Part shown: positions 1 through 64,000 of the stretch, piece by piece
Layout of the letters: each line of letters opens with the position of its first letter
How positions within the stretch are numbered: the stretch's first letter is position 1
DNA from: an uncultured Bdellovibrionales bacterium
GTDB taxonomy: Bacteria > Patescibacteriota > Minisyncoccia > Moranbacterales > UBA9337
Direction of reading: 5' to 3'
Length of the DNA stretch: 64,000 bases
Assembly (NCBI GenBank): GCA_964605525.1
Contig: CAZSCV010000001.1
Location: 82,424 to 146,423, forward strand
Program-made: the position numbers and the translations under genes
The notes under the pieces: generated by a model
Seen by the model: only the letters and a program-made list of their open reading frames with translations
What the model was told of the DNA's origin: nothing
The model's database searches: none

Positions 1-25
1 ATGGAAGTTTCATTTGTATTGCGAT

Positions 26-409
26 ATGAAGCGTGAGGAGATTTTGAATAAAAAAGGCTTTTATAAAATTTCGGGAGCGGAAGATTTTGCCAACTTGTCA
101 GCAAAGCTTCTGGAAGACGAAATTATATATGAGAAATACAATAATTGGGAAAAAGTGAAACATTACTTCAATAATCCACCGGAAATTGAGACCGGAATTG
201 GAGTTTCGAAAGAAACTTTTGAATTGTGGTATGCTCTCCTAGCTAATTATGCCAAAAGAAAACCGGATAGCCGTGCAATTCATATTTTTCTTTCCAAACA
301 GCCAAAGCTTGCCGAAAAGGCGGATTCTATTGTAGAATCAATAAATCGGCTTGGCGAAAACAAGCGAGCCGCAGAGATGCTGGGAAAAGTTTGGGAAGAA
401 ATAGTGTAG
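26..409 (+). CDS. hypothetical protein (ORF-track start 14 is TTG; first ATG at 26)
   Basis: 131-aa ORF with coding-like composition; no recognisable motifs. Confidence 0.35.
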   Translation: MKREEILNKKGFYKISGAEDFANLSAKLLEDEIIYEKYNNWEKVKHYFNNPPEIETGIGVSKETFELWYALLANYAKRKPDSRAIHIFLSKQPKLAEKADSIVESINRLGENKRAAEMLGKVWEEIV

Positions 410-421
410 GATATGAAAAAC

Positions 422-505
422 GCCTTGGTGGTGAAATTGGTATACACGCATGCTTCAGGTGCATGTGGCAGTGATGTCGTGCGAGTTCGAGTCTCGCCCA
501 AGGCA
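422..505 (+). tRNA. tRNA-Leu (anticodon CAG)
   Basis: Acceptor GCCTTGG/CCAAGGC plus discriminator A; anticodon stem CATGC/GCATG with loop TTCAGGT; long variable arm; T-arm GAGTTCGAGTCTC. Confidence 0.8.
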
Positions 506-529
506 CATAATTTTCAAAGATAGAAAGAT

Positions 530-823
530 ATGCAGATTAAAATCGATTCAATCAAAGAAAATCCGGTTAATATTCTCCGAAGAATGGGATATTCTTTTCA
601 GAGGCATGAAGGAGATCAAATGAGTTTTGTGCGTCCTTTGGCGCGGGCAGGCTTTCCGAGGTTTCATATTTATGCTAAAGTTGAAAACAGTGATTTGATT
701 ATCAATATTCATCTTGATCAGAAAAAAGAAACTTACGGACAAGACACGAGGCATCACGGGGAATACGATTTAAATAGCCGGGCATTGCAAGATGAAATGG
801 ATAGGATAAAAAGTATAATTTAA
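530..823 (+). CDS. hypothetical protein located between two tRNA-Leu genes
   Basis: 97-aa ORF, weak RBS, no motif. Confidence 0.3.
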   Translation: MQIKIDSIKENPVNILRRMGYSFQRHEGDQMSFVRPLARAGFPRFHIYAKVENSDLIINIHLDQKKETYGQDTRHHGEYDLNSRALQDEMDRIKSII

Positions 824-829
824 AAATAT

Positions 830-912
830 GCCTGGGTGGTGAAATTGGTATACACGTTAGTCTTAGGAACTAATGGGTTTATCCCGTGGAGGTTCGAGTC
901 CTCTCCCAGGCA
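830..912 (+). tRNA. tRNA-Leu (anticodon TAG)
   Basis: Acceptor GCCTGGG/CCCAGGC plus A; anticodon stem TTAGT/ACTAA with loop CTTAGGA; long variable arm; T-arm GGTTCGAGTCC. Confidence 0.8.
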
Positions 913-1050
913 CGTAAGAGTCCTTGCCCCTTTATCCCGCAGGGATTTTACGGGGTCTCCCGTGGCACCACGTAAAATAAAAATAGGAATTTTTATCACG
1001 TGGGCGTAGCCACGTAAAATCGCTACGCTTATACGTGGCACAGCCACAGA

Positions 1051-1080
1051 AAAAATCGAGTCTAAGCTCGATTTTTTTTG
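1051..1080. terminator. Rho-independent terminator hairpin flanked by A-run and T-run (bidirectional)
   Basis: aaaaaATCGAGtctaagCTCGATttttttt. Confidence 0.55.
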
Positions 1081-1098
1081 TGTTTCGTAGGGAATAAC

Positions 1099-1596
1099 TT
1101 ATATCAAAAATTTTTTCTTGTTTTCACTTAAGTTGGTGAAATCATCAGCTTTTTCAATAAGCTTGTTGCTGGTTGATTCAGCAAAGGCAATTACTTCCAC
1201 TCTGCATCCGGTAGTGCTTTGGATATATTCCATCATTGGGATATAATCCCCATCTCCACTAACCAAAACAATAACGTCCAAACTTTTTGACATCTTAATG
1301 GCATCAACTGCAATGCCCACATCCCAATCACCTTTCTTGGCACCGCCGGGAAATATCTGCAAATCTTTTGTTTTTACTTCAAAGCCGGAGGTTTTCAATG
1401 CATCAAGGAATTTTTCTTCCGAACCTTCCAGTGTGCGAATGCCATAAGCCATTGCGCGGATCAATTTTCTTCCGGCAGTCGCCTCTTCAAGAATTTTTTT
1501 GAAATTTACTTTTTTATTGTGAAGCACGCGGGCGCTGTAATACATATTCTGAATATCAATCAGAATGCCCACACGCTGTTCTTTGAATTTTGACAT
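1099..1596 (-). CDS. NYN/LabA-like (PIN-related) domain protein
   Basis: N-terminal VGILIDIQNMYY and central VLVSGDGDY resemble the NYN/DUF88 fold. Confidence 0.6.
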   Translation of the reverse strand: MSKFKEQRVGILIDIQNMYYSARVLHNKKVNFKKILEEATAGRKLIRAMAYGIRTLEGSEEKFLDALKTSGFEVKTKDLQIFPGGAKKGDWDVGIAVDAIKMSKSLDVIVLVSGDGDYIPMMEYIQSTTGCRVEVIAFAESTSNKLIEKADDFTNLSENKKKFLI

Positions 1597-1644
1597 ATTT
1601 TTGTTGTGTTATACAAAAGCCAGACAAGCTGGCTTTTGTTAGGT

Positions 1645-1914
1645 TTATCCTTTTAAACCAAGTTTCTTTATGATTTTTTTGTAGGCTTTTTCGTCAGTTT
1701 TTAATAAATAGGCCATCAATCTTCTTCTTTTTGAAACCATCTGCAAGAGTCCTCTTCGGGAATGAAAATCCTTCTTGTTTTTTTTGAGGTGGTTGGTAAG
1801 TTTTTTGATAGATTCAGTAAAAAGTGCGATCTGAAATTCAGGAGATCCAGTGTCTTTGTCGTGTCTTTTTACTTCCTTGGTTACTTTTTGCTTCTGCTTG
1901 GGCGTAAGTGCCAT
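1645..1914 (-). CDS. rpsO: 30S ribosomal protein S15
   Basis: [49 protein letters not shown] is the S15 signature; start taken at the internal Met MALTPKQ (ORF track extends to 1935). Confidence 0.9.
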
Positions 1915-2049
1915 AGTCTTTTTTCGGCTCAACAATCGTTCCGGTTCCGTTTTTTTCAGGCGGAGCGCAAACCATTGTCAGCTAATTAGAATTATTTAAC
2001 TAAATCAACCATAACATCGAATTTTAATTTTGGCAAGAGTTGTCACGAA

Positions 2050-2080
2050 AAAAGCAGACCACATAGTCTGCTTTTTTTAT
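2050..2080. terminator. Rho-independent terminator hairpin (GCAGAC cacata GTCTGC plus T7)
   Basis: aaaaaGCAGACcacataGTCTGCttttttt, downstream of minus-strand gyrA. Confidence 0.55.
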
Positions 2081-2082
2081 TT

Positions 2083-4587
2083 TTATATCACTGCACTGGC
2101 GACGACCTTGTCTCCTGATTTGAGGCGCATAATGCGGACTCCTTGAGTGGCACGACCGAGGACAGAGATACTGGTGAGGGGGATACGGATTATTTGTCCT
2201 TGAGATGAGGTAATAATCAAGTCGCTGTCAGCTATATCATCAACATTGACAATACTGGAACCGGTTAATTTTCCAGTCTTGGATGTTGTTTTGGCGGTTT
2301 TAATGCCCGATCCTCCACGTTTTTGAATTTTGTATGATTTTAGATCGCTGCGTTTTCCAAATCCGTTTTCGGAAAAAACCATCAGTTGATTTCCCTTTTG
2401 ACCCTTAAGAACAGCGCCCATTCCGATTGCATAATCCCCGGAGCGCAATTTGATTCCGCGCACTCCAGCGGCGGCGCGTCCCATGGCGCGAACATCTGTT
2501 TCCTTAAATCGGATAGCTTGTCCATTGGCGGTTGATATCACAATTTCATCTGTTCCGGTTGTCGGTTTTACCCAGCTTAATTTGTCATCTTTATCCAGAT
2601 TGATGGCGATTAATCCGCTGCGTCTGACATTGTCGAAATCTTCAATCTTTACTTTTTTAACCACACCTTTTTCTGTTGCCATAAAAAAGTATTTGTAGTT
2701 GTCGTTTTTGTTATAAGCAATCATTTCAGTGATTTTTTCTTCTTGGGAAAGTTGCAGGAAATTGACGATGGCTTGTCCTTTGGCAGTGCGGGAAGACTCC
2801 GGAATTTCATATGCCTTAGTCTGGAAAACTTTTCCGCTATTGGTGAAAAACATCAAATCATCATGAGTCATTACGGCATTAACACTGTCAATCACATCTC
2901 CTTCACGATTGGTCGCGCCGATAACTCCTTTACCTCCGCGTTTTTGAACGCGGTAAACAGTCGGACTCATACGCTTAATGTAGCCATCTTGCGAAACAGT
3001 AATGATCGCTTCTTCATCGGCAATTAAGTCTTCTTGCTTGAATTCTCCAATCCCTCCTTTGATGACTTTGGTTTTTCGTTCATCGCCGAATTTTTCCGTT
3101 AAATCAACTAGTTCCTTTTTAACAATAGCCAAAATTTTGATTTTACTGCCCAGGATTGATTCCAGCTCAGCAATTATTTTTTTGATTTCTTTCAGCTCAT
3201 CTTCGATTTTCTTTCTTTCAAGTCCTGCCAGAGTTTGTAGTCTCATTTCCAAAATGGCAGTAGCCTGAATGGCGGAAAATTTGAATTTTTTCATCAAGGC
3301 TTGATGGGCAATCTCTTTGGTTGAGGATTTTTTGATAGTTTCAATAACAGCATCAATATTGTCCAGGGCTTTTTTGAGTCCTTCCAAAATATGCGCTCGT
3401 TCTTTGGCTTTGCGCAAATCAAATTGGGTGCGACGGGTGACAATTTCCTGTCTGTGCTTGATATATTCTTCAAGAATTGATTTGAGAGTGAGAATTCTTG
3501 GTTCAATTCCGTCTACCAATGCCAACATATTGACATTGAAGTTTTTTTGCAAATCTGTCATTGAGTACAGTTTGTTGAGAACTTTCTGCGGAAAAGCGTC
3601 TTTTTTGAGGTCAACTACTATGCGAACTCCGTCTTTATCTGATTCATCTCGTAAATCTCTGATTCCTTGAATTTTTCCCTCCTTAACCAAATCGGCAATT
3701 TTGGTAATCAGAACCGATTTGTTGGTGGCATAAGTAATTTCAGTGACGATTATTTGGAAAGTTCCAGCCTTGGATTCAATGATAGACGCTTTGGCGCGGG
3801 TGATAATTTTTCCTTTTCCAGTGGAATAGGCTTCGCGGACATCCCTGGCGTTGTAAATGATTCCTCCGGTTGGAAAATCCGGACCTTTGACAAATTGCAT
3901 CAGTGCGTCAACATCGGCGTTCGGATCGTCAATCAAATGGCAAATGGCGCCTGACAATTCATGAAGATTGTGCGGGGGAATATTGGTTGCCATACCGACA
4001 GCAATTCCCATTGTTCCATTAAGGAGAAGTTGCGGGAGTTTAGCAGGAAGAACGGTTGGCTCTTGATGTGTTCCATCGAAATTGGGAATGAAGTTTACGG
4101 TTTCTTTTTCAATATCAAAAAGCATTTCTTCGGCAATGTGGGACAATTTGGCTTCAGTATAACGATAAGCGGCTGCTCCATCTCCGTCCATTGAGCCGAA
4201 GTTTCCTTGTCCCCAAACGAGAGGATAACGAAGGGAAAAATCTTGCGCCATTCGCACCATTGAGTCATACACCGCAGTGTCTCCGTGAGGATGATATTTT
4301 CCCAGCACTTCTCCGACGACTGTGGCAGATTTGCGGAATTTGGCGCTTGGCCTGAGTCCGGTTTTCCACATAGAATAGAGAATTCGGCGATGTACCGGTT
4401 TCATTCCGTCGCGAACATCCGGCAGGGCGCGGGAAACAATAACGCTCATCGCATAATCCAAATAGGATTGTTGAACCTCATCGGTTATTGCTCGATCGCG
4501 GATATTTTCCTTAAATTCCTCCTGTGCGGCAGGATTTTCCAGTGTATTTTTCATGGGATTGTATATAAAATAATGATTATTTTGCAA
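2083..4587 (-). CDS. gyrA: DNA gyrase subunit A
   Basis: 834 aa; [34 protein letters not shown], catalytic Tyr region, C-terminal beta-pinwheel repeats (QRGGKG). Confidence 0.95.
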
Positions 4588-4684
4588 AATTTGCTTTGCG
4601 GTATTCTTTGGGGTGAGGGATTTTAAAAAATCCTATTTCCAAACCAAAAAAGATTGGTCGGTGAAAAATTTTGTGAATTTTTTT

Positions 4685-4954
4685 TTATTCCCCTTGCATT
4701 AATTCGGTGGATTTTTGAAAAGAATTGCCAATAGAATCTTTGGTGTCGGAAAATTCTTCCCTGATTTGATTGGTAATTCCGGGTTGCGGTGAAGATTCTT
4801 GTTTGAATGCAGACAGATTTTCTTTCATAGAAAAGGTCCACAAAAATAATACAAAAAACATTGAAACAGCCAAGACTGCCCAAAAATAACGTACCCGGAT
4901 ATGTTCCGGTTTTTGGCGGATTTCTTCGATTTTTCTGGATATATCCATAGCCAT
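4685..4954 (-). CDS. hypothetical small membrane protein
   Basis: 89 aa with one hydrophobic helix (FWAVLAVSMFFVLFLW). Confidence 0.35.
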   Translation of the reverse strand: MAMDISRKIEEIRQKPEHIRVRYFWAVLAVSMFFVLFLWTFSMKENLSAFKQESSPQPGITNQIREEFSDTKDSIGNSFQKSTELMQGE

Positions 4955-4968
4955 GGTGAATTTATGAA

Positions 4969-5628
4969 TTATTCAATGTCCATCAATACTATTTCCAAAT
5001 TTTTTTCTTCCAAATCTTTCTTTTTGAGGGTAATTTTATTGACTTTATCTTTCGGGCAATTTCCCATTTCTGAGCAAAATGTTTTTTCATCAGAAAGATC
5101 CGCATTTGAACCTTTGATTTTGTAATGCATAGGAATAATCATTTTCGGTTCTATCTTGCGGGCAATTTCAGCGGCTTTTTTGCCATCGATCGTGTATTTT
5201 CCTCCAACGGGAATAAAAAGGATATCCAGTTCGCCGATTTTTGAAAGTTGCTCGGATGTCAAATCGGTTCCCAAATCCCCCAAATGGCAAAGGCGAAGTT
5301 CTTCTGTTTCAATGACGAAAACTGTATTTTTTCCTCTCTCTGCGCCTTCTTTGTCATCATGAAAAGTTTCAAATCCGATTACATTCATTCCTTTTACGGC
5401 AAATTCTCCCGCTGTTTCGAGAATAGTCGGATCGCCTTTAAGAATGCTTGCGTTGTTGTGGTCGCGGTGCTGATGGGAAACAAAGACGACATTGGCTTGT
5501 CCGAAAGGAGGTTTGAGTCCGACCGATTTGTTGAAAGGATCGAAGAAAAAAACCACATCTTCAGTAGCCCGTCCAGCCGGTTTGGTGGTTATTTTAAAAC
5601 AAGAATGCCCGTAGTATTGAATGTTCAT
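4969..5628 (-). CDS. MBL-fold metallo-hydrolase
   Basis: VSHQHRDHNN (HxHxDH metallo-beta-lactamase motif); 219 aa. Confidence 0.7.
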   Translation of the reverse strand: MNIQYYGHSCFKITTKPAGRATEDVVFFFDPFNKSVGLKPPFGQANVVFVSHQHRDHNNASILKGDPTILETAGEFAVKGMNVIGFETFHDDKEGAERGKNTVFVIETEELRLCHLGDLGTDLTSEQLSKIGELDILFIPVGGKYTIDGKKAAEIARKIEPKMIIPMHYKIKGSNADLSDEKTFCSEMGNCPKDKVNKITLKKKDLEEKNLEIVLMDIE

Positions 5629-5751
5629 TGATTTTATATTATAAGATATTTTTATTATTTCTATTACAGTTTAGCACTCAAAAAGGGTTTTGTCGAGGTT
5701 TGATAATATAGTCTATAAAATAGCAATTTGACAAAAACGGTAGTATTTTTG

Positions 5752-6492
5752 TTAATCAACTCGTTTTAATTCATCTTTGAGAAATAAGAGCGTTTCGTTT
5801 TTGATAATTTTTCGGATTTTATGAAATTTTTCAATTGGCAAAAGCATATTGATGTCTTGGTCGATTATTTCTTGAGTGACGTTTTTTTTAATAAAGTCTA
5901 TAAGTTTTTCAAAAAATAATCCTAGATTTTTTTCATTTCTTCTTTCTTCGATTACTTTGCGTTCGTATTCATATCCGTTTGAAAAGAAAAAATGTACATC
6001 ATAAACATCTCGTCCGGCAATGGAACCATTATTTTCAAATCTCTCAATCAAGGCTACCAGCTTATTGGCGAACATTGTTTCGATGGTTTGGCAATTTATA
6101 ATTCTGTCAATTTCAACAAGTCTTGCCGGCTCATACTCGTTGCTTTTCGGAGGCGGAAAGTTCATATCGATTTTGAGTGTATTTCTTTTGCCGGCAGGTG
6201 CATCATATCTGAGGAAATATTGTGGAATTTTTTGACTTTTATCCTTTATTTCCAAGCCAATTTCGTCGAAAATCTTTTCCATTTCTTTTTGCGCACTTTG
6301 CAATTCATTTTTGTTTCCGACAAAATCAAAATCCAAATCAACCGAAAAACGATCTAAAAATCCGCGCATTGCGGCGCAAGTTCCTCCTTTGAAGCAGAGT
6401 TTTCCGGATAATTTTTCATTGTCGCAAATAGCGGTGAGTGTGCGATAGAGCCATGCTCTGTGAGGCGCATCTTTTTTGTCAGGTAAAATCAT
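5752..6492 (-). CDS. abiEii: nucleotidyltransferase AbiEii/AbiGii toxin family protein
   Basis: LCFKGGTCAAMRGFLDRFSVDLDFDF matches the AbiEii/DUF1814 N-terminal signature; overlaps the upstream gene by 4 nt. Confidence 0.7.
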   Translation of the reverse strand: MILPDKKDAPHRAWLYRTLTAICDNEKLSGKLCFKGGTCAAMRGFLDRFSVDLDFDFVGNKNELQSAQKEMEKIFDEIGLEIKDKSQKIPQYFLRYDAPAGKRNTLKIDMNFPPPKSNEYEPARLVEIDRIINCQTIETMFANKLVALIERFENNGSIAGRDVYDVHFFFSNGYEYERKVIEERRNEKNLGLFFEKLIDFIKKNVTQEIIDQDINMLLPIEKFHKIRKIIKNETLLFLKDELKRVD

Positions 6493-7079
6493 ATTTTTTT
6501 ATTTGTTAATCTTTTAATTGTTGGATAGCCGATTTTTTTTTGGATTTCGTTTACTTTTTTCCAGTTGATGAAATTTGCTCCATCAAGATGGGCTTTCGGA
6601 TTGAAATATAAAAGATCAGCCACGGCGCGCTCCAGAGTTGCTATCATTATTCCATCTTTTTTGATTATTTCACAGTCGTTGTATAGGTAGTTTTCATTTA
6701 ATTGGCGGCTTTTGTAGTTATTTTCGCCTATGGAAAATTTGAGGGATTTTGAGCTTACAAAGGTAATGTAGTTCATTTTTTGCTGAATTATTCCCTCTTG
6801 TACCAGAATGGTTTCCGTACTTACATATGAATAGCTGTGGAGGGCTTTTTGTCCGAGTAAAAAAGCATCAATTTTGTTGACAGGTTTTATTGCATAGAAT
6901 CCTCGATATACACGGAAAAGTAGCCCCTGTTGAACATATCTTTTCAATGTTGTGTGAAGGGTGTTGGAATTTGATATTTGCCACAGATTAGCCAAATCAT
7001 CAATATGAAAAACAATTTCCCCTAACAAAGCCAATCTTGCAAATCGATGTTGAGTTATGTTTGTTTTTCCTGTACTCAT
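6489..7079 (-). CDS. abiEi: AbiEi antitoxin-like transcriptional regulator (type IV TA / abortive infection)
   Basis: Upstream partner of AbiEii in a 4-nt-overlap bicistron; N-terminal wHTH-like region; start taken at MSTGKTNIT (ORF track extends to 7145). Confidence 0.6.
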   Translation of the reverse strand: MSTGKTNITQHRFARLALLGEIVFHIDDLANLWQISNSNTLHTTLKRYVQQGLLFRVYRGFYAIKPVNKIDAFLLGQKALHSYSYVSTETILVQEGIIQQKMNYITFVSSKSLKFSIGENNYKSRQLNENYLYNDCEIIKKDGIMIATLERAVADLLYFNPKAHLDGANFINWKKVNEIQKKIGYPTIKRLTNKKI

Positions 7080-7118
7080 ATGTACAGTATAGCACAACGT
7101 AATGTTTGTGTCAATAAT

Positions 7119-7166
7119 AAAAAACCGGCTGGTGAAATTAATCACCTAGCCGGCACCTCTTTTTTC
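7119..7166. terminator. Rho-independent terminator, 11-bp stem hairpin plus T-run on both strands
   Basis: aaaaaCCGGCTGGTGAaattaaTCACCTAGCCGGcacctctttttt. Confidence 0.55.
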
Positions 7167-7168
7167 GG

Positions 7169-7363
7169 TTAATTTCGAGAAACTTTTACAAGAAGCAAAA
7201 CAAATCCCGCAAAAGTCGCCACAAAAGATCCAATAATTATGCTCCACCCAATGATTGGATGAATATGCATAAAATGTTGGAATGCCAGGATTTCCAGCTC
7301 ATAAGTGTTCATAATAATTCCCTGTATTTTAATTGAAAGAACTTGTTCTCTATAAGATTTCAA
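7169..7363 (-). CDS. small membrane protein (possibly starts at the internal MNTYEL)
   Basis: C-terminal TM helix; immediately followed by a terminator hairpin. Confidence 0.4.
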   Translation of the reverse strand: MKSYREQVLSIKIQGIIMNTYELEILAFQHFMHIHPIIGWSIIIGSFVATFAGFVLLLVKVSRN

Positions 7364-7463
7364 AAAATTAAAATCTTAATTGAGAGGGCAAGGAAAGCGC
7401 GATGGCTCCCTTGCCCGGGAGAAGTGTTTTTTAACCGGAACGCTTCAAAAAACCATGAGAGAG

Positions 7464-7892
7464 CTAGGATGAACAATGATTCTTTAGGTGTTGCAGTGTT
7501 GATAGACTATTTTTACAACAGCACCTTTCTTTAAGTTCCCAACCATGCACAATGGCAGTCGTAGTTTTCTCGAGCACGTTGCAATTGCAGTATATGCAGT
7601 TGAATATGCAGCTTTCCTTAGGCTCTCTGTCCTGAAGTGTTATCAGTATTGAAAACATCATAGATTTTTGCTCTTTTGAAGGCTCTAAACGTGGATACTG
7701 CCTTGGTATAGAACAAAGCGCAGTGTGAATGTTTTCCGTAATATAAAATGCGTGGGCAAAGTGACTTTCATCACCCTTTGAGTACCTTGAAATTTGATCT
7801 TTTAAGGTCTCGACGATATTTTCTTGCCATTTTTTCATTTCAGTTATTGTCATTTCTTTCATGGCATTTCTCCTTTTGAAGTTGTTTCCCAA
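7464..7892 (-). CDS. hypothetical Cys-rich protein (likely start at MKEMTITEM)
   Basis: 142-aa ORF with CIFNCIYCNC and CCCKN cysteine clusters; AAGGAG RBS upstream of the internal Met. Confidence 0.4.
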   Translation of the reverse strand: MGNNFKRRNAMKEMTITEMKKWQENIVETLKDQISRYSKGDESHFAHAFYITENIHTALCSIPRQYPRLEPSKEQKSMMFSILITLQDREPKESCIFNCIYCNCNVLEKTTTAIVHGWELKERCCCKNSLSTLQHLKNHCSS

Positions 7893-8184
7893 TGTTGGGC
7901 GAAGGTTGGTGACAAAGTTTTTAAGGTACTTTTTGTTAAGATTTATGTCCTTTTGGATTTCTTATCTTAACAGCCTAGTATACACCCAAAATGGGATATT
8001 GTCAATAATTATGCCCTGTAAAAATGGTTAAATTAGTTTAAAATAAGCCAAAGTAAAGACTTGTTGTCAGATTTATTGACTTTTTGTGCGGAGTGGAATA
8101 TAATGGAAATAGGGTAATTCTTAGCTCAAACCCCTCCTCATTCCTCCCCTTGTCCAAGGGGAGGAGGAACAGAAAAACAATTTG

Positions 8185-8955
8185 ATGGAAACGGAAAAAG
8201 TATTGGAATTATTAGGATTGAACGAAAAAGAAGCCAAGGTGTACTTGGCGCTTTTGCAGATGGGAAAAGGGACGGTTCCGGCGATTGCCACGCGGGCGGG
8301 GACAAAGCGGCCGACGACTTATCTCATTTTGGATGAACTTCGCAAAAAAGATCTAGTGACTTTATTGCCTCGGAAAATAAAAGCTATTTATACCGCCAAA
8401 TCTCCGGAAGTGCTTTTGGAAGAACAAAAAGAAAAAGAAGAACTCATCGCCCAAAAAATGCCGGAGCTTTTGGCGATATATAATTCCAAGAAAGAAAAGC
8501 CAAAAGTTACGTTTTATCAAGGAAAGAAACAGATTTTGGAATTGTACAACAAAGAAATTTTCAAAAGCGAAAGGCTGGATATTTTTTGTTCAATCAAATC
8601 CATCCATCCCGAAGTTTTGAGCGGAATCTGGTGGTTTTTGGAGGTTATTGAGAAGAAAAAAATTCCGACCAGAGAAATTCTGCAAGCCGATCAAGAATCA
8701 ATTGAATATGCGAAAAAATATTCATCCGAAATTCACTTGATAAGGCTTTTGCCAAAAGAATTCAAGATACCGACGGATAATATAATTTTTCAGGATAAGT
8801 TGGCGATTTTTTCCTATAAGGATGAGCCGATGGTGGTTGTCATTCAAAGTAGCGATGTGGCCCAGACATATCGCTCAATGTTTGAAATTGTGTGGAAGAG
8901 TATTGATAATAAAACAACAACACTAATGCCAGCCGATACAACAAAAATTGCTTAA
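8185..8955 (+). CDS. TrmB-family transcriptional regulator
   Basis: N-terminal LGLNEKEAKVYLALLQMGKGTVPAIATRAG is the TrmB HTH; ORF track start 8182 is TTG followed by ATG. Confidence 0.75.
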   Translation: METEKVLELLGLNEKEAKVYLALLQMGKGTVPAIATRAGTKRPTTYLILDELRKKDLVTLLPRKIKAIYTAKSPEVLLEEQKEKEELIAQKMPELLAIYNSKKEKPKVTFYQGKKQILELYNKEIFKSERLDIFCSIKSIHPEVLSGIWWFLEVIEKKKIPTREILQADQESIEYAKKYSSEIHLIRLLPKEFKIPTDNIIFQDKLAIFSYKDEPMVVVIQSSDVAQTYRSMFEIVWKSIDNKTTTLMPADTTKIA

Positions 8956-9068
8956 AAAATGCCACTTAGAAACGGTCTTATGTAAATGGCAAATTATTTT
9001 TAAGTTGATGGGGTAGCGATTGGTTAGATTGATTAAAATCGGGGTTTGAGATAAGATTGAGATAAGAA

Positions 9069-9158
9069 TAAATTTACAATTTTCAATTTACAATTTTTCC
9101 GCCTAAGGCGGACCAGCCTTGGGCTGGCAATCAATTTCCAATGATTTAATTTTCAATT
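9069..9158. repeat. GC-rich paired-hairpin mini-element, long form (copy A)
   Basis: CCGCCtaaGGCGG plus ACCAGCCttgGGCTGG, flanked by AT-rich aatttacaattttcaattt repeats; same element occurs at 12463-12550, 53490-53575 and 53765-53840. Confidence 0.7.
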
Positions 9159-9194
9159 GGGAAATGATTCGGGGTTGTGATTTTATAGAAGTTT

Positions 9195-10337
9195 ATGAAA
9201 AAAAGGATATTTTCAGGAATACAGCCGAGTGGAAGTTTGCATATTGGGAATTATTTGGGGGCGATCAAGAATTGGGTCGAGCTTCAAAATGAGTATGAGT
9301 CGATTTTTTGCATTGTGGATTTGCACGCAATAACGGTTTTGCAGAATCCGGAATTACTTCGGAAAAGGACTATTGATATCGCTAAGATTTATTTGGCGGC
9401 AGGGATAGACGCGAAAAAATCGGCAATGTTTGTGCAATCGCATGTTCATCAGCACAGTGAATTGGCTTGGATTTTGAATACGATTACGAAAAACTCGGAT
9501 TTAACAAAAATGACACAATTTAAAGATAAAACAAATATTCAATTTGATTTTGAAACCGTGGCTGAAGGCTTAACAGTATTAGAAAAAGATTTTAAAAAAA
9601 ACAAAGAAATAAAGGAGCTGATGAGAAAACATGGATCTTTGGAATTTGCTAAAAAATTAACATCTATAATACAAAAACAATTTAAGGAAAAAACCTTGAT
9701 TCCATTTAATATGGCAAGTGTAGGACTTTTTGATTATCCGGTCCTCATGGCGGCGGATATTTTGTTGTATGATACACAAGTTGTGCCAGTGGGACAAGAT
9801 CAAGTTCAACACATTGAACTTACCAGAACATTAGCGCGAAGATTTAATAAAAGGTTTGGGGATGTGCTTGTTGTTCCTGATTACTTTTTAAAGGAAGAAA
9901 CCAAAATGATTATGGGACTTGATGATCCGACAAAAAAGATGAGTAAATCAGCAAGCTCCGAATACAATTATATTGCGCTTTTGGATGATCCGAAGGTAAT
10001 TGAGAAAAAAATCAAAAAAGCCGTGACCGGAAGCGGAAGCGAGGTGAAATATTCTGATGACGAGCCGGCGTTGAAAAATTTGATCAACATATACAGCGCT
10101 TTTTCCGGAAAATCTGCCAGCGAAATAGTTTCAGAATACAAAGGAAAAGGATATGCCGATTTCAAAGAAGGATTGACAAAAGTAGTTTTGGATTTTATTA
10201 TTCCTTTTCAGGAAAAATTCAAGGCAATTGACGACAAACAAATTTTGGATATTCTTCAAAAAGGCGCTGAAAAAGTTCAGCCATTGGCGAAGAAAAAAAT
10301 CGAGGAGGTAAAGAAAAAGGTCGGTTTCGTTATTTAA
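9195..10337 (+). CDS. trpS: tryptophan--tRNA ligase
   Basis: SGIQPSGSLHIGNYLGAI (HIGH region) and KMSKS; class I Trp-type N-terminus; carries an insertion, 380 aa. Confidence 0.85.
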   Translation: MKKRIFSGIQPSGSLHIGNYLGAIKNWVELQNEYESIFCIVDLHAITVLQNPELLRKRTIDIAKIYLAAGIDAKKSAMFVQSHVHQHSELAWILNTITKNSDLTKMTQFKDKTNIQFDFETVAEGLTVLEKDFKKNKEIKELMRKHGSLEFAKKLTSIIQKQFKEKTLIPFNMASVGLFDYPVLMAADILLYDTQVVPVGQDQVQHIELTRTLARRFNKRFGDVLVVPDYFLKEETKMIMGLDDPTKKMSKSASSEYNYIALLDDPKVIEKKIKKAVTGSGSEVKYSDDEPALKNLINIYSAFSGKSASEIVSEYKGKGYADFKEGLTKVVLDFIIPFQEKFKAIDDKQILDILQKGAEKVQPLAKKKIEEVKKKVGFVI

Positions 10338-10642
10338 CAACCGAAAAAATGGGAGGAAAAGATGACGATACGACAAAAAGCAGTTATTCTTGCGGTTGTT
10401 ATGACGGCGACGGTTTTTTGGGCAATTAATCATGTGCTGTACGGATAAAGATAAAGGAGGAAAATAATATGATGATGGGAAATGATTGTCATGAAGCTGG
10501 TTTGAATAAGTGTCTCAATAATTGTCGACGGGCAATTTTCTTTCTTTGCTGGATTTTGTCGATTCCAGCGAAAACAATGGCTTTTTTTCATAAACCGAAA
10601 AAGACCTCAAAGTGAGGCACGGACAATGATTCAGTGTGTTGA

Positions 10643-10695
10643 CCCTGGGCTTTGAAGCTTGTAACTACAAGCTTGCTCAGGGCTTTTTTATTTTC
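10643..10695 (+). terminator. Long hairpin plus T-run downstream of trpS
   Basis: CCCTGGGCtttGAAGCTTGTaactACAAGCTTgctCAGGGCttttttatttt. Confidence 0.45.
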
Positions 10696-12058
10696 GAATC
10701 AAATCAAGAAGTTCGTCGCGTTTTTCTTCCATTAATTCCTTGTTGTCGGCTTCGAGGTTGAGGCGCAATACTGGTTCGGTGTTGGACGGGCGGACGTTGA
10801 GCCACCATCTTTTTCCTGGCTGGTTGTCCCAAAAACTAATTTTTATTCCATCCAGTTCTCCGAGTTTTCCGTCTTTATAAATTTCTTTGATTTTTTCAAG
10901 GACTGCATCTTTGTCGGCCACTTCGCTGTTGATTTCTCCACTGTGGTAATATTTTTTCAATTTTTTTGTGAGGGAAGAAATTTTTTCTCCAGTTTCCGCC
11001 ATTAAATTAAGAAGATAAATTGCCGGAAGGGAACCGGCTTCGGCGGTGAAGTTTTCCTCAAAATAATAATGCCCGGAAAGTTCACCGGCAAAAATAGCCC
11101 CTTCTTCGCGCATTTGTTTTTTGATCAGGGCATGACCCACGCGACACTCAATGGCTTTTCCTCCGTTTTCCTCAATGATTTCTTTGACTGCCATTGATGA
11201 ACGCAGGTCGTATAGTATTGTTGCGCCGGGATTTTTTTCCAGGACTATTTCCGCAATGAGTCCCGTAATCAAATCCATAGGAATTATTTCTCCTTTTTCA
11301 TCCACAAAACCGAGACGGTCGCCGTCGCCGTCATAGGAAATTCCCAGGTCGGCTTTTTCTTCGAGAACTTTTTTTTGCAAAGCTTGTAATGTTTCCAGTT
11401 TCAATGGGTTGGCTTCATGATTAGGGAAACTTCCGTCAAATTCTTCAAAAATAGTTACTAGTTCAATGTTTTCCGGAAATTTTTTGTACAGATCTAATTC
11501 CAAAGCGCCCATTGCATTGGCAGTGTCGACAACGATTTTGAATTTCTTGTCACCAAGACTGAAAAAGGAAGAAAGTTTTTTTAGATATTGATCGCGGATG
11601 TCTTTTTCAATAAATTCTCCTTTGATTTCAGTTTCCGAAAAAATATTTTCTGCGACAATGTCGCGAATTTCGTGAAGACCGCTGTTTTCTCCAATTGGAA
11701 CGGCATTGAAGCGACAAAATTTCATTCCATTGTACTCAGCCGGATTGTGCGAAGCGGTGAGTATGATAGCGCCCTCCACGTCCAGTGTTCCGCTGGCAAA
11801 ATATACCATCGGAGTAGTGCAAAGACCCATATCATATACATCTGCTCCTTCATCAATAATTCCTTTTTTTAATTCTTCAAAAAGTGCCGGGCTGGATTGG
11901 CGGATATCTCTTCCGACGGCAACTTTTTTGGCGCCAAGGAAACGAGCAAAAGCTCGTCCTATTTTGTAGGTTATTTCTTCATTGATTTGATCGGGATATG
12001 TTCCGCGTACGTCATAGGCCTTGAATATTTTCATTGTTTCATTGTCAGATTGGTTCAT
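10688..12058 (-). CDS. phosphomannomutase/phosphoglucomutase family protein
   Basis: TASHNPAEYNGMKF (phosphoserine loop), YDVRGTY, GDGDRLGFVDE; likely true start at MKIFKAYDVRG. Confidence 0.8.
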   Translation of the reverse strand: MNQSDNETMKIFKAYDVRGTYPDQINEEITYKIGRAFARFLGAKKVAVGRDIRQSSPALFEELKKGIIDEGADVYDMGLCTTPMVYFASGTLDVEGAIILTASHNPAEYNGMKFCRFNAVPIGENSGLHEIRDIVAENIFSETEIKGEFIEKDIRDQYLKKLSSFFSLGDKKFKIVVDTANAMGALELDLYKKFPENIELVTIFEEFDGSFPNHEANPLKLETLQALQKKVLEEKADLGISYDGDGDRLGFVDEKGEIIPMDLITGLIAEIVLEKNPGATILYDLRSSMAVKEIIEENGGKAIECRVGHALIKKQMREEGAIFAGELSGHYYFEENFTAEAGSLPAIYLLNLMAETGEKISSLTKKLKKYYHSGEINSEVADKDAVLEKIKEIYKDGKLGELDGIKISFWDNQPGKRWWLNVRPSNTEPVLRLNLEADNKELMEEKRDELLDLIRK

Positions 12059-12114
12059 TGTTTTTATTGTTAAAATTATTAGGATGACTGTATTTTAACA
12101 TATTTTGGATAAAT

Positions 12115-12164
12115 AAATAAACACAAAACCGCACAGGGTTGTGCGGCGGGTGTTTTTATTTTGG
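12115..12164. terminator. Bidirectional terminator hairpin CCGCACagggttGTGCGG
   Basis: Hairpin flanked by A-run and T-run, downstream of ybaB on the minus strand. Confidence 0.5.
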
Positions 12165-12200
12165 GTTTACATCTCAAAAGAGAGAAATGTTGCAGACGGA

Positions 12201-12458
12201 TTACATTGATGGCATACTTATGTTTCCGGCTTTCATTTCTTTTTGCATTTTCTTTTGAATGTTGAGCATAGCGGTGTTGATGGATTTGAGCATATTTTTT
12301 TCCAAATCTTTGGACTCTCTGGCTTGCGGGCTAATTTGAACACTCACGACTTGCATTGCGCCGTTGACGGTGATTTTGATTCCTTTATAATCTTCAGAGG
12401 AAGTCATTCCTTCCAAAAGTTTTTTCATTTGATACATCTGCTTCATTTTGTCGAACAT
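12201..12458 (-). CDS. ybaB: YbaB/EbfC family nucleoid-associated protein
   Basis: MFDKMKQMYQMKKLLEGM…ITVNGAMQVVSVQISP resembles YbaB ([20 protein letters not shown]…VTINGAHNC). Confidence 0.7.
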   Translation of the reverse strand: MFDKMKQMYQMKKLLEGMTSSEDYKGIKITVNGAMQVVSVQISPQARESKDLEKNMLKSINTAMLNIQKKMQKEMKAGNISMPSM

Positions 12459-12462
12459 ACGG

Positions 12463-12550
12463 GGTTAATTTTCAATGCTTAATTTTTAATTTTTCCGCCC
12501 AAGGCGGACCAGCCTTGGGCTGGCAAACAATTTACAATGAATAAATTTTT
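12463..12550. repeat. GC-rich paired-hairpin mini-element, long form (copy B)
   Basis: CCGCCcaaGGCGG plus ACCAGCCttgGGCTGG with AT-rich ttcaatg…tttacaatg flanks. Confidence 0.7.
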
Positions 12551-12912
12551 TAAATGAAAAAATAAAAAATGAGATTGAAATATGTATTAAGTGTTATGGT
12601 TATAATAATACATTGACAAGTTTTGATTTGCAAGGGAAAATCTATAAGTACTGTATATTTAATTTATTTTGACGAATTCAGCTGAAATTATTTGTATATT
12701 TGTAGCTGATTTGTAATTTTGTAAAAATATGAAAATTGGCATAAAGCAAGCACTACCAGACATTCTACTTGCAACACTTCTGAAAAAATCATACCTTTTG
12801 CCTTTACTATAAAACTGCCATCGCCTCAATATGAGAGGCTAATAACAGCTCGCAATTCGCAGGGGAGAATTATTCATTCTACCCCGATTTAATTATTAAA
12901 AAAAGTAAACAT

Positions 12913-13350
12913 ATGAGTTATAACTACACAAAAAAAGAAGATGGTAAAAATAATACTGGCAGACCAAAAAAGTTCCTTTATCCAAAGGAGCTAGAAAAGA
13001 AAGGGATGGAATACATTGAAGATTGTCGGACTAATAAGAAGCCCATCACTATTACAGGGCTTTGTTTGTGGCTTGGGACTACAAGAGATACGCTAATGGA
13101 TTATCAGAGAAAAGAAGAGTTTTCCGACACGATAAAAAGACTTAAACTTTATGCTGAAAATTATGCTGAGGAATACTTATACAATCCTAACGGGCGGGCG
13201 GTTGTTGGGGCTATTTTTGCCCTTAAAAACTTCGGGTGGAGCGACAAATTGGAACTTGAAACAAGCCAGAAAACATCTGGAGCAATGACAGCCGAAGAAA
13301 GAGCTGAGGCACAGGAAAGATTAAGAAATTTCAGCGAAAAGATTTGCTAG
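12913..13350 (+). CDS. phage terminase small subunit-like protein (HTH)
   Basis: PITITGLCLWLGTTRDTLMDYQRKE resembles the HTH of Terminase_2/P27-type small terminase subunits. Confidence 0.45.
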   Translation: MSYNYTKKEDGKNNTGRPKKFLYPKELEKKGMEYIEDCRTNKKPITITGLCLWLGTTRDTLMDYQRKEEFSDTIKRLKLYAENYAEEYLYNPNGRAVVGAIFALKNFGWSDKLELETSQKTSGAMTAEERAEAQERLRNFSEKIC

Positions 13351-13448
13351 GGGTATACCATGCCCCCATGGGGGCTTAACTGACATAATCAAGTAGTACC
13401 TTACTTGTATCACGCCAAAAACAAAAAGGCTTAAATTTTCACAGTCTG

Positions 13449-15005
13449 CTAGTTGATTAAAGAAAAAGTAGCTATGGATTTATCCACAAGAGATTTATCA
13501 TAATTAGTATTGTTTCCTTTTTCATAGCTTCCAATGATTGTGTAAATTTTCCCTTTATTAACAAAGTAATAAAAAGTCTGGCTAAGTCCACCCATCTTGC
13601 CATCGGTTTTTTGGACAGACGAAGCAACTGTATAATATGCAGATTTTTTATTTCCTATATAAGTTAATCCTTTTTCAATCAATGCGAAGCTGGTAAATTT
13701 TTTCAATCTTTCATCAATTGTTGCATTAAGAAACTTATTGGCATAATCATTGGATGGGTCACTTAAATTAAGTGATGAAAGCTCGCTTTTATCTTTTCCA
13801 AAGAAATATTCATCCACTGGATAACCTCCTAAATTTCTGCCTATTTGAACAGTCACGGCAGTCATGAGGTCTTTTTTTGCTGCTTTTCCAAAATACTGTT
13901 CCGAAGAAGCATCGCTCACTTGCCAATCTCTGGGGAATTTTATACTAAATCCATATTCATCATTGTTATATAATTCACCATCAAAGCCTTTCTTGAACAA
14001 CTTAGCTATGTCTTCCAGTGGCTGAATCAATCCTAAATTTTCAAAATTGCCTCTACTTACCCATGTTGGAATACCTGCAAGACAAATCTTATTATCAATT
14101 TTGGAAACAGCAAGACCACCAGAATTTCCAGAATCTATTTTGGCATCAGTATAGTAGTTGCCATTACCGTCAATCCCACTAACAATTCCAGATGTGACAA
14201 TTAAATTATGTTCTTCTTTGTATGTATCCATTTTAAGTGCGGATGCTGGGTATCCAAAAACATATACCTTACTACCGACCATTTTATCTTTGGAACAAAT
14301 TGGATAATTTTTTAATACCCTGTCTTTTAAATTTTCATCGCTAAAACTCGGTCGCCCCTCTTGTTTTTTACCTCCAATTTCTTCTGCGTATTTTAAAAGT
14401 GCAACATCAAATCTACCATCCAAAAATTGAGTACCTTGATTGTAAGAATATGTTCCTAGTGCTTCTTTACCACTAAACGAAACTACGCAACTGTTTAAAT
14501 CAATACCGCTAGAGGGCACCTCTTTTAATTCGGCAACATGTCCGTTAGTCAACACATTTGTTTTTTTATAACTGAAATTTTTTTCATCAAAGGGCTTTTC
14601 TTCAAAGATGGCCTCGTCAAAAAGAGTTCCAGAGCCAAAGAGTGCACCTGTTGGATTTGTTGCTGTTCTTTCTTTTCCGAAACAAAGCAATAATACTAAG
14701 GATTTAGATATTTCATTTATATCTTGACTGTTAAGTTCGCCACTTTGAATATTGGATGAATCATCGGATGTCTTCTTAATATCGGATTGATTTTTGATAA
14801 AATAAAGCATGCCCACTACAATTAAACTAAGCACAAAAAACATCACCAATAACCAAATTATTTTTTTCAAACCATTGTTGTTTTTTCGCAAAAGCTGTTC
14901 AGCTGAATAGTTGGATTTATTTGTAGAAATTAAATCACTTTTACAATGCTTGCATTTGTTTGCTTCGTCTTGAATTTCTTCAAAACAATATGGACATTTT
15001 TTCAT
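13449..15005 (-). CDS. membrane-anchored trypsin-like serine peptidase with N-terminal zinc ribbon
   Basis: CPYCFEE…CKHCKS zinc ribbon, TM helix, then VLTNGHVAE (His) and KIDSGNSGGLAV (GDSGG-like Ser); start set at MKKCPYC. Confidence 0.6.
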   Translation of the reverse strand: MKKCPYCFEEIQDEANKCKHCKSDLISTNKSNYSAEQLLRKNNNGLKKIIWLLVMFFVLSLIVVGMLYFIKNQSDIKKTSDDSSNIQSGELNSQDINEISKSLVLLLCFGKERTATNPTGALFGSGTLFDEAIFEEKPFDEKNFSYKKTNVLTNGHVAELKEVPSSGIDLNSCVVSFSGKEALGTYSYNQGTQFLDGRFDVALLKYAEEIGGKKQEGRPSFSDENLKDRVLKNYPICSKDKMVGSKVYVFGYPASALKMDTYKEEHNLIVTSGIVSGIDGNGNYYTDAKIDSGNSGGLAVSKIDNKICLAGIPTWVSRGNFENLGLIQPLEDIAKLFKKGFDGELYNNDEYGFSIKFPRDWQVSDASSEQYFGKAAKKDLMTAVTVQIGRNLGGYPVDEYFFGKDKSELSSLNLSDPSNDYANKFLNATIDERLKKFTSFALIEKGLTYIGNKKSAYYTVASSVQKTDGKMGGLSQTFYYFVNKGKIYTIIGSYEKGNNTNYDKSLVDKSIATFSLIN

Positions 15006-15036
15006 AATTTTATTTTGATTTATTAAAACGAATGCT

Positions 15037-16092
15037 TTACGGAATAAAAATCGTAATAGCTTTTGAGCCATCACCCTTATTCTTATCAAAAATAAGTTCA
15101 TTCCCTTTACTATCTGTCATTTTTCTAACCACAAAAGAATACACGGCCTCACCGTTTCTTTCTTGAAGAACCGCATCTTCTGCTACTGTTTCGCAATCAA
15201 AAGAATAATCAATAGTGCCATCCTTGTCGGTGGTTTTAGTTTTTAATATTTTATCTGAATCGTCTGAATGGCTAATTGCTCCACGCATTAACTCCCAATC
15301 AAGCTCTTCAATATCTCCATAAGGGCTGTATGTATTGGCACTTGCTTTTATTGTTTTTCCACAAGCATATTTATTTGCTTCAGCTTCTGGTGTGGTATCT
15401 AAAGAAATTAGTAATCTTGGTTCTCCAATATAATGTATAAAATATCCATTGGTTTTATCTTTTTTACCATTGCTACTAGTGACTGTTAGAATGACATTGA
15501 AATTACTGAATGAATTTGTATTGTAGGTGTTGGTTACTTTTTTTCCTGTTCCGACTTTGCCATCGCCAAAATCCCAATCATAAGAAATAATATCCCCACC
15601 TGAATTACTAGCATCAAAACTTACAGTGTCTCCCTTAAATACTTGTGTTGTGTAGGTATAGATTTTTGTATTTCTAAATCCAGTTGCTGTAAAATATGCA
15701 TTTGGCGAAGAATCATCAATAACTTCTTGCACGTCAGCATCTTCTTGGTTGTTTTGTGATGAATCGGAATTATCGGATGAATTATTATCTTCTGATTTTT
15801 TATCATCCTTCTTGTTATTAGTTTTCTTCTTTGATGATTTACTATCAGATTTGTTTTGAGTTTCTTCCTTATTTTCCACCACGGTATTTTCTTCAGTGGT
15901 TTGCTGTGTATTTTGAGGAGTTTCAATTGTTTGTGTGTTTTCCGTTTCAATGCCTGCCACTTCTTGCTCCGATGAATTATCTTCAGTTTGTGAATCTTTT
16001 TGAATGTCATTTTTTGAACAACCAGCTAAAACAAAAACAGCCAGAAAAAGCGTTGGGATTAAAATTAGATTTGGCCTTATCTTTAATTTCAT
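15037..16092 (-). CDS. PKD-domain lipoprotein
   Basis: Lipobox LAGCSK; low-complexity S/N/D/K linker; GDTVSFDASNSGGDIISYDWDFGDG PKD motif. Confidence 0.55.
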   Translation of the reverse strand: MKLKIRPNLILIPTLFLAVFVLAGCSKNDIQKDSQTEDNSSEQEVAGIETENTQTIETPQNTQQTTEENTVVENKEETQNKSDSKSSKKKTNNKKDDKKSEDNNSSDNSDSSQNNQEDADVQEVIDDSSPNAYFTATGFRNTKIYTYTTQVFKGDTVSFDASNSGGDIISYDWDFGDGKVGTGKKVTNTYNTNSFSNFNVILTVTSSNGKKDKTNGYFIHYIGEPRLLISLDTTPEAEANKYACGKTIKASANTYSPYGDIEELDWELMRGAISHSDDSDKILKTKTTDKDGTIDYSFDCETVAEDAVLQERNGEAVYSFVVRKMTDSKGNELIFDKNKGDGSKAITIFIP

Positions 16093-16349
16093 TTAGGTGA
16101 ATTTGAAATAATTTGGAAATAAAAAAGGCAACCCTACTGGTTGCAACGCCCAATTAGACAGGTTATGCCCAATTGTTTTAAGTAGGATTGCCCTTTTTAG
16201 GCACAACCCTACCTCCACCTTAAAGGCAGAGCCTATTTAATTGGACGTTGCATGTTTAATCTAGCATTAAATGCCCAAAAAAACAAGCTTTTGGCTTGAT
16301 TTTGGGCATTTTTTGAGATAAAATAAAGGAAATTAAGATTAAAATTACT

Positions 16350-17081
16350 ATGAACACATCAATATTTGACGACATGAGAGAGGAAGCAAGAAGAGAACTC
16401 AGAGAGAAGGAGGAAATGAGAGAAAATATAAGAATAAAGAAAATTCAGGCAGTTGGAGGAAATCAATTAAACTATGCCGTTCAGGAAATAATCAAAAAAA
16501 CAATTTTAAACAAAGAATCTTTTCAAATAGAGCTTCTTGATTTAGGTTTTTCTGAAACAATGGATGGCATAGGAGACGCAACAAAACTTCTGAACATATT
16601 AAAAGATAATAAGTGTATTGGAAACTTTAGCAACTTAAGCAATCGTGGATTTCAAATAGAAAAACCAGATAAGCATAGATTAGAAATCTATAATGAATAT
16701 TTAAATGGAACTAAAAAAAATCTAGGTCATGTTAAAGAAGGCATTAAGCCTAAATCATTGTTTGCAAAAGATTTAAGCTCCGAAATGGAAGTGGGAAATT
16801 TGACGGCTTATAGCGATGGAACAATACGATATAAAAAAGAAATTATCCCTTTAAGAAATCAACTAAAAGACCTTTGCAGGCTATTTATGCAAAATCCGAA
16901 GAGATTAATTACTGTTGATGATATAAAAGAAGCAATAATACATGCAGATAAAAGGAAAAGTACTTCACACACAACTATATCTAAATATGTTAGCGAGCTT
17001 CATAATTCATTGAAAATTCATTTTCAAAAAGATGTAATTTTCAATCAATACGAGGAAGGATGGTATTTTGATATAAAATAG
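16350..17081 (+). CDS. hypothetical protein with C-terminal OmpR/PhoB-type winged-helix domain
   Basis: LRNQLKDLCRLFMQNPKRLITVDDIKEAI…TTISKYVSELHNSLKIH…EEGWYFDI resembles trans_reg_C. Confidence 0.45.
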   Translation: MNTSIFDDMREEARRELREKEEMRENIRIKKIQAVGGNQLNYAVQEIIKKTILNKESFQIELLDLGFSETMDGIGDATKLLNILKDNKCIGNFSNLSNRGFQIEKPDKHRLEIYNEYLNGTKKNLGHVKEGIKPKSLFAKDLSSEMEVGNLTAYSDGTIRYKKEIIPLRNQLKDLCRLFMQNPKRLITVDDIKEAIIHADKRKSTSHTTISKYVSELHNSLKIHFQKDVIFNQYEEGWYFDIK

Positions 17082-17169
17082 AGAGCAAGAAATTGATTTA
17101 AAATTGAATATTGAATGAAAGCACCCATTTAAAATAAGGGTGCTTTTTGATTATTAAAATTTAAACTCC

Positions 17170-17391
17170 ATGAAGAAAATAAAAGATTTAAATCAGGCAA
17201 GTTTTCTGAAGCTTAGAAAACTTAAATTACACGGCCAACCAGAATGGATTGGCGATGTTGCCTATTTTGTTTTTGAAGACGATGGCCGAGCTAACCAGCT
17301 AATTGAAGCCTATATCAATGGCGAAGCTATTGGCAATCTAAAGGAATTTGCAGAAGCACAAAAAACTTTAAAGCAGATGTTATTTAAATAA
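17170..17391 (+). CDS. hypothetical protein
   Basis: 73-aa ORF within the phage-like element. Confidence 0.3.
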   Translation: MKKIKDLNQASFLKLRKLKLHGQPEWIGDVAYFVFEDDGRANQLIEAYINGEAIGNLKEFAEAQKTLKQMLFK

Positions 17392-17415
17392 TTCTTAAAA
17401 ATTTATATTAAAAAA

Positions 17416-17703
17416 ATGAGCAACAACACACTATCGGGCGAATTGTCCGAAAAAATTAGAAGCATGGCAAACAAAAGTTATGGCCTTGGCAGAATCTTCA
17501 ATCATTTGAGAAAACTAAAATCATGTGAGCAGATTAGCGATTTAGGGATTTTCAGACTTGCACTTTGCGAATTAAAAAATTCGGAAAGATTGCCATCTAA
17601 AAATAAAATCAGATACCACTTTAGAAATAAAGTTAGCAAGGCAGATTGGGAGGGAACGTCAAAAAATGAAGTTCTTGAGGACTTATATAATCCGACCCGT
17701 TAA
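17416..17703 (+). CDS. hypothetical protein
   Basis: 95-aa ORF. Confidence 0.3.
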   Translation: MSNNTLSGELSEKIRSMANKSYGLGRIFNHLRKLKSCEQISDLGIFRLALCELKNSERLPSKNKIRYHFRNKVSKADWEGTSKNEVLEDLYNPTR

Positions 17704-17813
17704 TATGTGAACTTTTTGAAACAATTATTGAGCCATGAAGGGCATTAGCCAATGAGCTACACATAGTTGCTCAACAAAGCAGAAAATCATTATTTATATT
17801 TAAATTTATCGGC

Positions 17814-18839
17814 ATGTCTACACTGGATGATTATAAAATCTATATTCACAGGGAACGTGGCTTTGTCTATCTCCCATTGTTCGCAAACATGAAATCTTCG
17901 GAAGTGCTTGACCTTAGAATTGAAGGCTTTTGTTTCATCCCAAACAAGCAACTAGGAACTGATAAATTTGGGCGAAAAATATCTATCTGTACAGCTGAAG
18001 GAGAAGTTTTTGCTGGCATAAATTTAACAAATGGAAAAGTGTTTTTTGATACGACAATGGGATTGCAAAAAATGCTCAATAAATTAATTGATTCGCTGAC
18101 AAAAGCTGGATACAAAATTAATAATCCAGAGGCTAAGCATGGATATGTTGAAATATGTGCCAGATTCCCACGAGAAATGGTTGGTAAATCCTACGTGTTA
18201 CTTAAAAAAATAAGTATTATATTCCGAACTAAAAAAACCAACACAATCAGAAAAAGGCATGATTCATTGGATTGTGATTGGCTTTATCTCGTCAAGAATA
18301 TTTTATTTGGAAAATACATTGTCAATGTAAAAGTATACCTTGCTGTTAAGTATGCCAAGAACAAATGCGACAACAATCGGATTATTGGATTTGATAATGC
18401 TCGTTTACCAAAAATAGAAGTGCAAATAACAAAACCAAAAAACATACACATTGCTAAAAATGAAGCAATCCCGATTATTATTGCATTTTTAAAAACGCTT
18501 GGTTGTTCAGGCAACGAAATGATTGAGGAAGATTATGAGAAAGTAAGGTTTGCGGAAAAAAATGCAGAAGGTTACCAGCAGATATTTCTTCAATTTAATA
18601 AATTTGAGAACAAGCAAGAAAGAGTTTTTGTAGACAAGAAAAATATCACTGAAAGAGGCATTAAAATTACGCAACTATTATATGAAAAACCACGCAGTGT
18701 AAAGGAAATTAAAAATATACTCAAGGTTAGTGAGAACACTATAAGAATAGAACTAAGCAAGCTAATAAAAGAAAAAATAATTTATTCCAGAGGCCGAAAA
18801 GGAGTGCAAATAATGTATGCGGTTAGATTGCAACCTTAA
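17814..18839 (+). CDS. hypothetical protein with C-terminal winged-helix-like region
   Basis: 341 aa; C-terminal SVKEIKNILKVSENTIRIELSKLIKEKIIYSRGRKG. Confidence 0.4.
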   Translation: MSTLDDYKIYIHRERGFVYLPLFANMKSSEVLDLRIEGFCFIPNKQLGTDKFGRKISICTAEGEVFAGINLTNGKVFFDTTMGLQKMLNKLIDSLTKAGYKINNPEAKHGYVEICARFPREMVGKSYVLLKKISIIFRTKKTNTIRKRHDSLDCDWLYLVKNILFGKYIVNVKVYLAVKYAKNKCDNNRIIGFDNARLPKIEVQITKPKNIHIAKNEAIPIIIAFLKTLGCSGNEMIEEDYEKVRFAEKNAEGYQQIFLQFNKFENKQERVFVDKKNITERGIKITQLLYEKPRSVKEIKNILKVSENTIRIELSKLIKEKIIYSRGRKGVQIMYAVRLQP

Positions 18840-18871
18840 TGGCATAACAGACCCCCATAAAGTTTACCAAG

Positions 18872-19057
18872 ATGATTAGCGAGGAAAAACTGGAAAATTT
18901 GAAAGGTATGACTTCAACCAAGACTAGAAAACGAAGTCAGCCTACGATAAGCTACCAGCTTGCCGAAAATGAAGGCGGGTCGCTTGGTAATGCTTTTGAT
19001 ATTTTGTTTGAAGAAACTTTAAGGCAAAATAATGATTTGACAACTAATGACAATTAG
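18872..19057 (+). CDS. hypothetical small protein
   Basis: 61-aa ORF. Confidence 0.25.
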   Translation: MISEEKLENLKGMTSTKTRKRSQPTISYQLAENEGGSLGNAFDILFEETLRQNNDLTTNDN

Positions 19058-19072
19058 GAATATAATAAATGT

Positions 19073-19242
19073 ATGGAATTTCTCACACTAGAACAAGTAG
19101 CTGAATACTTCGGAGTTCATCCCCGCACCGTGATGCGTTGGCTTAAACAAGGCATACTTAAAGGCTATAAATTGGGCAAAGGCAAAACGGCTTTGCTTCG
19201 TATTCCAAAATCCGAGGTCAAAAAATTTTTAGATAAACATAA
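19073..19242 (+). CDS. excisionase/Xis-like helix-turn-helix DNA-binding protein (56 aa, absent from the ORF track)
   Basis: Hand translation: MEFLTLEQVAEYFGVHPRTVMRWLKQGILKGYKLGKGKTALLRIPKSEVKKFLDKHKIK, a MerR/Xis-type HTH; lies immediately upstream of the serine recombinase. Confidence 0.55.
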
Positions 19243-19248
19243 AATCAA

Positions 19249-20886
19249 ATGAACACTTTAGCAGACAAACAAATAAAACTGATAGCTACTTATGCTCGTG
19301 TATCTGAAAATCCTGATGAAGAGGAGGGAACTATAAAAAATCAGACAATGACTTTTACTGAACTTGCTGAAAAGAATAATTGGCATATAGTGCAAGAATA
19401 TAAGGATGATGATTGGAGTGGCGACATTTTGGAACGACCTGAGCTTGATAGGCTTCGTCTTGATGCAAAAAACAAAAACAGGATTTGGGAAGCCGTGCTT
19501 ATTTATGACCCTAGCCGTTTGGCTCGCAGATATTCTTATCAAGAACTTGTGACAGACGAGTTGATAGAAGCAGGTGTTGAGGTTATTTTTGCTACAGTTC
19601 CAACTCCAAAAAACGCTGAGGATAAAATTTTACACGGCGTTAGAGGATTGTTTGCCGAATATGAAAGGGCAAAGATAACTGAAAGATTTCGTTTAGGCAA
19701 ACTTCGTAAAGCTAAAGAGGGTCATATCCTTACGACCAAACCCTTATATGGCTATAGTTACATTCCGAAAATTGGAAAGATACATGGTTATTATGAAATA
19801 AATCCGGAGGAAGCAAAAACTGTCAAAATGATATTTTCTTGGGTTGCTAATGATGGAATGACCTTGAGAGGTGTGGTAAAAAAATTGCATCAGCTGAATA
19901 TAAAACCCCGTCAAAGCAAAAGAGATGTGTGGAATACTGGCACATTAAGTACAATGCTTCGGCATAAGGCATACATTGGCGAGGCACACTGGGGCAGTTC
20001 TTATGCGGTTGTGCCTGAAAATCCGCTCAAAAACGAGAAATATAAAAAAGTAAAAAAGACCAGTCGCAGAATGAGACCCGAAGAGGAATGGATAATAATT
20101 CCTGTACCAGCAATCATTGAACCAGAGTTATTTGAAAAAGCTGGCAGACAACTCAAAGAAAATTTTAAATTGTGCAATCGAAATAAAAAGAACGAGTATC
20201 TCGTGGCTGGTAAAATTGAATGTGTATGTGGTAGAAAACGAGCTGGTGAAGGATACTACAATAAACCTAATCGTTATTATCGTTGCGAGGATAGAGTATT
20301 GAATTTCCCTTTACCGAAAAAATGCAAAGAAAGAGGTGTCAACGCCAAAATAGCTGACGAACTTGTTTGGGAAAAAATTTCAGGCCTGATGAGTTCTCCA
20401 GAATTATTAGCCGAGCAGGTCAATCGTTGGTTCAAGAATAAACAAAACAAAACGGAATCAGCCTTAGTTGATGTTGAATCCCTAAAAAAAGAAGTTGGAA
20501 AACTGGGCAAACAGGTTGAACGATATAATAAAGGCTATGGAGCAGGAGTATTTACTCTGGAAGAACTCAAGGAATACACCGACCCCCTACGAAATAGTAT
20601 TGGCCAGTTTCAAACGCAAATTTCAAGTGCCACAAGTGAAAGCAATAAAATGAGCTTAGAAACACCAACCAAACAAGACATGGAAGTATTTGCCGAAAAA
20701 GCCAGAAAGACCCTCCAGAACTTGAGTTTTGCTGTTAAGCGTGCAATAATACTGAATACAGTTGAAAAAATAATTGCTTCAAAAGAACATTTACAGGTAA
20801 ATGGTTATTTACCCCTAAATGTCTCATTATGTTATGAAGATAGGAATTGTGGGGTTGCCGAATGTGGGGAAATCAACCCTTTTTAA
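19249..20886 (+). CDS. large serine recombinase (phage-type integrase)
   Basis: N-terminal resolvase domain (YARVSENPDEEEG…, catalytic Ser region), recombinase domain, C-terminal zinc ribbon/coiled coil; 545 aa. Confidence 0.85.
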   Translation: MNTLADKQIKLIATYARVSENPDEEEGTIKNQTMTFTELAEKNNWHIVQEYKDDDWSGDILERPELDRLRLDAKNKNRIWEAVLIYDPSRLARRYSYQELVTDELIEAGVEVIFATVPTPKNAEDKILHGVRGLFAEYERAKITERFRLGKLRKAKEGHILTTKPLYGYSYIPKIGKIHGYYEINPEEAKTVKMIFSWVANDGMTLRGVVKKLHQLNIKPRQSKRDVWNTGTLSTMLRHKAYIGEAHWGSSYAVVPENPLKNEKYKKVKKTSRRMRPEEEWIIIPVPAIIEPELFEKAGRQLKENFKLCNRNKKNEYLVAGKIECVCGRKRAGEGYYNKPNRYYRCEDRVLNFPLPKKCKERGVNAKIADELVWEKISGLMSSPELLAEQVNRWFKNKQNKTESALVDVESLKKEVGKLGKQVERYNKGYGAGVFTLEELKEYTDPLRNSIGQFQTQISSATSESNKMSLETPTKQDMEVFAEKARKTLQNLSFAVKRAIILNTVEKIIASKEHLQVNGYLPLNVSLCYEDRNCGVAECGEINPF

Positions 20887-21889
20887 GGCATTAACGAAAA
20901 ATCCGGTGGATATAAACAACTATCCTTTTTGCACGATCGAGCCGAATATTGGAATCGTCAAGGTTCCGGATGAGCGTCTTTTGAAGTTGTCCGAAATGTC
21001 GCAAACGGAAAAAATAGTGCCGGCGATTGTGGAATTTGTGGATATCGCCGGGATTGTTAAGGGCGCTTCGGAAGGTGAGGGATTGGGGAATAAATTTTTG
21101 GCGAATATCCGTGAAGTGGATGCCATCGCCCAGGTGGTCCGCGTTTTTGAAAACGGAAACATCACACATGTGCACAATAGAATCGATCCCTTGGACGACA
21201 TAGAGGTTATAAACACCGAGCTCATTCTGGCTGATATCGAAACGGTGGTGAAAACTGAGGCGAGAATCGAGAAAGAGGCGAAGGGAAATAAGAAGGGCGC
21301 GGACAAACAGCTTGAAGTCATCAGGCAAATAAAGGTGGCATTGGAAAATGGAAAACTTGCCAATGAAACGGATGGTTTGGACGAATCAATGAAAGATGAA
21401 AATTGCAGGATAATCATCCGTGAAATGTCATTGCTTACCATGAAGCCGTTTTTGTACGTCTATAACGTGGCGGATATCGAGCGGAAATTGCCTGACGAGT
21501 TGGAAAAAAGAAAACATGTGAAGCTGGATGTGAAGATAGAAGAGGAGCTTATCGAGATGAGTACGGAGGAAAAAGATGAAATGGGATTGGTTTCCCATAT
21601 CGATGATTTGGTCGTAGTCGCATATGACCTGCTCGGATTGCAGACGTTTTTGACAACCGGAAAAATTGAAACCCGCGCTTGGACAATCAAGAAAGGCGCC
21701 ACCGCTCCCGAAGCCGGGGCGGCGATTCACACGGATTTTCAAGAAAGGTTTATCCGTGCAGATATCATCAATTGGAAAAAACTTTTGGAAATCGGCTCTT
21801 GGGGAAAAGCCAAGGAACTCGGCGCAGTCAAAACCGTCGGCAAAGACTATATTATGCAAGACGGGGACGTGGTGGAGTTTAAGGTGTAA
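20834..21889 (+). CDS. ychF: ribosome-binding ATPase YchF
   Basis: MKIGIVGLPNVGKSTLFKALT (P-loop), NYPFCTIEPN, C-terminal TGS domain; start at MKIG (ORF track 20819). Confidence 0.9.
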   Translation: MKIGIVGLPNVGKSTLFKALTKNPVDINNYPFCTIEPNIGIVKVPDERLLKLSEMSQTEKIVPAIVEFVDIAGIVKGASEGEGLGNKFLANIREVDAIAQVVRVFENGNITHVHNRIDPLDDIEVINTELILADIETVVKTEARIEKEAKGNKKGADKQLEVIRQIKVALENGKLANETDGLDESMKDENCRIIIREMSLLTMKPFLYVYNVADIERKLPDELEKRKHVKLDVKIEEELIEMSTEEKDEMGLVSHIDDLVVVAYDLLGLQTFLTTGKIETRAWTIKKGATAPEAGAAIHTDFQERFIRADIINWKKLLEIGSWGKAKELGAVKTVGKDYIMQDGDVVEFKV

Positions 21890-22000
21890 ACAAACTTTTT
21901 CGGAAAACCTAGTGCGTAAGGCTTGATATAGTAGGAATGGCTTGCATGATTCCAAAAAATATGATAAAATGGAATTACTAATTCCATAATCATAATAAAT

Positions 22001-23149
22001 ATGTATACTAGAATTTACAAGCCGAATAAAGACTTGAATCAAAGTTTTTTCTTGTTTGGTCCGCGTGGAACGGGAAAAACCACGTGGCTGAAGGCTAATT
22101 TTCCCAAAGCGGTTTATTTGGATTTGCTGGAATCTAAATTAAACAGAATATTGATGGCTTCGCCTGAAAAATTGGAAAATTATATTCCAAGTGGCTATTT
22201 TGGTTGGATTATTATTGACGAAGTGCAAAAAATTCCCGCCCTTTTGAATGAAGTCCATCGTTTGATTGAAAGCAAGAAGTATAAGTTCATATTAACCGGA
22301 TCAAGCGCGCGAAGCTTGCGAAAAAAAGGAGTGGATTTGCTGGCGGGGCGGGCGCTGACATATTATTTTCATCCACTAGTCAGAAAAGAGTTGGGAGAAA
22401 AATTTTCACTTTTATATTCATTGAAATATGGACAATTGCCGATGGCATATAATTCTTCAAATCCGGAAAAATTCCTGGATTCATATGTGCAGACTTATTT
22501 GCAAGAAGAAATTTTGCAAGAGGGTTTGACTCGTAATATCGGCAATTTTACCAGATTTTTGGAAATAGCTTCTTTTTCACAAGGACAGGTTTTGAATATT
22601 TCTCAAATTGCCCAGGAAACTCAGTTGGAAAGAAAAACAGTGGAAAATTATTTTGGAATTTTAGAAGATTTGTTGATAGGTTTGCGCCTGCCGGTTTTTA
22701 ACAAGCGCGCAAAAAGGAAGTTGATTGCTCACAGTAAATTCTATTTTTTTGACACTGGAGTGTTTCGATCGCTCCGTCCAACCGGTCCGCTTGATAGCGA
22801 GGCGGAAATTGACGGACCGGCTATTGAAACTCTTTTTTTGCAGGAAATACGGTCACTTAATGATTATTTGGAATTGAATTATGAAATTTTTTATTGGCGC
22901 TCGATAACAGGAGTGGAAGTTGACTTTGTGTTATATGGCGCGAAGGGCTTGTTGGCTTTTGAAATCAAGCGAAAAGCAAATATTAATAACAATGACTTGA
23001 AGGGATTGAAAGCTTTCAAGAAAGATTATCCGGAAGCGAGGTGTTTTTTGTTTTGTTCTACGGATAAGCAGGAATATCGCGGAGATATTACTATAATGCC
23101 GATTGAAAAAGCCTTGGATGATATGGATAAAATCTTGCAGGGAAAGTAA
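22001..23149 (+). CDS. AAA-family ATPase with DUF4143 domain
   Basis: FLFGPRGTGKTTWLK Walker A; architecture typical of AAA_14/DUF4143 proteins. Confidence 0.7.
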   Translation: MYTRIYKPNKDLNQSFFLFGPRGTGKTTWLKANFPKAVYLDLLESKLNRILMASPEKLENYIPSGYFGWIIIDEVQKIPALLNEVHRLIESKKYKFILTGSSARSLRKKGVDLLAGRALTYYFHPLVRKELGEKFSLLYSLKYGQLPMAYNSSNPEKFLDSYVQTYLQEEILQEGLTRNIGNFTRFLEIASFSQGQVLNISQIAQETQLERKTVENYFGILEDLLIGLRLPVFNKRAKRKLIAHSKFYFFDTGVFRSLRPTGPLDSEAEIDGPAIETLFLQEIRSLNDYLELNYEIFYWRSITGVEVDFVLYGAKGLLAFEIKRKANINNNDLKGLKAFKKDYPEARCFLFCSTDKQEYRGDITIMPIEKALDDMDKILQGK

Positions 23150-23335
23150 GAGTAATTAGAAATCAATGTTGGTCCGCTTCTTTGTGATGATAACTTGATA
23201 ATATCAAAAAAACGCTTAAAGTAAGGATTTTGGGATATTTTTTATCTTTTTTGCCGAAAACAAGGCGTTTTTCGGCTTTTTTCATATAGTGCAAGCCTAT
23301 TTTTGGCTTAAAATGGGTATTTTGATGAATTTGTG

Positions 23336-23364
23336 TTGACAAAACTTTGTTGATATGCTATACT
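23336..23364 (+). promoter_or_regulatory. near-consensus sigma70-type promoter (TTGACA, 17 nt, TATACT)
   Basis: ttgacaaaactttgttgatatgctatact. Confidence 0.5.
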
Positions 23365-23456
23365 CCAAAGTCAAATCAAAAAAGTAGGTTGAAAACTGAA
23401 TAGTGTTTATGAACAATGTTTGGAGAGAGGCATTGCAAATAAAATACCTAAAAAGG

Positions 23457-23514
23457 CATTAAATTGCGTGTTTTTCTCAAAATCAGTGAAAACAGCCAAT
23501 TTAATGCTTTTTTT
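23457..23514 (+). terminator. Long hairpin (11-bp stem) plus T7, about 95 nt downstream of the promoter
   Basis: GCATTAAATTG…31 nt…CAATTTAATGCttttttt. Confidence 0.45.
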
Positions 23515-23764
23515 GTTAATTTAGTGAAAATCGTGAAGAAGAGAGAGACTTTAATTTGTTTCCTATGCCAGTATATATGTATTGTTGGATAATAATTGAT
23601 TTTTGATCCGATTCAATCAATATACCGCTCATCTTCACAATTTTCTCCGAATTATCTAATTTTGGAGAAAAAGAAGCTCTTCGTAATAAACATATTAAAT
23701 TCCTGATTGCCGTGGTGGCGGTTGGGAGAAAAATTAGTCTCGGAAACGAGAAAAGGAGGACGTT

Positions 23765-24154
23765 ATGAGTATGAGTGAGGGAAGGTTTTGGAGTGAATTG
23801 GAGCGGTCTAATGACCGTGAAAAAATGGCTCAAATCGAGCATCACAACAAAATCGTTGCGAAACTGCTTGTTTCGCAAAACCCACACGATCGTTTGTGTG
23901 GAATCGTGGGGGCAGCATTGCCTCCGTTAGGGGAGGATTTTTTCCTAAATCATGAGTTGGGCCCGAGCTATCGGGCAGGACAGATCGTCGAGGCTTATCG
24001 TCTTTCTCCTGGGGAGACAATGATGGTCGGCCGATATGTGGTAACGGCGGGTCGTTTTTGCACTACTGGGCATTTTGCCCACGAGTGCGGAGGATATTTG
24101 TCTATTGCCCCTGAGGCAAAAGACAACCCGCCAAGAATGCATAAAGTTAAGTAG
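23765..24154 (+). CDS. hypothetical protein (cassette ORF1, GC-richer than surroundings)
   Basis: AGGAGG RBS 6 nt upstream; 129 aa; no known motif. Confidence 0.5.
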   Translation: MSMSEGRFWSELERSNDREKMAQIEHHNKIVAKLLVSQNPHDRLCGIVGAALPPLGEDFFLNHELGPSYRAGQIVEAYRLSPGETMMVGRYVVTAGRFCTTGHFAHECGGYLSIAPEAKDNPPRMHKVK

Positions 24155-24278
24155 TTTTGTTTGGCGAAACTCATAAAGTTTCAGTGAGTTTCGCCCTATT
24201 ATTGAAATTTTGATTTGCAATGATTTGAAAATTGAAGTTTCATGGTAGAAAAAAGTTCTTTACAATAAAATATTTCCT

Positions 24279-24332
24279 ATCCAACACTCAGTTTTTTCCG
24301 CCAGTGGGCGAATTGAAGATTGGGTGTTGGAT
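24279..24332 (+). repeat. integron attC-like inverted repeat (ATCCAAC … GTTGGAT) with nested GC hairpin
   Basis: ATCCAACactcag-tttttCCGCCagtGGGCGaattgaagatt-gggtGTTGGAT; ends match the RYYYAAC/GTTRRRY consensus. Confidence 0.45.
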
Positions 24333-24421
24333 TTGGAAGAAATATATTAAAATCCTGACTGCCATGGTGGCGGTTGGGAAAAATTTTATGCTTTGTCGAG
24401 AGATGGGGCGAGGAGGTATTT

Positions 24422-24691
24422 ATGAATTTTTTTAAAAAAAGTAAGGCAGAAACTTCTGACGAAAAGTTTGTCCGTCTTCTTCGGGAGGCGGTAGGGAACA
24501 CACAGCTGTGGGTTCCCGGTATCGGGAACGGAGGAATGAAGGGCGTTTTGAACGCCCTGAGTTCTCTGAATGATTCGGAAATCATCCGGATTATTCGAGA
24601 GTCAACCTGCGGAATCGACTGTGCAGGTTGCGAGGACTTCCGACCTATTCCTGGAGGCGGAGGCGATCATTTTTGTTGTCGCGGGATGTAA
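24422..24691 (+). CDS. hypothetical Cys-rich small protein (cassette ORF2)
   Basis: GAGGAGG RBS; 89 aa ending CGIDCAGCEDF…HFCCRGM. Confidence 0.45.
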   Translation: MNFFKKSKAETSDEKFVRLLREAVGNTQLWVPGIGNGGMKGVLNALSSLNDSEIIRIIRESTCGIDCAGCEDFRPIPGGGGDHFCCRGM

Positions 24692-24988
24692 TTTTTTAAA
24701 TTTAAATGAGTGGCCTAGTTAATCTAGGTGCGTCGCCAGGATCTTAACCCTGACCGAAAGGAGGGGATACAACGGACGTAAGGCCGTTTTCGGCGGCAAA
24801 ATAGGCGGTAAGACCCGAGAAAAATTTCATCGGGCAAAGGATCTGCCTTGAGAAGAAAGTGATTCAGCCGGTCCACTCCGGCAAAGTTCAAAAGGGCAAG
24901 GTCAGTTCAAAACTTGCCCCTTCAATAGAGTTTATAATATTGCAAAATATAAATTCTTAGAAGAAAAAGTTCTTTACAACATTTTCCT

Positions 24989-25044
24989 ATCCAACACTCA
25001 GTTTTTGCCCGCCTCTTTGGCGGATTGAGGATTGAGTGTTGGAT
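24989..25044 (+). repeat. integron attC-like inverted repeat (ATCCAACACTCAG … GAGTGTTGGAT, perfect 11-bp arms) with nested GC hairpin
   Basis: ATCCAACACTCAGtttttGCCCGCCtctttGGCGGattgaggattGAGTGTTGGAT. Confidence 0.5.
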
Positions 25045-25127
25045 TGGGAAAATCCAATATAACCCTGGATTAATTCCGGAAACTCAACTCAACGCCTTAA
25101 ATAAAGAGGCAACGAAAGGAGGCAGTT

Positions 25128-25595
25128 ATGGCAGAATACATTTTTTCAGCAGACGGTCGTTTTTTTGAGTTGTATCATGTAAAAAAAGAGGTTGCTGAAC
25201 AATCTATTTTCGGTATCCCTTATATTTTTCATGATGAATCCGACAATCGTCGGACCCAGGCAATTAATTGTCCGGGAAATTGGAGAATAAAAGAGCGTAT
25301 GTGCCATAGCGGTGACTACGATGCTGTCGATAAGACAGGGGAGTTGCGTTCTCTGAAAGAGTTCGGTTCGTTTTACAAGACATTCCCTGAACCTCTTCGG
25401 TTCTCTTCTTGGGCTGAGTATGATCATGCCCAGGAAAAAAAGAGAATGGAAAAATTAGAGGAGGAGAATGGGAAACTCCTCCAAAAAATAAAAAAAATGA
25501 CTGAGGCATTAGAAGAGATTGCCTTAATCAATAACAAAGGAGGTCCAGGGTCGCGGAGATTGGTCCGGGAGCTAGTTGATTCTTCCTTAAGATAA
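25128..25595 (+). CDS. hypothetical protein with C-terminal coiled coil (cassette ORF3)
   Basis: AAGGAGG RBS; 155 aa. Confidence 0.5.
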   Translation: MAEYIFSADGRFFELYHVKKEVAEQSIFGIPYIFHDESDNRRTQAINCPGNWRIKERMCHSGDYDAVDKTGELRSLKEFGSFYKTFPEPLRFSSWAEYDHAQEKKRMEKLEEENGKLLQKIKKMTEALEEIALINNKGGPGSRRLVRELVDSSLR

Positions 25596-25757
25596 ATTCT
25601 CACCTCCGCACAGGTGATACAAAGTTAGCTCTTTATTCGAAAAGTTCAAAGTTCAAGCGATGCGGCGCTTGAACTCTATTATTGAAACCTTGATTTCTAA
25701 TGATTTGAAAATCGAAGTTTCATTGTAGGAAAAGTTCTTTACAATAAAACATTTCCT

Positions 25758-25811
25758 ATCCAACGCTTAGTTTTTCCCGCCAGCGGGCGGATTGAAGATT
25801 GAGTGTTGGAT
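25758..25811 (+). repeat. integron attC-like inverted repeat with nested GC hairpin CCCGCCagcGGGCGG
   Basis: ATCCAACgcttagtttttCCCGCCagcGGGCGGattgaagattgagtGTTGGAT. Confidence 0.45.
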
Positions 25812-26201
25812 TGGGAGATGTCAATAAAGCTCAGTTGCCGTGGTGGTGGTCGAGAGAAAATTTATGCCTTGTTGAGAGATGAGGCGGGGAGATTAAAATG
25901 AACGTAAAAGATTATGAAAAAAGTCTCGAGAAAAATGCAGTAACATTTTCATTTTTCGAGTTAGCCACCCTCCTTGGAGAGTCTGGCTATACAAAGTTTC
26001 AGTGAGTCCTCCTACCTATTATTAAGATGTTAATTTTGTAAAAAATTGAAATCTTATAGTAGAGGTTCTTTGAGAAAAAAATAATTTGTTAATGTTGTGG
26101 TTTGTTTGATCAGGAAAGTAAATCGGCTAATTTTTCGGGGGTGGTCTCGGGAAATAGTCAAAATTAAAAAAGCTCCACTACAAAAGGAGCGAGGAGGAAC
26201 A

Positions 26202-26498
26202 ATGTTAAAAATCGACCTGAGTTTGAAAAATGCACCCCTGTATCATGGTTGCGAAATCGGCGAGGTCGGAGGGCGCGACACTCTCCTGACCGAACCCGTC
26301 GAGGCCAGCAATATCGTCGGGCGCAACGCCATAGCGATGATTGAGGCTACTCCCGCCGACCAGCGAGATGTGGTCGAGCTCACTGGCCCGATGGCCGTGT
26401 GGGCATACCTGGTGGTTTTCCACCAGGTCGTCCACAAATTCCGCCAGGTCGTCTATGACGACGGGCGAGGCGGGCGGGTAATAGTGGCTCAGCACTAA
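26202..26498 (+). CDS. hypothetical protein, markedly GC-rich (cassette ORF5)
   Basis: AGGAGCGAGGAGG RBS; 98 aa; by eye well above the GC of flanking DNA. Confidence 0.4.
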   Translation: MLKIDLSLKNAPLYHGCEIGEVGGRDTLLTEPVEASNIVGRNAIAMIEATPADQRDVVELTGPMAVWAYLVVFHQVVHKFRQVVYDDGRGGRVIVAQH

Positions 26499-26707
26499 CG
26501 AGTCACAAAGGTTTCTGGAGGGATGCCTAACAACAAAATCCTTCCACTGTTCACGGCGAAGCTCACAAAGTTTCAGTGAGTTTCGCCCTATTATTGAAAT
26601 CTTAAGCGAAAGTTTGAGGTTTTATAGTGGAAGTTCTTTAAAAGAAATGAAATATAAAAATGAGTGCCCTTGCTCTTAATGGCTGGTGTAAAAACTAGCA
26701 AGTGCCG

Positions 26708-29700
26708 ATGGCGCGCGAGCAGACAAGGGTTTTCGAGAAATCGGAAAGCTTGCTCGTGGAGAAGATAATGGAAGAGAAAAAATTCAGTCGTGTTATCGTT
26801 GTTGCTCCAACTCGGAGCACCTGCCTAAACATTTCTATGGTGCTGTCCAACGGTGCTATCCCTCAGACTCTGCTTATGCGGGAAAAGAGGAAGGAGATTT
26901 TTGAGGCGGTGGATTGTTTAGAGCTGGGAGGTTTCGGCGTTGTTGCCGGAACAGGTACTGGTAAAACCGTCGCAATTCGCGACATTGCTAATCGAGTGCT
27001 TGGCGAAAATCTAAGTGTGGATGTCATTACTCGTGAACATGAGGCGACAGATCGCACTTGGCAGTGCAACACCTTGGTTGTAACACCAGGGGTTGCGTTG
27101 AATTGGTTTAAGTCGCATATCCTAAGTTCGGAAGATTTGCTGGTTTTCGATGAGATTCATCAGACTAGCGAGCATTTGGAGCTTACACTGGCGTTGGCCA
27201 AACGAGTTAGCTGTACATTCATTTGGATGTCAGCCACGATTGACCCATCGTTGTATTCTGATTATTTGGGAGCGGCGACGGTGATTGAGTGTTCGGCATT
27301 TGATCCGTCCAAGCGGGCGGAAGTTGAGTGTCGGCGAGATAACCCCGAGGATTTTTTTAGCGATGAGCGTCTCGATGATTTTATCGCCGGAGAACGAGCA
27401 GTTGCCGTTTTTGTTCCGACTAGGGCGATGGCAGAAAAGTTGTCGCGAGAGTATGGAAAAAAAGATGGACTCTACTGCTGCGATTTCTATCACGGTGGGG
27501 AGAAGGCTGAAAAACTTCGCCAATTTCTGAAGGGAGATGTTCCCAAACCGTTTATGGTTTTTATGACTATCGCTGGGGCATCATCTCTTAATATTCTCGG
27601 TTTGGACACGGTGGTTATCGCGGACGAGATGTATAAGGGAGTTGTTCATTCGGGTGTTTCCGTTTTGGAAAAAATCCGACTGGGCAACAATGAGTTGCTT
27701 CAGATGGGCGGACGAGTCAATGGACGAATGGAGAATTCGCGAGTGTATATTTTAACTTCGCGAGAGATTGATTTTCATTCGCTTCAGCCGATGGTTCCCG
27801 AGTTTGTGCTCGGCGGAGATCTTCGGCGAGTAGCATTAACTTGTGCTAAGCTGGGGGTTAATGCCAGCGATCTTGATTTGATTTCCAAAATTGAGACCAC
27901 AGTTTACAACACTGAAGTTCAGCGTTTCCGTAATCGTGGAATCATTGAGGTGGAGAGCGAAAGCTTGACGCCTTATGGAAAGAAAGTTGAGCGTCTGCCA
28001 GTAGACCCTGGCTGGGCGGAGTTGATAGTTAACGCTGAGCAAGTTGGTGACGAGATGTTAAATGTCGTCGCGACTTGTTCGTGTGCCGAGTCTCTCTACT
28101 TAATTCTTCGAAAATTTCCGAAACTTGAGGGGTTGGGTGTTAGCGGCAGTGATCATCTTACTGCTTATAACATCGTTGTTTCAGCTCTACGACAATTTGG
28201 ATTTGTCCAGAAGTCGAATGGCGGAACAGAGTATGGTTTTCGAGGCGACTGGGTCAAGAAGCATTTTGACAAAAAAATCGGTCAGTCCGAAAAATCAATG
28301 GGTGAGTTTGCCCAATGGTGCGATTTTATGGGTTTTAACAGCAAAGCAATCAAGGAGGTTGCAATCGCAATGAAATCCGTGTTTCGCCAGTTGGGTCAGA
28401 GTTTGCCCGATCCGATGGAGATGCAAGTAGTTAGTAATAACGACCATTTACATCTAGGTTTTATTGGTTTATTGGCACGTGTTCAGTCGCTGGATTTCGT
28501 TCACGATCAACAAAATTCCAAAGCCATGTCGGCTTACGGAACTGTTTGGTCCGCGCAAACTTCCATGACGCAAGCGCGCCGAGTTCTCGGCAAGATTCGT
28601 TATTGGACGGATAAGCGCGGGACTCGGAGAGCGACAATTGAGGGGACTGAGATTCCTGAAGATTTGGTCCCTCGGTATGGGCAAAAAACACCCCAGTGCG
28701 TGACGCGAGTCACAAACGAAGGTGTCGAAATCCAATATAGGCTGAGTTTTGCCGAAGAGGATTTGGGAACCAAGAATATCGTTGTTTCTGACGATGAGGT
28801 TCCTGAGGGTTTGCTGGGGCAGGCTGAAATGAAGTTTGTTGAAGCTTTTGCAAACAAACAACTCTCGGGGGTTGAGGTGGTTGTTGATAAAAACACTGAT
28901 GCTCGCAAGGAACACAACCACCTCTGGATTCGTTCTGGGGGAAGTTACAAGCGAGCTACTCTTGAGGATGAGCGAGAGGGGTATGCTAACGAAATCCTTG
29001 GGAAGGGGATTATTTCGGCTCAGTCTTTTGAGCAGGCACTTCGCAACGGCAGTGTCGATGCGAAGAATTTGCTTCTTGTTTCTGTTTCTGACAGCGAGCG
29101 AGAGTGGTTTGAGCGGGAAAATCCTGAGAGTATTGAGGTCGATGGTAAAAATTGTCTTGTTGAGTATGGGCAGATTTACCACGATACCTTTTTTGCTCGT
29201 GTTCGTTTTGAGAAAGAGTTTCTATTCTCAACTCAGATAAAAGAGGTTTTTTTACCATCAGGTCGGCAACTTGAGATCGCTTGCTCGGGTTGGTACGCGA
29301 TGACGGTTTCCGAGCTTGTCGCTAAACTATTGACCTCTGACTGCTCGGAAGAACTTCGGGTTCCGCAGACGGAACCATGGCAGAAGAAGACGGGGTACTG
29401 GGGTTGGTCTCTGACCGATCTCGGCAAGCAACTGAAGTCGGGGCTTGAGAAGCTCATTTGCGAGCATGCAGAAAAACCCAAAGCCGATGGAATGGCTGGA
29501 CGGATTGAAGCGCTTAAACAGGCGGTTGCCCTTCTCTATAAGGAATTGGCGGGACAGCAGGAAATTGTTGCGCGCAAAATATCCGAAACAGAAACCGAAC
29601 TTTTTGGCTTGATTGCCGAGGTGGCGGATTCCGGATTGGATTATTCCTTGCGTCGGCAGGTTTCCGATGGTGTCGAGAAAGCTCACAAGAGCGAGTATGG

Positions 29701-30181
29701 TGCCATTGACGAAATTTGTAAAACCTTGACCGAGATCGTTAAGAACGAGATTAATTCTTGGCGGGAACGGGAGGAAGAAAGGAGAAAGCAGTCAGAAGCT
29801 GACCGAGAGTGGGCAATATCGCAAAATCTGCCCGAATCATTGGTTAGCGAGGTTGTTGAGAGAGGCGATTTCTCGGCTCTGAAAAAATTCATTCAGAATG
29901 TTGACACGCTAAATGCAGTCGATCTCGACGAGCACACTTGCTTGGGTTGTGGACGAGACCGTCGTCGAAGCCATCTAGAAGAAATTTCAGGCTTGGATAG
30001 TTACGACTTTTTTCAGGGCTTTGACCCAAATGATGTCACTGTCTGGATCTGGAATCGGTTAGAAGGCAAACGACCGAAAATTTCTGCCGGAAAACCAAAA
30101 GAGAAGCGGCCAGTGGCTTCTAGCAAAGGTGAGTTTTCTAATAATCCTTTTGCCGCTCTTGCCAATTTGAAAGTTCGTTAA
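26708..30181 (+). CDS. DEAH-box (HrpA/DHX-like) ATP-dependent helicase with long C-terminal extension
   Basis: Motif I GTGTGKT, motif II DEIH, motif III SAT, motif VI QMGGRVNGR; downstream LPVDPGWAELIV and GSDHLTAYNIV match the winged-helix/HA2 region of DEAH/RHA helicases; 1157 aa; GC-richer than the genome. Confidence 0.85.
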   Translation: MAREQTRVFEKSESLLVEKIMEEKKFSRVIVVAPTRSTCLNISMVLSNGAIPQTLLMREKRKEIFEAVDCLELGGFGVVAGTGTGKTVAIRDIANRVLGENLSVDVITREHEATDRTWQCNTLVVTPGVALNWFKSHILSSEDLLVFDEIHQTSEHLELTLALAKRVSCTFIWMSATIDPSLYSDYLGAATVIECSAFDPSKRAEVECRRDNPEDFFSDERLDDFIAGERAVAVFVPTRAMAEKLSREYGKKDGLYCCDFYHGGEKAEKLRQFLKGDVPKPFMVFMTIAGASSLNILGLDTVVIADEMYKGVVHSGVSVLEKIRLGNNELLQMGGRVNGRMENSRVYILTSREIDFHSLQPMVPEFVLGGDLRRVALTCAKLGVNASDLDLISKIETTVYNTEVQRFRNRGIIEVESESLTPYGKKVERLPVDPGWAELIVNAEQVGDEMLNVVATCSCAESLYLILRKFPKLEGLGVSGSDHLTAYNIVVSALRQFGFVQKSNGGTEYGFRGDWVKKHFDKKIGQSEKSMGEFAQWCDFMGFNSKAIKEVAIAMKSVFRQLGQSLPDPMEMQVVSNNDHLHLGFIGLLARVQSLDFVHDQQNSKAMSAYGTVWSAQTSMTQARRVLGKIRYWTDKRGTRRATIEGTEIPEDLVPRYGQKTPQCVTRVTNEGVEIQYRLSFAEEDLGTKNIVVSDDEVPEGLLGQAEMKFVEAFANKQLSGVEVVVDKNTDARKEHNHLWIRSGGSYKRATLEDEREGYANEILGKGIISAQSFEQALRNGSVDAKNLLLVSVSDSEREWFERENPESIEVDGKNCLVEYGQIYHDTFFARVRFEKEFLFSTQIKEVFLPSGRQLEIACSGWYAMTVSELVAKLLTSDCSEELRVPQTEPWQKKTGYWGWSLTDLGKQLKSGLEKLICEHAEKPKADGMAGRIEALKQAVALLYKELAGQQEIVARKISETETELFGLIAEVADSGLDYSLRRQVSDGVEKAHKSEYGAIDEICKTLTEIVKNEINSWREREEERRKQSEADREWAISQNLPESLVSEVVERGDFSALKKFIQNVDTLNAVDLDEHTCLGCGRDRRRSHLEEISGLDSYDFFQGFDPNDVTVWIWNRLEGKRPKISAGKPKEKRPVASSKGEFSNNPFAALANLKVR

Positions 30182-30351
30182 AATTCTTACCCCCGTACGG
30201 GTGATACAAATTTAGTTCTTTGTTTAAAAGTTCAAAACTGTGGTTCGAAATTGTGCGGAATTTCGGACCCTATTATTGAAACCTTGATTTCCGATTATTT
30301 GAAAATCGAAGTTTCATTGTAGAAAAAGTTCTTTGAAATAAAACATTTCCT

Positions 30352-30397
30352 ATCCAACGCTTAGTTTTTAAGTTTTTTTGAAAATTGGGTGTTGGAT
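30352..30397 (+). repeat. integron attC-like inverted repeat (nested hairpin replaced by T-rich spacer)
   Basis: ATCCAACgcttagtttttaagtttttttgaaaattgggtGTTGGAT. Confidence 0.4.
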
Positions 30398-30485
30398 TGG
30401 GAAAATATATCAAAGTTCTGACTGCCATGGTGGCGGTTGGGAGAAAAATTTGAGCCCTGTCGAGAGATGGGGCGAGGAGGAGAAA

Positions 30486-31532
30486 ATGGAGATGGAAATG
30501 TATGCAATCATTTTATGTGGAGGATCGGGAACGAGGCTTTGGCCGCTCAGCCGGGAAAAAACTCCGAAGCAATTTTTGAGCTTGTACAGTAAAATGTCCC
30601 TTCTGCAGGAAACTTTTTTGCGGATGCGGGAAATAATGCCGGCAGAGAATATTTTTTTCAGCACTTACGGAAAAGTGTCTGCCGAAAAGGTGTTTGAGCA
30701 AATAGTGCAGGTGGGAAAAAATATTGACAGGCGACAAATCATTCTTGAGCCGAAAAAACTCAATACTGCCCCGGCTATTGCTGCCGCTGTTCGTTACTTG
30801 AGACGGAAAATAAAGATAGACGACGCTCCAATCATTGCTACTCCCTCAGATTATTATATTGGCGATAAAGAGGAGTATTTAAGGGTGGTAAAAATGGCCG
30901 CGGAAAACGTGGGTGATAATATTGGAACTATTGGCATTGTTCCAACGGGACCGGAAACCGGGTATGGATATATAAAGAAGGGGAAAAAAGAAGGAGAGTA
31001 TTTTTATGCTGCGGAATTTAAAGAAAAACCTGATAAAAATACCGCATTAAAATATGTTCAGTCCGGCGAGTATGTTTGGAATTCTGGAATGTATATCTTC
31101 AATATCGGAACATTTTTCAATGAGTTGGAGAAATATGCTCCGGAAATTTACAAAGCGACTAAAATTGAAAAAAGCGAAGATTTTTCAATTGAATTCCAGA
31201 AACTTCCGTCGATTTCAATTGATTATACTATTTCAGAAAAATCCGACAAAGTTATCGTCTTTGAGGGCGAATTCGGCTGGAGCGATATTGGATCCTTCGA
31301 TAGCCTGTCAGAAATTTTGGCAGGAAATCAAAACAAAAATCGACGACATGTTGTCGTCGGCGGGGAGAACGTTTTCATTCACAGTAGTACCCAAGGGAAG
31401 ATTATTGCGGTGGTAGGAGTGAGTGATCTGATTGTGGTTGAAGCTGGCGATGCAATTTTGATCGCCAGAAAAGGCCACAGTGAGGATGTAAAGACCGTTG
31501 TGGAATTTTTGAAAAAGGAGAATATCTATTAA
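30486..31532 (+). CDS. manC: mannose-1-phosphate guanylyltransferase
   Basis: MYAIILCGGSGTRLWPLSREKTPKQF N-terminal nucleotidyltransferase signature; GAGGAGG RBS; start at MEMEMYAI (ORF track 30378). Confidence 0.8.
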   Translation: MEMEMYAIILCGGSGTRLWPLSREKTPKQFLSLYSKMSLLQETFLRMREIMPAENIFFSTYGKVSAEKVFEQIVQVGKNIDRRQIILEPKKLNTAPAIAAAVRYLRRKIKIDDAPIIATPSDYYIGDKEEYLRVVKMAAENVGDNIGTIGIVPTGPETGYGYIKKGKKEGEYFYAAEFKEKPDKNTALKYVQSGEYVWNSGMYIFNIGTFFNELEKYAPEIYKATKIEKSEDFSIEFQKLPSISIDYTISEKSDKVIVFEGEFGWSDIGSFDSLSEILAGNQNKNRRHVVVGGENVFIHSSTQGKIIAVVGVSDLIVVEAGDAILIARKGHSEDVKTVVEFLKKENIY

Positions 31533-31918
31533 GCGAAGATATTCTCACCTCCGCACGGGTGATACAAATTTAGTTCCTTGTTTAAAAGTTTAAAAACTGT
31601 GGTTCGAAATTGTGCGGAATTTCGGACCCTATTATTGAAACTTTGATTTCCAATGATTTGAAAATCGAAGTTTCATTGTAGGAGTTTTTTTTAAAATCAA
31701 TAAAGTTTCGCAAAGTGGGAAAAAGCGAAGATTTTTTCAGATCTCTCTCCTGAAATATTTTTTCTTTCCGCTAAATGCTTTGCGAAACTTTGTTGATTTT
31801 TTGTTTTTCTTTTTCTTTATGGTATAATTTTAACAATAAGAAAAAATATTTTTTTAAAAAATTGCACCTTTCTGTTTAATTGTGAGAAGTAAGAAAATAA
31901 ACAAAAATAAAAAATCAA

Positions 31919-32863
31919 ATGAAAATTGTTAATGATTTGAATATTAGAAAGCAGGCAGATGAGTTGGGCGTGAGTATTTGGCAGGCACCGAGCTTTCTTT
32001 TTTTGTTGATGGGCATTATCGTAATTGCCGCGATGACGATAGTTTATTTTGCTTCAATGAATTACGGTTCGCCGGAGATTTTGATTTTCAGCGAGTTTGC
32101 CGTGGTGGTTGTGATTTTTACTATCGGAACTTTTATTATTCGAAATGTCGAGTATATGGCGGCGGCCAACAAAACCAAATCCGAATTTATTTCAATGGCA
32201 TCCCACCAACTCAAAACTCCGATTGCCGAATTGAGTTGGGCATCTGAACTTCTAATATCGAAATATAACAAAGGATTGGGGAAAAAACAGCTTGATCTTA
32301 TCGGGGAAATTTCCAAAGCGAACGCGCACATGTCGCGTTTGGTCGGAGATTTGCTGGATGTTGCCAGGCTTGATCGAGGGGCGCTTCTTTTGGCACAGGA
32401 CAAAATTAATATCGCAAAAATTGTAAAAGAAGTTTATGAAGCCGATCTTCCTTTGGCGACAGCAATGGGAGTGAAAGTGGATGTGATAATTCCCGGAAGT
32501 TTGCCGGAAATCACTGCAGACAAAAGAAGGATAAAAGTGGCGATTGATAATCTTATTTCCAATGCAATCAAATATACGGCAGATGGAGGATATGTTGAGG
32601 TTCGCTTGGAGAAGGATGGTGATAAAATTAATTTTTGCGTAAAAGACAATGGAATCGGAATTCCGGAAAAACAGCAAGATAAGGTTTTTGAGAAATTTTT
32701 TCGCAGCGATAATTCCGCCAAATATAAAATTGAAGGAACTGGACTAGGGCTGTATATTGTGAAAAATTATGTTGAACAATCAGGCGGAAAAATCTGGTTC
32801 AAGTCAATTGAGAATGTGGGATCCAGTTTCTGTTTTTCTCTGCCAATAATAAATAAGAAATAA
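31919..32863 (+). CDS. sensor histidine kinase (2 TM, HisKA, HATPase_c)
   Basis: H-box MASHQLKTPI; N/G boxes NAIKYT…DNGIGIP…GTGLGLYIV. Confidence 0.85.
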   Translation: MKIVNDLNIRKQADELGVSIWQAPSFLFLLMGIIVIAAMTIVYFASMNYGSPEILIFSEFAVVVVIFTIGTFIIRNVEYMAAANKTKSEFISMASHQLKTPIAELSWASELLISKYNKGLGKKQLDLIGEISKANAHMSRLVGDLLDVARLDRGALLLAQDKINIAKIVKEVYEADLPLATAMGVKVDVIIPGSLPEITADKRRIKVAIDNLISNAIKYTADGGYVEVRLEKDGDKINFCVKDNGIGIPEKQQDKVFEKFFRSDNSAKYKIEGTGLGLYIVKNYVEQSGGKIWFKSIENVGSSFCFSLPIINKK

Positions 32864-33031
32864 ATTATTAAGTAAACAAGCTCAGGATTTGCGCGCTTGA
32901 AAAACATTCGTCCGGTTTTTCGAAAAAATATCATTTTCTCCGGTCCTTTCGAGGGACACGGACAGCTACGAAAATAATATTTTTTCGGAAAACCTAATAC
33001 TTTTTGTCGAAGCGCGTAAATCATAAAAAAT

Positions 33032-33409
33032 ATGGAAAAGAAAAAAAAGATTGTAATTATTGAAGATGAAGTTATTTTGCGGGAAACATTGCAGGATTTT
33101 CTTGAGAAAGAAGATTTTGAAGTTGATTCGGCGGCTGATGGAGAGGTTGGAGTGGAAATGGTTATGCGCAAAAATCCGGATTTGGTTCTTTTGGATATAA
33201 TTTTGCCTAAAAAAAACGGATATGATGTTATTTCTGAACTCCGTGAAAATCAATCGACAAAAGACGTTCCGATAATTTTGCTTACAAATTTGGGAAGCAT
33301 TAAGGATATCGAAAAAGCATTGGCGCTGGGAGCAACTACTTATTTGGTTAAGGCGGATTATCAATTAAAAGAAATTGTGGAAAAAATAAAAGGAATTTTG
33401 GGAATGTAA
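33032..33409 (+). CDS. response regulator, receiver domain only
   Basis: IIEDE … LVLLDIILPKKNGYDV … TYLVK (CheY-like Asp/Lys positions); 125 aa. Confidence 0.85.
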   Translation: MEKKKKIVIIEDEVILRETLQDFLEKEDFEVDSAADGEVGVEMVMRKNPDLVLLDIILPKKNGYDVISELRENQSTKDVPIILLTNLGSIKDIEKALALGATTYLVKADYQLKEIVEKIKGILGM

Positions 33410-33451
33410 TGTAGATGTTTTCGCGTTCGATTAGCGACCAGTAAAATAAAA

Positions 33452-35224
33452 ATGAAAATCGAAAACAAACAACTGAGGGATTTTCTGCTAGATACGGATA
33501 TTGTTAAAAAAGAATCCCTGGAAAAGCTTTTTGAAGAAGCTGAGAAAACCAGTAAACCGCTGGGGGATTTGTTGTTGGAAAAAAAAATGATTGATGAAAA
33601 TGAATTACGAAAACTTTTTTCGTATATTCTCGGAATACCTTTTGTGGATTTGTCAAAGGAGATGATCTCTTCAGATATTTTGCAAATTATTCCGGAGCCT
33701 ATTGCCAAAAAATATAACATTGTCGCCTTTGAAAAAAAAGGCAATGAGTTGAAAGTGGCAATGATCAATCCTGAAGATATCCAAACTATCGATTTTATTC
33801 GAAAAAAAACCGGATTGAAAATCGTACCCTGTTTGTCAACGCAAGAAAGTATCAAATCGGTTATTCGGCAATACGAGAAAAGTTTGAAAGCGGAATTTGG
33901 AGATATTATTGATAAAAATGCTGAGCGAATGACAACCGAAAGTCAAGGTGGAAATGAAGCGGAAAACGGAAAAGAAGATTTGGAGAAAATGGCGCAGGGT
34001 CTGCCGGTAATTCGCGTTGTTGATACTTTGCTTAAGCACGCGATTTTGCAGTCAGCCAGTGATATTCATATTGAGCCGGACGAGAAAGAAGTTATTGTCC
34101 GTTATCGGATTGATGGAATTTTGCATGATGCAATGATTTTGCCAAAACAGGTTTTACCCGGTATTGTGGCAAGAATAAAAGTATTGTCAAACTTAAAGCT
34201 TGATGAGCACCGATTGCCTCAAGACGGACGGTTTAAGATTGTTAAGGATGAATATAAAATTTCTTTTCGCGTAAGTATTTTACCTGTATTTGACGGAGAA
34301 AAAATAGTGATGCGTCTTTTGGATGAAACATCAAAAGGTTTAACGCTTGAAAAAATGGGCCTTCAGGGGCGGTCGCTGGAAATTATTCACAGAGAAATTA
34401 CAAAACCAAACGGAATGATTTTGGTTACCGGTCCGACCGGAAGCGGAAAAACTACAACATTGTATACTATAATGGATATTATCAATGTTCCGGGAGTTAA
34501 TATTAGTACTGTTGAGGATCCGGTTGAATATCGAATGCCGAGAGTAAATCAAACGCAAGTTAATCCGAAAATCGGACTTACTTTTGCAGCATGCTTGCGG
34601 GCCCTGCTTCGCCAAGATCCGGATATTATTATGGTTGGGGAAATTCGAGATGAAGAAACGATGGAAATCGCTTTGCACGCCGCAATGACTGGACATCTGG
34701 TTTTGTCAACGTTGCATACCAATAGCGCTGCCGGAGCTTTGCCTCGTCTTCTTGATATGGGAGCGGAACATTTCTTGGTTGCATCAACTGTTAATGTTGT
34801 TGCGGCTCAGCGCTTGGTTCGAAAATTGTGCAATGAGTGCAAAGTTGAATATAAGATTGATAAAAAAGGAATCAAGGTTTTGGATGAAAGTTTCAATACG
34901 AAAGAAGTTTTGGAATATTTGAAGGTTTGCGAACAAACAAAAGGATTGGTAAAAAAAGATGACCAATGGGATGATATTCGCTTGTATAAAGCAAAAGGAT
35001 GCGACCAATGCAATAACGAAGGATATCACGGAAGAGTCGGAATTTATGAAGTTTTGGATATTGATCCCGATATTGAAAAATTAATTACTCAGTCCGCATC
35101 AACTGAATCAATCGAAGCAAAAGCCAAAGAAAATGGAATGTCGACAATGATTGAGGACGGTTTATCTAAGGCGGTGCAAGGACTTACGACAATTGAAGAA
35201 GTTTTAAGGGTGACAAGAGAATAA
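33452..35224 (+). CDS. pilB: type IV pilus assembly ATPase PilB (GspE family)
   Basis: N-terminal T2SSE_N-like domain; Walker A VTGPTGSGKTTTLY; His box; C-terminal CxxC…CDQCN zinc motif. Confidence 0.9.
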   Translation: MKIENKQLRDFLLDTDIVKKESLEKLFEEAEKTSKPLGDLLLEKKMIDENELRKLFSYILGIPFVDLSKEMISSDILQIIPEPIAKKYNIVAFEKKGNELKVAMINPEDIQTIDFIRKKTGLKIVPCLSTQESIKSVIRQYEKSLKAEFGDIIDKNAERMTTESQGGNEAENGKEDLEKMAQGLPVIRVVDTLLKHAILQSASDIHIEPDEKEVIVRYRIDGILHDAMILPKQVLPGIVARIKVLSNLKLDEHRLPQDGRFKIVKDEYKISFRVSILPVFDGEKIVMRLLDETSKGLTLEKMGLQGRSLEIIHREITKPNGMILVTGPTGSGKTTTLYTIMDIINVPGVNISTVEDPVEYRMPRVNQTQVNPKIGLTFAACLRALLRQDPDIIMVGEIRDEETMEIALHAAMTGHLVLSTLHTNSAAGALPRLLDMGAEHFLVASTVNVVAAQRLVRKLCNECKVEYKIDKKGIKVLDESFNTKEVLEYLKVCEQTKGLVKKDDQWDDIRLYKAKGCDQCNNEGYHGRVGIYEVLDIDPDIEKLITQSASTESIEAKAKENGMSTMIEDGLSKAVQGLTTIEEVLRVTRE

Positions 35225-35264
35225 TTTTTTTGAGCAGATTAGAAATTTTTGTATTTAAAATAGT

Positions 35265-36485
35265 ATGTCAAAGTTTGCTTATACCGCCAAAAGCGCCGAT
35301 GGAAATTCAAAAGGAGGAGAGATTTCGGCAAAGGATGAAAAATCAGCCGCGCAACAGTTGCGAGCTGAAGGTTTTTTGATTACCTCGATTCGGCCGATGG
35401 AAGATGAAAAAAAGAGCGTCGAAGTGCGGTTCTTGGATCAATTTACGAATGTTTCATTGAAAGAGAAAATGATTTTTGCGAGAAATTTAAGCGTTATGAT
35501 TGCATCCGGGCTGACTGTTTCGCGGGCAATCAATAATCTGGCAGCCCAGGTCGAGAGTAAGAAATTCAAATCAATTTTGAAGGATATATTTAATGAGATT
35601 CAAGGAGGTGTCGGTCTTAGTGATTCTTTGGCAAAATATCCGCGAGTTTTCGATGATCTTTTTGTAAATATGGTGAGAGTTGGAGAAATTGGCGGAAATT
35701 TGGAGGAAGTTTTGGGAATAATTGCCACCCAATTAGAAAAAGAACATGACTTGCGGGGAAAAGTTATCGGAGCCTTGATTTATCCGGCGGTTATTTTGGT
35801 AGCAATGCTGGGTATTGGAGTTTTGATGCTTACATTTATTTTGCCAAAAATTTTGGGAGTATTTGCCGATATGAACGTGGTTCTTCCTCCCGCAACCAGA
35901 TTTGTCATCGCGCTTAGCGGATTTTTTACTAATCACTATGTGATTGTTTTTGGAATAACACTTTTTTTGATAGTTGGAACAAAAATTTTTCTGCAAACAG
36001 AACTTGGAAAAAAAACAATTGGTTTTCTGTTGATAAAAACTCCGGCAATAAGAAATATTGCCATAAAAGTAAATTGCGCAAGATTTTCCAGAATATACAG
36101 CTCGCTTCTTAAGAGTGGAGTTTCTTCAATTGACGGATTAAATATTGTTGCCAATACATTGGGAAATTTTTATTACAAAAGGGCTATCAGAGAAGGAATT
36201 GAGGAAATTCAAAGAGGTGTGGCTCTCAGCGTGGTTATTTCAAAAAATGGTATGATTTTTCCGGTGTTGGTTTCTCAAATGATGGAAGTTGGAGAAGAAA
36301 CAGGAAAAACTGATGAAATGCTTGTAAAAATAGCGGAATTTTATGAAGAAGAAGTTAATCAATTGACAAAAAATCTTTCATCTATTATTGAGCCGATATT
36401 GATGATTTTTATTGGAAGCGCCGTAGGGCTTTTCGCGGTTTCGATGCTTCAGCCGATGTATAGCCTGATGGATAATATTAAATAA
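35265..36485 (+). CDS. pilC: type IV pilus inner-membrane platform protein PilC (GspF family)
   Basis: Two T2SSF repeats, 3 TM segments, 406 aa. Confidence 0.85.
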   Translation: MSKFAYTAKSADGNSKGGEISAKDEKSAAQQLRAEGFLITSIRPMEDEKKSVEVRFLDQFTNVSLKEKMIFARNLSVMIASGLTVSRAINNLAAQVESKKFKSILKDIFNEIQGGVGLSDSLAKYPRVFDDLFVNMVRVGEIGGNLEEVLGIIATQLEKEHDLRGKVIGALIYPAVILVAMLGIGVLMLTFILPKILGVFADMNVVLPPATRFVIALSGFFTNHYVIVFGITLFLIVGTKIFLQTELGKKTIGFLLIKTPAIRNIAIKVNCARFSRIYSSLLKSGVSSIDGLNIVANTLGNFYYKRAIREGIEEIQRGVALSVVISKNGMIFPVLVSQMMEVGEETGKTDEMLVKIAEFYEEEVNQLTKNLSSIIEPILMIFIGSAVGLFAVSMLQPMYSLMDNIK

Positions 36486-36542
36486 TAAAAATAGTAGAAG
36501 CAAAGTTTTTTATTATACGCAAAGTTAATTTTTTTCGCAATA

Positions 36543-37949
36543 TTGATGAAAAATTTCAAATTTCAAATTTCAACTGCCTGCTTGAAAATAAGAAATTCCA
36601 GACCCAAGAGCGGATTCACACTTATTGAGGCTTTAGTGGTGCTGTTTATTGTCAGCATTATTTTGGCTACTTTTTATTCGGTTTTTTCTTCGGGAACTCG
36701 GCATATAATTAATTCAAAAAACCGGCTAGGCGCAATTTCTTTGGCTAACCAAAAAATGGAAATTATTCGAAATATTCCATATGCCGATATCGGAACAACT
36801 ACTGGAATTCCCCATGGAATTCTGGATGCGGATTATTGGGAAAATGTTAACACAGTTAATTATCACGTTAAAATTGATGTAAGTTATGTCGACGATTCTT
36901 TTGATAGCACTGTTGATATTTCCGATATTATTCCTACTGACTATAAAGTGGCGCGGGTAACTATTTTGTGGGGAGAAGAATTGGCAAGCCAGCAAGCATA
37001 TCTGGTTTCAAATTTTGTTCCTCCGGGAGTGGAAACAAGCGCCGGAGGGGGAACTTTGCGCGTAAATGTTATTGATACTCCCGCTGTCGGACTTTCAAAT
37101 GTTGCGGTAAATATTTCCAGTGCGGACAATGGAGTGAATATTTCTACTGTTACTGACTCAAGTGGAACGGTTTTGCGCCCGGGAATGCCAGCCGGAGATG
37201 ATTATGTGATAAGTGTTTCTAAGAATGATTATGAAAGTGTTACAACTCTTCCGGTAAGCCCTGATTCAAATTACGATCCAGTGGCAGATCAAAATGCTTT
37301 GGTGATAGAAGGAAGTTTGAATATAAAATCGATTATTATAGATCTTGTGTCTAATATAAAGATTGTAACCAAAGACCCTTTTGGAAATTTAATAGCGGAT
37401 ATTCCTTTCAATTTGAATGGAGGAAGATTGCTAGGCAATAATATTTCAGGCGGATTGCCGGGAGTCTTGGAATATAACTTTAATCAAAATTTAGTTACTG
37501 ATGGAAATGGGGAAGAAAGCATTGATGGCTTGAGCCCCGGAGCGTATATTTTCACGCCCGACGAAAGCATAACAGATTATACTTTTTATGAAATGGATCC
37601 CAATGATGACGTTAATTATAGTAAGTTTATTGTTGATCCTGGCGTTGATTCCGAAGTGAAGGCCATTTTTCTTGATAATTCGTTAGATTCTTTATGCGTT
37701 TCAATTTCAGACCAGAATACCGGGGCTTCAATTGAGGGGGCTGAAGTAAGATTAAAAAATGCTCTGCTCGGATACGAAGTTTCTTTGACTACTGATAAAT
37801 TCGGAAAAGTTTATTTTCCTGAAGACGGAGTTGCACTTGCGAAAGATAATTACGAACTGTCAATCGAGGCAGATGGATTTGATACCAACAATTCAACGGT
37901 GACCATTGACGGATTAGTGCTGTACCCAGTAGAACTTATTCCTCAATAA
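36543..37949 (+). CDS. prepilin-type N-terminal cleavage/methylation domain protein with large C-terminal domain (pilin-like)
   Basis: GFTLIEALVVLFIVSIIL class III signal after a long leader; 468 aa. Confidence 0.7.
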   Translation: MMKNFKFQISTACLKIRNSRPKSGFTLIEALVVLFIVSIILATFYSVFSSGTRHIINSKNRLGAISLANQKMEIIRNIPYADIGTTTGIPHGILDADYWENVNTVNYHVKIDVSYVDDSFDSTVDISDIIPTDYKVARVTILWGEELASQQAYLVSNFVPPGVETSAGGGTLRVNVIDTPAVGLSNVAVNISSADNGVNISTVTDSSGTVLRPGMPAGDDYVISVSKNDYESVTTLPVSPDSNYDPVADQNALVIEGSLNIKSIIIDLVSNIKIVTKDPFGNLIADIPFNLNGGRLLGNNISGGLPGVLEYNFNQNLVTDGNGEESIDGLSPGAYIFTPDESITDYTFYEMDPNDDVNYSKFIVDPGVDSEVKAIFLDNSLDSLCVSISDQNTGASIEGAEVRLKNALLGYEVSLTTDKFGKVYFPEDGVALAKDNYELSIEADGFDTNNSTVTIDGLVLYPVELIPQ

Positions 37950-37979
37950 AGATAATTTTTTGGAAAATGTAGTAAAAAA

Positions 37980-38609
37980 ATGAATTTAAGAAAAAACAAA
38001 TGCGGAATGACACTGATCGAGATGATGATGGCGATCGCAATCTTTTCAATTGGCGTCGAAGGTTTTACGTTGCTTTTTACGCGGGCTTGGAAAAATAACG
38101 CATTCGTTATTGAGTCGGGAGAGGCATCAATGACTGCTTCAAGAGGCGTGCAAAAAACAGTTGATGTTGTCAGGCGGGCAAGGCAGGCGGACAATGGTTC
38201 ATATTCTATTGTTTCTGCTGATGATAATGATTTTGTTTTTTATAGCGATATAGATAAAGATGGAGCGACAGAAAGAGTGCATTATTATAGAGAGGCGAAT
38301 ACCTTAAAAGTCGGAGTTACCGATCCGGCAGGAATTCCTCCCGCATATCCGGATGGCGATCAGAATATACAAATTATTGCTAATTATGTTGCCAATGATG
38401 CTTCCCATCCGATTTTTTCTTATTATGATGAAAATTATCCGGCTGATGAAATTAATAATCCGATGGAAACTCCTGCTTCCGTGAGTGATGTAAGAATGGC
38501 AAAGATACATTTGATGATAAATATTGATCCGGATAATGCTCCCGATTATATAAATATTCAATCATTTGTCGCACTACGAAATCTTAATGAGTATGATCGC
38601 GCGCATTAG
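37980..38609 (+). CDS. minor pilin / pseudopilin
   Basis: CGMTLIEMMMAIAIFSIG prepilin N-terminus. Confidence 0.7.
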   Translation: MNLRKNKCGMTLIEMMMAIAIFSIGVEGFTLLFTRAWKNNAFVIESGEASMTASRGVQKTVDVVRRARQADNGSYSIVSADDNDFVFYSDIDKDGATERVHYYREANTLKVGVTDPAGIPPAYPDGDQNIQIIANYVANDASHPIFSYYDENYPADEINNPMETPASVSDVRMAKIHLMINIDPDNAPDYINIQSFVALRNLNEYDRAH

Positions 38610-38648
38610 TAATAAAAAAGTTTAATTAAAAAATAAAAACATTATCTT

Positions 38649-40154
38649 ATGTTGAAAGGATATTTTAAAAAAGGCAGCGCATTGGTGTATATTTTAATCA
38701 TAATGTCGGCCGTTATGATTATTCTTACATCGATGATTCAGTTTGTAGTGTCCCAGTTGAAATACAGCCAGTATGAGGCAAGTCGCGAGGAATCATTGCA
38801 AATTGCCGAAGCAGGAATATATTTTTACCGCTGGTATCTTGCCCATGAAGTTGAAGGAAAAACAGCTTATCAAGTGGAAGATTTTTGGCAAAATCAAAGC
38901 CCGCTTGGAGTAGATTCTCCATATGAGCAGGATTTTAAAGATCCTCAAGGGGGAGTCATTGGAAGATATTCAATTGAAGTTACTCCTCCTGATCCAAATT
39001 CGACAATTGTAGTTGTGCAATCAACCGGTTGGACGATTAAGAATCCAAATTCAACGAGAACAGTAAGGGTGAGATTTCGGCGTCCATCATGGAGTGAATA
39101 TTTAGTGCTTAGCAACGCGAGTGTTCGATTTGGAGATGGGACGGAAACTTTCGGTTTATTACACTCAAACGGAGGAATAAGATTTGATGGAATTGCGCAT
39201 AATATTGTTTCCAGTTCCCAAGAAACTTATGTTGATCCAGATACCGGAATAACCCGTCCCGGAGTGTGGACGGCATGGACGAATGAATATAATACAAATA
39301 TGGACGGGGATGTTTTTCAGGCGGGAACTGAATTTCCTGTTTCAGAAGAAGATTTCACTGGAGTATCAGCCGATTTGGCTTTAATGAAATCGGCGGCTAA
39401 TTCCGGAATCAATGGAAGTATATATTTCGGTCATTCCGGCAAGGGTCAGCATATAATATTAAAAGATAATGGAACATTTGATTCAAGAACTGTGAGTCAA
39501 TATGATTCATTTACAAATGCAATAAAAACATATGCCAGCGGTTGGTCGACGCATAATATTCCCAATAACGGGGTTATTTTTGTTGAAAATAATGTTTGGC
39601 TTGAAGGGAAAATTGACAACAAAAGAGTGACTGTGGCAGCAGCTGATATTATTGGAGGAGGAGGCGCAAGTGTTTATATTGGCAACGATATTCGATATAC
39701 AAATTATGACGGAAGTGATATTTTGGGAATAATCGGACAGAATGATATTGAAATTATCAAAGATAGTGAAAATGATCTACAGATAGACGGAGCATTGATT
39801 GCTCAAACAGGAAGAGTAGGAAGGGATTATTATTCCGGTTATTACAGAAGTGGAAACGGAGGAGAAAAGGGATGGAAAATTTTAGGCGGAAATACTTACC
39901 AATGGGGAAATAGTGCGGGATGGTATCTTTGCTTATGTGGCGATCTTTCGTGCGTGGATCATAAGGACTCAATAACATTATTTGGAGCAATGGCAACTAA
40001 TGGTCGTTACGGATTTGCTTATACTGATAGCTGTCCGAGAGACTCAGGATATACGGATCGAAATTTAGTATATGACAATAATCTTTTATATTATCCTCCT
40101 CCCTACTTTCCAACCAGTCCGGAGTATTCCCTAGATATGTGGGATGAGCTATAA
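38649..40154 (+). CDS. PilX-like pilus-associated protein (N-terminal TM)
   Basis: GSALVYILIIMSAVMIILTSMIQFV hydrophobic N-terminus typical of PilX_N; 501 aa. Confidence 0.45.
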   Translation: MLKGYFKKGSALVYILIIMSAVMIILTSMIQFVVSQLKYSQYEASREESLQIAEAGIYFYRWYLAHEVEGKTAYQVEDFWQNQSPLGVDSPYEQDFKDPQGGVIGRYSIEVTPPDPNSTIVVVQSTGWTIKNPNSTRTVRVRFRRPSWSEYLVLSNASVRFGDGTETFGLLHSNGGIRFDGIAHNIVSSSQETYVDPDTGITRPGVWTAWTNEYNTNMDGDVFQAGTEFPVSEEDFTGVSADLALMKSAANSGINGSIYFGHSGKGQHIILKDNGTFDSRTVSQYDSFTNAIKTYASGWSTHNIPNNGVIFVENNVWLEGKIDNKRVTVAAADIIGGGGASVYIGNDIRYTNYDGSDILGIIGQNDIEIIKDSENDLQIDGALIAQTGRVGRDYYSGYYRSGNGGEKGWKILGGNTYQWGNSAGWYLCLCGDLSCVDHKDSITLFGAMATNGRYGFAYTDSCPRDSGYTDRNLVYDNNLLYYPPPYFPTSPEYSLDMWDEL

Positions 40155-41343
40155 TAAAAAAGCAGTAAGAATTGTTTTTGAAAATAATATAAAAATAAAA
40201 AATAAATATGGGTTTCCTTCAAGCAAGTTAGAAGGAAAACATGTTTTAATTCAGAAGATGTCTTTTCTAAATAAAAAAATTATTGATTTTTCCGATAATG
40301 CTTTCGGATTGGATTTGAGCGACTTGTCAGTTAAGGTTGTTCAGATGGAAGATTTCGGAAAAGATTTGCGCATACGCAGTTTTGGGAGTGAGAAGATATC
40401 TCTCGGCAGTGTTTCTGATGGAGAAATTATTGATCAGAAAAAAGTTGCAGATGCGATCAGGCGGGCAATAAAAAAATCAGGACCGAAAAAAATAAATACC
40501 AAAAAAGTTATTTGCTCTCTTCCTGAAACGAAAGCTTTTTTGCGTATTATCAATATTCCAAAAATAAATCCGGAAGAAGTAAAAGAGGCTATAAAATGGG
40601 AAATAGAGGCAAATATTCCGGTGGCTTTGGATCAAGTTTACTATGATTGGCAAGCCCTGGAAGAGAAGTTGGGAGTGGATATGGAAAATAAGATGAGTAT
40701 TTTAGTGGTGGCTGTTTCTCGTAAAACAATAAATCAATTCATTGATGTGTTGGAATTGGCCGGATTGGAAGTTATTGGATTGGAAATTGAATCAGTGGCT
40801 CAATCGCGCAGTCTTTTGGGAAAGGAAGAGCAAAAGGACACTATTTTGACCGTTGATTTGGGGGATAGACGAACGAGTATTTCAATAGCTTACAAGGGAG
40901 TGCCATGTTTTACTTCAAGTAATCCGGTTTCTGGTCAGTCGCTTTCCGGAGTTATTGCAAAAAGCCTGAATGTTTCTTTTGATGAGGCGGAAAAAATAAA
41001 AATCGCCAAAGGGATCGGATCTTTTGTGAAAGAAGACGCAATATTTTTAGCTGTTAAGCCTGTGATTGAAAATCTGATTTCTGAAATTGAAAAATCCTTT
41101 GATTTCTATCTTGCCGGATTGAAATATTCAAAAAGCATAGACCGGGTGATTATTTGCGGAGGAGGAGCCAATACCCGGGGACTAGTTCCATATTTGTCAA
41201 AAAGACTGGGCATGGAAGTGAAGATTGGAAGTCCATGGATTGCGGCAGAATTAAAAACCAAACTTCCCATAATAAATAAAGAAGAGTCAGTCCATTATAC
41301 TACTGCAATAGGCTTGGCTCTTACAAATTATATTACTCATTAA
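40144..41343 (+). CDS. pilM: type IV pilus assembly protein PilM (actin-like ATPase fold)
   Basis: GLDLSDLSVKVVQMED…; sits between pilins and pilN; likely start at the internal MSFLNKKI. Confidence 0.7.
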   Translation: MSYNKKAVRIVFENNIKIKNKYGFPSSKLEGKHVLIQKMSFLNKKIIDFSDNAFGLDLSDLSVKVVQMEDFGKDLRIRSFGSEKISLGSVSDGEIIDQKKVADAIRRAIKKSGPKKINTKKVICSLPETKAFLRIINIPKINPEEVKEAIKWEIEANIPVALDQVYYDWQALEEKLGVDMENKMSILVVAVSRKTINQFIDVLELAGLEVIGLEIESVAQSRSLLGKEEQKDTILTVDLGDRRTSISIAYKGVPCFTSSNPVSGQSLSGVIAKSLNVSFDEAEKIKIAKGIGSFVKEDAIFLAVKPVIENLISEIEKSFDFYLAGLKYSKSIDRVIICGGGANTRGLVPYLSKRLGMEVKIGSPWIAAELKTKLPIINKEESVHYTTAIGLALTNYITH

Positions 41344-41347
41344 GAAA

Positions 41348-41905
41348 ATGAATATTCACTTGAATCTCCTTCCGGAGGAAAGAAAAAGAGGATTGAAAAG
41401 AAAAAAAATTTCTTGGTTGATTATACGCCAAGAATTGCTTGTGTTTTTTTCCGTGGCTGTCTTTTTGATAATTTTGTTTTGCATTAATTTTATTTTGGAT
41501 TTGCAAGGGAAATCGCTGGAGAGTGAATATGCGGAAGAAGCGCTAAACGGAGAGTATAAAGAAATCGGAAAATATGAAAAAATTTTTGAAGATGAGAATC
41601 GTGAAATAGCGCTCTTATATTCGGTGCAAAAAAATCATTTTGATTGGACAAATGTTTTAACGCGTTTAAGTGAAAATGTTATTAATGATGTCAAGTTGAA
41701 GGGTATTGTTTCTGATGATTCCAGGTTTAGTATTTCCGGAATAGCGAATGATCGAGATACTCTTTTGAGGTTTAAGAGCCAAATTGAAAATTCCCAATGT
41801 TTTTCCGAAATGGAGATTCCTCTTTCTGATATTGTTTCGAAAAAAAATATCAATTTTGAGGCAGAATTAAAAATTGAGGAAGAATGCATTAAGACAAAAA
41901 AATAA
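41348..41905 (+). CDS. pilN: PilN-like pilus assembly protein
   Basis: INLLP-type N-terminus (HLNLLPEERK), single TM, coiled coil. Confidence 0.55.
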   Translation: MNIHLNLLPEERKRGLKRKKISWLIIRQELLVFFSVAVFLIILFCINFILDLQGKSLESEYAEEALNGEYKEIGKYEKIFEDENREIALLYSVQKNHFDWTNVLTRLSENVINDVKLKGIVSDDSRFSISGIANDRDTLLRFKSQIENSQCFSEMEIPLSDIVSKKNINFEAELKIEEECIKTKK

Positions 41906-42580
41906 ATGAATAAATTTTGGAAAAACAATAAGCAGAATATTTTTATTTTCGGATTGCCGTTAGTTATGGCGGTTTTTGTGTTTTTTTTGATAATTCCCCA
42001 AATGAAGAAGATTAATCAGAAGATAGAAGAGAATCAGAAAATAATTGCGGATCATGAATCCAAAGAAAAGAAAATTTCTGAAATTGAAACAATGAGGAAA
42101 CAATACGCGCTAATTAATGAGAATGAAAAAAACATTGGAATGATTTTTTCAGCGGATAAAATTGTGGAGGTTATTGAAAAAATTGAAAAAATTGCGCAAG
42201 AAACAAACAATGAGATTGTGATTGAAATTGATGATAAGAAAAACAATGCATCTGTAAAAAAAACAGAAAAAGAGGAGGATGCTAAAGTTTTGCAACCGGC
42301 ACTGGAAAACTATATTACCATACAGATAAAATTGACCGGAAGCTATCGAAATTTGGTTAATTTTGTGAATAAGGTGGAAAACTTTGATTATTACGCTGAT
42401 ATTTTTTCGATTCAGGCAACAACCGACGAACCGTCTAATGCTGTCCAGATTAATTCCAGAATTAATCCTTTTGTTGGCGGAGAAGCGAATAAAGAACAAT
42501 TGGAGGAAAAGAAAATAACAAATGACCAAGGGGAGAGAATCATATATTCCAGTCTGGAATTAGTTCTTTATGAAAACTAA
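41906..42580 (+). CDS. PilO-like pilus assembly protein
   Basis: Single N-terminal TM plus coiled coil; start abuts pilN stop. Confidence 0.45.
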   Translation: MNKFWKNNKQNIFIFGLPLVMAVFVFFLIIPQMKKINQKIEENQKIIADHESKEKKISEIETMRKQYALINENEKNIGMIFSADKIVEVIEKIEKIAQETNNEIVIEIDDKKNNASVKKTEKEEDAKVLQPALENYITIQIKLTGSYRNLVNFVNKVENFDYYADIFSIQATTDEPSNAVQINSRINPFVGGEANKEQLEEKKITNDQGERIIYSSLELVLYEN

Positions 42581-42594
42581 AAAGTAGAAAAAAT

Positions 42595-42936
42595 ATGAAT
42601 ATTTCAGAACAAATTAAGAAGATTGATTTAAAAAAAGCATTCAGCAAGGTTTTTTCAATGTGGATGAAATATAACAATTTTATTTTTGTTATTTTTTTTG
42701 TTTCTCTTTCTGCTTACGGAATTTTTCTTATGTACCAATCATTGTATAATTCAAATTGGGATGAAAATCAGAAAAACAGCTATATTGCATCTCAGCAGAA
42801 AAACGTTCAGTTTAAAGAAGATAAGTTTTTAGAAGTTGTCGGTGAAATGAAGAGGAGATACGAGGAATATAATAAAGAATACAGGATAAATAATGATATT
42901 TTTGTCCATGATCAAATTGATGCAGAGAAAAAATAA
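42595..42936 (+). CDS. hypothetical membrane protein
   Basis: 113 aa, one TM. Confidence 0.35.
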   Translation: MNISEQIKKIDLKKAFSKVFSMWMKYNNFIFVIFFVSLSAYGIFLMYQSLYNSNWDENQKNSYIASQQKNVQFKEDKFLEVVGEMKRRYEEYNKEYRINNDIFVHDQIDAEKK

Positions 42937-42961
42937 AAAAGGAAGTAACAGCATTAGATAA

Positions 42962-42991
42962 CAAAAAAACTTCACTAGTGAAGTTTTTTTG
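42962..42991. terminator. bidirectional terminator aaaaaaaCTTCACtaGTGAAGttttttt
   Basis: Perfect palindrome flanked by A7/T7. Confidence 0.6.
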
Positions 42992-42999
42992 TTATCTTG

Positions 43000-43071
43000 T
43001 GCCCTTGCCAGGACTCGAACCTGGAATGCTTGGTCCGAAGCCAAGCGTGATATCCATTTCACCACAAGGGC
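43000..43071 (-). tRNA. tRNA-Arg (anticodon TCG)
   Basis: Acceptor GCCCTTG/CAAGGGC; anticodon loop CTTCGGA; T-arm GGTTCGAGTCC. Confidence 0.7.
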
Positions 43072-43084
43072 ATTTTTTCTGCTA

Positions 43085-43158
43085 TGGGCGAGTAGAGGGA
43101 ATCGGACCCTCGTACCTGGTACCACAAACCAGTGTTCTACCATTGAACTATACCCGCC
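43085..43158 (-). tRNA. tRNA-His (anticodon GTG) with encoded G-1 and CCA
   Basis: GGCGGGTA…; anticodon loop TTGTGGT; G-1 opposite C73. Confidence 0.8.
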
Positions 43159-43296
43159 ATCATCCACGCTATGCGTGTAATTTCTAATTTTAAATTTCTA
43201 ATTTTTAAACAATTTTCAATTAATTTTAAATTTTAAAAATTTTATAATTTAAGTATTGTTTGAAAATTGATAATTATAAATTGAAAATTAATTCCG

Positions 43297-43368
43297 TACC
43301 CTCGCCAGGAATCGAACCTAGATAACCAGCTTAGAAGGCTGGTGTTCTATCCATTGAACTACGAGGGC
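43297..43368 (-). tRNA. tRNA-Arg (anticodon TCT)
   Basis: Anticodon stem CCAGC/GCTGG, loop CTTCTAA; T-arm GGTTCGATTCC; G1-U72 wobble. Confidence 0.65.
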
Positions 43369-43374
43369 ATCTGT

Positions 43375-43426
43375 GCGTCGTGGGGGAATCCCAGTCTGCT
43401 GGTCCGCCTGTGGTGGAGAACCTTTG
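43375..43426 (-). repeat. duplicated tRNA-Lys 3' half (T-arm plus acceptor) with a paired-hairpin insert in the T-loop
   Basis: Minus strand: AAGGTTC[TCCACCACAGGCGGACCAGCAGACTGG]GATTCCCCCACGACGCACA, identical to the tRNA-Lys 3' end except for the bracketed insert. Confidence 0.6.
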
Positions 43427-43500
43427 TGCGTCGTGGGGGAATCGAACCCTCGACCATTGGCTTAAGAGGCCACTGCTCTACCGACTGAGCTAACGACGCA
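43427..43500 (-). tRNA. tRNA-Lys (anticodon CTT)
   Basis: Acceptor GCGTCGT/ACGACGC; D-arm TAGCTCAGTCGGTAGAGCA; anticodon loop CTCTTAA; T-arm GGTTCGATTCC. Confidence 0.8.
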
Positions 43501-43712
43501 TACTTTCTTTGTGTGTTTTTCGATTATATTTTGCGAGCTGTTCTACCGAGTGCCTGTCCGCCTATGGAGGAAGCTAACGACGCATCCTTTCTTTGTGTGT
43601 TTTTCGATTATATTTTGCGAGCTGTTCTACCGAGTGCCTGTCCGCCTATGGAGGAAGCTAACGACGCATACTTTCTTTGTGTGTTTTTCGATTATTTTTA
43701 GTCCAGTACAAC
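43501..43712. repeat. tandem direct repeat (~90 bp, 2.3 copies), each with a tRNA-Lys 5'-end fragment and a TATAAT box
   Basis: Unit tactttctttgtgtgtttttcgattatattttgcgagctgttctaccgagtgcctgtccgcctatggaggaagctaacgacgca repeated at 43501, 43591 and partially at 43681. Confidence 0.75.
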
Positions 43713-43755
43713 ACTAAAGATGTTAGCAAAAACAAGGCAATTAGTCAATTAAAAT

Positions 43756-45012
43756 CTAGAGCCCATTTGTTTTTTTGTATTCATCCCATTGTTTTTTTGA
43801 CCAATCATCCGGCTTTTTTGTGATTTTTGTTTCTTGCCCGGGATGAGGGTATTTGTCCGGAGAATCATAGCTACTGCGAAAAATTTCATCCAGGATGATT
43901 TCTCCTTTTTCGGCAATAACTTTTTGAGTGAAATATGTTTTCATGGATCCGTCCGGGTTTTTTTCAGTAATGTGAGGTCCATCCACTTCAACGATTCTCT
44001 TATCATCAGTTCCATAAAACTGAAAAGTCAATTCAGTTCCTTCGATTCTTGTTTGAATTAAAATGTTTCCAGGAGTGTTATTGATAAAACGCAAGTCAGG
44101 GCGGGGAATATAAATAGTTGAGTCCATTCCTTGCGGGTTGTAATAAGAAACTGGATAAGCATGGTTGCGGCGCGCGGTTATTTCTAGTCCGCTGTAAATG
44201 GCGGCGCGGAAAGCAGTAGTTGAAACTTGGCAAATTCCCCCTCCGAATTCTGGTTCCGTTCTGTCATTTTTTATTACCAATTCAGGTAAATATCCATGCT
44301 CCCCGTCGACTTCTCCTAAAAGCTTAACAAAGGAAAATTCTTCTTCGGGAGCGATTATTATTCCGTCAAATTGATTTGTGGCAACTTTGATATTGTGAAT
44401 TCGATTAGTGGGAGATCCTCGAAAATTTGATTTTCCTTCCCCGATAAGCTTGTTTATACCAAGTTTTGATATCCCATCCTCCCTTATTTTTGGTTCCACT
44501 TTAATAGAAGGTAAGGATATAACTGCTGGAATATTTTTTTCGGATAACTTAGCGGAAAGTATTTGAATGCTTTTTGGAATGTCGAGTTTGAGACCATTTT
44601 TACTTGATTCTAATGTAGCGACTTCTCCGTCTTCAATTTTTAATTTTGCATTTATCGGGTTTTTGTCTGTTTTTTGAGCGAGGGTGGCCAAAAAAGACTC
44701 GATTTTTTCTTGGTCTATAGATTGGGAACTTATTTTTTTAGAGGTATATTTTTGGCGTATATCTTGGGAAAAGGAACAAAAAAAATCTTCCCAATGGCAA
44801 AAATTTATATTCTCGATTTCTGATCGATAGTTTTTTTCGTTCGTCAGTTCGGTGGATATTTTTATCCATTGGGAAAATTCACTACGGGATATTTTTTCCT
44901 CCGTGTCGTTTATTTTGAATATAATTTTATCAGTTTCAGCTTGTGCAAAAACTCCGCATAAAGGAGCGCCAAGTAAGAAAATAAAAATACAACTTTTTAT
45001 GATTTTATCCAT
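43756..45012 (-). CDS. VanW-family secreted protein
   Basis: Signal peptide; GGGICQVSTTAFRAAIYSGLEITARRNHAYPVSYY matches the VanW domain. Confidence 0.6.
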   Translation of the reverse strand: MDKIIKSCIFIFLLGAPLCGVFAQAETDKIIFKINDTEEKISRSEFSQWIKISTELTNEKNYRSEIENINFCHWEDFFCSFSQDIRQKYTSKKISSQSIDQEKIESFLATLAQKTDKNPINAKLKIEDGEVATLESSKNGLKLDIPKSIQILSAKLSEKNIPAVISLPSIKVEPKIREDGISKLGINKLIGEGKSNFRGSPTNRIHNIKVATNQFDGIIIAPEEEFSFVKLLGEVDGEHGYLPELVIKNDRTEPEFGGGICQVSTTAFRAAIYSGLEITARRNHAYPVSYYNPQGMDSTIYIPRPDLRFINNTPGNILIQTRIEGTELTFQFYGTDDKRIVEVDGPHITEKNPDGSMKTYFTQKVIAEKGEIILDEIFRSSYDSPDKYPHPGQETKITKKPDDWSKKQWDEYKKTNGL

Positions 45013-45131
45013 ATTATATAGAATAGGTTAAAACCCTTTTTTTAACAAGAAGAATTCCTCATGCAAGAAAAAATACCATTTTTGATGTGGTATTTTTTCT
45101 TGTATATTGCAAGCGGTTTATTTCTTTTATC

Positions 45132-45674
45132 TTAAAACCCGCGAACTTGGATTTTTTTTATTTGGTTAGTGGCTGCTTTTGGCAATTTTATTGTTAATAT
45201 TCCATTTTTTAAAGAAGCTTCGGATTTGTCAGGCAAAACGTCAACCGGAAGAACGACGGATCGGGAAAATGAACCCCAGTAGCACTCTTGATAATAATAG
45301 TTTTCTTCGGTAATTTCTTCTTCAGTTTTTCTCTCTCCTTTGATAGTCACCATATCATTGTTAATGGAAACTTCAAGGTCTTCCGGTTTTACTCCGGCGA
45401 TGGTGGATTTTATTACGATGTCAGAGTCGGTTTGATAAACATCAATAGTGAGTTGTCCTTCTCCGTCATTATTTCCGCTGTCTTCGTCGGCCGTCGCCCA
45501 TGATTCTTCTTCTTGGCGGATAGCTGGACGAAAAGGGTTGCTGCGCGGCATTGTAATTTCCGTTTCTTCTTCATCCTCAGTGAAAACGTTCATAGTGTCC
45601 ATTCTTTCGTTTTCATCTTCTATTCTCTTTGATCCGGTTAATCTTTCCAAAAATGATTTTTTTTCTTTAGTCAT
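45132..45674 (-). CDS. Hsp20/alpha-crystallin family small heat-shock protein
   Basis: ACD region: LTIDVYQTD…VSINNDMVTIKGE…GSFSRSVVLP…LKNGILTIKLPK. Confidence 0.85.
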   Translation of the reverse strand: MTKEKKSFLERLTGSKRIEDENERMDTMNVFTEDEEETEITMPRSNPFRPAIRQEEESWATADEDSGNNDGEGQLTIDVYQTDSDIVIKSTIAGVKPEDLEVSINNDMVTIKGERKTEEEITEENYYYQECYWGSFSRSVVLPVDVLPDKSEASLKNGILTIKLPKAATNQIKKIQVRGF

Positions 45675-45751
45675 ATGTTTTTGATTTTAGGTGTTAAATT
45701 TAAGTTATTTTTACTATCGATTTCTTCCTTTGTATTATAATTTGAAAAAAC

Positions 45752-46327
45752 CTATGACGCAAGCTTGCTTTTTATTGTGGATAAATTCCAGGCTGTAATC
45801 AGCACAAGAACTGCAAAAAATGAAAACAGATACAATGGAAAGACTTTTTCCGAATTTAAGATGAGAAAGTTATATAATGAGTGAATTGTGATGGTAAAAA
45901 TAAGAGGTTTGATGGTATATCTTTTTTTTTGAGCGAGGTAGTAGGCGATAATTCCAAAGGTGGTTATATGGAGTAAGGTTATTTGTATCATAATAGAAAG
46001 AGAGATATGAGTTGAAATTGTTGTAGTTATTTTCTGCCATATAAGAAAAAGTTCCAAAGCGGAAAATCCAATTCCGGCAATGAGGGAATGGATAATAGTT
46101 AATCTTCCGAAAGAGTAGGATTCTATTTTTCTGGAAACGATGAGGAATTTTATTGTCTCTTCAATGGCGACAAAAAGAACAATAAAAAGAGAAAATTTTT
46201 CAAATAGAGAGAAAGCGATGCTTTTTTCGATGGATAATATTTCAAGAATTATTCGTACAATCATTTCCAAAACAAGAGCCAAAGCGGCTGCAAAAATTCC
46301 CCAAAAAAAAGATTGAATTATTTTCAT
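45752..46327 (-). CDS. PrsW/CPBP-like intramembrane protease family protein
   Basis: Multi-TM; EExxK (AIEETIKF), FxxxE (FSALE), HxxxN (IHSLYN). Confidence 0.5.
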   Translation of the reverse strand: MKIIQSFFWGIFAAALALVLEMIVRIILEILSIEKSIAFSLFEKFSLFIVLFVAIEETIKFLIVSRKIESYSFGRLTIIHSLIAGIGFSALELFLIWQKITTTISTHISLSIMIQITLLHITTFGIIAYYLAQKKRYTIKPLIFTITIHSLYNFLILNSEKVFPLYLFSFFAVLVLITAWNLSTIKSKLAS

Positions 46328-46641
46328 AATATAATTTTAAAATTTAAATAAAAAGTAGCTCACTTTTGGAAAATTTATTCTGGGCTATTATTTATTGAAT
46401 AAGTGAAAATAGGTGTATAGAATAGGGTGTTTTGAAAGATTTTATATCAGATAATACTGACAATTTTTCATCGGATAAAACAATAAAATATTTTTCTTCC
46501 AAGTGTCCCTTTTGGATTTGTTGGAGGTATATTTTAAGCTCTTGGTTGATTCGTATAAGAAGAATTTATCCTGACTGCGCAAAGACAGTGTAAGAAAAAT
46601 ATTTTATTGTTTTATCCTTGGTACAATCTTTGGAGTATTAT

Positions 46642-49365
46642 TTATATTTTTTCCAGATATTTTTCTAATTCAGAAATTTTTGTTTTTGCCTCAGCTAGTT
46701 TTTTTTGTTCTTGCTTGATGATTTCGGCGGGTGCTTTTTGAACAAAAGTCTTGTTGTTCAATTTGTTTTCCAGTCCGGAGATATATTTTTTCAAATTATC
46801 AATTTCTTTTTGGGTGTTTTCTTTCTCTTTTTTACTGTCAATAAGCCCTTCTAGCGGGATGTAGATATTGATTCCGGCAATAACGGTGTGCGCAGAGTTT
46901 TTAATCTCAGCTCCGTTTTTAGTTATCTTAATGGTGTCAATTCCGGTGCGCAGGCTTTTAATAATGTTCTCTTGAGAGCTAATCAGGGATTCATATTCTG
47001 GATTATTTTTAACATCAAAAATAATGCGGATTTTTTTCATTGGTTCAATTTTGTTTTCACTGCGAAGATTTCGAATAGAGATTATGATTTCTTTGATTAT
47101 GCTGAAGTGTATTTCATCCGCTTGAGAAGCGCTAGTAATCTCCCAATATTTTTCTTTGATTGGAAATTTTTCAATCATAAGCAATTTTTCTTTTCCTAAA
47201 ATACTCCAAATATTTTCCGTGACAAAAGGGGAGTAAGGGTGAAGAATTTTCAAAATATCTTCCAGAAGCATGTTTAAGATGATATTTTTTTCCGTTTTAT
47301 TGTCTTCAAATTTACTTACTTCGACATACCAATCGGCGAAATCATTCCAAACAAATTCTCTTATTTTTTCTATTGCTAAAGAAAAATTATAATTTTCTAT
47401 TTCATTTGTTATTTCTTCAATCAGATTCGACATTTTCTGCAATATCCAAAAGTCCGCCAATGTCAGCTTGTTTTTTTCTAACTGCAATTTTAAGTCGATT
47501 TGTTCCTTGTTCCTTGTTCCTTGCTTCTTGTCGATAATATAGCGGCTGATATTCCAAAGCTTGTTGATGAAATTTCGAGAGCTTTCCACTTTTTCTTCGT
47601 AGAATTTGCTGTCTTGCCCCGGGGTGATTCCTGATATCAAGCTCAGGCGAAGAGCGTCGGTTCCGTATTTTCGGGAAACATCCAGCGGATCGAGATTGTT
47701 TCCGGCGGATTTGGAAAATTTGTTTCCTTTTTCATCGCGAAGCATTCCGTGGATGTAGACATTCCTGAAGGGGATTTCATTCAGGTAATAAGTGCTCATC
47801 AAAATCATCCTTGCCATCCAGAAAAACAAAAGCTCCGAACCCATTTGCATCCAGCTGGTCGGGTGAAATATTTTTCTTTCGTCTTCAGTGAGGGTGGAGA
47901 ATGTCCAAAGACCGCTGGAGAACCAAGTGTCGAGCGTGTCCGGATCTTGTTTTACAGCGCCTCCGCAGAGGGGACATTTTTCCATTTTGGATCCGCTCAC
48001 AAAAGGTTTTTGACAATCCGGATTTTGGCAATACCAAACAGGAATCCTGTGTCCCCACCAAACTTGACGCGAGATGCACCAGTCGCGCAGGTTGTCGATC
48101 CAGTTGAAGTATATTTTTTCAAATCTTTCCGGCGTGATTCTTACTTTTTGATCCGGGTCATTGTTCAGTCCTGTCTCGACGGATTCTTTCATCAATTCCT
48201 TGAGAGTTTTTTCTTTTCCGGGAATTTTCTTGTTGACTGCGACGAACCATTGGGTCATGGGCAAAACTTCGACGATATCTCCGAATCTGTCTGAGGTGCT
48301 GACATTTTGCGTGATTTCTTCCTCTTTTTCCAGCAGGTTGTTTTGTTCGAGGTAGTGCGCGATTTCTTCGCGCGCGGTATCCGTGGAGATTCCGGCATAC
48401 TTTCCTGAATTTTTATTCATCAATCCGTCCTGTCCGATTACCTGGATGAGTTTTATTTCATTCCCTTGCGTTTTTTGTTTTTCCAGCATTTCAAAATCAA
48501 CCATCGAATGGGCGGGAGTAACTCCGACGGCTCCGGTTCCAAAATTTGCGTCAACCGAATCGTCGGCGATTACCTTGATTTTCAAATCGATTCCGCTTCC
48601 GGCAAAATCAGGAACTTCAAATGTTTGCCCGATATATTTTACGTACCTTTCGTCTTTCGGATTGACTGCGATGGCGGTGTCGCCCAGTTTTGTTTCCGGG
48701 CGGGTGGTAGCGATGGCGATCGGGAAGTCTTCGGAATATCTGAAAGTGTATAATTTTCCAATTCTTTCTTTGTATTCAAGTTCGTCGTCCGAGCAGGTGG
48801 ATTGTCCTTTGACCGACCAATTGACCACGCGGTGTCCGCGGTAAATCAGCTCGTCTTTGTACATTTTTTCAAAAACCTCATTGACGATTTTGCTTCGGGT
48901 TTCGTCGAAGGTATATGCCAGGCGCGACCAATCGCAACTGGTTCCCATTTTTCGGATTTGTTTCAGGATAGTGGATTTGGAGTTTTCGGCAAAAGAGCGG
49001 ATTTCTTCCAAAAGTTTTTCTCGGCCCAGTTCTTTTCGCGGGTCTTTGATGCCTTTTTCAATGAGAATTTTTTCCACTTTGGCTTGGGTGGCGACAGCGG
49101 CGTGATCGGTTCCGGGAAGTAGAAGCACTTTTTTCCCTTGCATTCTTTGGTAGCGTGCCATGATGTCCATCAAGGTATTTTCCATCGCGTGTCCCAAATG
49201 CAAAACGCCAGTCACGTTGGGAGGTGGCATCATAATTGAATAAGGCTCTCTGTTTTCAGGATTATCAACCCATGGTTGACCAACCTCTGGCTGGAAAAAA
49301 CCGGATTGCTCCCATTTTCGATATATTTCATCCTCAATTTCCTGAGGATTATATTGTTTTTCCAT
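46642..49365 (-). CDS. valS: valine--tRNA ligase
   Basis: PPNVTGVLHLGHAMEN (HIGH), KFSKSAGN (KMSKS), editing domain, C-terminal coiled coil; 907 aa. Confidence 0.95.
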   Translation of the reverse strand: MEKQYNPQEIEDEIYRKWEQSGFFQPEVGQPWVDNPENREPYSIMMPPPNVTGVLHLGHAMENTLMDIMARYQRMQGKKVLLLPGTDHAAVATQAKVEKILIEKGIKDPRKELGREKLLEEIRSFAENSKSTILKQIRKMGTSCDWSRLAYTFDETRSKIVNEVFEKMYKDELIYRGHRVVNWSVKGQSTCSDDELEYKERIGKLYTFRYSEDFPIAIATTRPETKLGDTAIAVNPKDERYVKYIGQTFEVPDFAGSGIDLKIKVIADDSVDANFGTGAVGVTPAHSMVDFEMLEKQKTQGNEIKLIQVIGQDGLMNKNSGKYAGISTDTAREEIAHYLEQNNLLEKEEEITQNVSTSDRFGDIVEVLPMTQWFVAVNKKIPGKEKTLKELMKESVETGLNNDPDQKVRITPERFEKIYFNWIDNLRDWCISRQVWWGHRIPVWYCQNPDCQKPFVSGSKMEKCPLCGGAVKQDPDTLDTWFSSGLWTFSTLTEDERKIFHPTSWMQMGSELLFFWMARMILMSTYYLNEIPFRNVYIHGMLRDEKGNKFSKSAGNNLDPLDVSRKYGTDALRLSLISGITPGQDSKFYEEKVESSRNFINKLWNISRYIIDKKQGTRNKEQIDLKLQLEKNKLTLADFWILQKMSNLIEEITNEIENYNFSLAIEKIREFVWNDFADWYVEVSKFEDNKTEKNIILNMLLEDILKILHPYSPFVTENIWSILGKEKLLMIEKFPIKEKYWEITSASQADEIHFSIIKEIIISIRNLRSENKIEPMKKIRIIFDVKNNPEYESLISSQENIIKSLRTGIDTIKITKNGAEIKNSAHTVIAGINIYIPLEGLIDSKKEKENTQKEIDNLKKYISGLENKLNNKTFVQKAPAEIIKQEQKKLAEAKTKISELEKYLEKI

Positions 49366-49464
49366 GGTTTTCTTTATGAACTGCGAATAATATTTTCAAT
49401 ATTGTTATATTAGCAGTAAATAAAGGAAAATTCAAGGTTTTTTATGATTGCAGTTTCAGGTAAA

Positions 49465-50196
49465 TTATTTTGTGTGTTTCCAGATGAATTTCAAGAGATT
49501 TTTTTGCAGTTGGGCGATGCCTGGGTTTTCGATGATGACAGCGACCAAATTGTCGAAAGAAATCATCGCCACATTGTCTCCCGCAATCAAAAGATCGACG
49601 GAAAATTCGAAATCTTTCGGTAAAAGCTTGGAAACGGTTGAATTTCCGCCCCATTTTTCTTTCACGTATTGGATGCCAAGTTTGGAATTCTTAACCAGAT
49701 CTCGAAGTTGTCCTCCGTTTTGATAAATATTGTCCACAAATTCCAAGCTGTCTTTTTCGGAAAAAACTTGAAAGTATCTATCGGCGGAAAACATGCTCCA
49801 TAAGGTTTTGGATGTTTTTGTCATTTCTCGGTAAACCGAACGCATTCCTTCTTTTCCTTCATAAAATCTAATTGTTGGCTTACTGGAATAGTGTTGGTAC
49901 ATTTTTTCCAATTCGGGAAAGACTTCTTTCATTTTCTTTTCCTTGCGCTCGATGATGTCGATCAATTTTTTCGGATCTTCGGGATAATAAAAAATTCGTT
50001 TGCCTTTTACGGTTTTACGGACGATATCTTTGGCGGATAAGTCATCAATGTATTGATAGATGGTGGCTCTTTTGATTCCGGAATTTTTGGCAATATCGGA
50101 AATGACGCTTTGTCCGAAGCGGAGGAGCGTCAAATATATCTTGGCTTCATTTTTATTGAGGCCGGCGAAGCTGATAATTTTTTCAATATTTTCCAT
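49465..50196 (-). CDS. TrmB-family transcriptional regulator (second paralog)
   Basis: LNKNEAKIYLTLLRFGQSVISDIAKNSGIKRATIYQYIDDL. Confidence 0.7.
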   Translation of the reverse strand: MENIEKIISFAGLNKNEAKIYLTLLRFGQSVISDIAKNSGIKRATIYQYIDDLSAKDIVRKTVKGKRIFYYPEDPKKLIDIIERKEKKMKEVFPELEKMYQHYSSKPTIRFYEGKEGMRSVYREMTKTSKTLWSMFSADRYFQVFSEKDSLEFVDNIYQNGGQLRDLVKNSKLGIQYVKEKWGGNSTVSKLLPKDFEFSVDLLIAGDNVAMISFDNLVAVIIENPGIAQLQKNLLKFIWKHTK

Positions 50197-50391
50197 AATT
50201 CTATCGTAGTATAATTCTTACAAAACGTCAACTTTTCCGACACTTTTTTCAAAAACAAGAAAATATTTGGCTAAAAATAGGTATTTTAGCGAAAATTTTT
50301 AGAAAATATTTTGTAAAATTGTTAATAACTGATATTTTTTAACAAACAAAAAATTGGAAATCGTACCAAAGTTCTTTGATTTTGAAGGAGG

Positions 50392-50931
50392 TTGGAAATG
50401 CAGAAGCGAGAGATTGTTTTTTTGCGACACGGGGAAGCAGAGGCAAGGAAAAAGGAAGGGGATGATTTAGGTCGCAAACTTACCGTAGCCGGTCGCGATA
50501 AAATTGCCTTTCTCGGAGAGTTTGATCTGGTTGTATCATCTCTTGCGGAGAGAGCAATTGAGACAGTGGTGATTGCTGCTGGCCGTCAGCCGGATGCAAG
50601 GATTGTTCCCTTGTCAACCCATCATTGGGATGGGGATTGGAAGGGGGTTGAGGCTGTTTTTATTAATCCGGGAAATATTTCCTTGAGAAATGCTTACCTT
50701 CAGGCTGATGAATGTCAGCGACAGGCAGGCTATGCCATATCGCGTGACGCCAAATTGGCGGTTTTTTCTGAAATCGCCAAAAAGGGATCGCCCATACAAC
50801 GCATTTTAATTTGCGGTCACACTCTGTTTTTGCAGGCATTGGCTATGGAGATGATCACAGATAGCGGGGATCAGGATCGGATTCTTGATATTGTTCTCGG
50901 CGAAGGAGAGTATTTCTCGATTATCGCATAG
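50392..50931 (+). CDS. histidine phosphatase family protein (PGAM/SixA-like)
   Basis: VFLRHGEAE RHG motif; 179 aa. Confidence 0.6.
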   Translation: MEMQKREIVFLRHGEAEARKKEGDDLGRKLTVAGRDKIAFLGEFDLVVSSLAERAIETVVIAAGRQPDARIVPLSTHHWDGDWKGVEAVFINPGNISLRNAYLQADECQRQAGYAISRDAKLAVFSEIAKKGSPIQRILICGHTLFLQALAMEMITDSGDQDRILDIVLGEGEYFSIIA

Positions 50932-50942
50932 TCGCTCAGTGA

Positions 50943-50983
50943 CGCTCAGATACCCAAATTCGGGTATCTGAGCGTCTTCTTTT
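50943..50983 (+). terminator. Rho-independent terminator (13-bp stem plus T-run)
   Basis: CGCTCAGATACCCaaattCGGGTATCTGAGCGtcttctttt. Confidence 0.7.
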
Positions 50984-51018
50984 AAGGTTCCTGATTTGAT
51001 TTTTTTAAGAATATTATT

Positions 51019-53034
51019 ATGTTTACATTGTCGTTAGAAAAACTTTCAATAAAAGATTCCTATGTTGCCGGGAATAAGGCTGCCGTTTTGGGTGAGATAG
51101 GAAAGCTGGGAATAAATATTCCAAGAGGATTTGTGCTTTTTTCGTGCGCTTTTGATACTTTTTTAAATTATCATTCATTAACATTTGAAATATTTTCAAT
51201 CATCAGTTCGATTGATTTTGAAAGTGAACAAGACTTGAATTCAAAATCGGATAAAATAAGGAAATTGATAATGCGCAAAAATATTCCGGAAAAAATAGAA
51301 AATGAAATAATTGAAAAATACAATAATTTGAAAATTAAAACACTGGCAGTGAGGGCATCTTCTCTGGTTGAGGATTCTTTGAAAAATTCATGGGCTGGTC
51401 AATTCAAGAGTATTCTTGGATCAGCAGAGAAGACTCTTATGCGGGACATTAAAAAAGTGTGGGCATCATCTTTCTCGTCGCATATTTTGAAGTATCGCCA
51501 TGACAATAATCTTGAAAAATCCCCCTTTTCTTTGGCGGTAATAATTCAAGAGTTGCTGCATAGTGAGGTTTCCGGAGTAAGTTTTTCAATTGATCCTTTT
51601 TCGAATAATACCGAGGTGGTTCTGACGGAAGCCATAATCGGTCAAGGGGAGTCATTGGCATATGGAAAAATTATTCCCAATAAGTATATCGTTGAAAAGG
51701 AAAATGGCAAGCTGGTTGATTTTTATGCCGGAAGGCCAAACAAGATAAGTTCGTTGATGAAAAAGCAGGGTACGTTATTTGAATCGGAACAGATCCAGGA
51801 CATCCATCGGTTGTTGTCCCAAAAAGAAATCGAAACTCTTTCCCGATATGTAATTAAATTGGAAAATTTATTTAATTTCCCGGTTGACGTCGAGTGGTTG
51901 AAAACAGAAAAAGGGGAATTTTACGTAGTTCAAGCCAGATTCGTTACGACTGCAAATAGGATTAAGGATAAAACAAGTAAAAATTTCAATTCGCATATAA
52001 AGAAAGGTTCAAAATCTCTTTTGGCGCTTTCCGTTATGGATGTTTGGTATTACGGAGAGTATTTTTCCAGGGACAAGTTGGGTGGCGTTTTTATTGATCC
52101 GCTTTTTGTTTATCATCCAAAAAAAGGATTCGATATCTATTACCATAAGAAAAGCATCAAAAGCAATCCAATCGAACTTGTTGAATATTATCAAACAAAT
52201 TGGAATTTCGGATTACGCAAGGAAATCGACAAGTTTTTATGTACCTGTGACGAATTGAATAAATATCTGGAAAATTTTGAAGAAAAAAATATTTCAAAAA
52301 TCCTGGATATGTTACTCGTTATTTGGCCGGAAATAACCAATATAACCACCATTCTTGCCGCTGTTTCCAGGGGAGCGTGCATTGATCCTGAAATTAAAAA
52401 AATACTTGAAGAGGGCAGGATGAAAAGTGAAAAAATACCACACAATGCGTTTAAATTAATTTTCGAAGAGGCGGAGCGGTATTTGGATTCAAAAAATATC
52501 AGTAAGTTGCCATATCTTTCCGATTTTCTTACGCTTGAGGAAATTAGAAGCAAGAAATACAAAAAAGAATATCCGGCTATTTTGAAACAAATTGAGCATT
52601 ATGGGTCGTTTGCTTATTATTGCGGAAACGTTTATTTCGGAGAACAAATGAAACAATTGGTTCGGGAAAAAATAAAAAATAATTCCACTTCAAATCACGG
52701 CTCTGTTTTTAAAGATAATGTTTTTTTGGGAACATCCGTGTATCCGGGCAATGTTTCGGGAAAAGTGAGAAAGATTTTCAATTATTACGATATCTCAAAA
52801 ATTGAAGAAGGGGATGTCATTGTGGCTCTGGATATTTCTCCTGAATACTCAAAAATAATCAAAAAAGTCGCGGGCATAATTACGGAAGAAGGAAGTGAAT
52901 TATCCCACACTGCTATTTTAGCTCGAGAAAATAAAAAACCTTGCATAATTGGAGTGCAAGGAATAATGAAGGGACTAATCGACGGACAAAGAATTGAAAT
53001 GGACGGAAAAAAAGGATCGATAAAAATTATATAA
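51019..53034 (+). CDS. PEP-utilizing enzyme family protein (PPDK_N ATP-grasp plus mobile His domain; no C-terminal TIM barrel)
   Basis: N-terminal pyruvate-phosphate-dikinase-like nucleotide-binding region; C-terminal GIITEEGSELSHTAILARENKKPCIIG swivel-His motif. Confidence 0.65.
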   Translation: MFTLSLEKLSIKDSYVAGNKAAVLGEIGKLGINIPRGFVLFSCAFDTFLNYHSLTFEIFSIISSIDFESEQDLNSKSDKIRKLIMRKNIPEKIENEIIEKYNNLKIKTLAVRASSLVEDSLKNSWAGQFKSILGSAEKTLMRDIKKVWASSFSSHILKYRHDNNLEKSPFSLAVIIQELLHSEVSGVSFSIDPFSNNTEVVLTEAIIGQGESLAYGKIIPNKYIVEKENGKLVDFYAGRPNKISSLMKKQGTLFESEQIQDIHRLLSQKEIETLSRYVIKLENLFNFPVDVEWLKTEKGEFYVVQARFVTTANRIKDKTSKNFNSHIKKGSKSLLALSVMDVWYYGEYFSRDKLGGVFIDPLFVYHPKKGFDIYYHKKSIKSNPIELVEYYQTNWNFGLRKEIDKFLCTCDELNKYLENFEEKNISKILDMLLVIWPEITNITTILAAVSRGACIDPEIKKILEEGRMKSEKIPHNAFKLIFEEAERYLDSKNISKLPYLSDFLTLEEIRSKKYKKEYPAILKQIEHYGSFAYYCGNVYFGEQMKQLVREKIKNNSTSNHGSVFKDNVFLGTSVYPGNVSGKVRKIFNYYDISKIEEGDVIVALDISPEYSKIIKKVAGIITEEGSELSHTAILARENKKPCIIGVQGIMKGLIDGQRIEMDGKKGSIKII

Positions 53035-53036
53035 AT

Positions 53037-54233
53037 TTATCCCAGTTTCAAATTCGCGTTGGCTTCCAGGGTTTTCCAGTTTTGCAGGGCATCGCTTTTT
53101 TCTTTGCTGGTCATTTTTTGCCAGCGGAAAGCGGCGGCGCTGGCGATCATAGCGGCGTTGTCGCCGGTCAAAGCGATATCCGGCAAGCAATAATCAGTGT
53201 GCGGTAAATTTTTTTTAATCGCTTCGCCTAGCTGTTCGCGAAGCTCCTTGTTGGCACTCACACCGCCGGCGAGCATTATGGTTTTGGGTTGGAATTTTTC
53301 GGCGGCCCTCGCGGTTTTGTGGACAAGGACATCAATGGCGGCTTGCTGGAATTCGTGGGCGATTTCAGCTTTTAGTTTTTCTAGCTCGCTTGTTTCTATC
53401 TTTTTGACTTGATATAAAACCGCGGTTTTAAGCCCGGAAAAGGAAAAATTAAAATCTTTGGAATGCATCATTGGGCGGGGAAGATGGATGGAATTTTGAA
53501 TTTTGAATTTTGATTGCCAGCCCAGGGCTGGTCTCGCGCCTGAGGCGGACACGGCGCCTTGGGCGGAGAAATTTGCAGCAGCAGCTGCAATAGCTGGTCC
53601 TCCTGGGTACCCCAAATCCAAAATTCTCGCCACTTTGTCAAAAGCTTCTCCAGCGGCATCATCCAATGTTTGTCCGACGATTTCATACTGCAAATGATCT
53701 TTCATCAAAATCAATTGAGTGTGTCCCCCGGAAACGACTAAGCATAAAATGGGGAATTGTATTTTTGAATTTGAAAATTGTTTGGAAATTGCCAGCCCAA
53801 GGCTGGTCCGCCTTGGGCGGAGAAGTTGGTCATTGGTCATTGAGCTAATTTTATTTTCCGAAATAAAATTTGCGTAGATGTGTCCTTCAATATGATGGAT
53901 TCCAAGAAGCGGCTTTTTCCATTTGTATGCCAGAGTTTTGGCGGTGTTGGTTCCGACAAGTAATGCGGGAATAAGTCCGGGTCCGGCGGTAACAGCAATC
54001 AAATCAATTTTTTCGGGAGTAATTTTGGCAGTTTGCAAAGCCTCAGCAAGGACGGGAATTATATTTTTCAAATGTTCGCGCGCGGCAAGATTTGGTACGA
54101 CGCCTCCCCATTTGGCATGAAGTTTTACTTGGGAGGAAACAATGTTAGCAAGTATATTCAAATTACTGCCGTCAGATTTGAGGATAGCCACGGCAGTTTC
54201 ATCGCAAGATGTTTCAATTGATAAAATATTCAT
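53037..54233 (-). CDS. tsaD: tRNA N6-adenosine threonylcarbamoyltransferase TsaD, with two in-frame repeat-element insertions
   Basis: MNILSIETSCDETAVAI, HHIEGH, VSGGHTQL, GYPGGP, C-terminal GGVSAN…DNAAMIA; 398 aa against ~340 typical. Confidence 0.85.
   Translation of the reverse strand: MNILSIETSCDETAVAILKSDGSNLNILANIVSSQVKLHAKWGGVVPNLAAREHLKNIIPVLAEALQTAKITPEKIDLIAVTAGPGLIPALLVGTNTAKTLAYKWKKPLLGIHHIEGHIYANFISENKISSMTNDQLLRPRRTSLGLAISKQFSNSKIQFPILCLVVSGGHTQLILMKDHLQYEIVGQTLDDAAGEAFDKVARILDLGYPGGPAIAAAAANFSAQGAVSASGARPALGWQSKFKIQNSIHLPRPMMHSKDFNFSFSGLKTAVLYQVKKIETSELEKLKAEIAHEFQQAAIDVLVHKTARAAEKFQPKTIMLAGGVSANKELREQLGEAIKKNLPHTDYCLPDIALTGDNAAMIASAAAFRWQKMTSKEKSDALQNWKTLEANANLKLG
53490..53575. 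repeat. paired-hairpin mini-element inserted in-frame in tsaD (copy D)
   Basis: ttgaattttgattGCCAGCCcagGGCTGGtctcgCGCCtgagGCGGacacGGCGCCttgGGCGGAgaaattt; encodes FSAQGAVSASGARPALGWQSKFKIQN, absent from E. coli TsaD. Confidence 0.75.
53765..53840. repeat. paired-hairpin mini-element inserted in-frame in tsaD (copy E)
   Basis: tttgaatttgaaaattgtttggaaattGCCAGCCcaaGGCTGGTCCGCCttgGGCGGAgaagttgg; encodes ~SSMTNDQLLRPRRTSLGLAISKQFSNSKIQ between the HHxEGH and VSGGHTQL motifs. Confidence 0.75.
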
Positions 54234-54242
54234 ATAATCATT

Positions 54243-54266
54243 TTAGCATAAAACCGCCAGAAGGCG
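54243..54266. terminator. terminator hairpin AACCGCCagaaGGCGGTT plus T-run, terminating the minus-strand tRNA-Glu unit
   Basis: aaAACCGCCagaaGGCGGTTtgtttt. Confidence 0.6.
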
Positions 54267-54276
54267 GTTTGTTTTG

Positions 54277-54330
54277 TAGCGCTACGGAGAATCCCAGCTC
54301 AAAGCTGGTGCGCCCTGGGCGCAGAACTCC
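54277..54330 (-). repeat. duplicated tRNA-Glu 3' half with paired-hairpin insert in the T-loop
   Basis: Minus strand: CGGGAGTTC[TGCGCCCAGGGCGCACCAGCTTTGAGCTGG]GATTCTCCGTAGCGCTACAAAA. Confidence 0.6.
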
Positions 54331-54349
54331 CGTTGCTGTTGTATTTTTG

Positions 54350-54421
54350 TAGCGCTACGGAGAATCGAACTCCGGTTACCAGGATGAAAACCTGGTGTCC
54401 TAACCACTAGACGATAGCGCC
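54350..54421 (-). tRNA. tRNA-Glu (anticodon TTC)
   Basis: D-arm TCGTCTAGTGGTTAGGACA; anticodon stem CCAGG/CCTGG, loop TTTTCAT; T-arm CGGAGTTCGATTCTCCG. Confidence 0.8.
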
Positions 54422-54480
54422 TTGCATATTATGTTTATATCATCAAAAACCTAATTTTTAATAATATTTTTCTTATTTGA

Positions 54481-54574
54481 TAATCTCTCCTTTGAGCATC
54501 GAGGATGCCACTCTGGTGGGTGGTCACCCGTTAGGGTGAAAAACCTGGTGTCCTAACCACTAGACGATAGCGCC
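54481..54574 (-). pseudogene. partial tRNA-Glu copy (5' half, identical up to anticodon-loop position 37) fused to a paired-hairpin element
   Basis: Minus strand: GGCGCTATCGTCTAGTGGTTAGGACACCAGGTTTTCA then CCCTAACGGGTGACCACCCACCAGAGTGG…; no matching 3' half follows. Confidence 0.5.
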
Positions 54575-54668
54575 AAATTTGAAATTTAACTTTATCCAGC
54601 ATAACACAGATAAAAAATAAATCAAGGGTTGGTGGCAGATTTTTTATTTTGGGTGTAAAATTAGAATT

Positions 54669-55280
54669 ATGGAACAAACAGGACAACAAATTTTTCAATT
54701 TTTGGTGCATTACGGATATTGGGTAATGTTACCGCTTATGATTATTGAAGGACCGATAGCGACTATTTTTGCGGCGACTTTGGCGGCACTCGGCGCTTTT
54801 AATGTTTGGATTGTGCTCGTTTTTTCGATAGCCGGAGATACAATCGGAGATGTTTTGCTTTACGGAGCTGGATACAAATGGGGAATGGGATTTGTGCGTA
54901 ATTTTGGAAAATATATTGGTATCACAGAAAAACTGGTTCTCAAGATGGAAAAATATTTTGCCAGTCATGGCGGAAAAACTATTTTCGCAGTCAAGTCGAC
55001 CACGGGTCTTTGTTGGGCGACTTTCACGGCGGCGGGAATCGTGAAAATGGATTTTCGAAAGTTTTTGAAATATTCTATTTTAGGCGGGGTGGTATGGAGC
55101 GGATTTTTGGTGGCGATGGGATATTTCTACGGCTATCTGTGGAGGGAAATCAGTCAATATATCGATTGGATCGGCTGGGCGATCGGAGGAGTGGCAGTAG
55201 TTTCATTTTTCGGCATAACTTTGTACAAAAAATACGAATCCAAAAAACTTTTTAAGAATAATAACGGAAATAATATATAA
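54669..55280 (+). CDS. DedA/TVP38 family membrane protein
   Basis: Multi-TM with G-rich reentrant region GDTIGDVLLYGAGY…. Confidence 0.65.
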   Translation: MEQTGQQIFQFLVHYGYWVMLPLMIIEGPIATIFAATLAALGAFNVWIVLVFSIAGDTIGDVLLYGAGYKWGMGFVRNFGKYIGITEKLVLKMEKYFASHGGKTIFAVKSTTGLCWATFTAAGIVKMDFRKFLKYSILGGVVWSGFLVAMGYFYGYLWREISQYIDWIGWAIGGVAVVSFFGITLYKKYESKKLFKNNNGNNI

Positions 55281-55341
55281 CAAAAGGCGAGGATAAAAAC
55301 CTTTCTTTTTTCTTGTCCAAAATTGAAAAATGGCATAAGAT

Positions 55342-56181
55342 TTGAGTATGATTGAGAATGCGAAAAAAATATTTGGTAAAGTTAAGGGCGCGGCGTTTGC
55401 CGACCCTTATGTTTTATATAAAAAAGAAAAACATCTGTTGAATCAGCCATTTTTTTTTCAAGGAAACAACGATAAGTCAATACTTTTGACTCATGGATGG
55501 ACGACCACGCCGTATGAGTTGCGTCGGCTGGGAACATATTTGAATAAAAACGGATATACGGTTTATGCGCCGATGCTTTCCGGACATGGAACAACTTCAA
55601 ATGATTTGGAAGATGTGAGGTGGATGGACTGGGTTTATGATGTTGAAATAGCTTATGAAAAACTTGCCAAAGAAAATGAAAAAGTTTTTGTAGTGGGAAC
55701 TTCGATTGGGGCGAGCTTGGCTTTGATTTTAGCAAAAAAACATCCGGAATTGTCTGGTATTGTTTTGATGGCGACTCCGTATAAATTGCGTTTGGAAAAA
55801 ATAGTGGAATTTTTCATAACAATCGAAAGTAAATTTAGAAAATATCGAAAAAAGTTTTATCCGCCAACTTTTGGAAAAAGAGAAACGATTACGCGCTTAA
55901 TTTCCTATCAAACCTATCCGATTAAGAATGTCCTGGAGGCAGCGGAGGTTGTGCGGGAGGCGAGAAGAAATTTGAATTTGGTGAAGCAACCATGCTTATT
56001 GATGCAATCGACCAGTGATCATATTGTTTGTCGCAAAAGTATGGAAAAAATTTACATTCAAATCAGTTCAAAGATAAAAGATATGAAATATATCAAAAGA
56101 GCTTATCATACTTTTATTTCCGATATCAAAAATGAATATGTTTTTGACGATATTTTGGATTTTTTAAACCGATGCGCATAG
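55342..56181 (+). CDS. alpha/beta-hydrolase (esterase/lipase-like)
   Basis: HGWTTTP…MLSGHGT, nucleophile elbow GTSIGAS. Confidence 0.7.
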   Translation: MSMIENAKKIFGKVKGAAFADPYVLYKKEKHLLNQPFFFQGNNDKSILLTHGWTTTPYELRRLGTYLNKNGYTVYAPMLSGHGTTSNDLEDVRWMDWVYDVEIAYEKLAKENEKVFVVGTSIGASLALILAKKHPELSGIVLMATPYKLRLEKIVEFFITIESKFRKYRKKFYPPTFGKRETITRLISYQTYPIKNVLEAAEVVREARRNLNLVKQPCLLMQSTSDHIVCRKSMEKIYIQISSKIKDMKYIKRAYHTFISDIKNEYVFDDILDFLNRCA

Positions 56182-57323
56182 CTATATTTACCAACAATTA
56201 CCTTCCCAATCCATACGGCGTGTCCGGTTCGATTGAGAGTTTTCGGAGGGAATTTGAGAAGATGGGGCACACGGTATATATTTTTGCTCCCGCATGGAAA
56301 GGATATGAGGATGAAAATCCGAACGTTTTTCGGTATCCTTCTTTGGATATTGTCATAAAATTTCGTTTTCCGCTTCCGATTCCATATTCCCGCAAGATGG
56401 ACAAAATTATTGCGGAATTGGATTTGGATATTATCCACTGCCAGCATCCCAATCTTCTTGGATCGGCGGCGAGTAAATGGGCGCGTAAAAAAAATATTCC
56501 TTTGATTTTCACTTGGCACACTCTGTATGATCAATATACAAACTTTGTTCCTTTTGTGCCAAAGAAAATGGCGGCGAATTGGATAATCAAAAAAGCGGCA
56601 AAATATGCCAATCAGGCGGATGCGGTGGTTGTTCCTACTCTTTCAGTGAAAAATATTATTCAAAAATGGGGAGTTTCCAATGAAAATATTTTTCCGATTT
56701 CAACCGGGGTGGATGAAAAGGATTTTGAAGGTGCCGACGGAGAGAGTATTCGAAAAAAATACAATATTGGCAAGAATGAAATTTTATTGCTTTTGGTTTC
56801 TCGATTGACGGAGGAAAAAAATGTGCAATTTTTACTTGAAGCGATGTTTGAGGTTTTGAAAAAAAAGAGTAATGCGAAGTTTTTGATTGCCGGAGGCGGG
56901 TATTTGCAAAAAGTTTTGGAAGAAAAAAGCAGAGATGAAAAATTGAACAGTAGAATATTTTTTGCCGGAGAAGTCGGTCGCGATCAAGTGAAGAATTTTT
57001 ATGCCGGAGCGGATATTTTTGTGTATGCTTCCAAAAGCGAAACACAAGGAATGATTATTTCCGAGGCGATGTATTCCGGGCTTCCGGTGGTGGCGGTAAA
57101 CGCGACGGGTATTTGTGATTTGGTTATTGATGGAAAAACCGGGTTATTGGTATCGGAAAATAAGGATGAATTTGCAAACGCAGTGAGCCGTTTGATCGAT
57201 GATGAAAATAAAAGAAAATTGTTTGGTGAAAATTCCAAAAAAGTATCTATGGAAAATTATACTTCAAAAGTTTGCGCAAAAAAAATGATTGAGTTGTATG
57301 AAAGGATAAAGACAAAAAAATAA
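56172..57323 (+). CDS. glycosyltransferase family 4
   Basis: MRIAIFTNNYLPNPYGVSG N-terminus; EAMYSGLPVVAVNATG…DGKTG (E-X7-E region). Confidence 0.85.
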   Translation: MRIAIFTNNYLPNPYGVSGSIESFRREFEKMGHTVYIFAPAWKGYEDENPNVFRYPSLDIVIKFRFPLPIPYSRKMDKIIAELDLDIIHCQHPNLLGSAASKWARKKNIPLIFTWHTLYDQYTNFVPFVPKKMAANWIIKKAAKYANQADAVVVPTLSVKNIIQKWGVSNENIFPISTGVDEKDFEGADGESIRKKYNIGKNEILLLLVSRLTEEKNVQFLLEAMFEVLKKKSNAKFLIAGGGYLQKVLEEKSRDEKLNSRIFFAGEVGRDQVKNFYAGADIFVYASKSETQGMIISEAMYSGLPVVAVNATGICDLVIDGKTGLLVSENKDEFANAVSRLIDDENKRKLFGENSKKVSMENYTSKVCAKKMIELYERIKTKK

Positions 57324-57554
57324 TAAAATATTTTTCTTGCAAGTGTCCCTTTTGTGTCGCACGACACTTTTTTGTTAATATCCGGTTGGTTATGAAAAGA
57401 AGAATTTATTTTAACTACACAAAGACAGTGCAAGAAAAATATTTTATTATTTTTTTGTCTTTTTAAAAATTTCAAATAAAAAAAAGCGCCCCTTCACTTT
57501 ATTCGATGCGCTGTCGAACAAGATCAGGGGCTAGGGGCGGGGGAGGAGTTATGT

Positions 57555-57728
57555 TCAATGAGTTGTTTTTTCCAAAAATTTTTTAAAAGTATTTCCGATG
57601 GTACCATCGGAAAACTTTATTTTTACCCTTTTTTCCCCTTGGCAGTTACCAAGGGTATCGAGTATAATAACAACCTCTCCATGAAGGTTATCATTTGGAT
57701 GTTCTTCAGAAATTTCATATTTTTTCAT
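57555..57728 (-). CDS. hypothetical small protein (57 aa, absent from the ORF track)
   Basis: Hand translation MKKYEISEEHPNDNLHGEVVIILDTLGNCQGEKRVKIKFSDGTIGNTFKKFLEKTTH; AAGGGGAG RBS ~9 nt upstream. Confidence 0.35.
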   Translation of the reverse strand: MKKYEISEEHPNDNLHGEVVIILDTLGNCQGEKRVKIKFSDGTIGNTFKKFLEKTTH

Positions 57729-57828
57729 ATTTTTTTTCTCCCCTTACTTCTTTGTATATTTTTTCAAAAAACTCCCCTCGTTCCCATGCGTCGATTTTTA
57801 CGCAGAATTTGATTTTTGTCAAGGATTT

Positions 57829-59982
57829 TTACTCCAAATGTACGTTTTTCTTGAATTTTTCCAGTTCTTTTTGGAGGAGTGGATGGTTTTCCAACTTGGG
57901 ATCATTTTTGAGCAGATCGAGCGCTTCTTGGCGGGAAATTTCAATCAGTTTGATGTTTCCCAAGTTTTCCATCGTGATGTCGGGCAATCCCGATTGGCGC
58001 GAGCCCAGAAATTCTCCCGGACCGCGAAGTTTCAGATCCTTTTCTGCGATATCAAACCCGCTGGAATATTTTTCCATAGTTTTTAATCTAGCGTTAGACG
58101 ATGCGCCGAAAAGAAAGCAATATGATTGATATTCGCCACGTCCCACGCGTCCGCGAAATTGGTGAAGCTGAGAAAGTCCGAAACGGTCGGCATCCTCGAT
58201 AATCATAATCGTGGCATTGGAAATATCCACTCCAACTTCGACAACGGAAGTAGAAACCAAAATATCGTATTTTTTATTTTTGAAAGCTTGCATTGTTTCT
58301 TCTTTTTCTTTTGATTTCAATCTTCCGTGGAGCAAGCCCAATTTCAAATCGGGAAATATTTTTTCCGATAATCTTTGGTGTTCGCTCACGGCCGCTTTGA
58401 CTTCGCTCATGGCTTTGGACTGCTCTACGAGAGGCAAAATGACGAAGGCTTGTCGTCCTTGTTGGATTTGATCGCGGACAAAGTCATATATTTTTTTTCT
58501 TTCAATCGCCGGAACGACACGAGTAATGATTTCTTTTCTGTTTTTCGGCATCTCGTCTAAAAGGGAAATATCCAAATTTCCAAAAAGCGCCATAGTTAAT
58601 GTTCGAGGAATAGGCGTGGCGGTCATAGTTAACAGATGGGGTATTTTGTTCTTTACTCCATCAGATATTTCAGTTGTTTGCTGTTGGAGAAAAGCGCGCT
58701 GTCCGACACCGAACCGATGCTGTTCATCGACAATAACCAGTGCCAGTTTTCCAAATTTTACATCTTTTTGAATTAAAGCATGAGTACCTATTACTATACT
58801 CATCTTCATTTCTTTTATAAATCGAAGTAAATCATCGCGCTTTACTTTTGTAGTATTTCTGGAAAAATTTTCAATTTTCAATTTATAATTTTCAAACAAT
58901 TTTAAATTTTTAATGTCTGAATTTTTATTATGCGATATTAGTTGATAAGAGTTTGTTAATAAAGAAATATTTATATTATAATCTTTAAATATTTTGCAAA
59001 AACTTTCAAAGTGTTGGAGGGCGAGAACTTCGGTGGGCGCCATAATGGCGACCTGATGACCGGCGGAGGCAACTTTGAGGGAGGCGATGGCGGCGATGAT
59101 GGTTTTTCCGCTCCCCACATCTCCGTTAAGCAGACGATTCATCGGATGGGATTTTTCCAAATCGGCAAGAATTTTTTCGCTGGCTTTTTGCTGCGTGCCG
59201 GTAAGTTCAAATGGCAGTTCTTTAATGAATTCGCGACTGATGTTTTTTTTAGTTTTGATTGCAATCGCGCTTTCATTTTCCCATTGCGAGCGGATTTGCA
59301 ATGATTTCAATTGTAGGAGAAACATTTCAGAAAAAGCGAATCGTTTTCGAGCGATTTTGAAATGGTTTTCGGTTTTTGGGAAATGGGCAAAAATCAAAGA
59401 TTTTTTCAAGTCGTGCAGATTGAGTTTCTCCACGATTTTTTCAGGAAGTGGATCGTCAATTTCAAAATCATTTTGAAAAATATTTCCGATTTGCCAACGA
59501 ATCCATTTGGAGGTAATGCCTTCTGTTTCCGGATAAATTGGAACTAGCCGTCCGGTATGGGTAGCATCGCGCGAAGAAAATTCCCACGCCGGATTGGATA
59601 TGGACAAATTTTTTTTCCCGAGCATTATTTTTCCGCTTAGGCGTAGCTCCTTGCCTTCTTTCAATGCACTCGCCAAATAGCGCTGATTGAACCATACTGC
59701 CTGAATACTACCGCTGTCATCAGAGATGACCGCTTCAGTAAGTTGCATTTTTCTTTTTGTCCAGCTTCGACGGGCATTGACTGAAATAATTTTTCCAATA
59801 ATAGTGGCTTGTTCTCCAACGATGACTTCGGAAATTGGAACGACCTTGGAATAATCCTCATAGCGAAAAGGCAAATGAAAAACCAAATCTTTCAAAGTAA
59901 AAATGCCCAGTCTGTGAAGCGCTTTGATGTGAGAAACTCGAATCCCGGACATCTCTTCAATTTTTTGTTCCAAATCAACCAT
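57829..59982 (-). CDS. recG: ATP-dependent DNA helicase RecG
   Basis: N-terminal wedge/OB region; GDVGSGKT Walker A; DEQHRFGV; C-terminal helicase motifs; 717 aa. Confidence 0.9.
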   Translation of the reverse strand: MVDLEQKIEEMSGIRVSHIKALHRLGIFTLKDLVFHLPFRYEDYSKVVPISEVIVGEQATIIGKIISVNARRSWTKRKMQLTEAVISDDSGSIQAVWFNQRYLASALKEGKELRLSGKIMLGKKNLSISNPAWEFSSRDATHTGRLVPIYPETEGITSKWIRWQIGNIFQNDFEIDDPLPEKIVEKLNLHDLKKSLIFAHFPKTENHFKIARKRFAFSEMFLLQLKSLQIRSQWENESAIAIKTKKNISREFIKELPFELTGTQQKASEKILADLEKSHPMNRLLNGDVGSGKTIIAAIASLKVASAGHQVAIMAPTEVLALQHFESFCKIFKDYNINISLLTNSYQLISHNKNSDIKNLKLFENYKLKIENFSRNTTKVKRDDLLRFIKEMKMSIVIGTHALIQKDVKFGKLALVIVDEQHRFGVGQRAFLQQQTTEISDGVKNKIPHLLTMTATPIPRTLTMALFGNLDISLLDEMPKNRKEIITRVVPAIERKKIYDFVRDQIQQGRQAFVILPLVEQSKAMSEVKAAVSEHQRLSEKIFPDLKLGLLHGRLKSKEKEETMQAFKNKKYDILVSTSVVEVGVDISNATIMIIEDADRFGLSQLHQFRGRVGRGEYQSYCFLFGASSNARLKTMEKYSSGFDIAEKDLKLRGPGEFLGSRQSGLPDITMENLGNIKLIEISRQEALDLLKNDPKLENHPLLQKELEKFKKNVHLE

Positions 59983-60234
59983 AAATTCAGTATATAGTAT
60001 TTGGTATTTTGGATAAAGTATTTCCTGATTATTTCCCGACTATCTTTACTATTTTTTAATTTGATATTTTTAAGGATAAATAAATTTACAAAAAATTTAA
60101 TAAAATAAAATTGTCAATCAATCGCATATGCGTATATTTGACAATTTTTTTTGTTCAGATGAGTATATGTTCAATATTGCCAAGTATGGGTGGACGGGGT
60201 AGTATGAATGTAATTTAATTGATAACGGAAAAAT

Positions 60235-61020
60235 ATGATCGGAGTTTTTGATAGCGGGATTGGAGGGCTCACTGTAGTGAAAGAGATTAAAAAAGTGATG
60301 CCGGATTGTTCAATTATTTATTTTGGCGATACGGCGCGTTATCCTTGGGGAAATAAGAATGCCGAAACGGTGCAAAGATATTCTGAAGAAATTTGCATTT
60401 TTTTGATTGCGCAGGGAGTCGAGGATATTGTAATCGCTTGCAACACTGCTTCCACTTTTGCCGGAGATTATTTGCGGAAAAAATTTCCGGAAATTAATTT
60501 TTTTAATGTGATTGATCCGGTGGTGGATAGGATAAAATTGGAATTAAGCGCCAGGAAGAATAAAAATCGGGAAATCAAGGCAGGGGTTATCGGAACGCGG
60601 GGAACGATTGAAAGCGGAGTCTATGAAAAAAAAATCAAAAAGTCAAATCCGCGGACAAAAGTAATTTCACAATCTTGCCCGTTGTTTGTTTCTATTATTG
60701 AGGAAGGAATGGCAAATCATGGCGTGGCGGAAATAATTGCCAAAAATTATTTGGCAAAAATAAAAAAGGCAAAGGTTGATTTTTTAATTTTGGGATGCAC
60801 GCATTATCCGCTGTTGGAAAAAACAATCAAAAAAGTTTTGGGAAAAGTATCCCTTATCAGTTCTGCCAAAGAAGCAGCGAAAGAATTAGCAAGCAGAAAA
60901 ATTATCCATTCGAATATTCAAAGAGACGTTTTTTATTTTTCGGATACATCCAGCCATTATGACAGATTGACGCGGAAGATACTTGGAAAAAAAATAAAAG
61001 TCAATAGAAAGGTTTTGTAA
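60235..61020 (+). CDS. murI: glutamate racemase
   Basis: IGVFDSGIGGLTV, IACNTAS and LGCTHYP catalytic Cys regions. Confidence 0.9.
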   Translation: MIGVFDSGIGGLTVVKEIKKVMPDCSIIYFGDTARYPWGNKNAETVQRYSEEICIFLIAQGVEDIVIACNTASTFAGDYLRKKFPEINFFNVIDPVVDRIKLELSARKNKNREIKAGVIGTRGTIESGVYEKKIKKSNPRTKVISQSCPLFVSIIEEGMANHGVAEIIAKNYLAKIKKAKVDFLILGCTHYPLLEKTIKKVLGKVSLISSAKEAAKELASRKIIHSNIQRDVFYFSDTSSHYDRLTRKILGKKIKVNRKVL

Positions 61021-61026
61021 TTTGTG

Positions 61027-61080
61027 CGCTTGGCAGGAATCCCAGTCTGCTGGTCGCCCGCTAGGGTGAGAACCTGCTTA
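61027..61080 (-). repeat. duplicated tRNA-Arg 3' half with paired-hairpin insert in the T-loop
   Basis: Minus strand: GCAGGTTC[TCACCCTAGCGGGCGACCAGCAGACTGG]GATTCCTGCCAAGCGCAC, against tRNA GCAGGTTCGATTCCTGCTAAGCGCAC. Confidence 0.6.
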
Positions 61081-61096
61081 CACTTTATCATTTTAG

Positions 61097-61169
61097 TGCG
61101 CTTAGCAGGAATCGAACCTGCGACCTTCTGGACCGCAACCAGACGCTCTATCCACTGAGCTACAAGCGC
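61097..61169 (-). tRNA. tRNA-Arg (anticodon reads GCG)
   Basis: Acceptor GCGCTTG/TAAGCGC; D-arm TAGCTCAGTGGATAGAGCG; anticodon stem TCTGG/CCAGA, loop TTGCGGT. Confidence 0.65.
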
Positions 61170-61251
61170 TTTTAACATTTAAGCATACTAACATTTTAAC
61201 ATAAAAAAGCAATAGATCAGGCTATTGCTTTTTTTGGAGAATTTAGCGGAT

Positions 61252-61791
61252 TTAAATATGCAGAAGTCTTTCCAATGTGTCTACTATGCTCGGATGTTGC
61301 TTTTTTTCCGGAATAAATTGCAAAAGAACTTGTCTGGCGTCTTCGGAATCTATTTCATGAATGGGAATATGGACAAAAGGAATGAGCCATCCGTTGGTAT
61401 GCAGGCTGAGTATTCTTTGATGGGGTTCTTTGTAAAGAATCCAAAAGGATTGAATGTCATCAAATTCATAAAATTCTTTTTCTGCCATTATTCCCTCTCG
61501 AGTTATTGAATAAATACAAACGGAAGGGTCTTTTTCCAGATGGACAAATCCGACAATTCCAATCAAAATGAATGTTATTGCCATCAGCGGACTATTGGTT
61601 ATCAGGGCGTAAACAATGATTATTCCTAAAAATAAAGAAGCAAGCATGTACCATTTTCTGTCTTTTGGATAATTTTCATACTCAGGTCCTTGCCACTCAA
61701 GTAGTATTTGTTTTTTGGAATTTCCCAAATAGGAATCGTTTTCCAGCGAGGCTATTTTTTCTAATTGTTTTTTGTGTTTTAATAGATCCAT
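61252..61791 (-). CDS. hypothetical membrane protein
   Basis: 179 aa, two adjacent TM helices. Confidence 0.4.
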   Translation of the reverse strand: MDLLKHKKQLEKIASLENDSYLGNSKKQILLEWQGPEYENYPKDRKWYMLASLFLGIIIVYALITNSPLMAITFILIGIVGFVHLEKDPSVCIYSITREGIMAEKEFYEFDDIQSFWILYKEPHQRILSLHTNGWLIPFVHIPIHEIDSEDARQVLLQFIPEKKQHPSIVDTLERLLHI

Positions 61792-61884
61792 TTTTTTTAC
61801 GTTTTATTTTTATTGCTTTTATTATATCCTATTTACAAATACTTTTCCAGCTGGTAGCATATAGCAAGAAATACGGAATATTTT

Positions 61885-61974
61885 GGAGAGATGGCTGAGC
61901 GGTCGAAAGCGACAGTCTTGAAAACTGTAGACCCTTCACGGGGTCCGGGGGTTCGAATCCTCCTCTCTCCGCCA
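61885..61974 (+). tRNA. tRNA-Ser (anticodon TGA), CCA encoded
   Basis: GGAGAGATGGCTGAGCGGTCGAAAGC; anticodon stem ACAGT/ACTGT, loop CTTGAAA; long variable arm; T-arm GGGGGTTCGAATCCTCC. Confidence 0.85.
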
Positions 61975-62050
61975 AGTTTTACATTTCAAACGATTAAAAA
62001 CAATTTCCTCAAATAGTGTGTCAAGACAAAAGAAAACAAAAAGATAGGCA

Positions 62051-62090
62051 AAAAACCGCCCAGAATATTATTCTGAAGGCGGTTTTTTGT
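62051..62090. terminator. bidirectional terminator AACCGCC…GGCGGTT with palindromic loop
   Basis: aaaaAACCGCCcagaatattattctgaaGGCGGTTttttgtttt. Confidence 0.6.
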
Positions 62091-62169
62091 TTTTGGCGAA
62101 TCTCGCCTTCGCGACAATCTACGGACGGACTTCGTCACGCCGTAGCTCGCCGCTTCGGCGTAGCAAAGG

Positions 62170-62256
62170 CGGAGAGGGTGGGATTTGAACCCACGAGGGC
62201 GGTTAAACCCTGCCACGTTAGCAGTGTGGTGCTTTCGGCCACTCAGCCACCTCTCC
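62170..62256 (-). tRNA. tRNA-Ser (anticodon GCT)
   Basis: GGAGAGGTGGCTGAGTGGCCGAAAGC; anticodon stem CCACA/CGTGG, loop CTGCTAA; long variable arm; T-arm GTGGGTTCAAATCCCAC. Confidence 0.8.
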
Positions 62257-62350
62257 ATGGTATTTTTTTGACAAAATAAGTCTAACATCGATTACTTTAT
62301 ATTTCAAGTGTTTGCATAAATCCACTTTACTTTGCATTCCTGAACTCTTC

Positions 62351-63094
62351 TCAATCTCCTTTTTGCCGGGCAATCACAATTCCGAAGACTTTTTTGGCTC
62401 CGGATTTTTTGAGGGTTTTGGCGCATTCAAAGAGAGTTGATCCGGTAGTAGCAATGTCGTCAACCAGAAGAATGATTTTGCCTTTTATTTCTTCTTTGCG
62501 CAAAACGGCAAAAGCATTCTGAATATTTTTTTGTCTTTCCTTGAAATTTTTTATTTTCATTTGGGGTGAAGTGTAATATTTTCGAACCAAATTATTTTCC
62601 GAAATGGGGATATCAAATCCTGGAGCTAGTTTTTTCCCCAGGTATGCCGCCAATAATTGCGATTGATTGAATCCGCGCCAACGAAGGCGCCGAGAGTGGA
62701 GAGGGACCGGAATAATAACATCCGGAAGAGGTATTTCATATTTGAAAAAAGATTTTACCAGTAATTTTCCCAATGGAATGGAGAGATTTTTCACGAAGCG
62801 GTATTTGAAATAGCCAACTGCGCGGGAGATTATTTTTTCTTTGTATGAAGTGCAAACCAACAGTCCGTCCAAGATATTTTTTCGACGGCAATCAAAACAA
62901 GTTTGCCCTGCGGGCGTGGTTGCTTTTTCGCAAACCGGACAAACTTGCTGGTTTTGAAGCTGGATTTTTTCCAAACAACGCGCGCAAATCCATTCGTCTT
63001 CTTTTCCGCACCCAATGCAACTAATTGGAAAAAGAGTATCGAAAACGAATTTTTCAATTCTTTTCTTATATCGCAATAATCTTTTCATTCTCAA
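62351..63094 (-). CDS. comFC: ComF family protein (ComFC; zinc finger plus phosphoribosyltransferase fold)
   Basis: N-terminal CxxC…CxxC pairs; C-terminal ILLVDDIATTGSTL PRTase motif. Confidence 0.8.
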   Translation of the reverse strand: MRMKRLLRYKKRIEKFVFDTLFPISCIGCGKEDEWICARCLEKIQLQNQQVCPVCEKATTPAGQTCFDCRRKNILDGLLVCTSYKEKIISRAVGYFKYRFVKNLSIPLGKLLVKSFFKYEIPLPDVIIPVPLHSRRLRWRGFNQSQLLAAYLGKKLAPGFDIPISENNLVRKYYTSPQMKIKNFKERQKNIQNAFAVLRKEEIKGKIILLVDDIATTGSTLFECAKTLKKSGAKKVFGIVIARQKGD

Positions 63095-64000
63095 CTTTTA
63101 ATTGAATTTTTTTATCTTTTATTTTTTCATCAAGAATTGCCTTGGCGATTTCTGTTTCGACGAATTTTTGAATATTTTTGCGAACGAAACGGGCACCTTG
63201 GTCGAAAGCGACACTTTTTTGGGAGAGCAGGTGTAGTACTGCCGGAGAATAGGAAAGAGAAATACTTTTATTTTTCAGTCTTTCTTTGAGTTTGGCGAGT
63301 TCCAATTGGACGATTTTTTTAATTTCATTTTTTCCCAGAGCGTTAAAGGAAATAATATTATCCAAGCGATTAAGAAGCTCTGGTTTCATTTGCCGTTTCA
63401 ATTCCCTCAGAGAATTTTCTTTCAATCCTTCCCACTTTTGGGCGATTTCTTGGGTATTTTTTCCAAATCCAATAGCAGAATTTTCGGAAAATTCCGCCGT
63501 TCCAGTGTTGGAAGTAAGGATGATGATGGTATTTTTGAAATTTACACTGCGTCCCTCAGAATCCGCAAGAACGCCATCTTCCAGGATTTGCAATAAAATA
63601 TTGAAAATATCCGGGTGGGCTTTTTCGATTTCATCAAAAAGAATCAAGCTGTGTGGCTGGCGGCGAACTTTTTCCGTAAGTTTTCCTCCTTCTCCAAACC
63701 CAATATATCCTGCTGGCGCTCCGAGCAATTGGGAGGCCTGATGCCGTTCCATAAATTCACTCATATCAATTCGAATCAGTGATTTCTCGCTGTTAAACAA
63801 GTTTTTTGCTAATTCTTTGGCAGTCAAAGTCTTTCCTGCCCCGGTTGGTCCGAGAAAAAGAAATGACCCTAGCGGGCGGTTTGGATCATTGATTCCGCTG
63901 TACGCGCGATAAACAACTTCTGTTATTTTTTCAATAGCTTCCGGTTGTCCAATAATGGATGAATTCAACTTTTCTTGCAAATTTTTCAGTTTTGGCGTAA
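63066..64000 (-). CDS. Clp-type AAA+ ATPase (ClpC/ClpB-like), C-terminal D2 domain only; gene continues beyond the window end
   Basis: IIGQPEAIEKI, FLGPTGAGKT Walker A, DMSEFMERH, GAPAGYIGFGEGGKLTE, sensor-2 region; the listed ORF start is TTG and the frame stays open to position 64000. Confidence 0.8.
   Translation of the reverse strand, partial: TPKLKNLQEKLNSSIIGQPEAIEKITEVVYRAYSGINDPNRPLGSFLFLGPTGAGKTLTAKELAKNLFNSEKSLIRIDMSEFMERHQASQLLGAPAGYIGFGEGGKLTEKVRRQPHSLILFDEIEKAHPDIFNILLQILEDGVLADSEGRSVNFKNTIIILTSNTGTAEFSENSAIGFGKNTQEIAQKWEGLKENSLRELKRQMKPELLNRLDNIISFNALGKNEIKKIVQLELAKLKERLKNKSISLSYSPAVLHLLSQKSVAFDQGARFVRKNIQKFVETEIAKAILDEKIKDKKIQLKVENEKIIAI

Follow-up and report, generated by a model that had tools for sequence, protein, structure and literature searches.

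The tsaD gene in the window, a 64-kb stretch of DNA from a Moranbacteria-like candidate-phyla bacterium, carries two inserts. The reading favoured here, with a probability of roughly 80%, is that a dispersed two-layer repeat has colonised two permissive loops on the surface of a functional TsaD, and has done so at the DNA level. The sequence-only reading had taken both blocks to be encoded exactly by a repeat of about 80 bp. They are repeat-derived, but the repeat is not a uniform block. It is composite, with a discrete 30-nt GC-rich core surrounded by AT-rich arrays whose units measure 7-8 nt, and the unit shared significantly among copies is the core plus a weakly similar AT-rich flank. In the core, two 15-nt hairpins, each with a 6-bp stem, abut (CCAGCC-NNA-GGCTGG followed by TCCGCC-TNN-GGCGGA). 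The double hairpin CCAGCC-NNN-GGCTGG/TCCGCC-NNN-GGCGGA is common to both TsaD blocks and to the spacers at 9098-9127 and 12494-12523. The features in the window are as follows.

53037..54233, minus strand: tsaD coding sequence, 398 aa, carrying the two inserts
53760..53858, minus strand: site-1 insert (...NKISSMTNDQLLRPRRTSLGLAISKQFSNSKIQ), about aa 126-158, an AT-rich 7-8-nt array with the core in its middle; no counterpart in solved TsaD chains
53792..53821, plus strand: site-1 core, CCAGCCCAAGGCTGG plus TCCGCCTTGGGCGGA as read on the plus strand, antisense to tsaD; frame R2, RPRRTSLGL
53487..53573, minus strand: site-2 insert (NFSAQGAVSASGARPALGWQSKFKIQNSIH), about aa 221-249; no counterpart in solved TsaD chains
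53517..53567, plus strand: site-2 core derivative of 51 nt, made up of hairpin CCAGCCCAGGGCTGG, 21 extra nt and CGCCTTGGGCGGA; frame R0, SAQG...PALGW
9069..9158, minus strand: spacer copy of the composite element, core 9098-9127, between ORFs 8182..8955 and 9195..10337
12463..12550, minus strand: spacer copy of the composite element, core 12494-12523, between ORFs 10688..12058 (minus) and 12913..13350 (plus)
54294..54323, plus strand: diverged core CCAGCT-CAA-AGCTGG / TGCGCC-CTG-GGCGCA with two compensatory pair changes, just upstream of tsaD
49265..49294, minus strand: diverged core in valS (host gene 46642..49365, minus strand, Pfam ValRS), in-frame reading QPEVGQPWVD
58852..58905, minus strand: core-less AT-rich 7-8-nt array, in-frame in recG (LKLFENYKLKIENFSRNT; Pfam RecG)

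tsaD is an essential tRNA-modification gene. Its product here matches Pfam PF00814 TsaD (E 2.6e-86) and PDB TsaD chains (phmmer E 3e-74), and has the PF00814 domain, the ASKHA fold and the metal-binding His-x3-His and Asp of TsaD / Kae1 / Qri7 proteins. The AlphaFold2 model has a mean pLDDT of 87.6 and a pTM of 0.86, and Foldseek places it close to TsaD-TsaB structures (target-normalised TM 0.85-0.89). The protein is 398 aa long against 327-343 aa in solved TsaD chains, a surplus of about 55-60 aa. phmmer aligns it to these chains in three stretches (q1-125/127, q153/158-218/223 and q250-372), leaving two unmatched blocks at about aa 126-158 and 221-249, in agreement with the two-block surplus originally proposed. 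Both inserts are multiples of three and lack stops, and H114, H118 and D358 are invariant among 120 homologues, so the claim of in-frame, stop-free insertions with intact catalytic motifs also stands. Against the closest relative (P0002), tsaD has a dN/dS of 0.114 outside the inserts (336 codons) and 0.49 inside them. The dN/dS of 0.11 and the intact catalytic residues indicate a functional gene under purifying selection. Identical tsaD DNA was found in two further metagenome assemblies.

Two insertions in a single gene are suspicious, and the window tsaD could be a decaying pseudogene whose intact counterpart is active elsewhere. This is extremely improbable, given the intact ORF with all invariant residues kept, the low dN/dS and the comparable inserts in the orthologues of many relatives. 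A second, intact tsaD had been named as a finding that would overturn the proposal; none was found within the 64-kb window, which holds a single tsaD.

Apart from the two blocks, which are predicted to form disordered loops, the predicted TsaD fold is canonical. In the AlphaFold2 model, aa 129-155 at site 1 and aa 234-246 at site 2 have pLDDT below 50 and are predicted coil, as the suggested structural check had anticipated. Among the 120 homologues the loop length ranges from 6 to 60 aa at site 1 and from 12 to 77 aa at site 2, and both loops are enriched in N, K, S, Q, F and I. This variation in length and the composition mark both loops as permissive hot spots. Both sites are occupied in most close homologues, so the loops themselves are old, and insert-free homologues also occur (P0040, P0076, P0082 and P0096). 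The comparison with relatives thus did not give the outcome that had been named as refuting the proposal.

The age of the occupied loops would also suit lineage-specific functional loops of protein-level origin, whose likeness to the spacer repeats would be secondary or coincidental. This explanation has very little chance of being right. The loops are hypervariable in length and sequence, their dN/dS is relaxed to 0.49, they are predicted to be disordered, homologues without them exist, and exact 30-nt and 21-nt indels separate close relatives. Nucleotide similarity also crosses reading frames. Translation of the core gives LRPRRTSLGLA at site 1 and SAQG...RPALGW at site 2, in two different frames, so the likeness resides in the DNA and not in the protein. 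Relatives have cores at the same two TsaD loops in frames R2, R1, R0 and F1 and in both orientations.

A 20-nt core sequence, TTGCCAGCCCARGGCTGGTC, occurs four times in the window (9111-9130 and 12507-12526 on the minus strand, 53514-53533 and 53789-53808 on the plus strand) and was matched in 0 of 100 shuffles. The two spacer copies, 9069 and 12463 (family D9), are 87% identical over 83 nt, and over 55 nt the tsaD copy at site 1 is 84% complementary to either of them. The predicted fold of the copy at 9069..9158 has two 6-bp hairpins (z -3.5). Core and alignment thus agree with the earlier placement of one element in tsaD and, in opposite orientation, in the spacers at 9069-9158 and 12463-12550, and the tsaD coordinates given for it (53490-53575 and 53765-53840) are right to within a few bases. 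The two tsaD copies share the core, as had been claimed, but the site-2 copy has 21 extra nt inside it, at about 53534-53554, and these contain a third short hairpin. The list of window copies was correct for the four canonical ones and missed the diverged cores at 54294-54323 and 49265-49294, as well as two degenerate hairpin inserts in duplicated tRNA 3' ends (read by eye). The window holds four canonical and two diverged core copies in its 64 kb.

Close relatives provide filled and empty sites. The tsaD of P0002 (L121), whose product is 83% identical to that of the window, lacks exactly the 30 nt of the site-1 core; the flanks are shared and there is no target duplication. At site 2 the same gene has a canonical 30-nt core with identical flanks (FSAQGGPALGWQSKFKIQN), and an in-frame indel of 21 nt sets the copy in the window apart from it. 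valS shows a second exact 30-nt indel: GGTTTTTT is followed by CCAGCCAGAGGTTGGTCAACCATGGGTTGA and TAATCC in the window and directly by TAACCC in L121, and the flanks are not duplicated. The 30-nt module is therefore gained or lost as an exact unit without target-site duplication. The recG array is a 54-nt indel relative to the L121 orthologue, and core and AT-rich arrays appear and vanish independently of each other. Comparison of 13 genes shared with the nearest relative showed one 5-aa valS indel; the other indels of at least four residues are pieces of the repeat system.

The core is conserved well beyond its host sequence. The site-1 core is 30/30 identical in the tsaD of P0011 (L122), where 4-fold degenerate sites are only 35% identical. 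Such identity despite saturated 4-fold sites exceeds that expected of neutral junk, and would require DNA- or RNA-level constraint, ongoing homogenisation or recent re-insertion; it counts against the favoured reading. Near-variant cores contain 43 double compensatory changes, 13 pair-breaking changes and 6 G-U changes, a pattern which indicates that the stems are maintained through compensatory change. Hairpins of -21 to -30 kcal/mol (z -2.3 to -3.5) are predicted in the sense RNA of the four canonical elements. Complementarity of the hairpin loops was among the rejected ideas: full Watson-Crick pairs are not enriched (13 observed vs 14 in shuffles), whereas Watson-Crick plus G-U pairs are (53 vs 30 +/- 4). 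Across 125 copies, position-specific counts give a flank consensus of T(-2) and B(-1) before the core and R(+1), A(+2) and A(+3) after it, in either orientation; it is written TTB/RAA below, with the core at the slash. The core is usually embedded in short-period arrays that give flanking homology. These are lineage-specific AT-rich units of 7-8 nt, CAATTTT-like in the lineage of the window. Strong tandem periodicity of the flanks was rejected, as enrichment over controls is only modest (0.418 vs 0.378, p 1.5e-13, by a strict single-period measure), and the arrays are not claimed to be universal.

More than 120 exact core matches were found in species-representative genomes of many phyla, where about 0.004 would be expected by chance (our own estimate), and more than 120 further matches were found in metagenomes. 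Cores with the same stems occur in at least eight phyla, among them CPR, Omnitrophota and Planctomycetota. Some of the MAG phylum labels could reflect binning errors, but core-bearing contigs as long as 290-650 kb are labelled Omnitrophota, Planctomycetales, Pseudomonadales and Gammaproteobacteria. The copies lie often in housekeeping genes and also in tRNA-gene flanks and spacers. Proteins that host the core include TsaD (at a third site), MiaA, DnaJ, HisRS, MetRS, PheRS-beta, PolA, UvrC, TGT, the CCA-adding enzyme, Obg, RNase R and HypF. A full-text literature search with the nucleotide core and the encoded peptides found no description of the element.

Copies inside genes differ from the others in orientation and reading frame. 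The core is oriented 100 R : 36 F inside genes vs 13 R : 16 F in co-directional spacers. Replication strand was rejected as the cause of this bias, since both orientations occur within the single replichore that the GC skew of the window suggests and the bias is confined to in-gene copies. The two sets of long-ORF copies, from genomes and from metagenomes, have 57 members each, with stops in 1/57 and 2/57; frame R0 accounts for 34/57 in each set. In about 20% of the copies outside genes the best frame contains a stop. The copies use all six frames, and the reading SAxGGPAxGW dominates in genes only, which points to read-through translation followed by selection. The sequence-only reading had held that the element was selected to be translatable; the orientation bias and the stops in out-of-gene copies instead show a filter acting after insertion. 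R0 is about 5-fold commoner than F0 despite near-equal peptide composition, which counts against the favoured reading.

Under the favoured reading, the insert would remain in the mRNA and the ribosome would translate through the hairpins. The enzyme would tolerate the 10-30 encoded residues as a disordered loop. Selection would then purge copies that add stops or harmful peptides, leaving mostly the Gly/Ala/Ser/Pro-rich SAxGGPAxGW. The site-2 copy in the window would represent this favoured reading of the core, and the site-1 copy the rarer reading RPRRTSLGL.

The diverged core at 54294..54323 sits in the T-loop of a duplicated tRNA-Glu 3' fragment (54275-54331), and an intact tRNA-Glu lies at 54349-54421. 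The tRNA-like hosts of the core are partial duplicates adjoining intact tRNA genes. Copies within such duplicates hint at some other biology. The acceptor sequence of the partial duplicates matches the neighbouring tRNA, and this might suggest hairpins with a conserved function at the nucleic-acid level.

These copies bear on the idea that the transcript loses the core module, in the manner of a tiny intron or processing substrate, so that mature TsaD lacks the extra residues. A retained insert would be harmful in tRNA-like sequences, stable hairpins of -21 to -30 kcal/mol are predicted in the sense RNA, and the core nucleotides are conserved beyond the needs of a loop peptide. Removal nevertheless has little chance of being right. 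After core excision, with or without 0-12 extra nt on each side, ARAGORN found no tRNA or tmRNA spanning the junction, and a tRNA or tmRNA intron-like insert was rejected because excision restores no gene and the hosts are partial duplicates beside intact genes. With Rfam 15, only tRNAs reached the gathering score in the whole window and no ribozyme or intron family was matched; a search with the spacer copy at E up to 10 gave chance matches only (best E about 1). The frame and orientation bias and the avoidance of stops, seen only in in-gene copies, are unexpected if the RNA is excised. The AT-rich flanks in the tsaD inserts are likewise in-frame and stop-free, and a core of 30 nt keeps the frame without excision. 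Of the two fates first proposed for the mRNA hairpins, removal or tolerance, the in-gene bias thus disfavours removal.

How the core spreads can be stated only tentatively. The preferred guess, though less likely than not, is a hairpin-recognising enzyme of the HUH/Y1 kind that acts in trans and mobilises the core as single-stranded DNA, as for REP/RAYT and IS200/IS605 systems, which also insert without target duplication beside a short motif. A tblastn search with E. coli RayT of about 1.75 Mb around some 250 copies found a single Y1 transposase gene (L094 6309-7001, PF01797 E 6e-11). This gene is flanked by different, unrelated hairpins, which speaks, for the span searched, against an association of RAYT/Y1 with the core. 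Phage was rejected as the vector, as 2.9 million viral contigs yielded only one core match. One copy, in a Moanabacter MAG, belongs to a 2.3-kb IS that encodes a 556-aa transposase and has the core in its non-coding tail; a role as transposon end was rejected, and the copy looks like hitch-hiking because other loci lack shared flanks.

It is also possible, though unlikely, that no transposition is involved and that exchange between AT-rich arrays, through homologous recombination, gene conversion or replication template switching, spreads and homogenises the core, with palindromes perfected by strand-switch repair. The arrays around the core would supply the flanking homology, and the flanks are modestly more periodic than controls. 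Copies on one contig tend toward common loop triplets, the core is identical between diverged orthologues, and arrays alone also act as indels, as in recG. Many sites, however, are unique coding sequence without array homology, such as valS (GGTTTTTT/TAATCC), MiaA, TGT and UvrC. The same stems are found across phyla, and the copies have a defined flank consensus in both orientations.

Taken jointly, these observations may describe a self-contained, site-specific mobile module. The 30-nt double hairpin would insert precisely at TTB/RAA, including tRNA T-loop sequences, without target duplication. It would be horizontally shared by CPR, Omnitrophota, Planctomycetota, Bdellovibrionota and others, and would be moved or maintained by a trans-acting enzyme, or would consist of hairpins whose function at the nucleic-acid level is conserved. 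This joint reading is rather doubtful as a whole.

The core resembles several known systems in part. IS200/IS605 'peel-and-paste' elements and their miniature derivatives measure at least 100 bp and depend on subterminal hairpins as well as on guide and cleavage sequences. They share with the core the lack of target-site duplication, a short specific insertion motif, DNA hairpins and precise loss. The bare 30-mer, however, leaves no room for guide and cleavage sequences, and TnpA was not found around the copies. Unlike a MITE, the core shows no target-site duplication at the tsaD and valS sites, and its hairpins are separate palindromes rather than terminal inverted repeats. DNA uptake sequences (DUS/USS) are motifs of 9-12 nt that arise by substitution and occur about once per kb, whereas the core copies are 30-nt indels and number four canonical plus two diverged per 64 kb.

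Rickettsia palindromic elements (RPEs) occur in-frame in many unrelated housekeeping genes, and their extra peptides have been judged compatible with fold and function (PMC10969869, PMC3733652). The parallel drawn with them earlier is an apt analogy. Both are dispersed palindromic repeats found in-frame within functional ORFs and also in spacers, and both occur in host-dependent bacteria whose genomes are small and AT-rich. An RPE measures about 100-150 bp and encodes one conserved peptide, and RPEs are known from Rickettsia, whereas the unit here has 30 nt (about 80 nt with arrays), uses six frames and keeps its stems in at least eight phyla. Some RPE families end in a CGTC tag (PMC3733652). 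The core has no CGTC/GTAG tag and has the consensus TTB/RAA, so that it is set apart by the tag and not by alignment to RPE sequences.

REP-type intragenic dimers encode 20-30 aa, including in replication and repair genes (PMC3733652). Like REP/BIME, which are stem-loop units of 20-40 bp, the core is a short palindromic unit, often dimeric in REP and here two abutting 15-nt hairpins. There is no target duplication in either, and a hairpin-binding HUH enzyme is a plausible model of mobilisation for both. Unlike REP/BIME, the core lacks the terminal GTAG/CGTC tetranucleotide (125 copies), and is conserved across phyla where REP are species-specific. REP/BIME genomes have a cognate RAYT (Y1/HUH) gene, typically flanked by the repeats; the search of roughly 1.75 Mb around the core copies found no such gene.

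Mitochondrial GC clusters (yeast GC42), double-hairpin elements and fungal and sponge hairpin repeats are of unknown mechanism and lie in spacers, rRNA genes and protein genes (PMC4478555, PMC2800124). Like the GC clusters, the core is a GC-rich double hairpin of AT-rich genomes, with conserved stems, variable loops and presence/absence indels, also in genes; the analogy is functional only, and there is no sequence resemblance by eye. GC42 leaves footprints and is linked to AG as its target dinucleotide (PMC4478555). The GC clusters are organellar and eukaryotic, whereas the core occurs in bacterial genomes of several phyla and shows no duplication.

The repeat accounts for much of the puzzling variation in length, and of the low-complexity loops, in proteins of candidate-phyla bacteria. 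It extends the "coding palindrome" phenomenon of Rickettsia to a vast, uncultivated section of the bacterial tree, with a much smaller unit. The core is a recognisable marker. It can lead homology annotation, domain boundaries, alignment trimming and phylogenomics astray in marker genes such as TsaD, ValRS, MiaA and DnaJ, and it flags permissive loops usable for engineering. It also raises the mechanistic question of how a 30-base sequence with identical stems across phyla enters essential genes with such precision. If the 30-nt module is a true mobile unit, it would be the smallest known in bacteria.

The tsaD ORF of the window encodes a protein of 398 aa, against 327-343 aa for solved TsaD chains.

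53037..54233, minus strand: tsaD ORF, 398 aa, Pfam PF00814 (E 2.6e-86)

HMMER aligns the protein with the solved chains over only three segments (residues 1-125/127, 153/158-218/223 and 250-372), and two blocks are thus unmatched, site 1 (~aa 126-158) and site 2 (~aa 221-249). A 20-nt string, TTGCCAGCCCARGGCTGGTC, has four copies in the window and no match in any of 100 shuffles of the window. Two copies belong to tsaD (+ strand), and spacers contain the other two (- strand). Between the two spacer copies identity is 87% across 83 nt, and the site-1 copy is 84% complementary to each of them across 55 nt. Read codon by codon, site 1 gives ...LLRPRRTSLGLAISKQFSNSKIQ and site 2 gives ...NFSAQGAVSASGARPALGWQSKFKIQNS, so the shared nucleotides sit in two frames. 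The likeness is one of DNA, not of protein. The unmatched blocks, the shared string and its two frames bear out the sequence-only reading that tsaD holds two in-frame copies of the spacer repeat.

The conserved part of the repeat is two abutting 15-nt hairpins, CCAGCC-NNN-GGCTGG and TCCGCC-NNN-GGCGGA (the core). The tsaD DNA of relatives was retrieved and sites 1 and 2 were compared with the window. At site 1 the closest relative, P0002 (DNA locus L121; 83% identity), has ...CCAATTTC directly followed by CAATTTCCAAACAATTTTCAA, where the window has ...CAACTTC, then TCCGCCCAAGGCGGACCAGCCTTGGGCTGG, then CAATTTCCAAACAATTTTCAA. The difference is an exact 30-nt indel within AT-rich flanks common to both, with no target duplication between window and P0002. 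The canonical 30-nt core is present at site 2 of P0002, with flanks identical to those of the window, whose own copy contains 21 additional nt inside the core. The AT-rich layer consists of 7-8-nt units, is separate from the core and is also found alone. A search for near-variants located two more cores within the window.

49265-49294, minus strand: diverged core in valS (46642..49365), CCAGCC-AGA-GGTTGG / TCAACC-ATG-GGTTGA, read as QPEVGQPWVD
54294-54323: second diverged core, immediately upstream of tsaD
58852-58905, minus strand: AT-rich array without core in recG (57829..59982), 54 nt of 7-8-nt units (LKLFENYKLKIENFSRNT)

The valS core lies in-frame near the N-terminus of ValRS and is again an exact 30-nt indel, with GGTTTTTT separated by it from TAATCC in the window and joined directly to TAACCC in L121. 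The recG array is an in-frame insert that the L121 orthologue lacks. The repeat element in tsaD is real, and its unit is a core of 30 nt set within arrays. Hosts other than tsaD are numerous; within the window, valS and recG are likewise affected. Similar core-free arrays lie between tRNA genes at 43178-43290. Other repeats in the window include multi-copy direct repeat families (D1, D4-D6, D8, D10, D12, D17 and D18; 26-103 nt) at 24163-31730, which cluster around the ORFs at 24-31 kb and are by inspection unrelated to the hairpin element. A ~150-nt inverted-repeat structure (arms 29-34 nt long and 97-100% complementary, with 87 nt between them) occurs at 46473-46617, downstream of valS, and at 57308-57462, downstream of ORF 56172..57323, with interiors 83% identical.

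Compared with P0002, the window tsaD has a dN/dS of 0.114 for 336 codons that lie outside the inserts and of 0.49 for the 55 alignable codons within them. The metal-binding residues H114, H118 and D358 are invariant across 120 aligned homologues, in agreement with the earlier claim that the inserts spare the catalytic motifs. An AlphaFold2 model of the protein has a mean pLDDT of 87.6 and a pTM of 0.86, with pLDDT below 50 solely at residues 129-155 and 234-246, both modelled as coil, and it superposes on TsaD-TsaB crystal structures with a target-normalised TM of 0.85-0.89. The window contains no second tsaD in its 64 kb. Identical tsaD DNA was assembled independently in two further metagenome assemblies, so the insert-bearing gene is not an assembly artefact.

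Aligning tsaD with relatives, a check proposed from the sequence alone, shows inserts that vary in length and in the frame and orientation of the core. In the 120 nearest homologues (Patescibacteria) the segment is 6-60 aa long at site 1 and 12-77 aa at site 2, and some homologues are wholly without insert. In composition the inserts favour N, K, S, Q, F and I, the residues that AT-rich repeats encode. Core peptide signatures occur at both sites in frames R2, R1, R0 and F1 (R or F, orientation relative to the host gene; 0-2, reading frame), and the DNA of the relatives confirmed these peptide-based assignments.

P0010: core one frame off
P0093: core in opposite orientation
P0006: TCCGCC+TCCGCC variant core
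P0058: variant core with a compensatory TCAGCC/GGCTGA stem
L007, 1688-3061: TsaD of a Daviesbacteria MAG, canonical core read SAKGGPAYGW at a third site, directly before the conserved DFSFSGLKT motif

The core insertions in TsaD relatives are independent events and do not go back to a single ancestral insertion. Judging from peptides, further GC-rich hairpin families apparently also yield protein sequence in these two loops of P0007, P0030, P0044, P0045, P0060, P0081, P0083 and P0109 (for example PCLPDRQAGQAG, LPRRQAGQ, PACQSLALAGRQ, STHGDDRSSTRGG).

The core pattern CCAGCCNNNGGCTGGTCCGCCNNNGGCGGA, with 24 fixed bases, was scanned against one-genome-per-species bacterial and archaeal contigs and matches at least 120 stretches, where the estimated chance expectation is ~0.004. 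Among the matches listed are many CPR classes, Omnitrophota, Planctomycetota, Bdellovibrionales, Lentisphaerales, a Verrucomicrobia-like MAG, Leptospira and Gammaproteobacteria MAGs, several of them on contigs of 290-650 kb. A separate metagenome scan also gave at least 120 matches, and one of 2.9 million viral contigs bears the core. The element is spread unexpectedly widely. No Rfam family matches the core element. Flanks vary locus by locus, making the core the portable unit. In 125 distinct copies loop 1 is mainly NNA and loop 2 mainly TNN, and the flank consensus is T(-2), B(-1) before and R(+1), A(+2), A(+3) after the core. Near-variants, picked by sequence alone, have 43 double compensatory, 13 pair-breaking and 6 G-U stem changes.

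The core is identical at 30 of 30 positions between the window and P0011 (locus L122), while 4-fold degenerate sites of their tsaD genes are just 35% identical. Loop triplets tend to agree between copies on the same contig. Any one of three causes could explain this conservation: constraint on the hairpin, homogenisation among copies, or re-insertion in recent times. A tblastn search of all retrieved DNA with E. coli RayT turned up no RAYT gene and a single Y1 transposase gene, whose hairpins are of another kind.

L094, 6309-7001: IS200-like Y1 transposase gene, PF01797

A direct repeat, TTATATCTATAACGATCCCGTATYGTTAA, with a small hairpin of its own lies on both sides of this gene; the double-hairpin core is 860 nt from it and bears no relation to it. 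A Moanabacter MAG has the core within an insertion sequence of 2.3 kb that codes for a 556-aa transposase, in its non-coding tail (L031, 3358-3387 and 5669-5698, and ~12 further loci of this MAG); the core has multiplied along with the insertion sequence and looks like a hitch-hiking copy.

Downstream of each of three tRNA genes in the window, tRNA-Glu, tRNA-Lys and tRNA-Arg(gcg), lies a duplicate of the gene's own 3' end, with a double hairpin inserted in the T-loop between GGTTC and GATTCC.

54275-54331, minus strand: tRNA-Glu duplicate (T-arm and 3' acceptor strand), downstream of tRNA-Glu 54349-54421
54535-54574: 5' fragment of tRNA-Glu, further upstream of tRNA-Glu
43369-43425, minus strand: duplicate after tRNA-Lys, with GGTTC, degenerate double hairpin and copy of its own 3' end
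61024-61076, minus strand: duplicate after tRNA-Arg(gcg), of the same make-up
43488-43739: three tandem 84-nt units upstream of tRNA-Lys

The variant double hairpin of the Glu duplicate, which is the diverged core at 54294-54323, lies between GGAGTTC and GATTCTCC of the T-loop, and the L121 spacer at this position differs. The degenerate Lys and Arg double hairpins are 27-28 nt (...CCAGCAGACTGG). In L121 tRNA-Lys and tRNA-Arg are ~3 nt apart and the 53-nt Lys fragment is absent, making the fragment an indel. The first two 84-nt units are 99% identical, and each has the first 12 nt of tRNA-Lys, a TCCTCC-ATA-GGCGGA hairpin where the D-loop would be and further D-arm sequence; the third diverges past ~40 nt. 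L121 has a single such unit upstream of tRNA-Lys (~16820-16880). In both genomes the 5' fragment has a TCCTCC-NNN-GGCGGA hairpin in the D-loop, and its acceptor matches the genome's own tRNA-Lys (GCGTCGT in the window, GCATCCA in L121, despite 3 differences between the two tRNAs), which leaves room for a function. A comparable tRNA-fragment context recurs at other core loci. The T-loop junction of TTC and RAA agrees with the flank consensus of the core, so these insertions may reflect no more than the suitability of partial tRNA copies, which do no harm, as targets.

A full-text literature search with the core sequence and encoded peptides found no published description of the element. Its closest analogues are the Rickettsia palindromic elements, in-frame coding palindromes within housekeeping genes (PMC10969869), the intragenic REP dimers of the GTAG/CGTC superfamilies (PMC3733652), and the mitochondrial GC clusters and double-hairpin elements, with conserved stems, variable loops, indel behaviour and intragenic copies too (PMC4478555, PMC2800124). 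Unlike the REP sequences, the core has no GTAG or CGTC tag in flank counts of 125 copies. It also lacks terminal inverted repeats and target duplication at the filled and empty sites of tsaD and valS. It differs from the Rickettsia elements in its length (30 nt against 100-150 bp) and in having no single conserved peptide frame.

Two independent sets of ~125 copies each were screened for copies lying in frames that stay open over 40 or more codons to either side. In each set 57 copies qualify, 34 of them read as SAxGGPAxGW (R0). Stops occur in 1/57 and 2/57 of the open-frame copies against 14/70 of the others. When ORFs are defined more broadly, the copies within genes number 100 R to 36 F, against 13 R to 16 F in spacers between co-directional genes; the bias thus comes from the encoded peptide, not from insertion mode or transcription. 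R0 is five-fold commoner than F0 despite near-identical peptide composition. Housekeeping hosts include the CCA-adding enzyme, TGT, HisRS, PolA, UvrC, phosphoketolase, RNase R, MiaA, DnaJ, HypF, MetRS, Obg and PheRS-beta. In MiaA of several CPR lineages (L020, L028 and L054 of the GTDB set; L200 and L240 of the metagenome set) the core has one position in common, with the P-loop helix (LAK.F) before it and G.EIISADS after it, and in DnaJ G/F regions it follows a Phe codon in ~9 lineages.

The inserts are probably translated. Where the original reading has the element selected to be translatable, filtering after insertion is the better description. With these refinements of unit, hosts and translatability, the original interpretation is essentially right.
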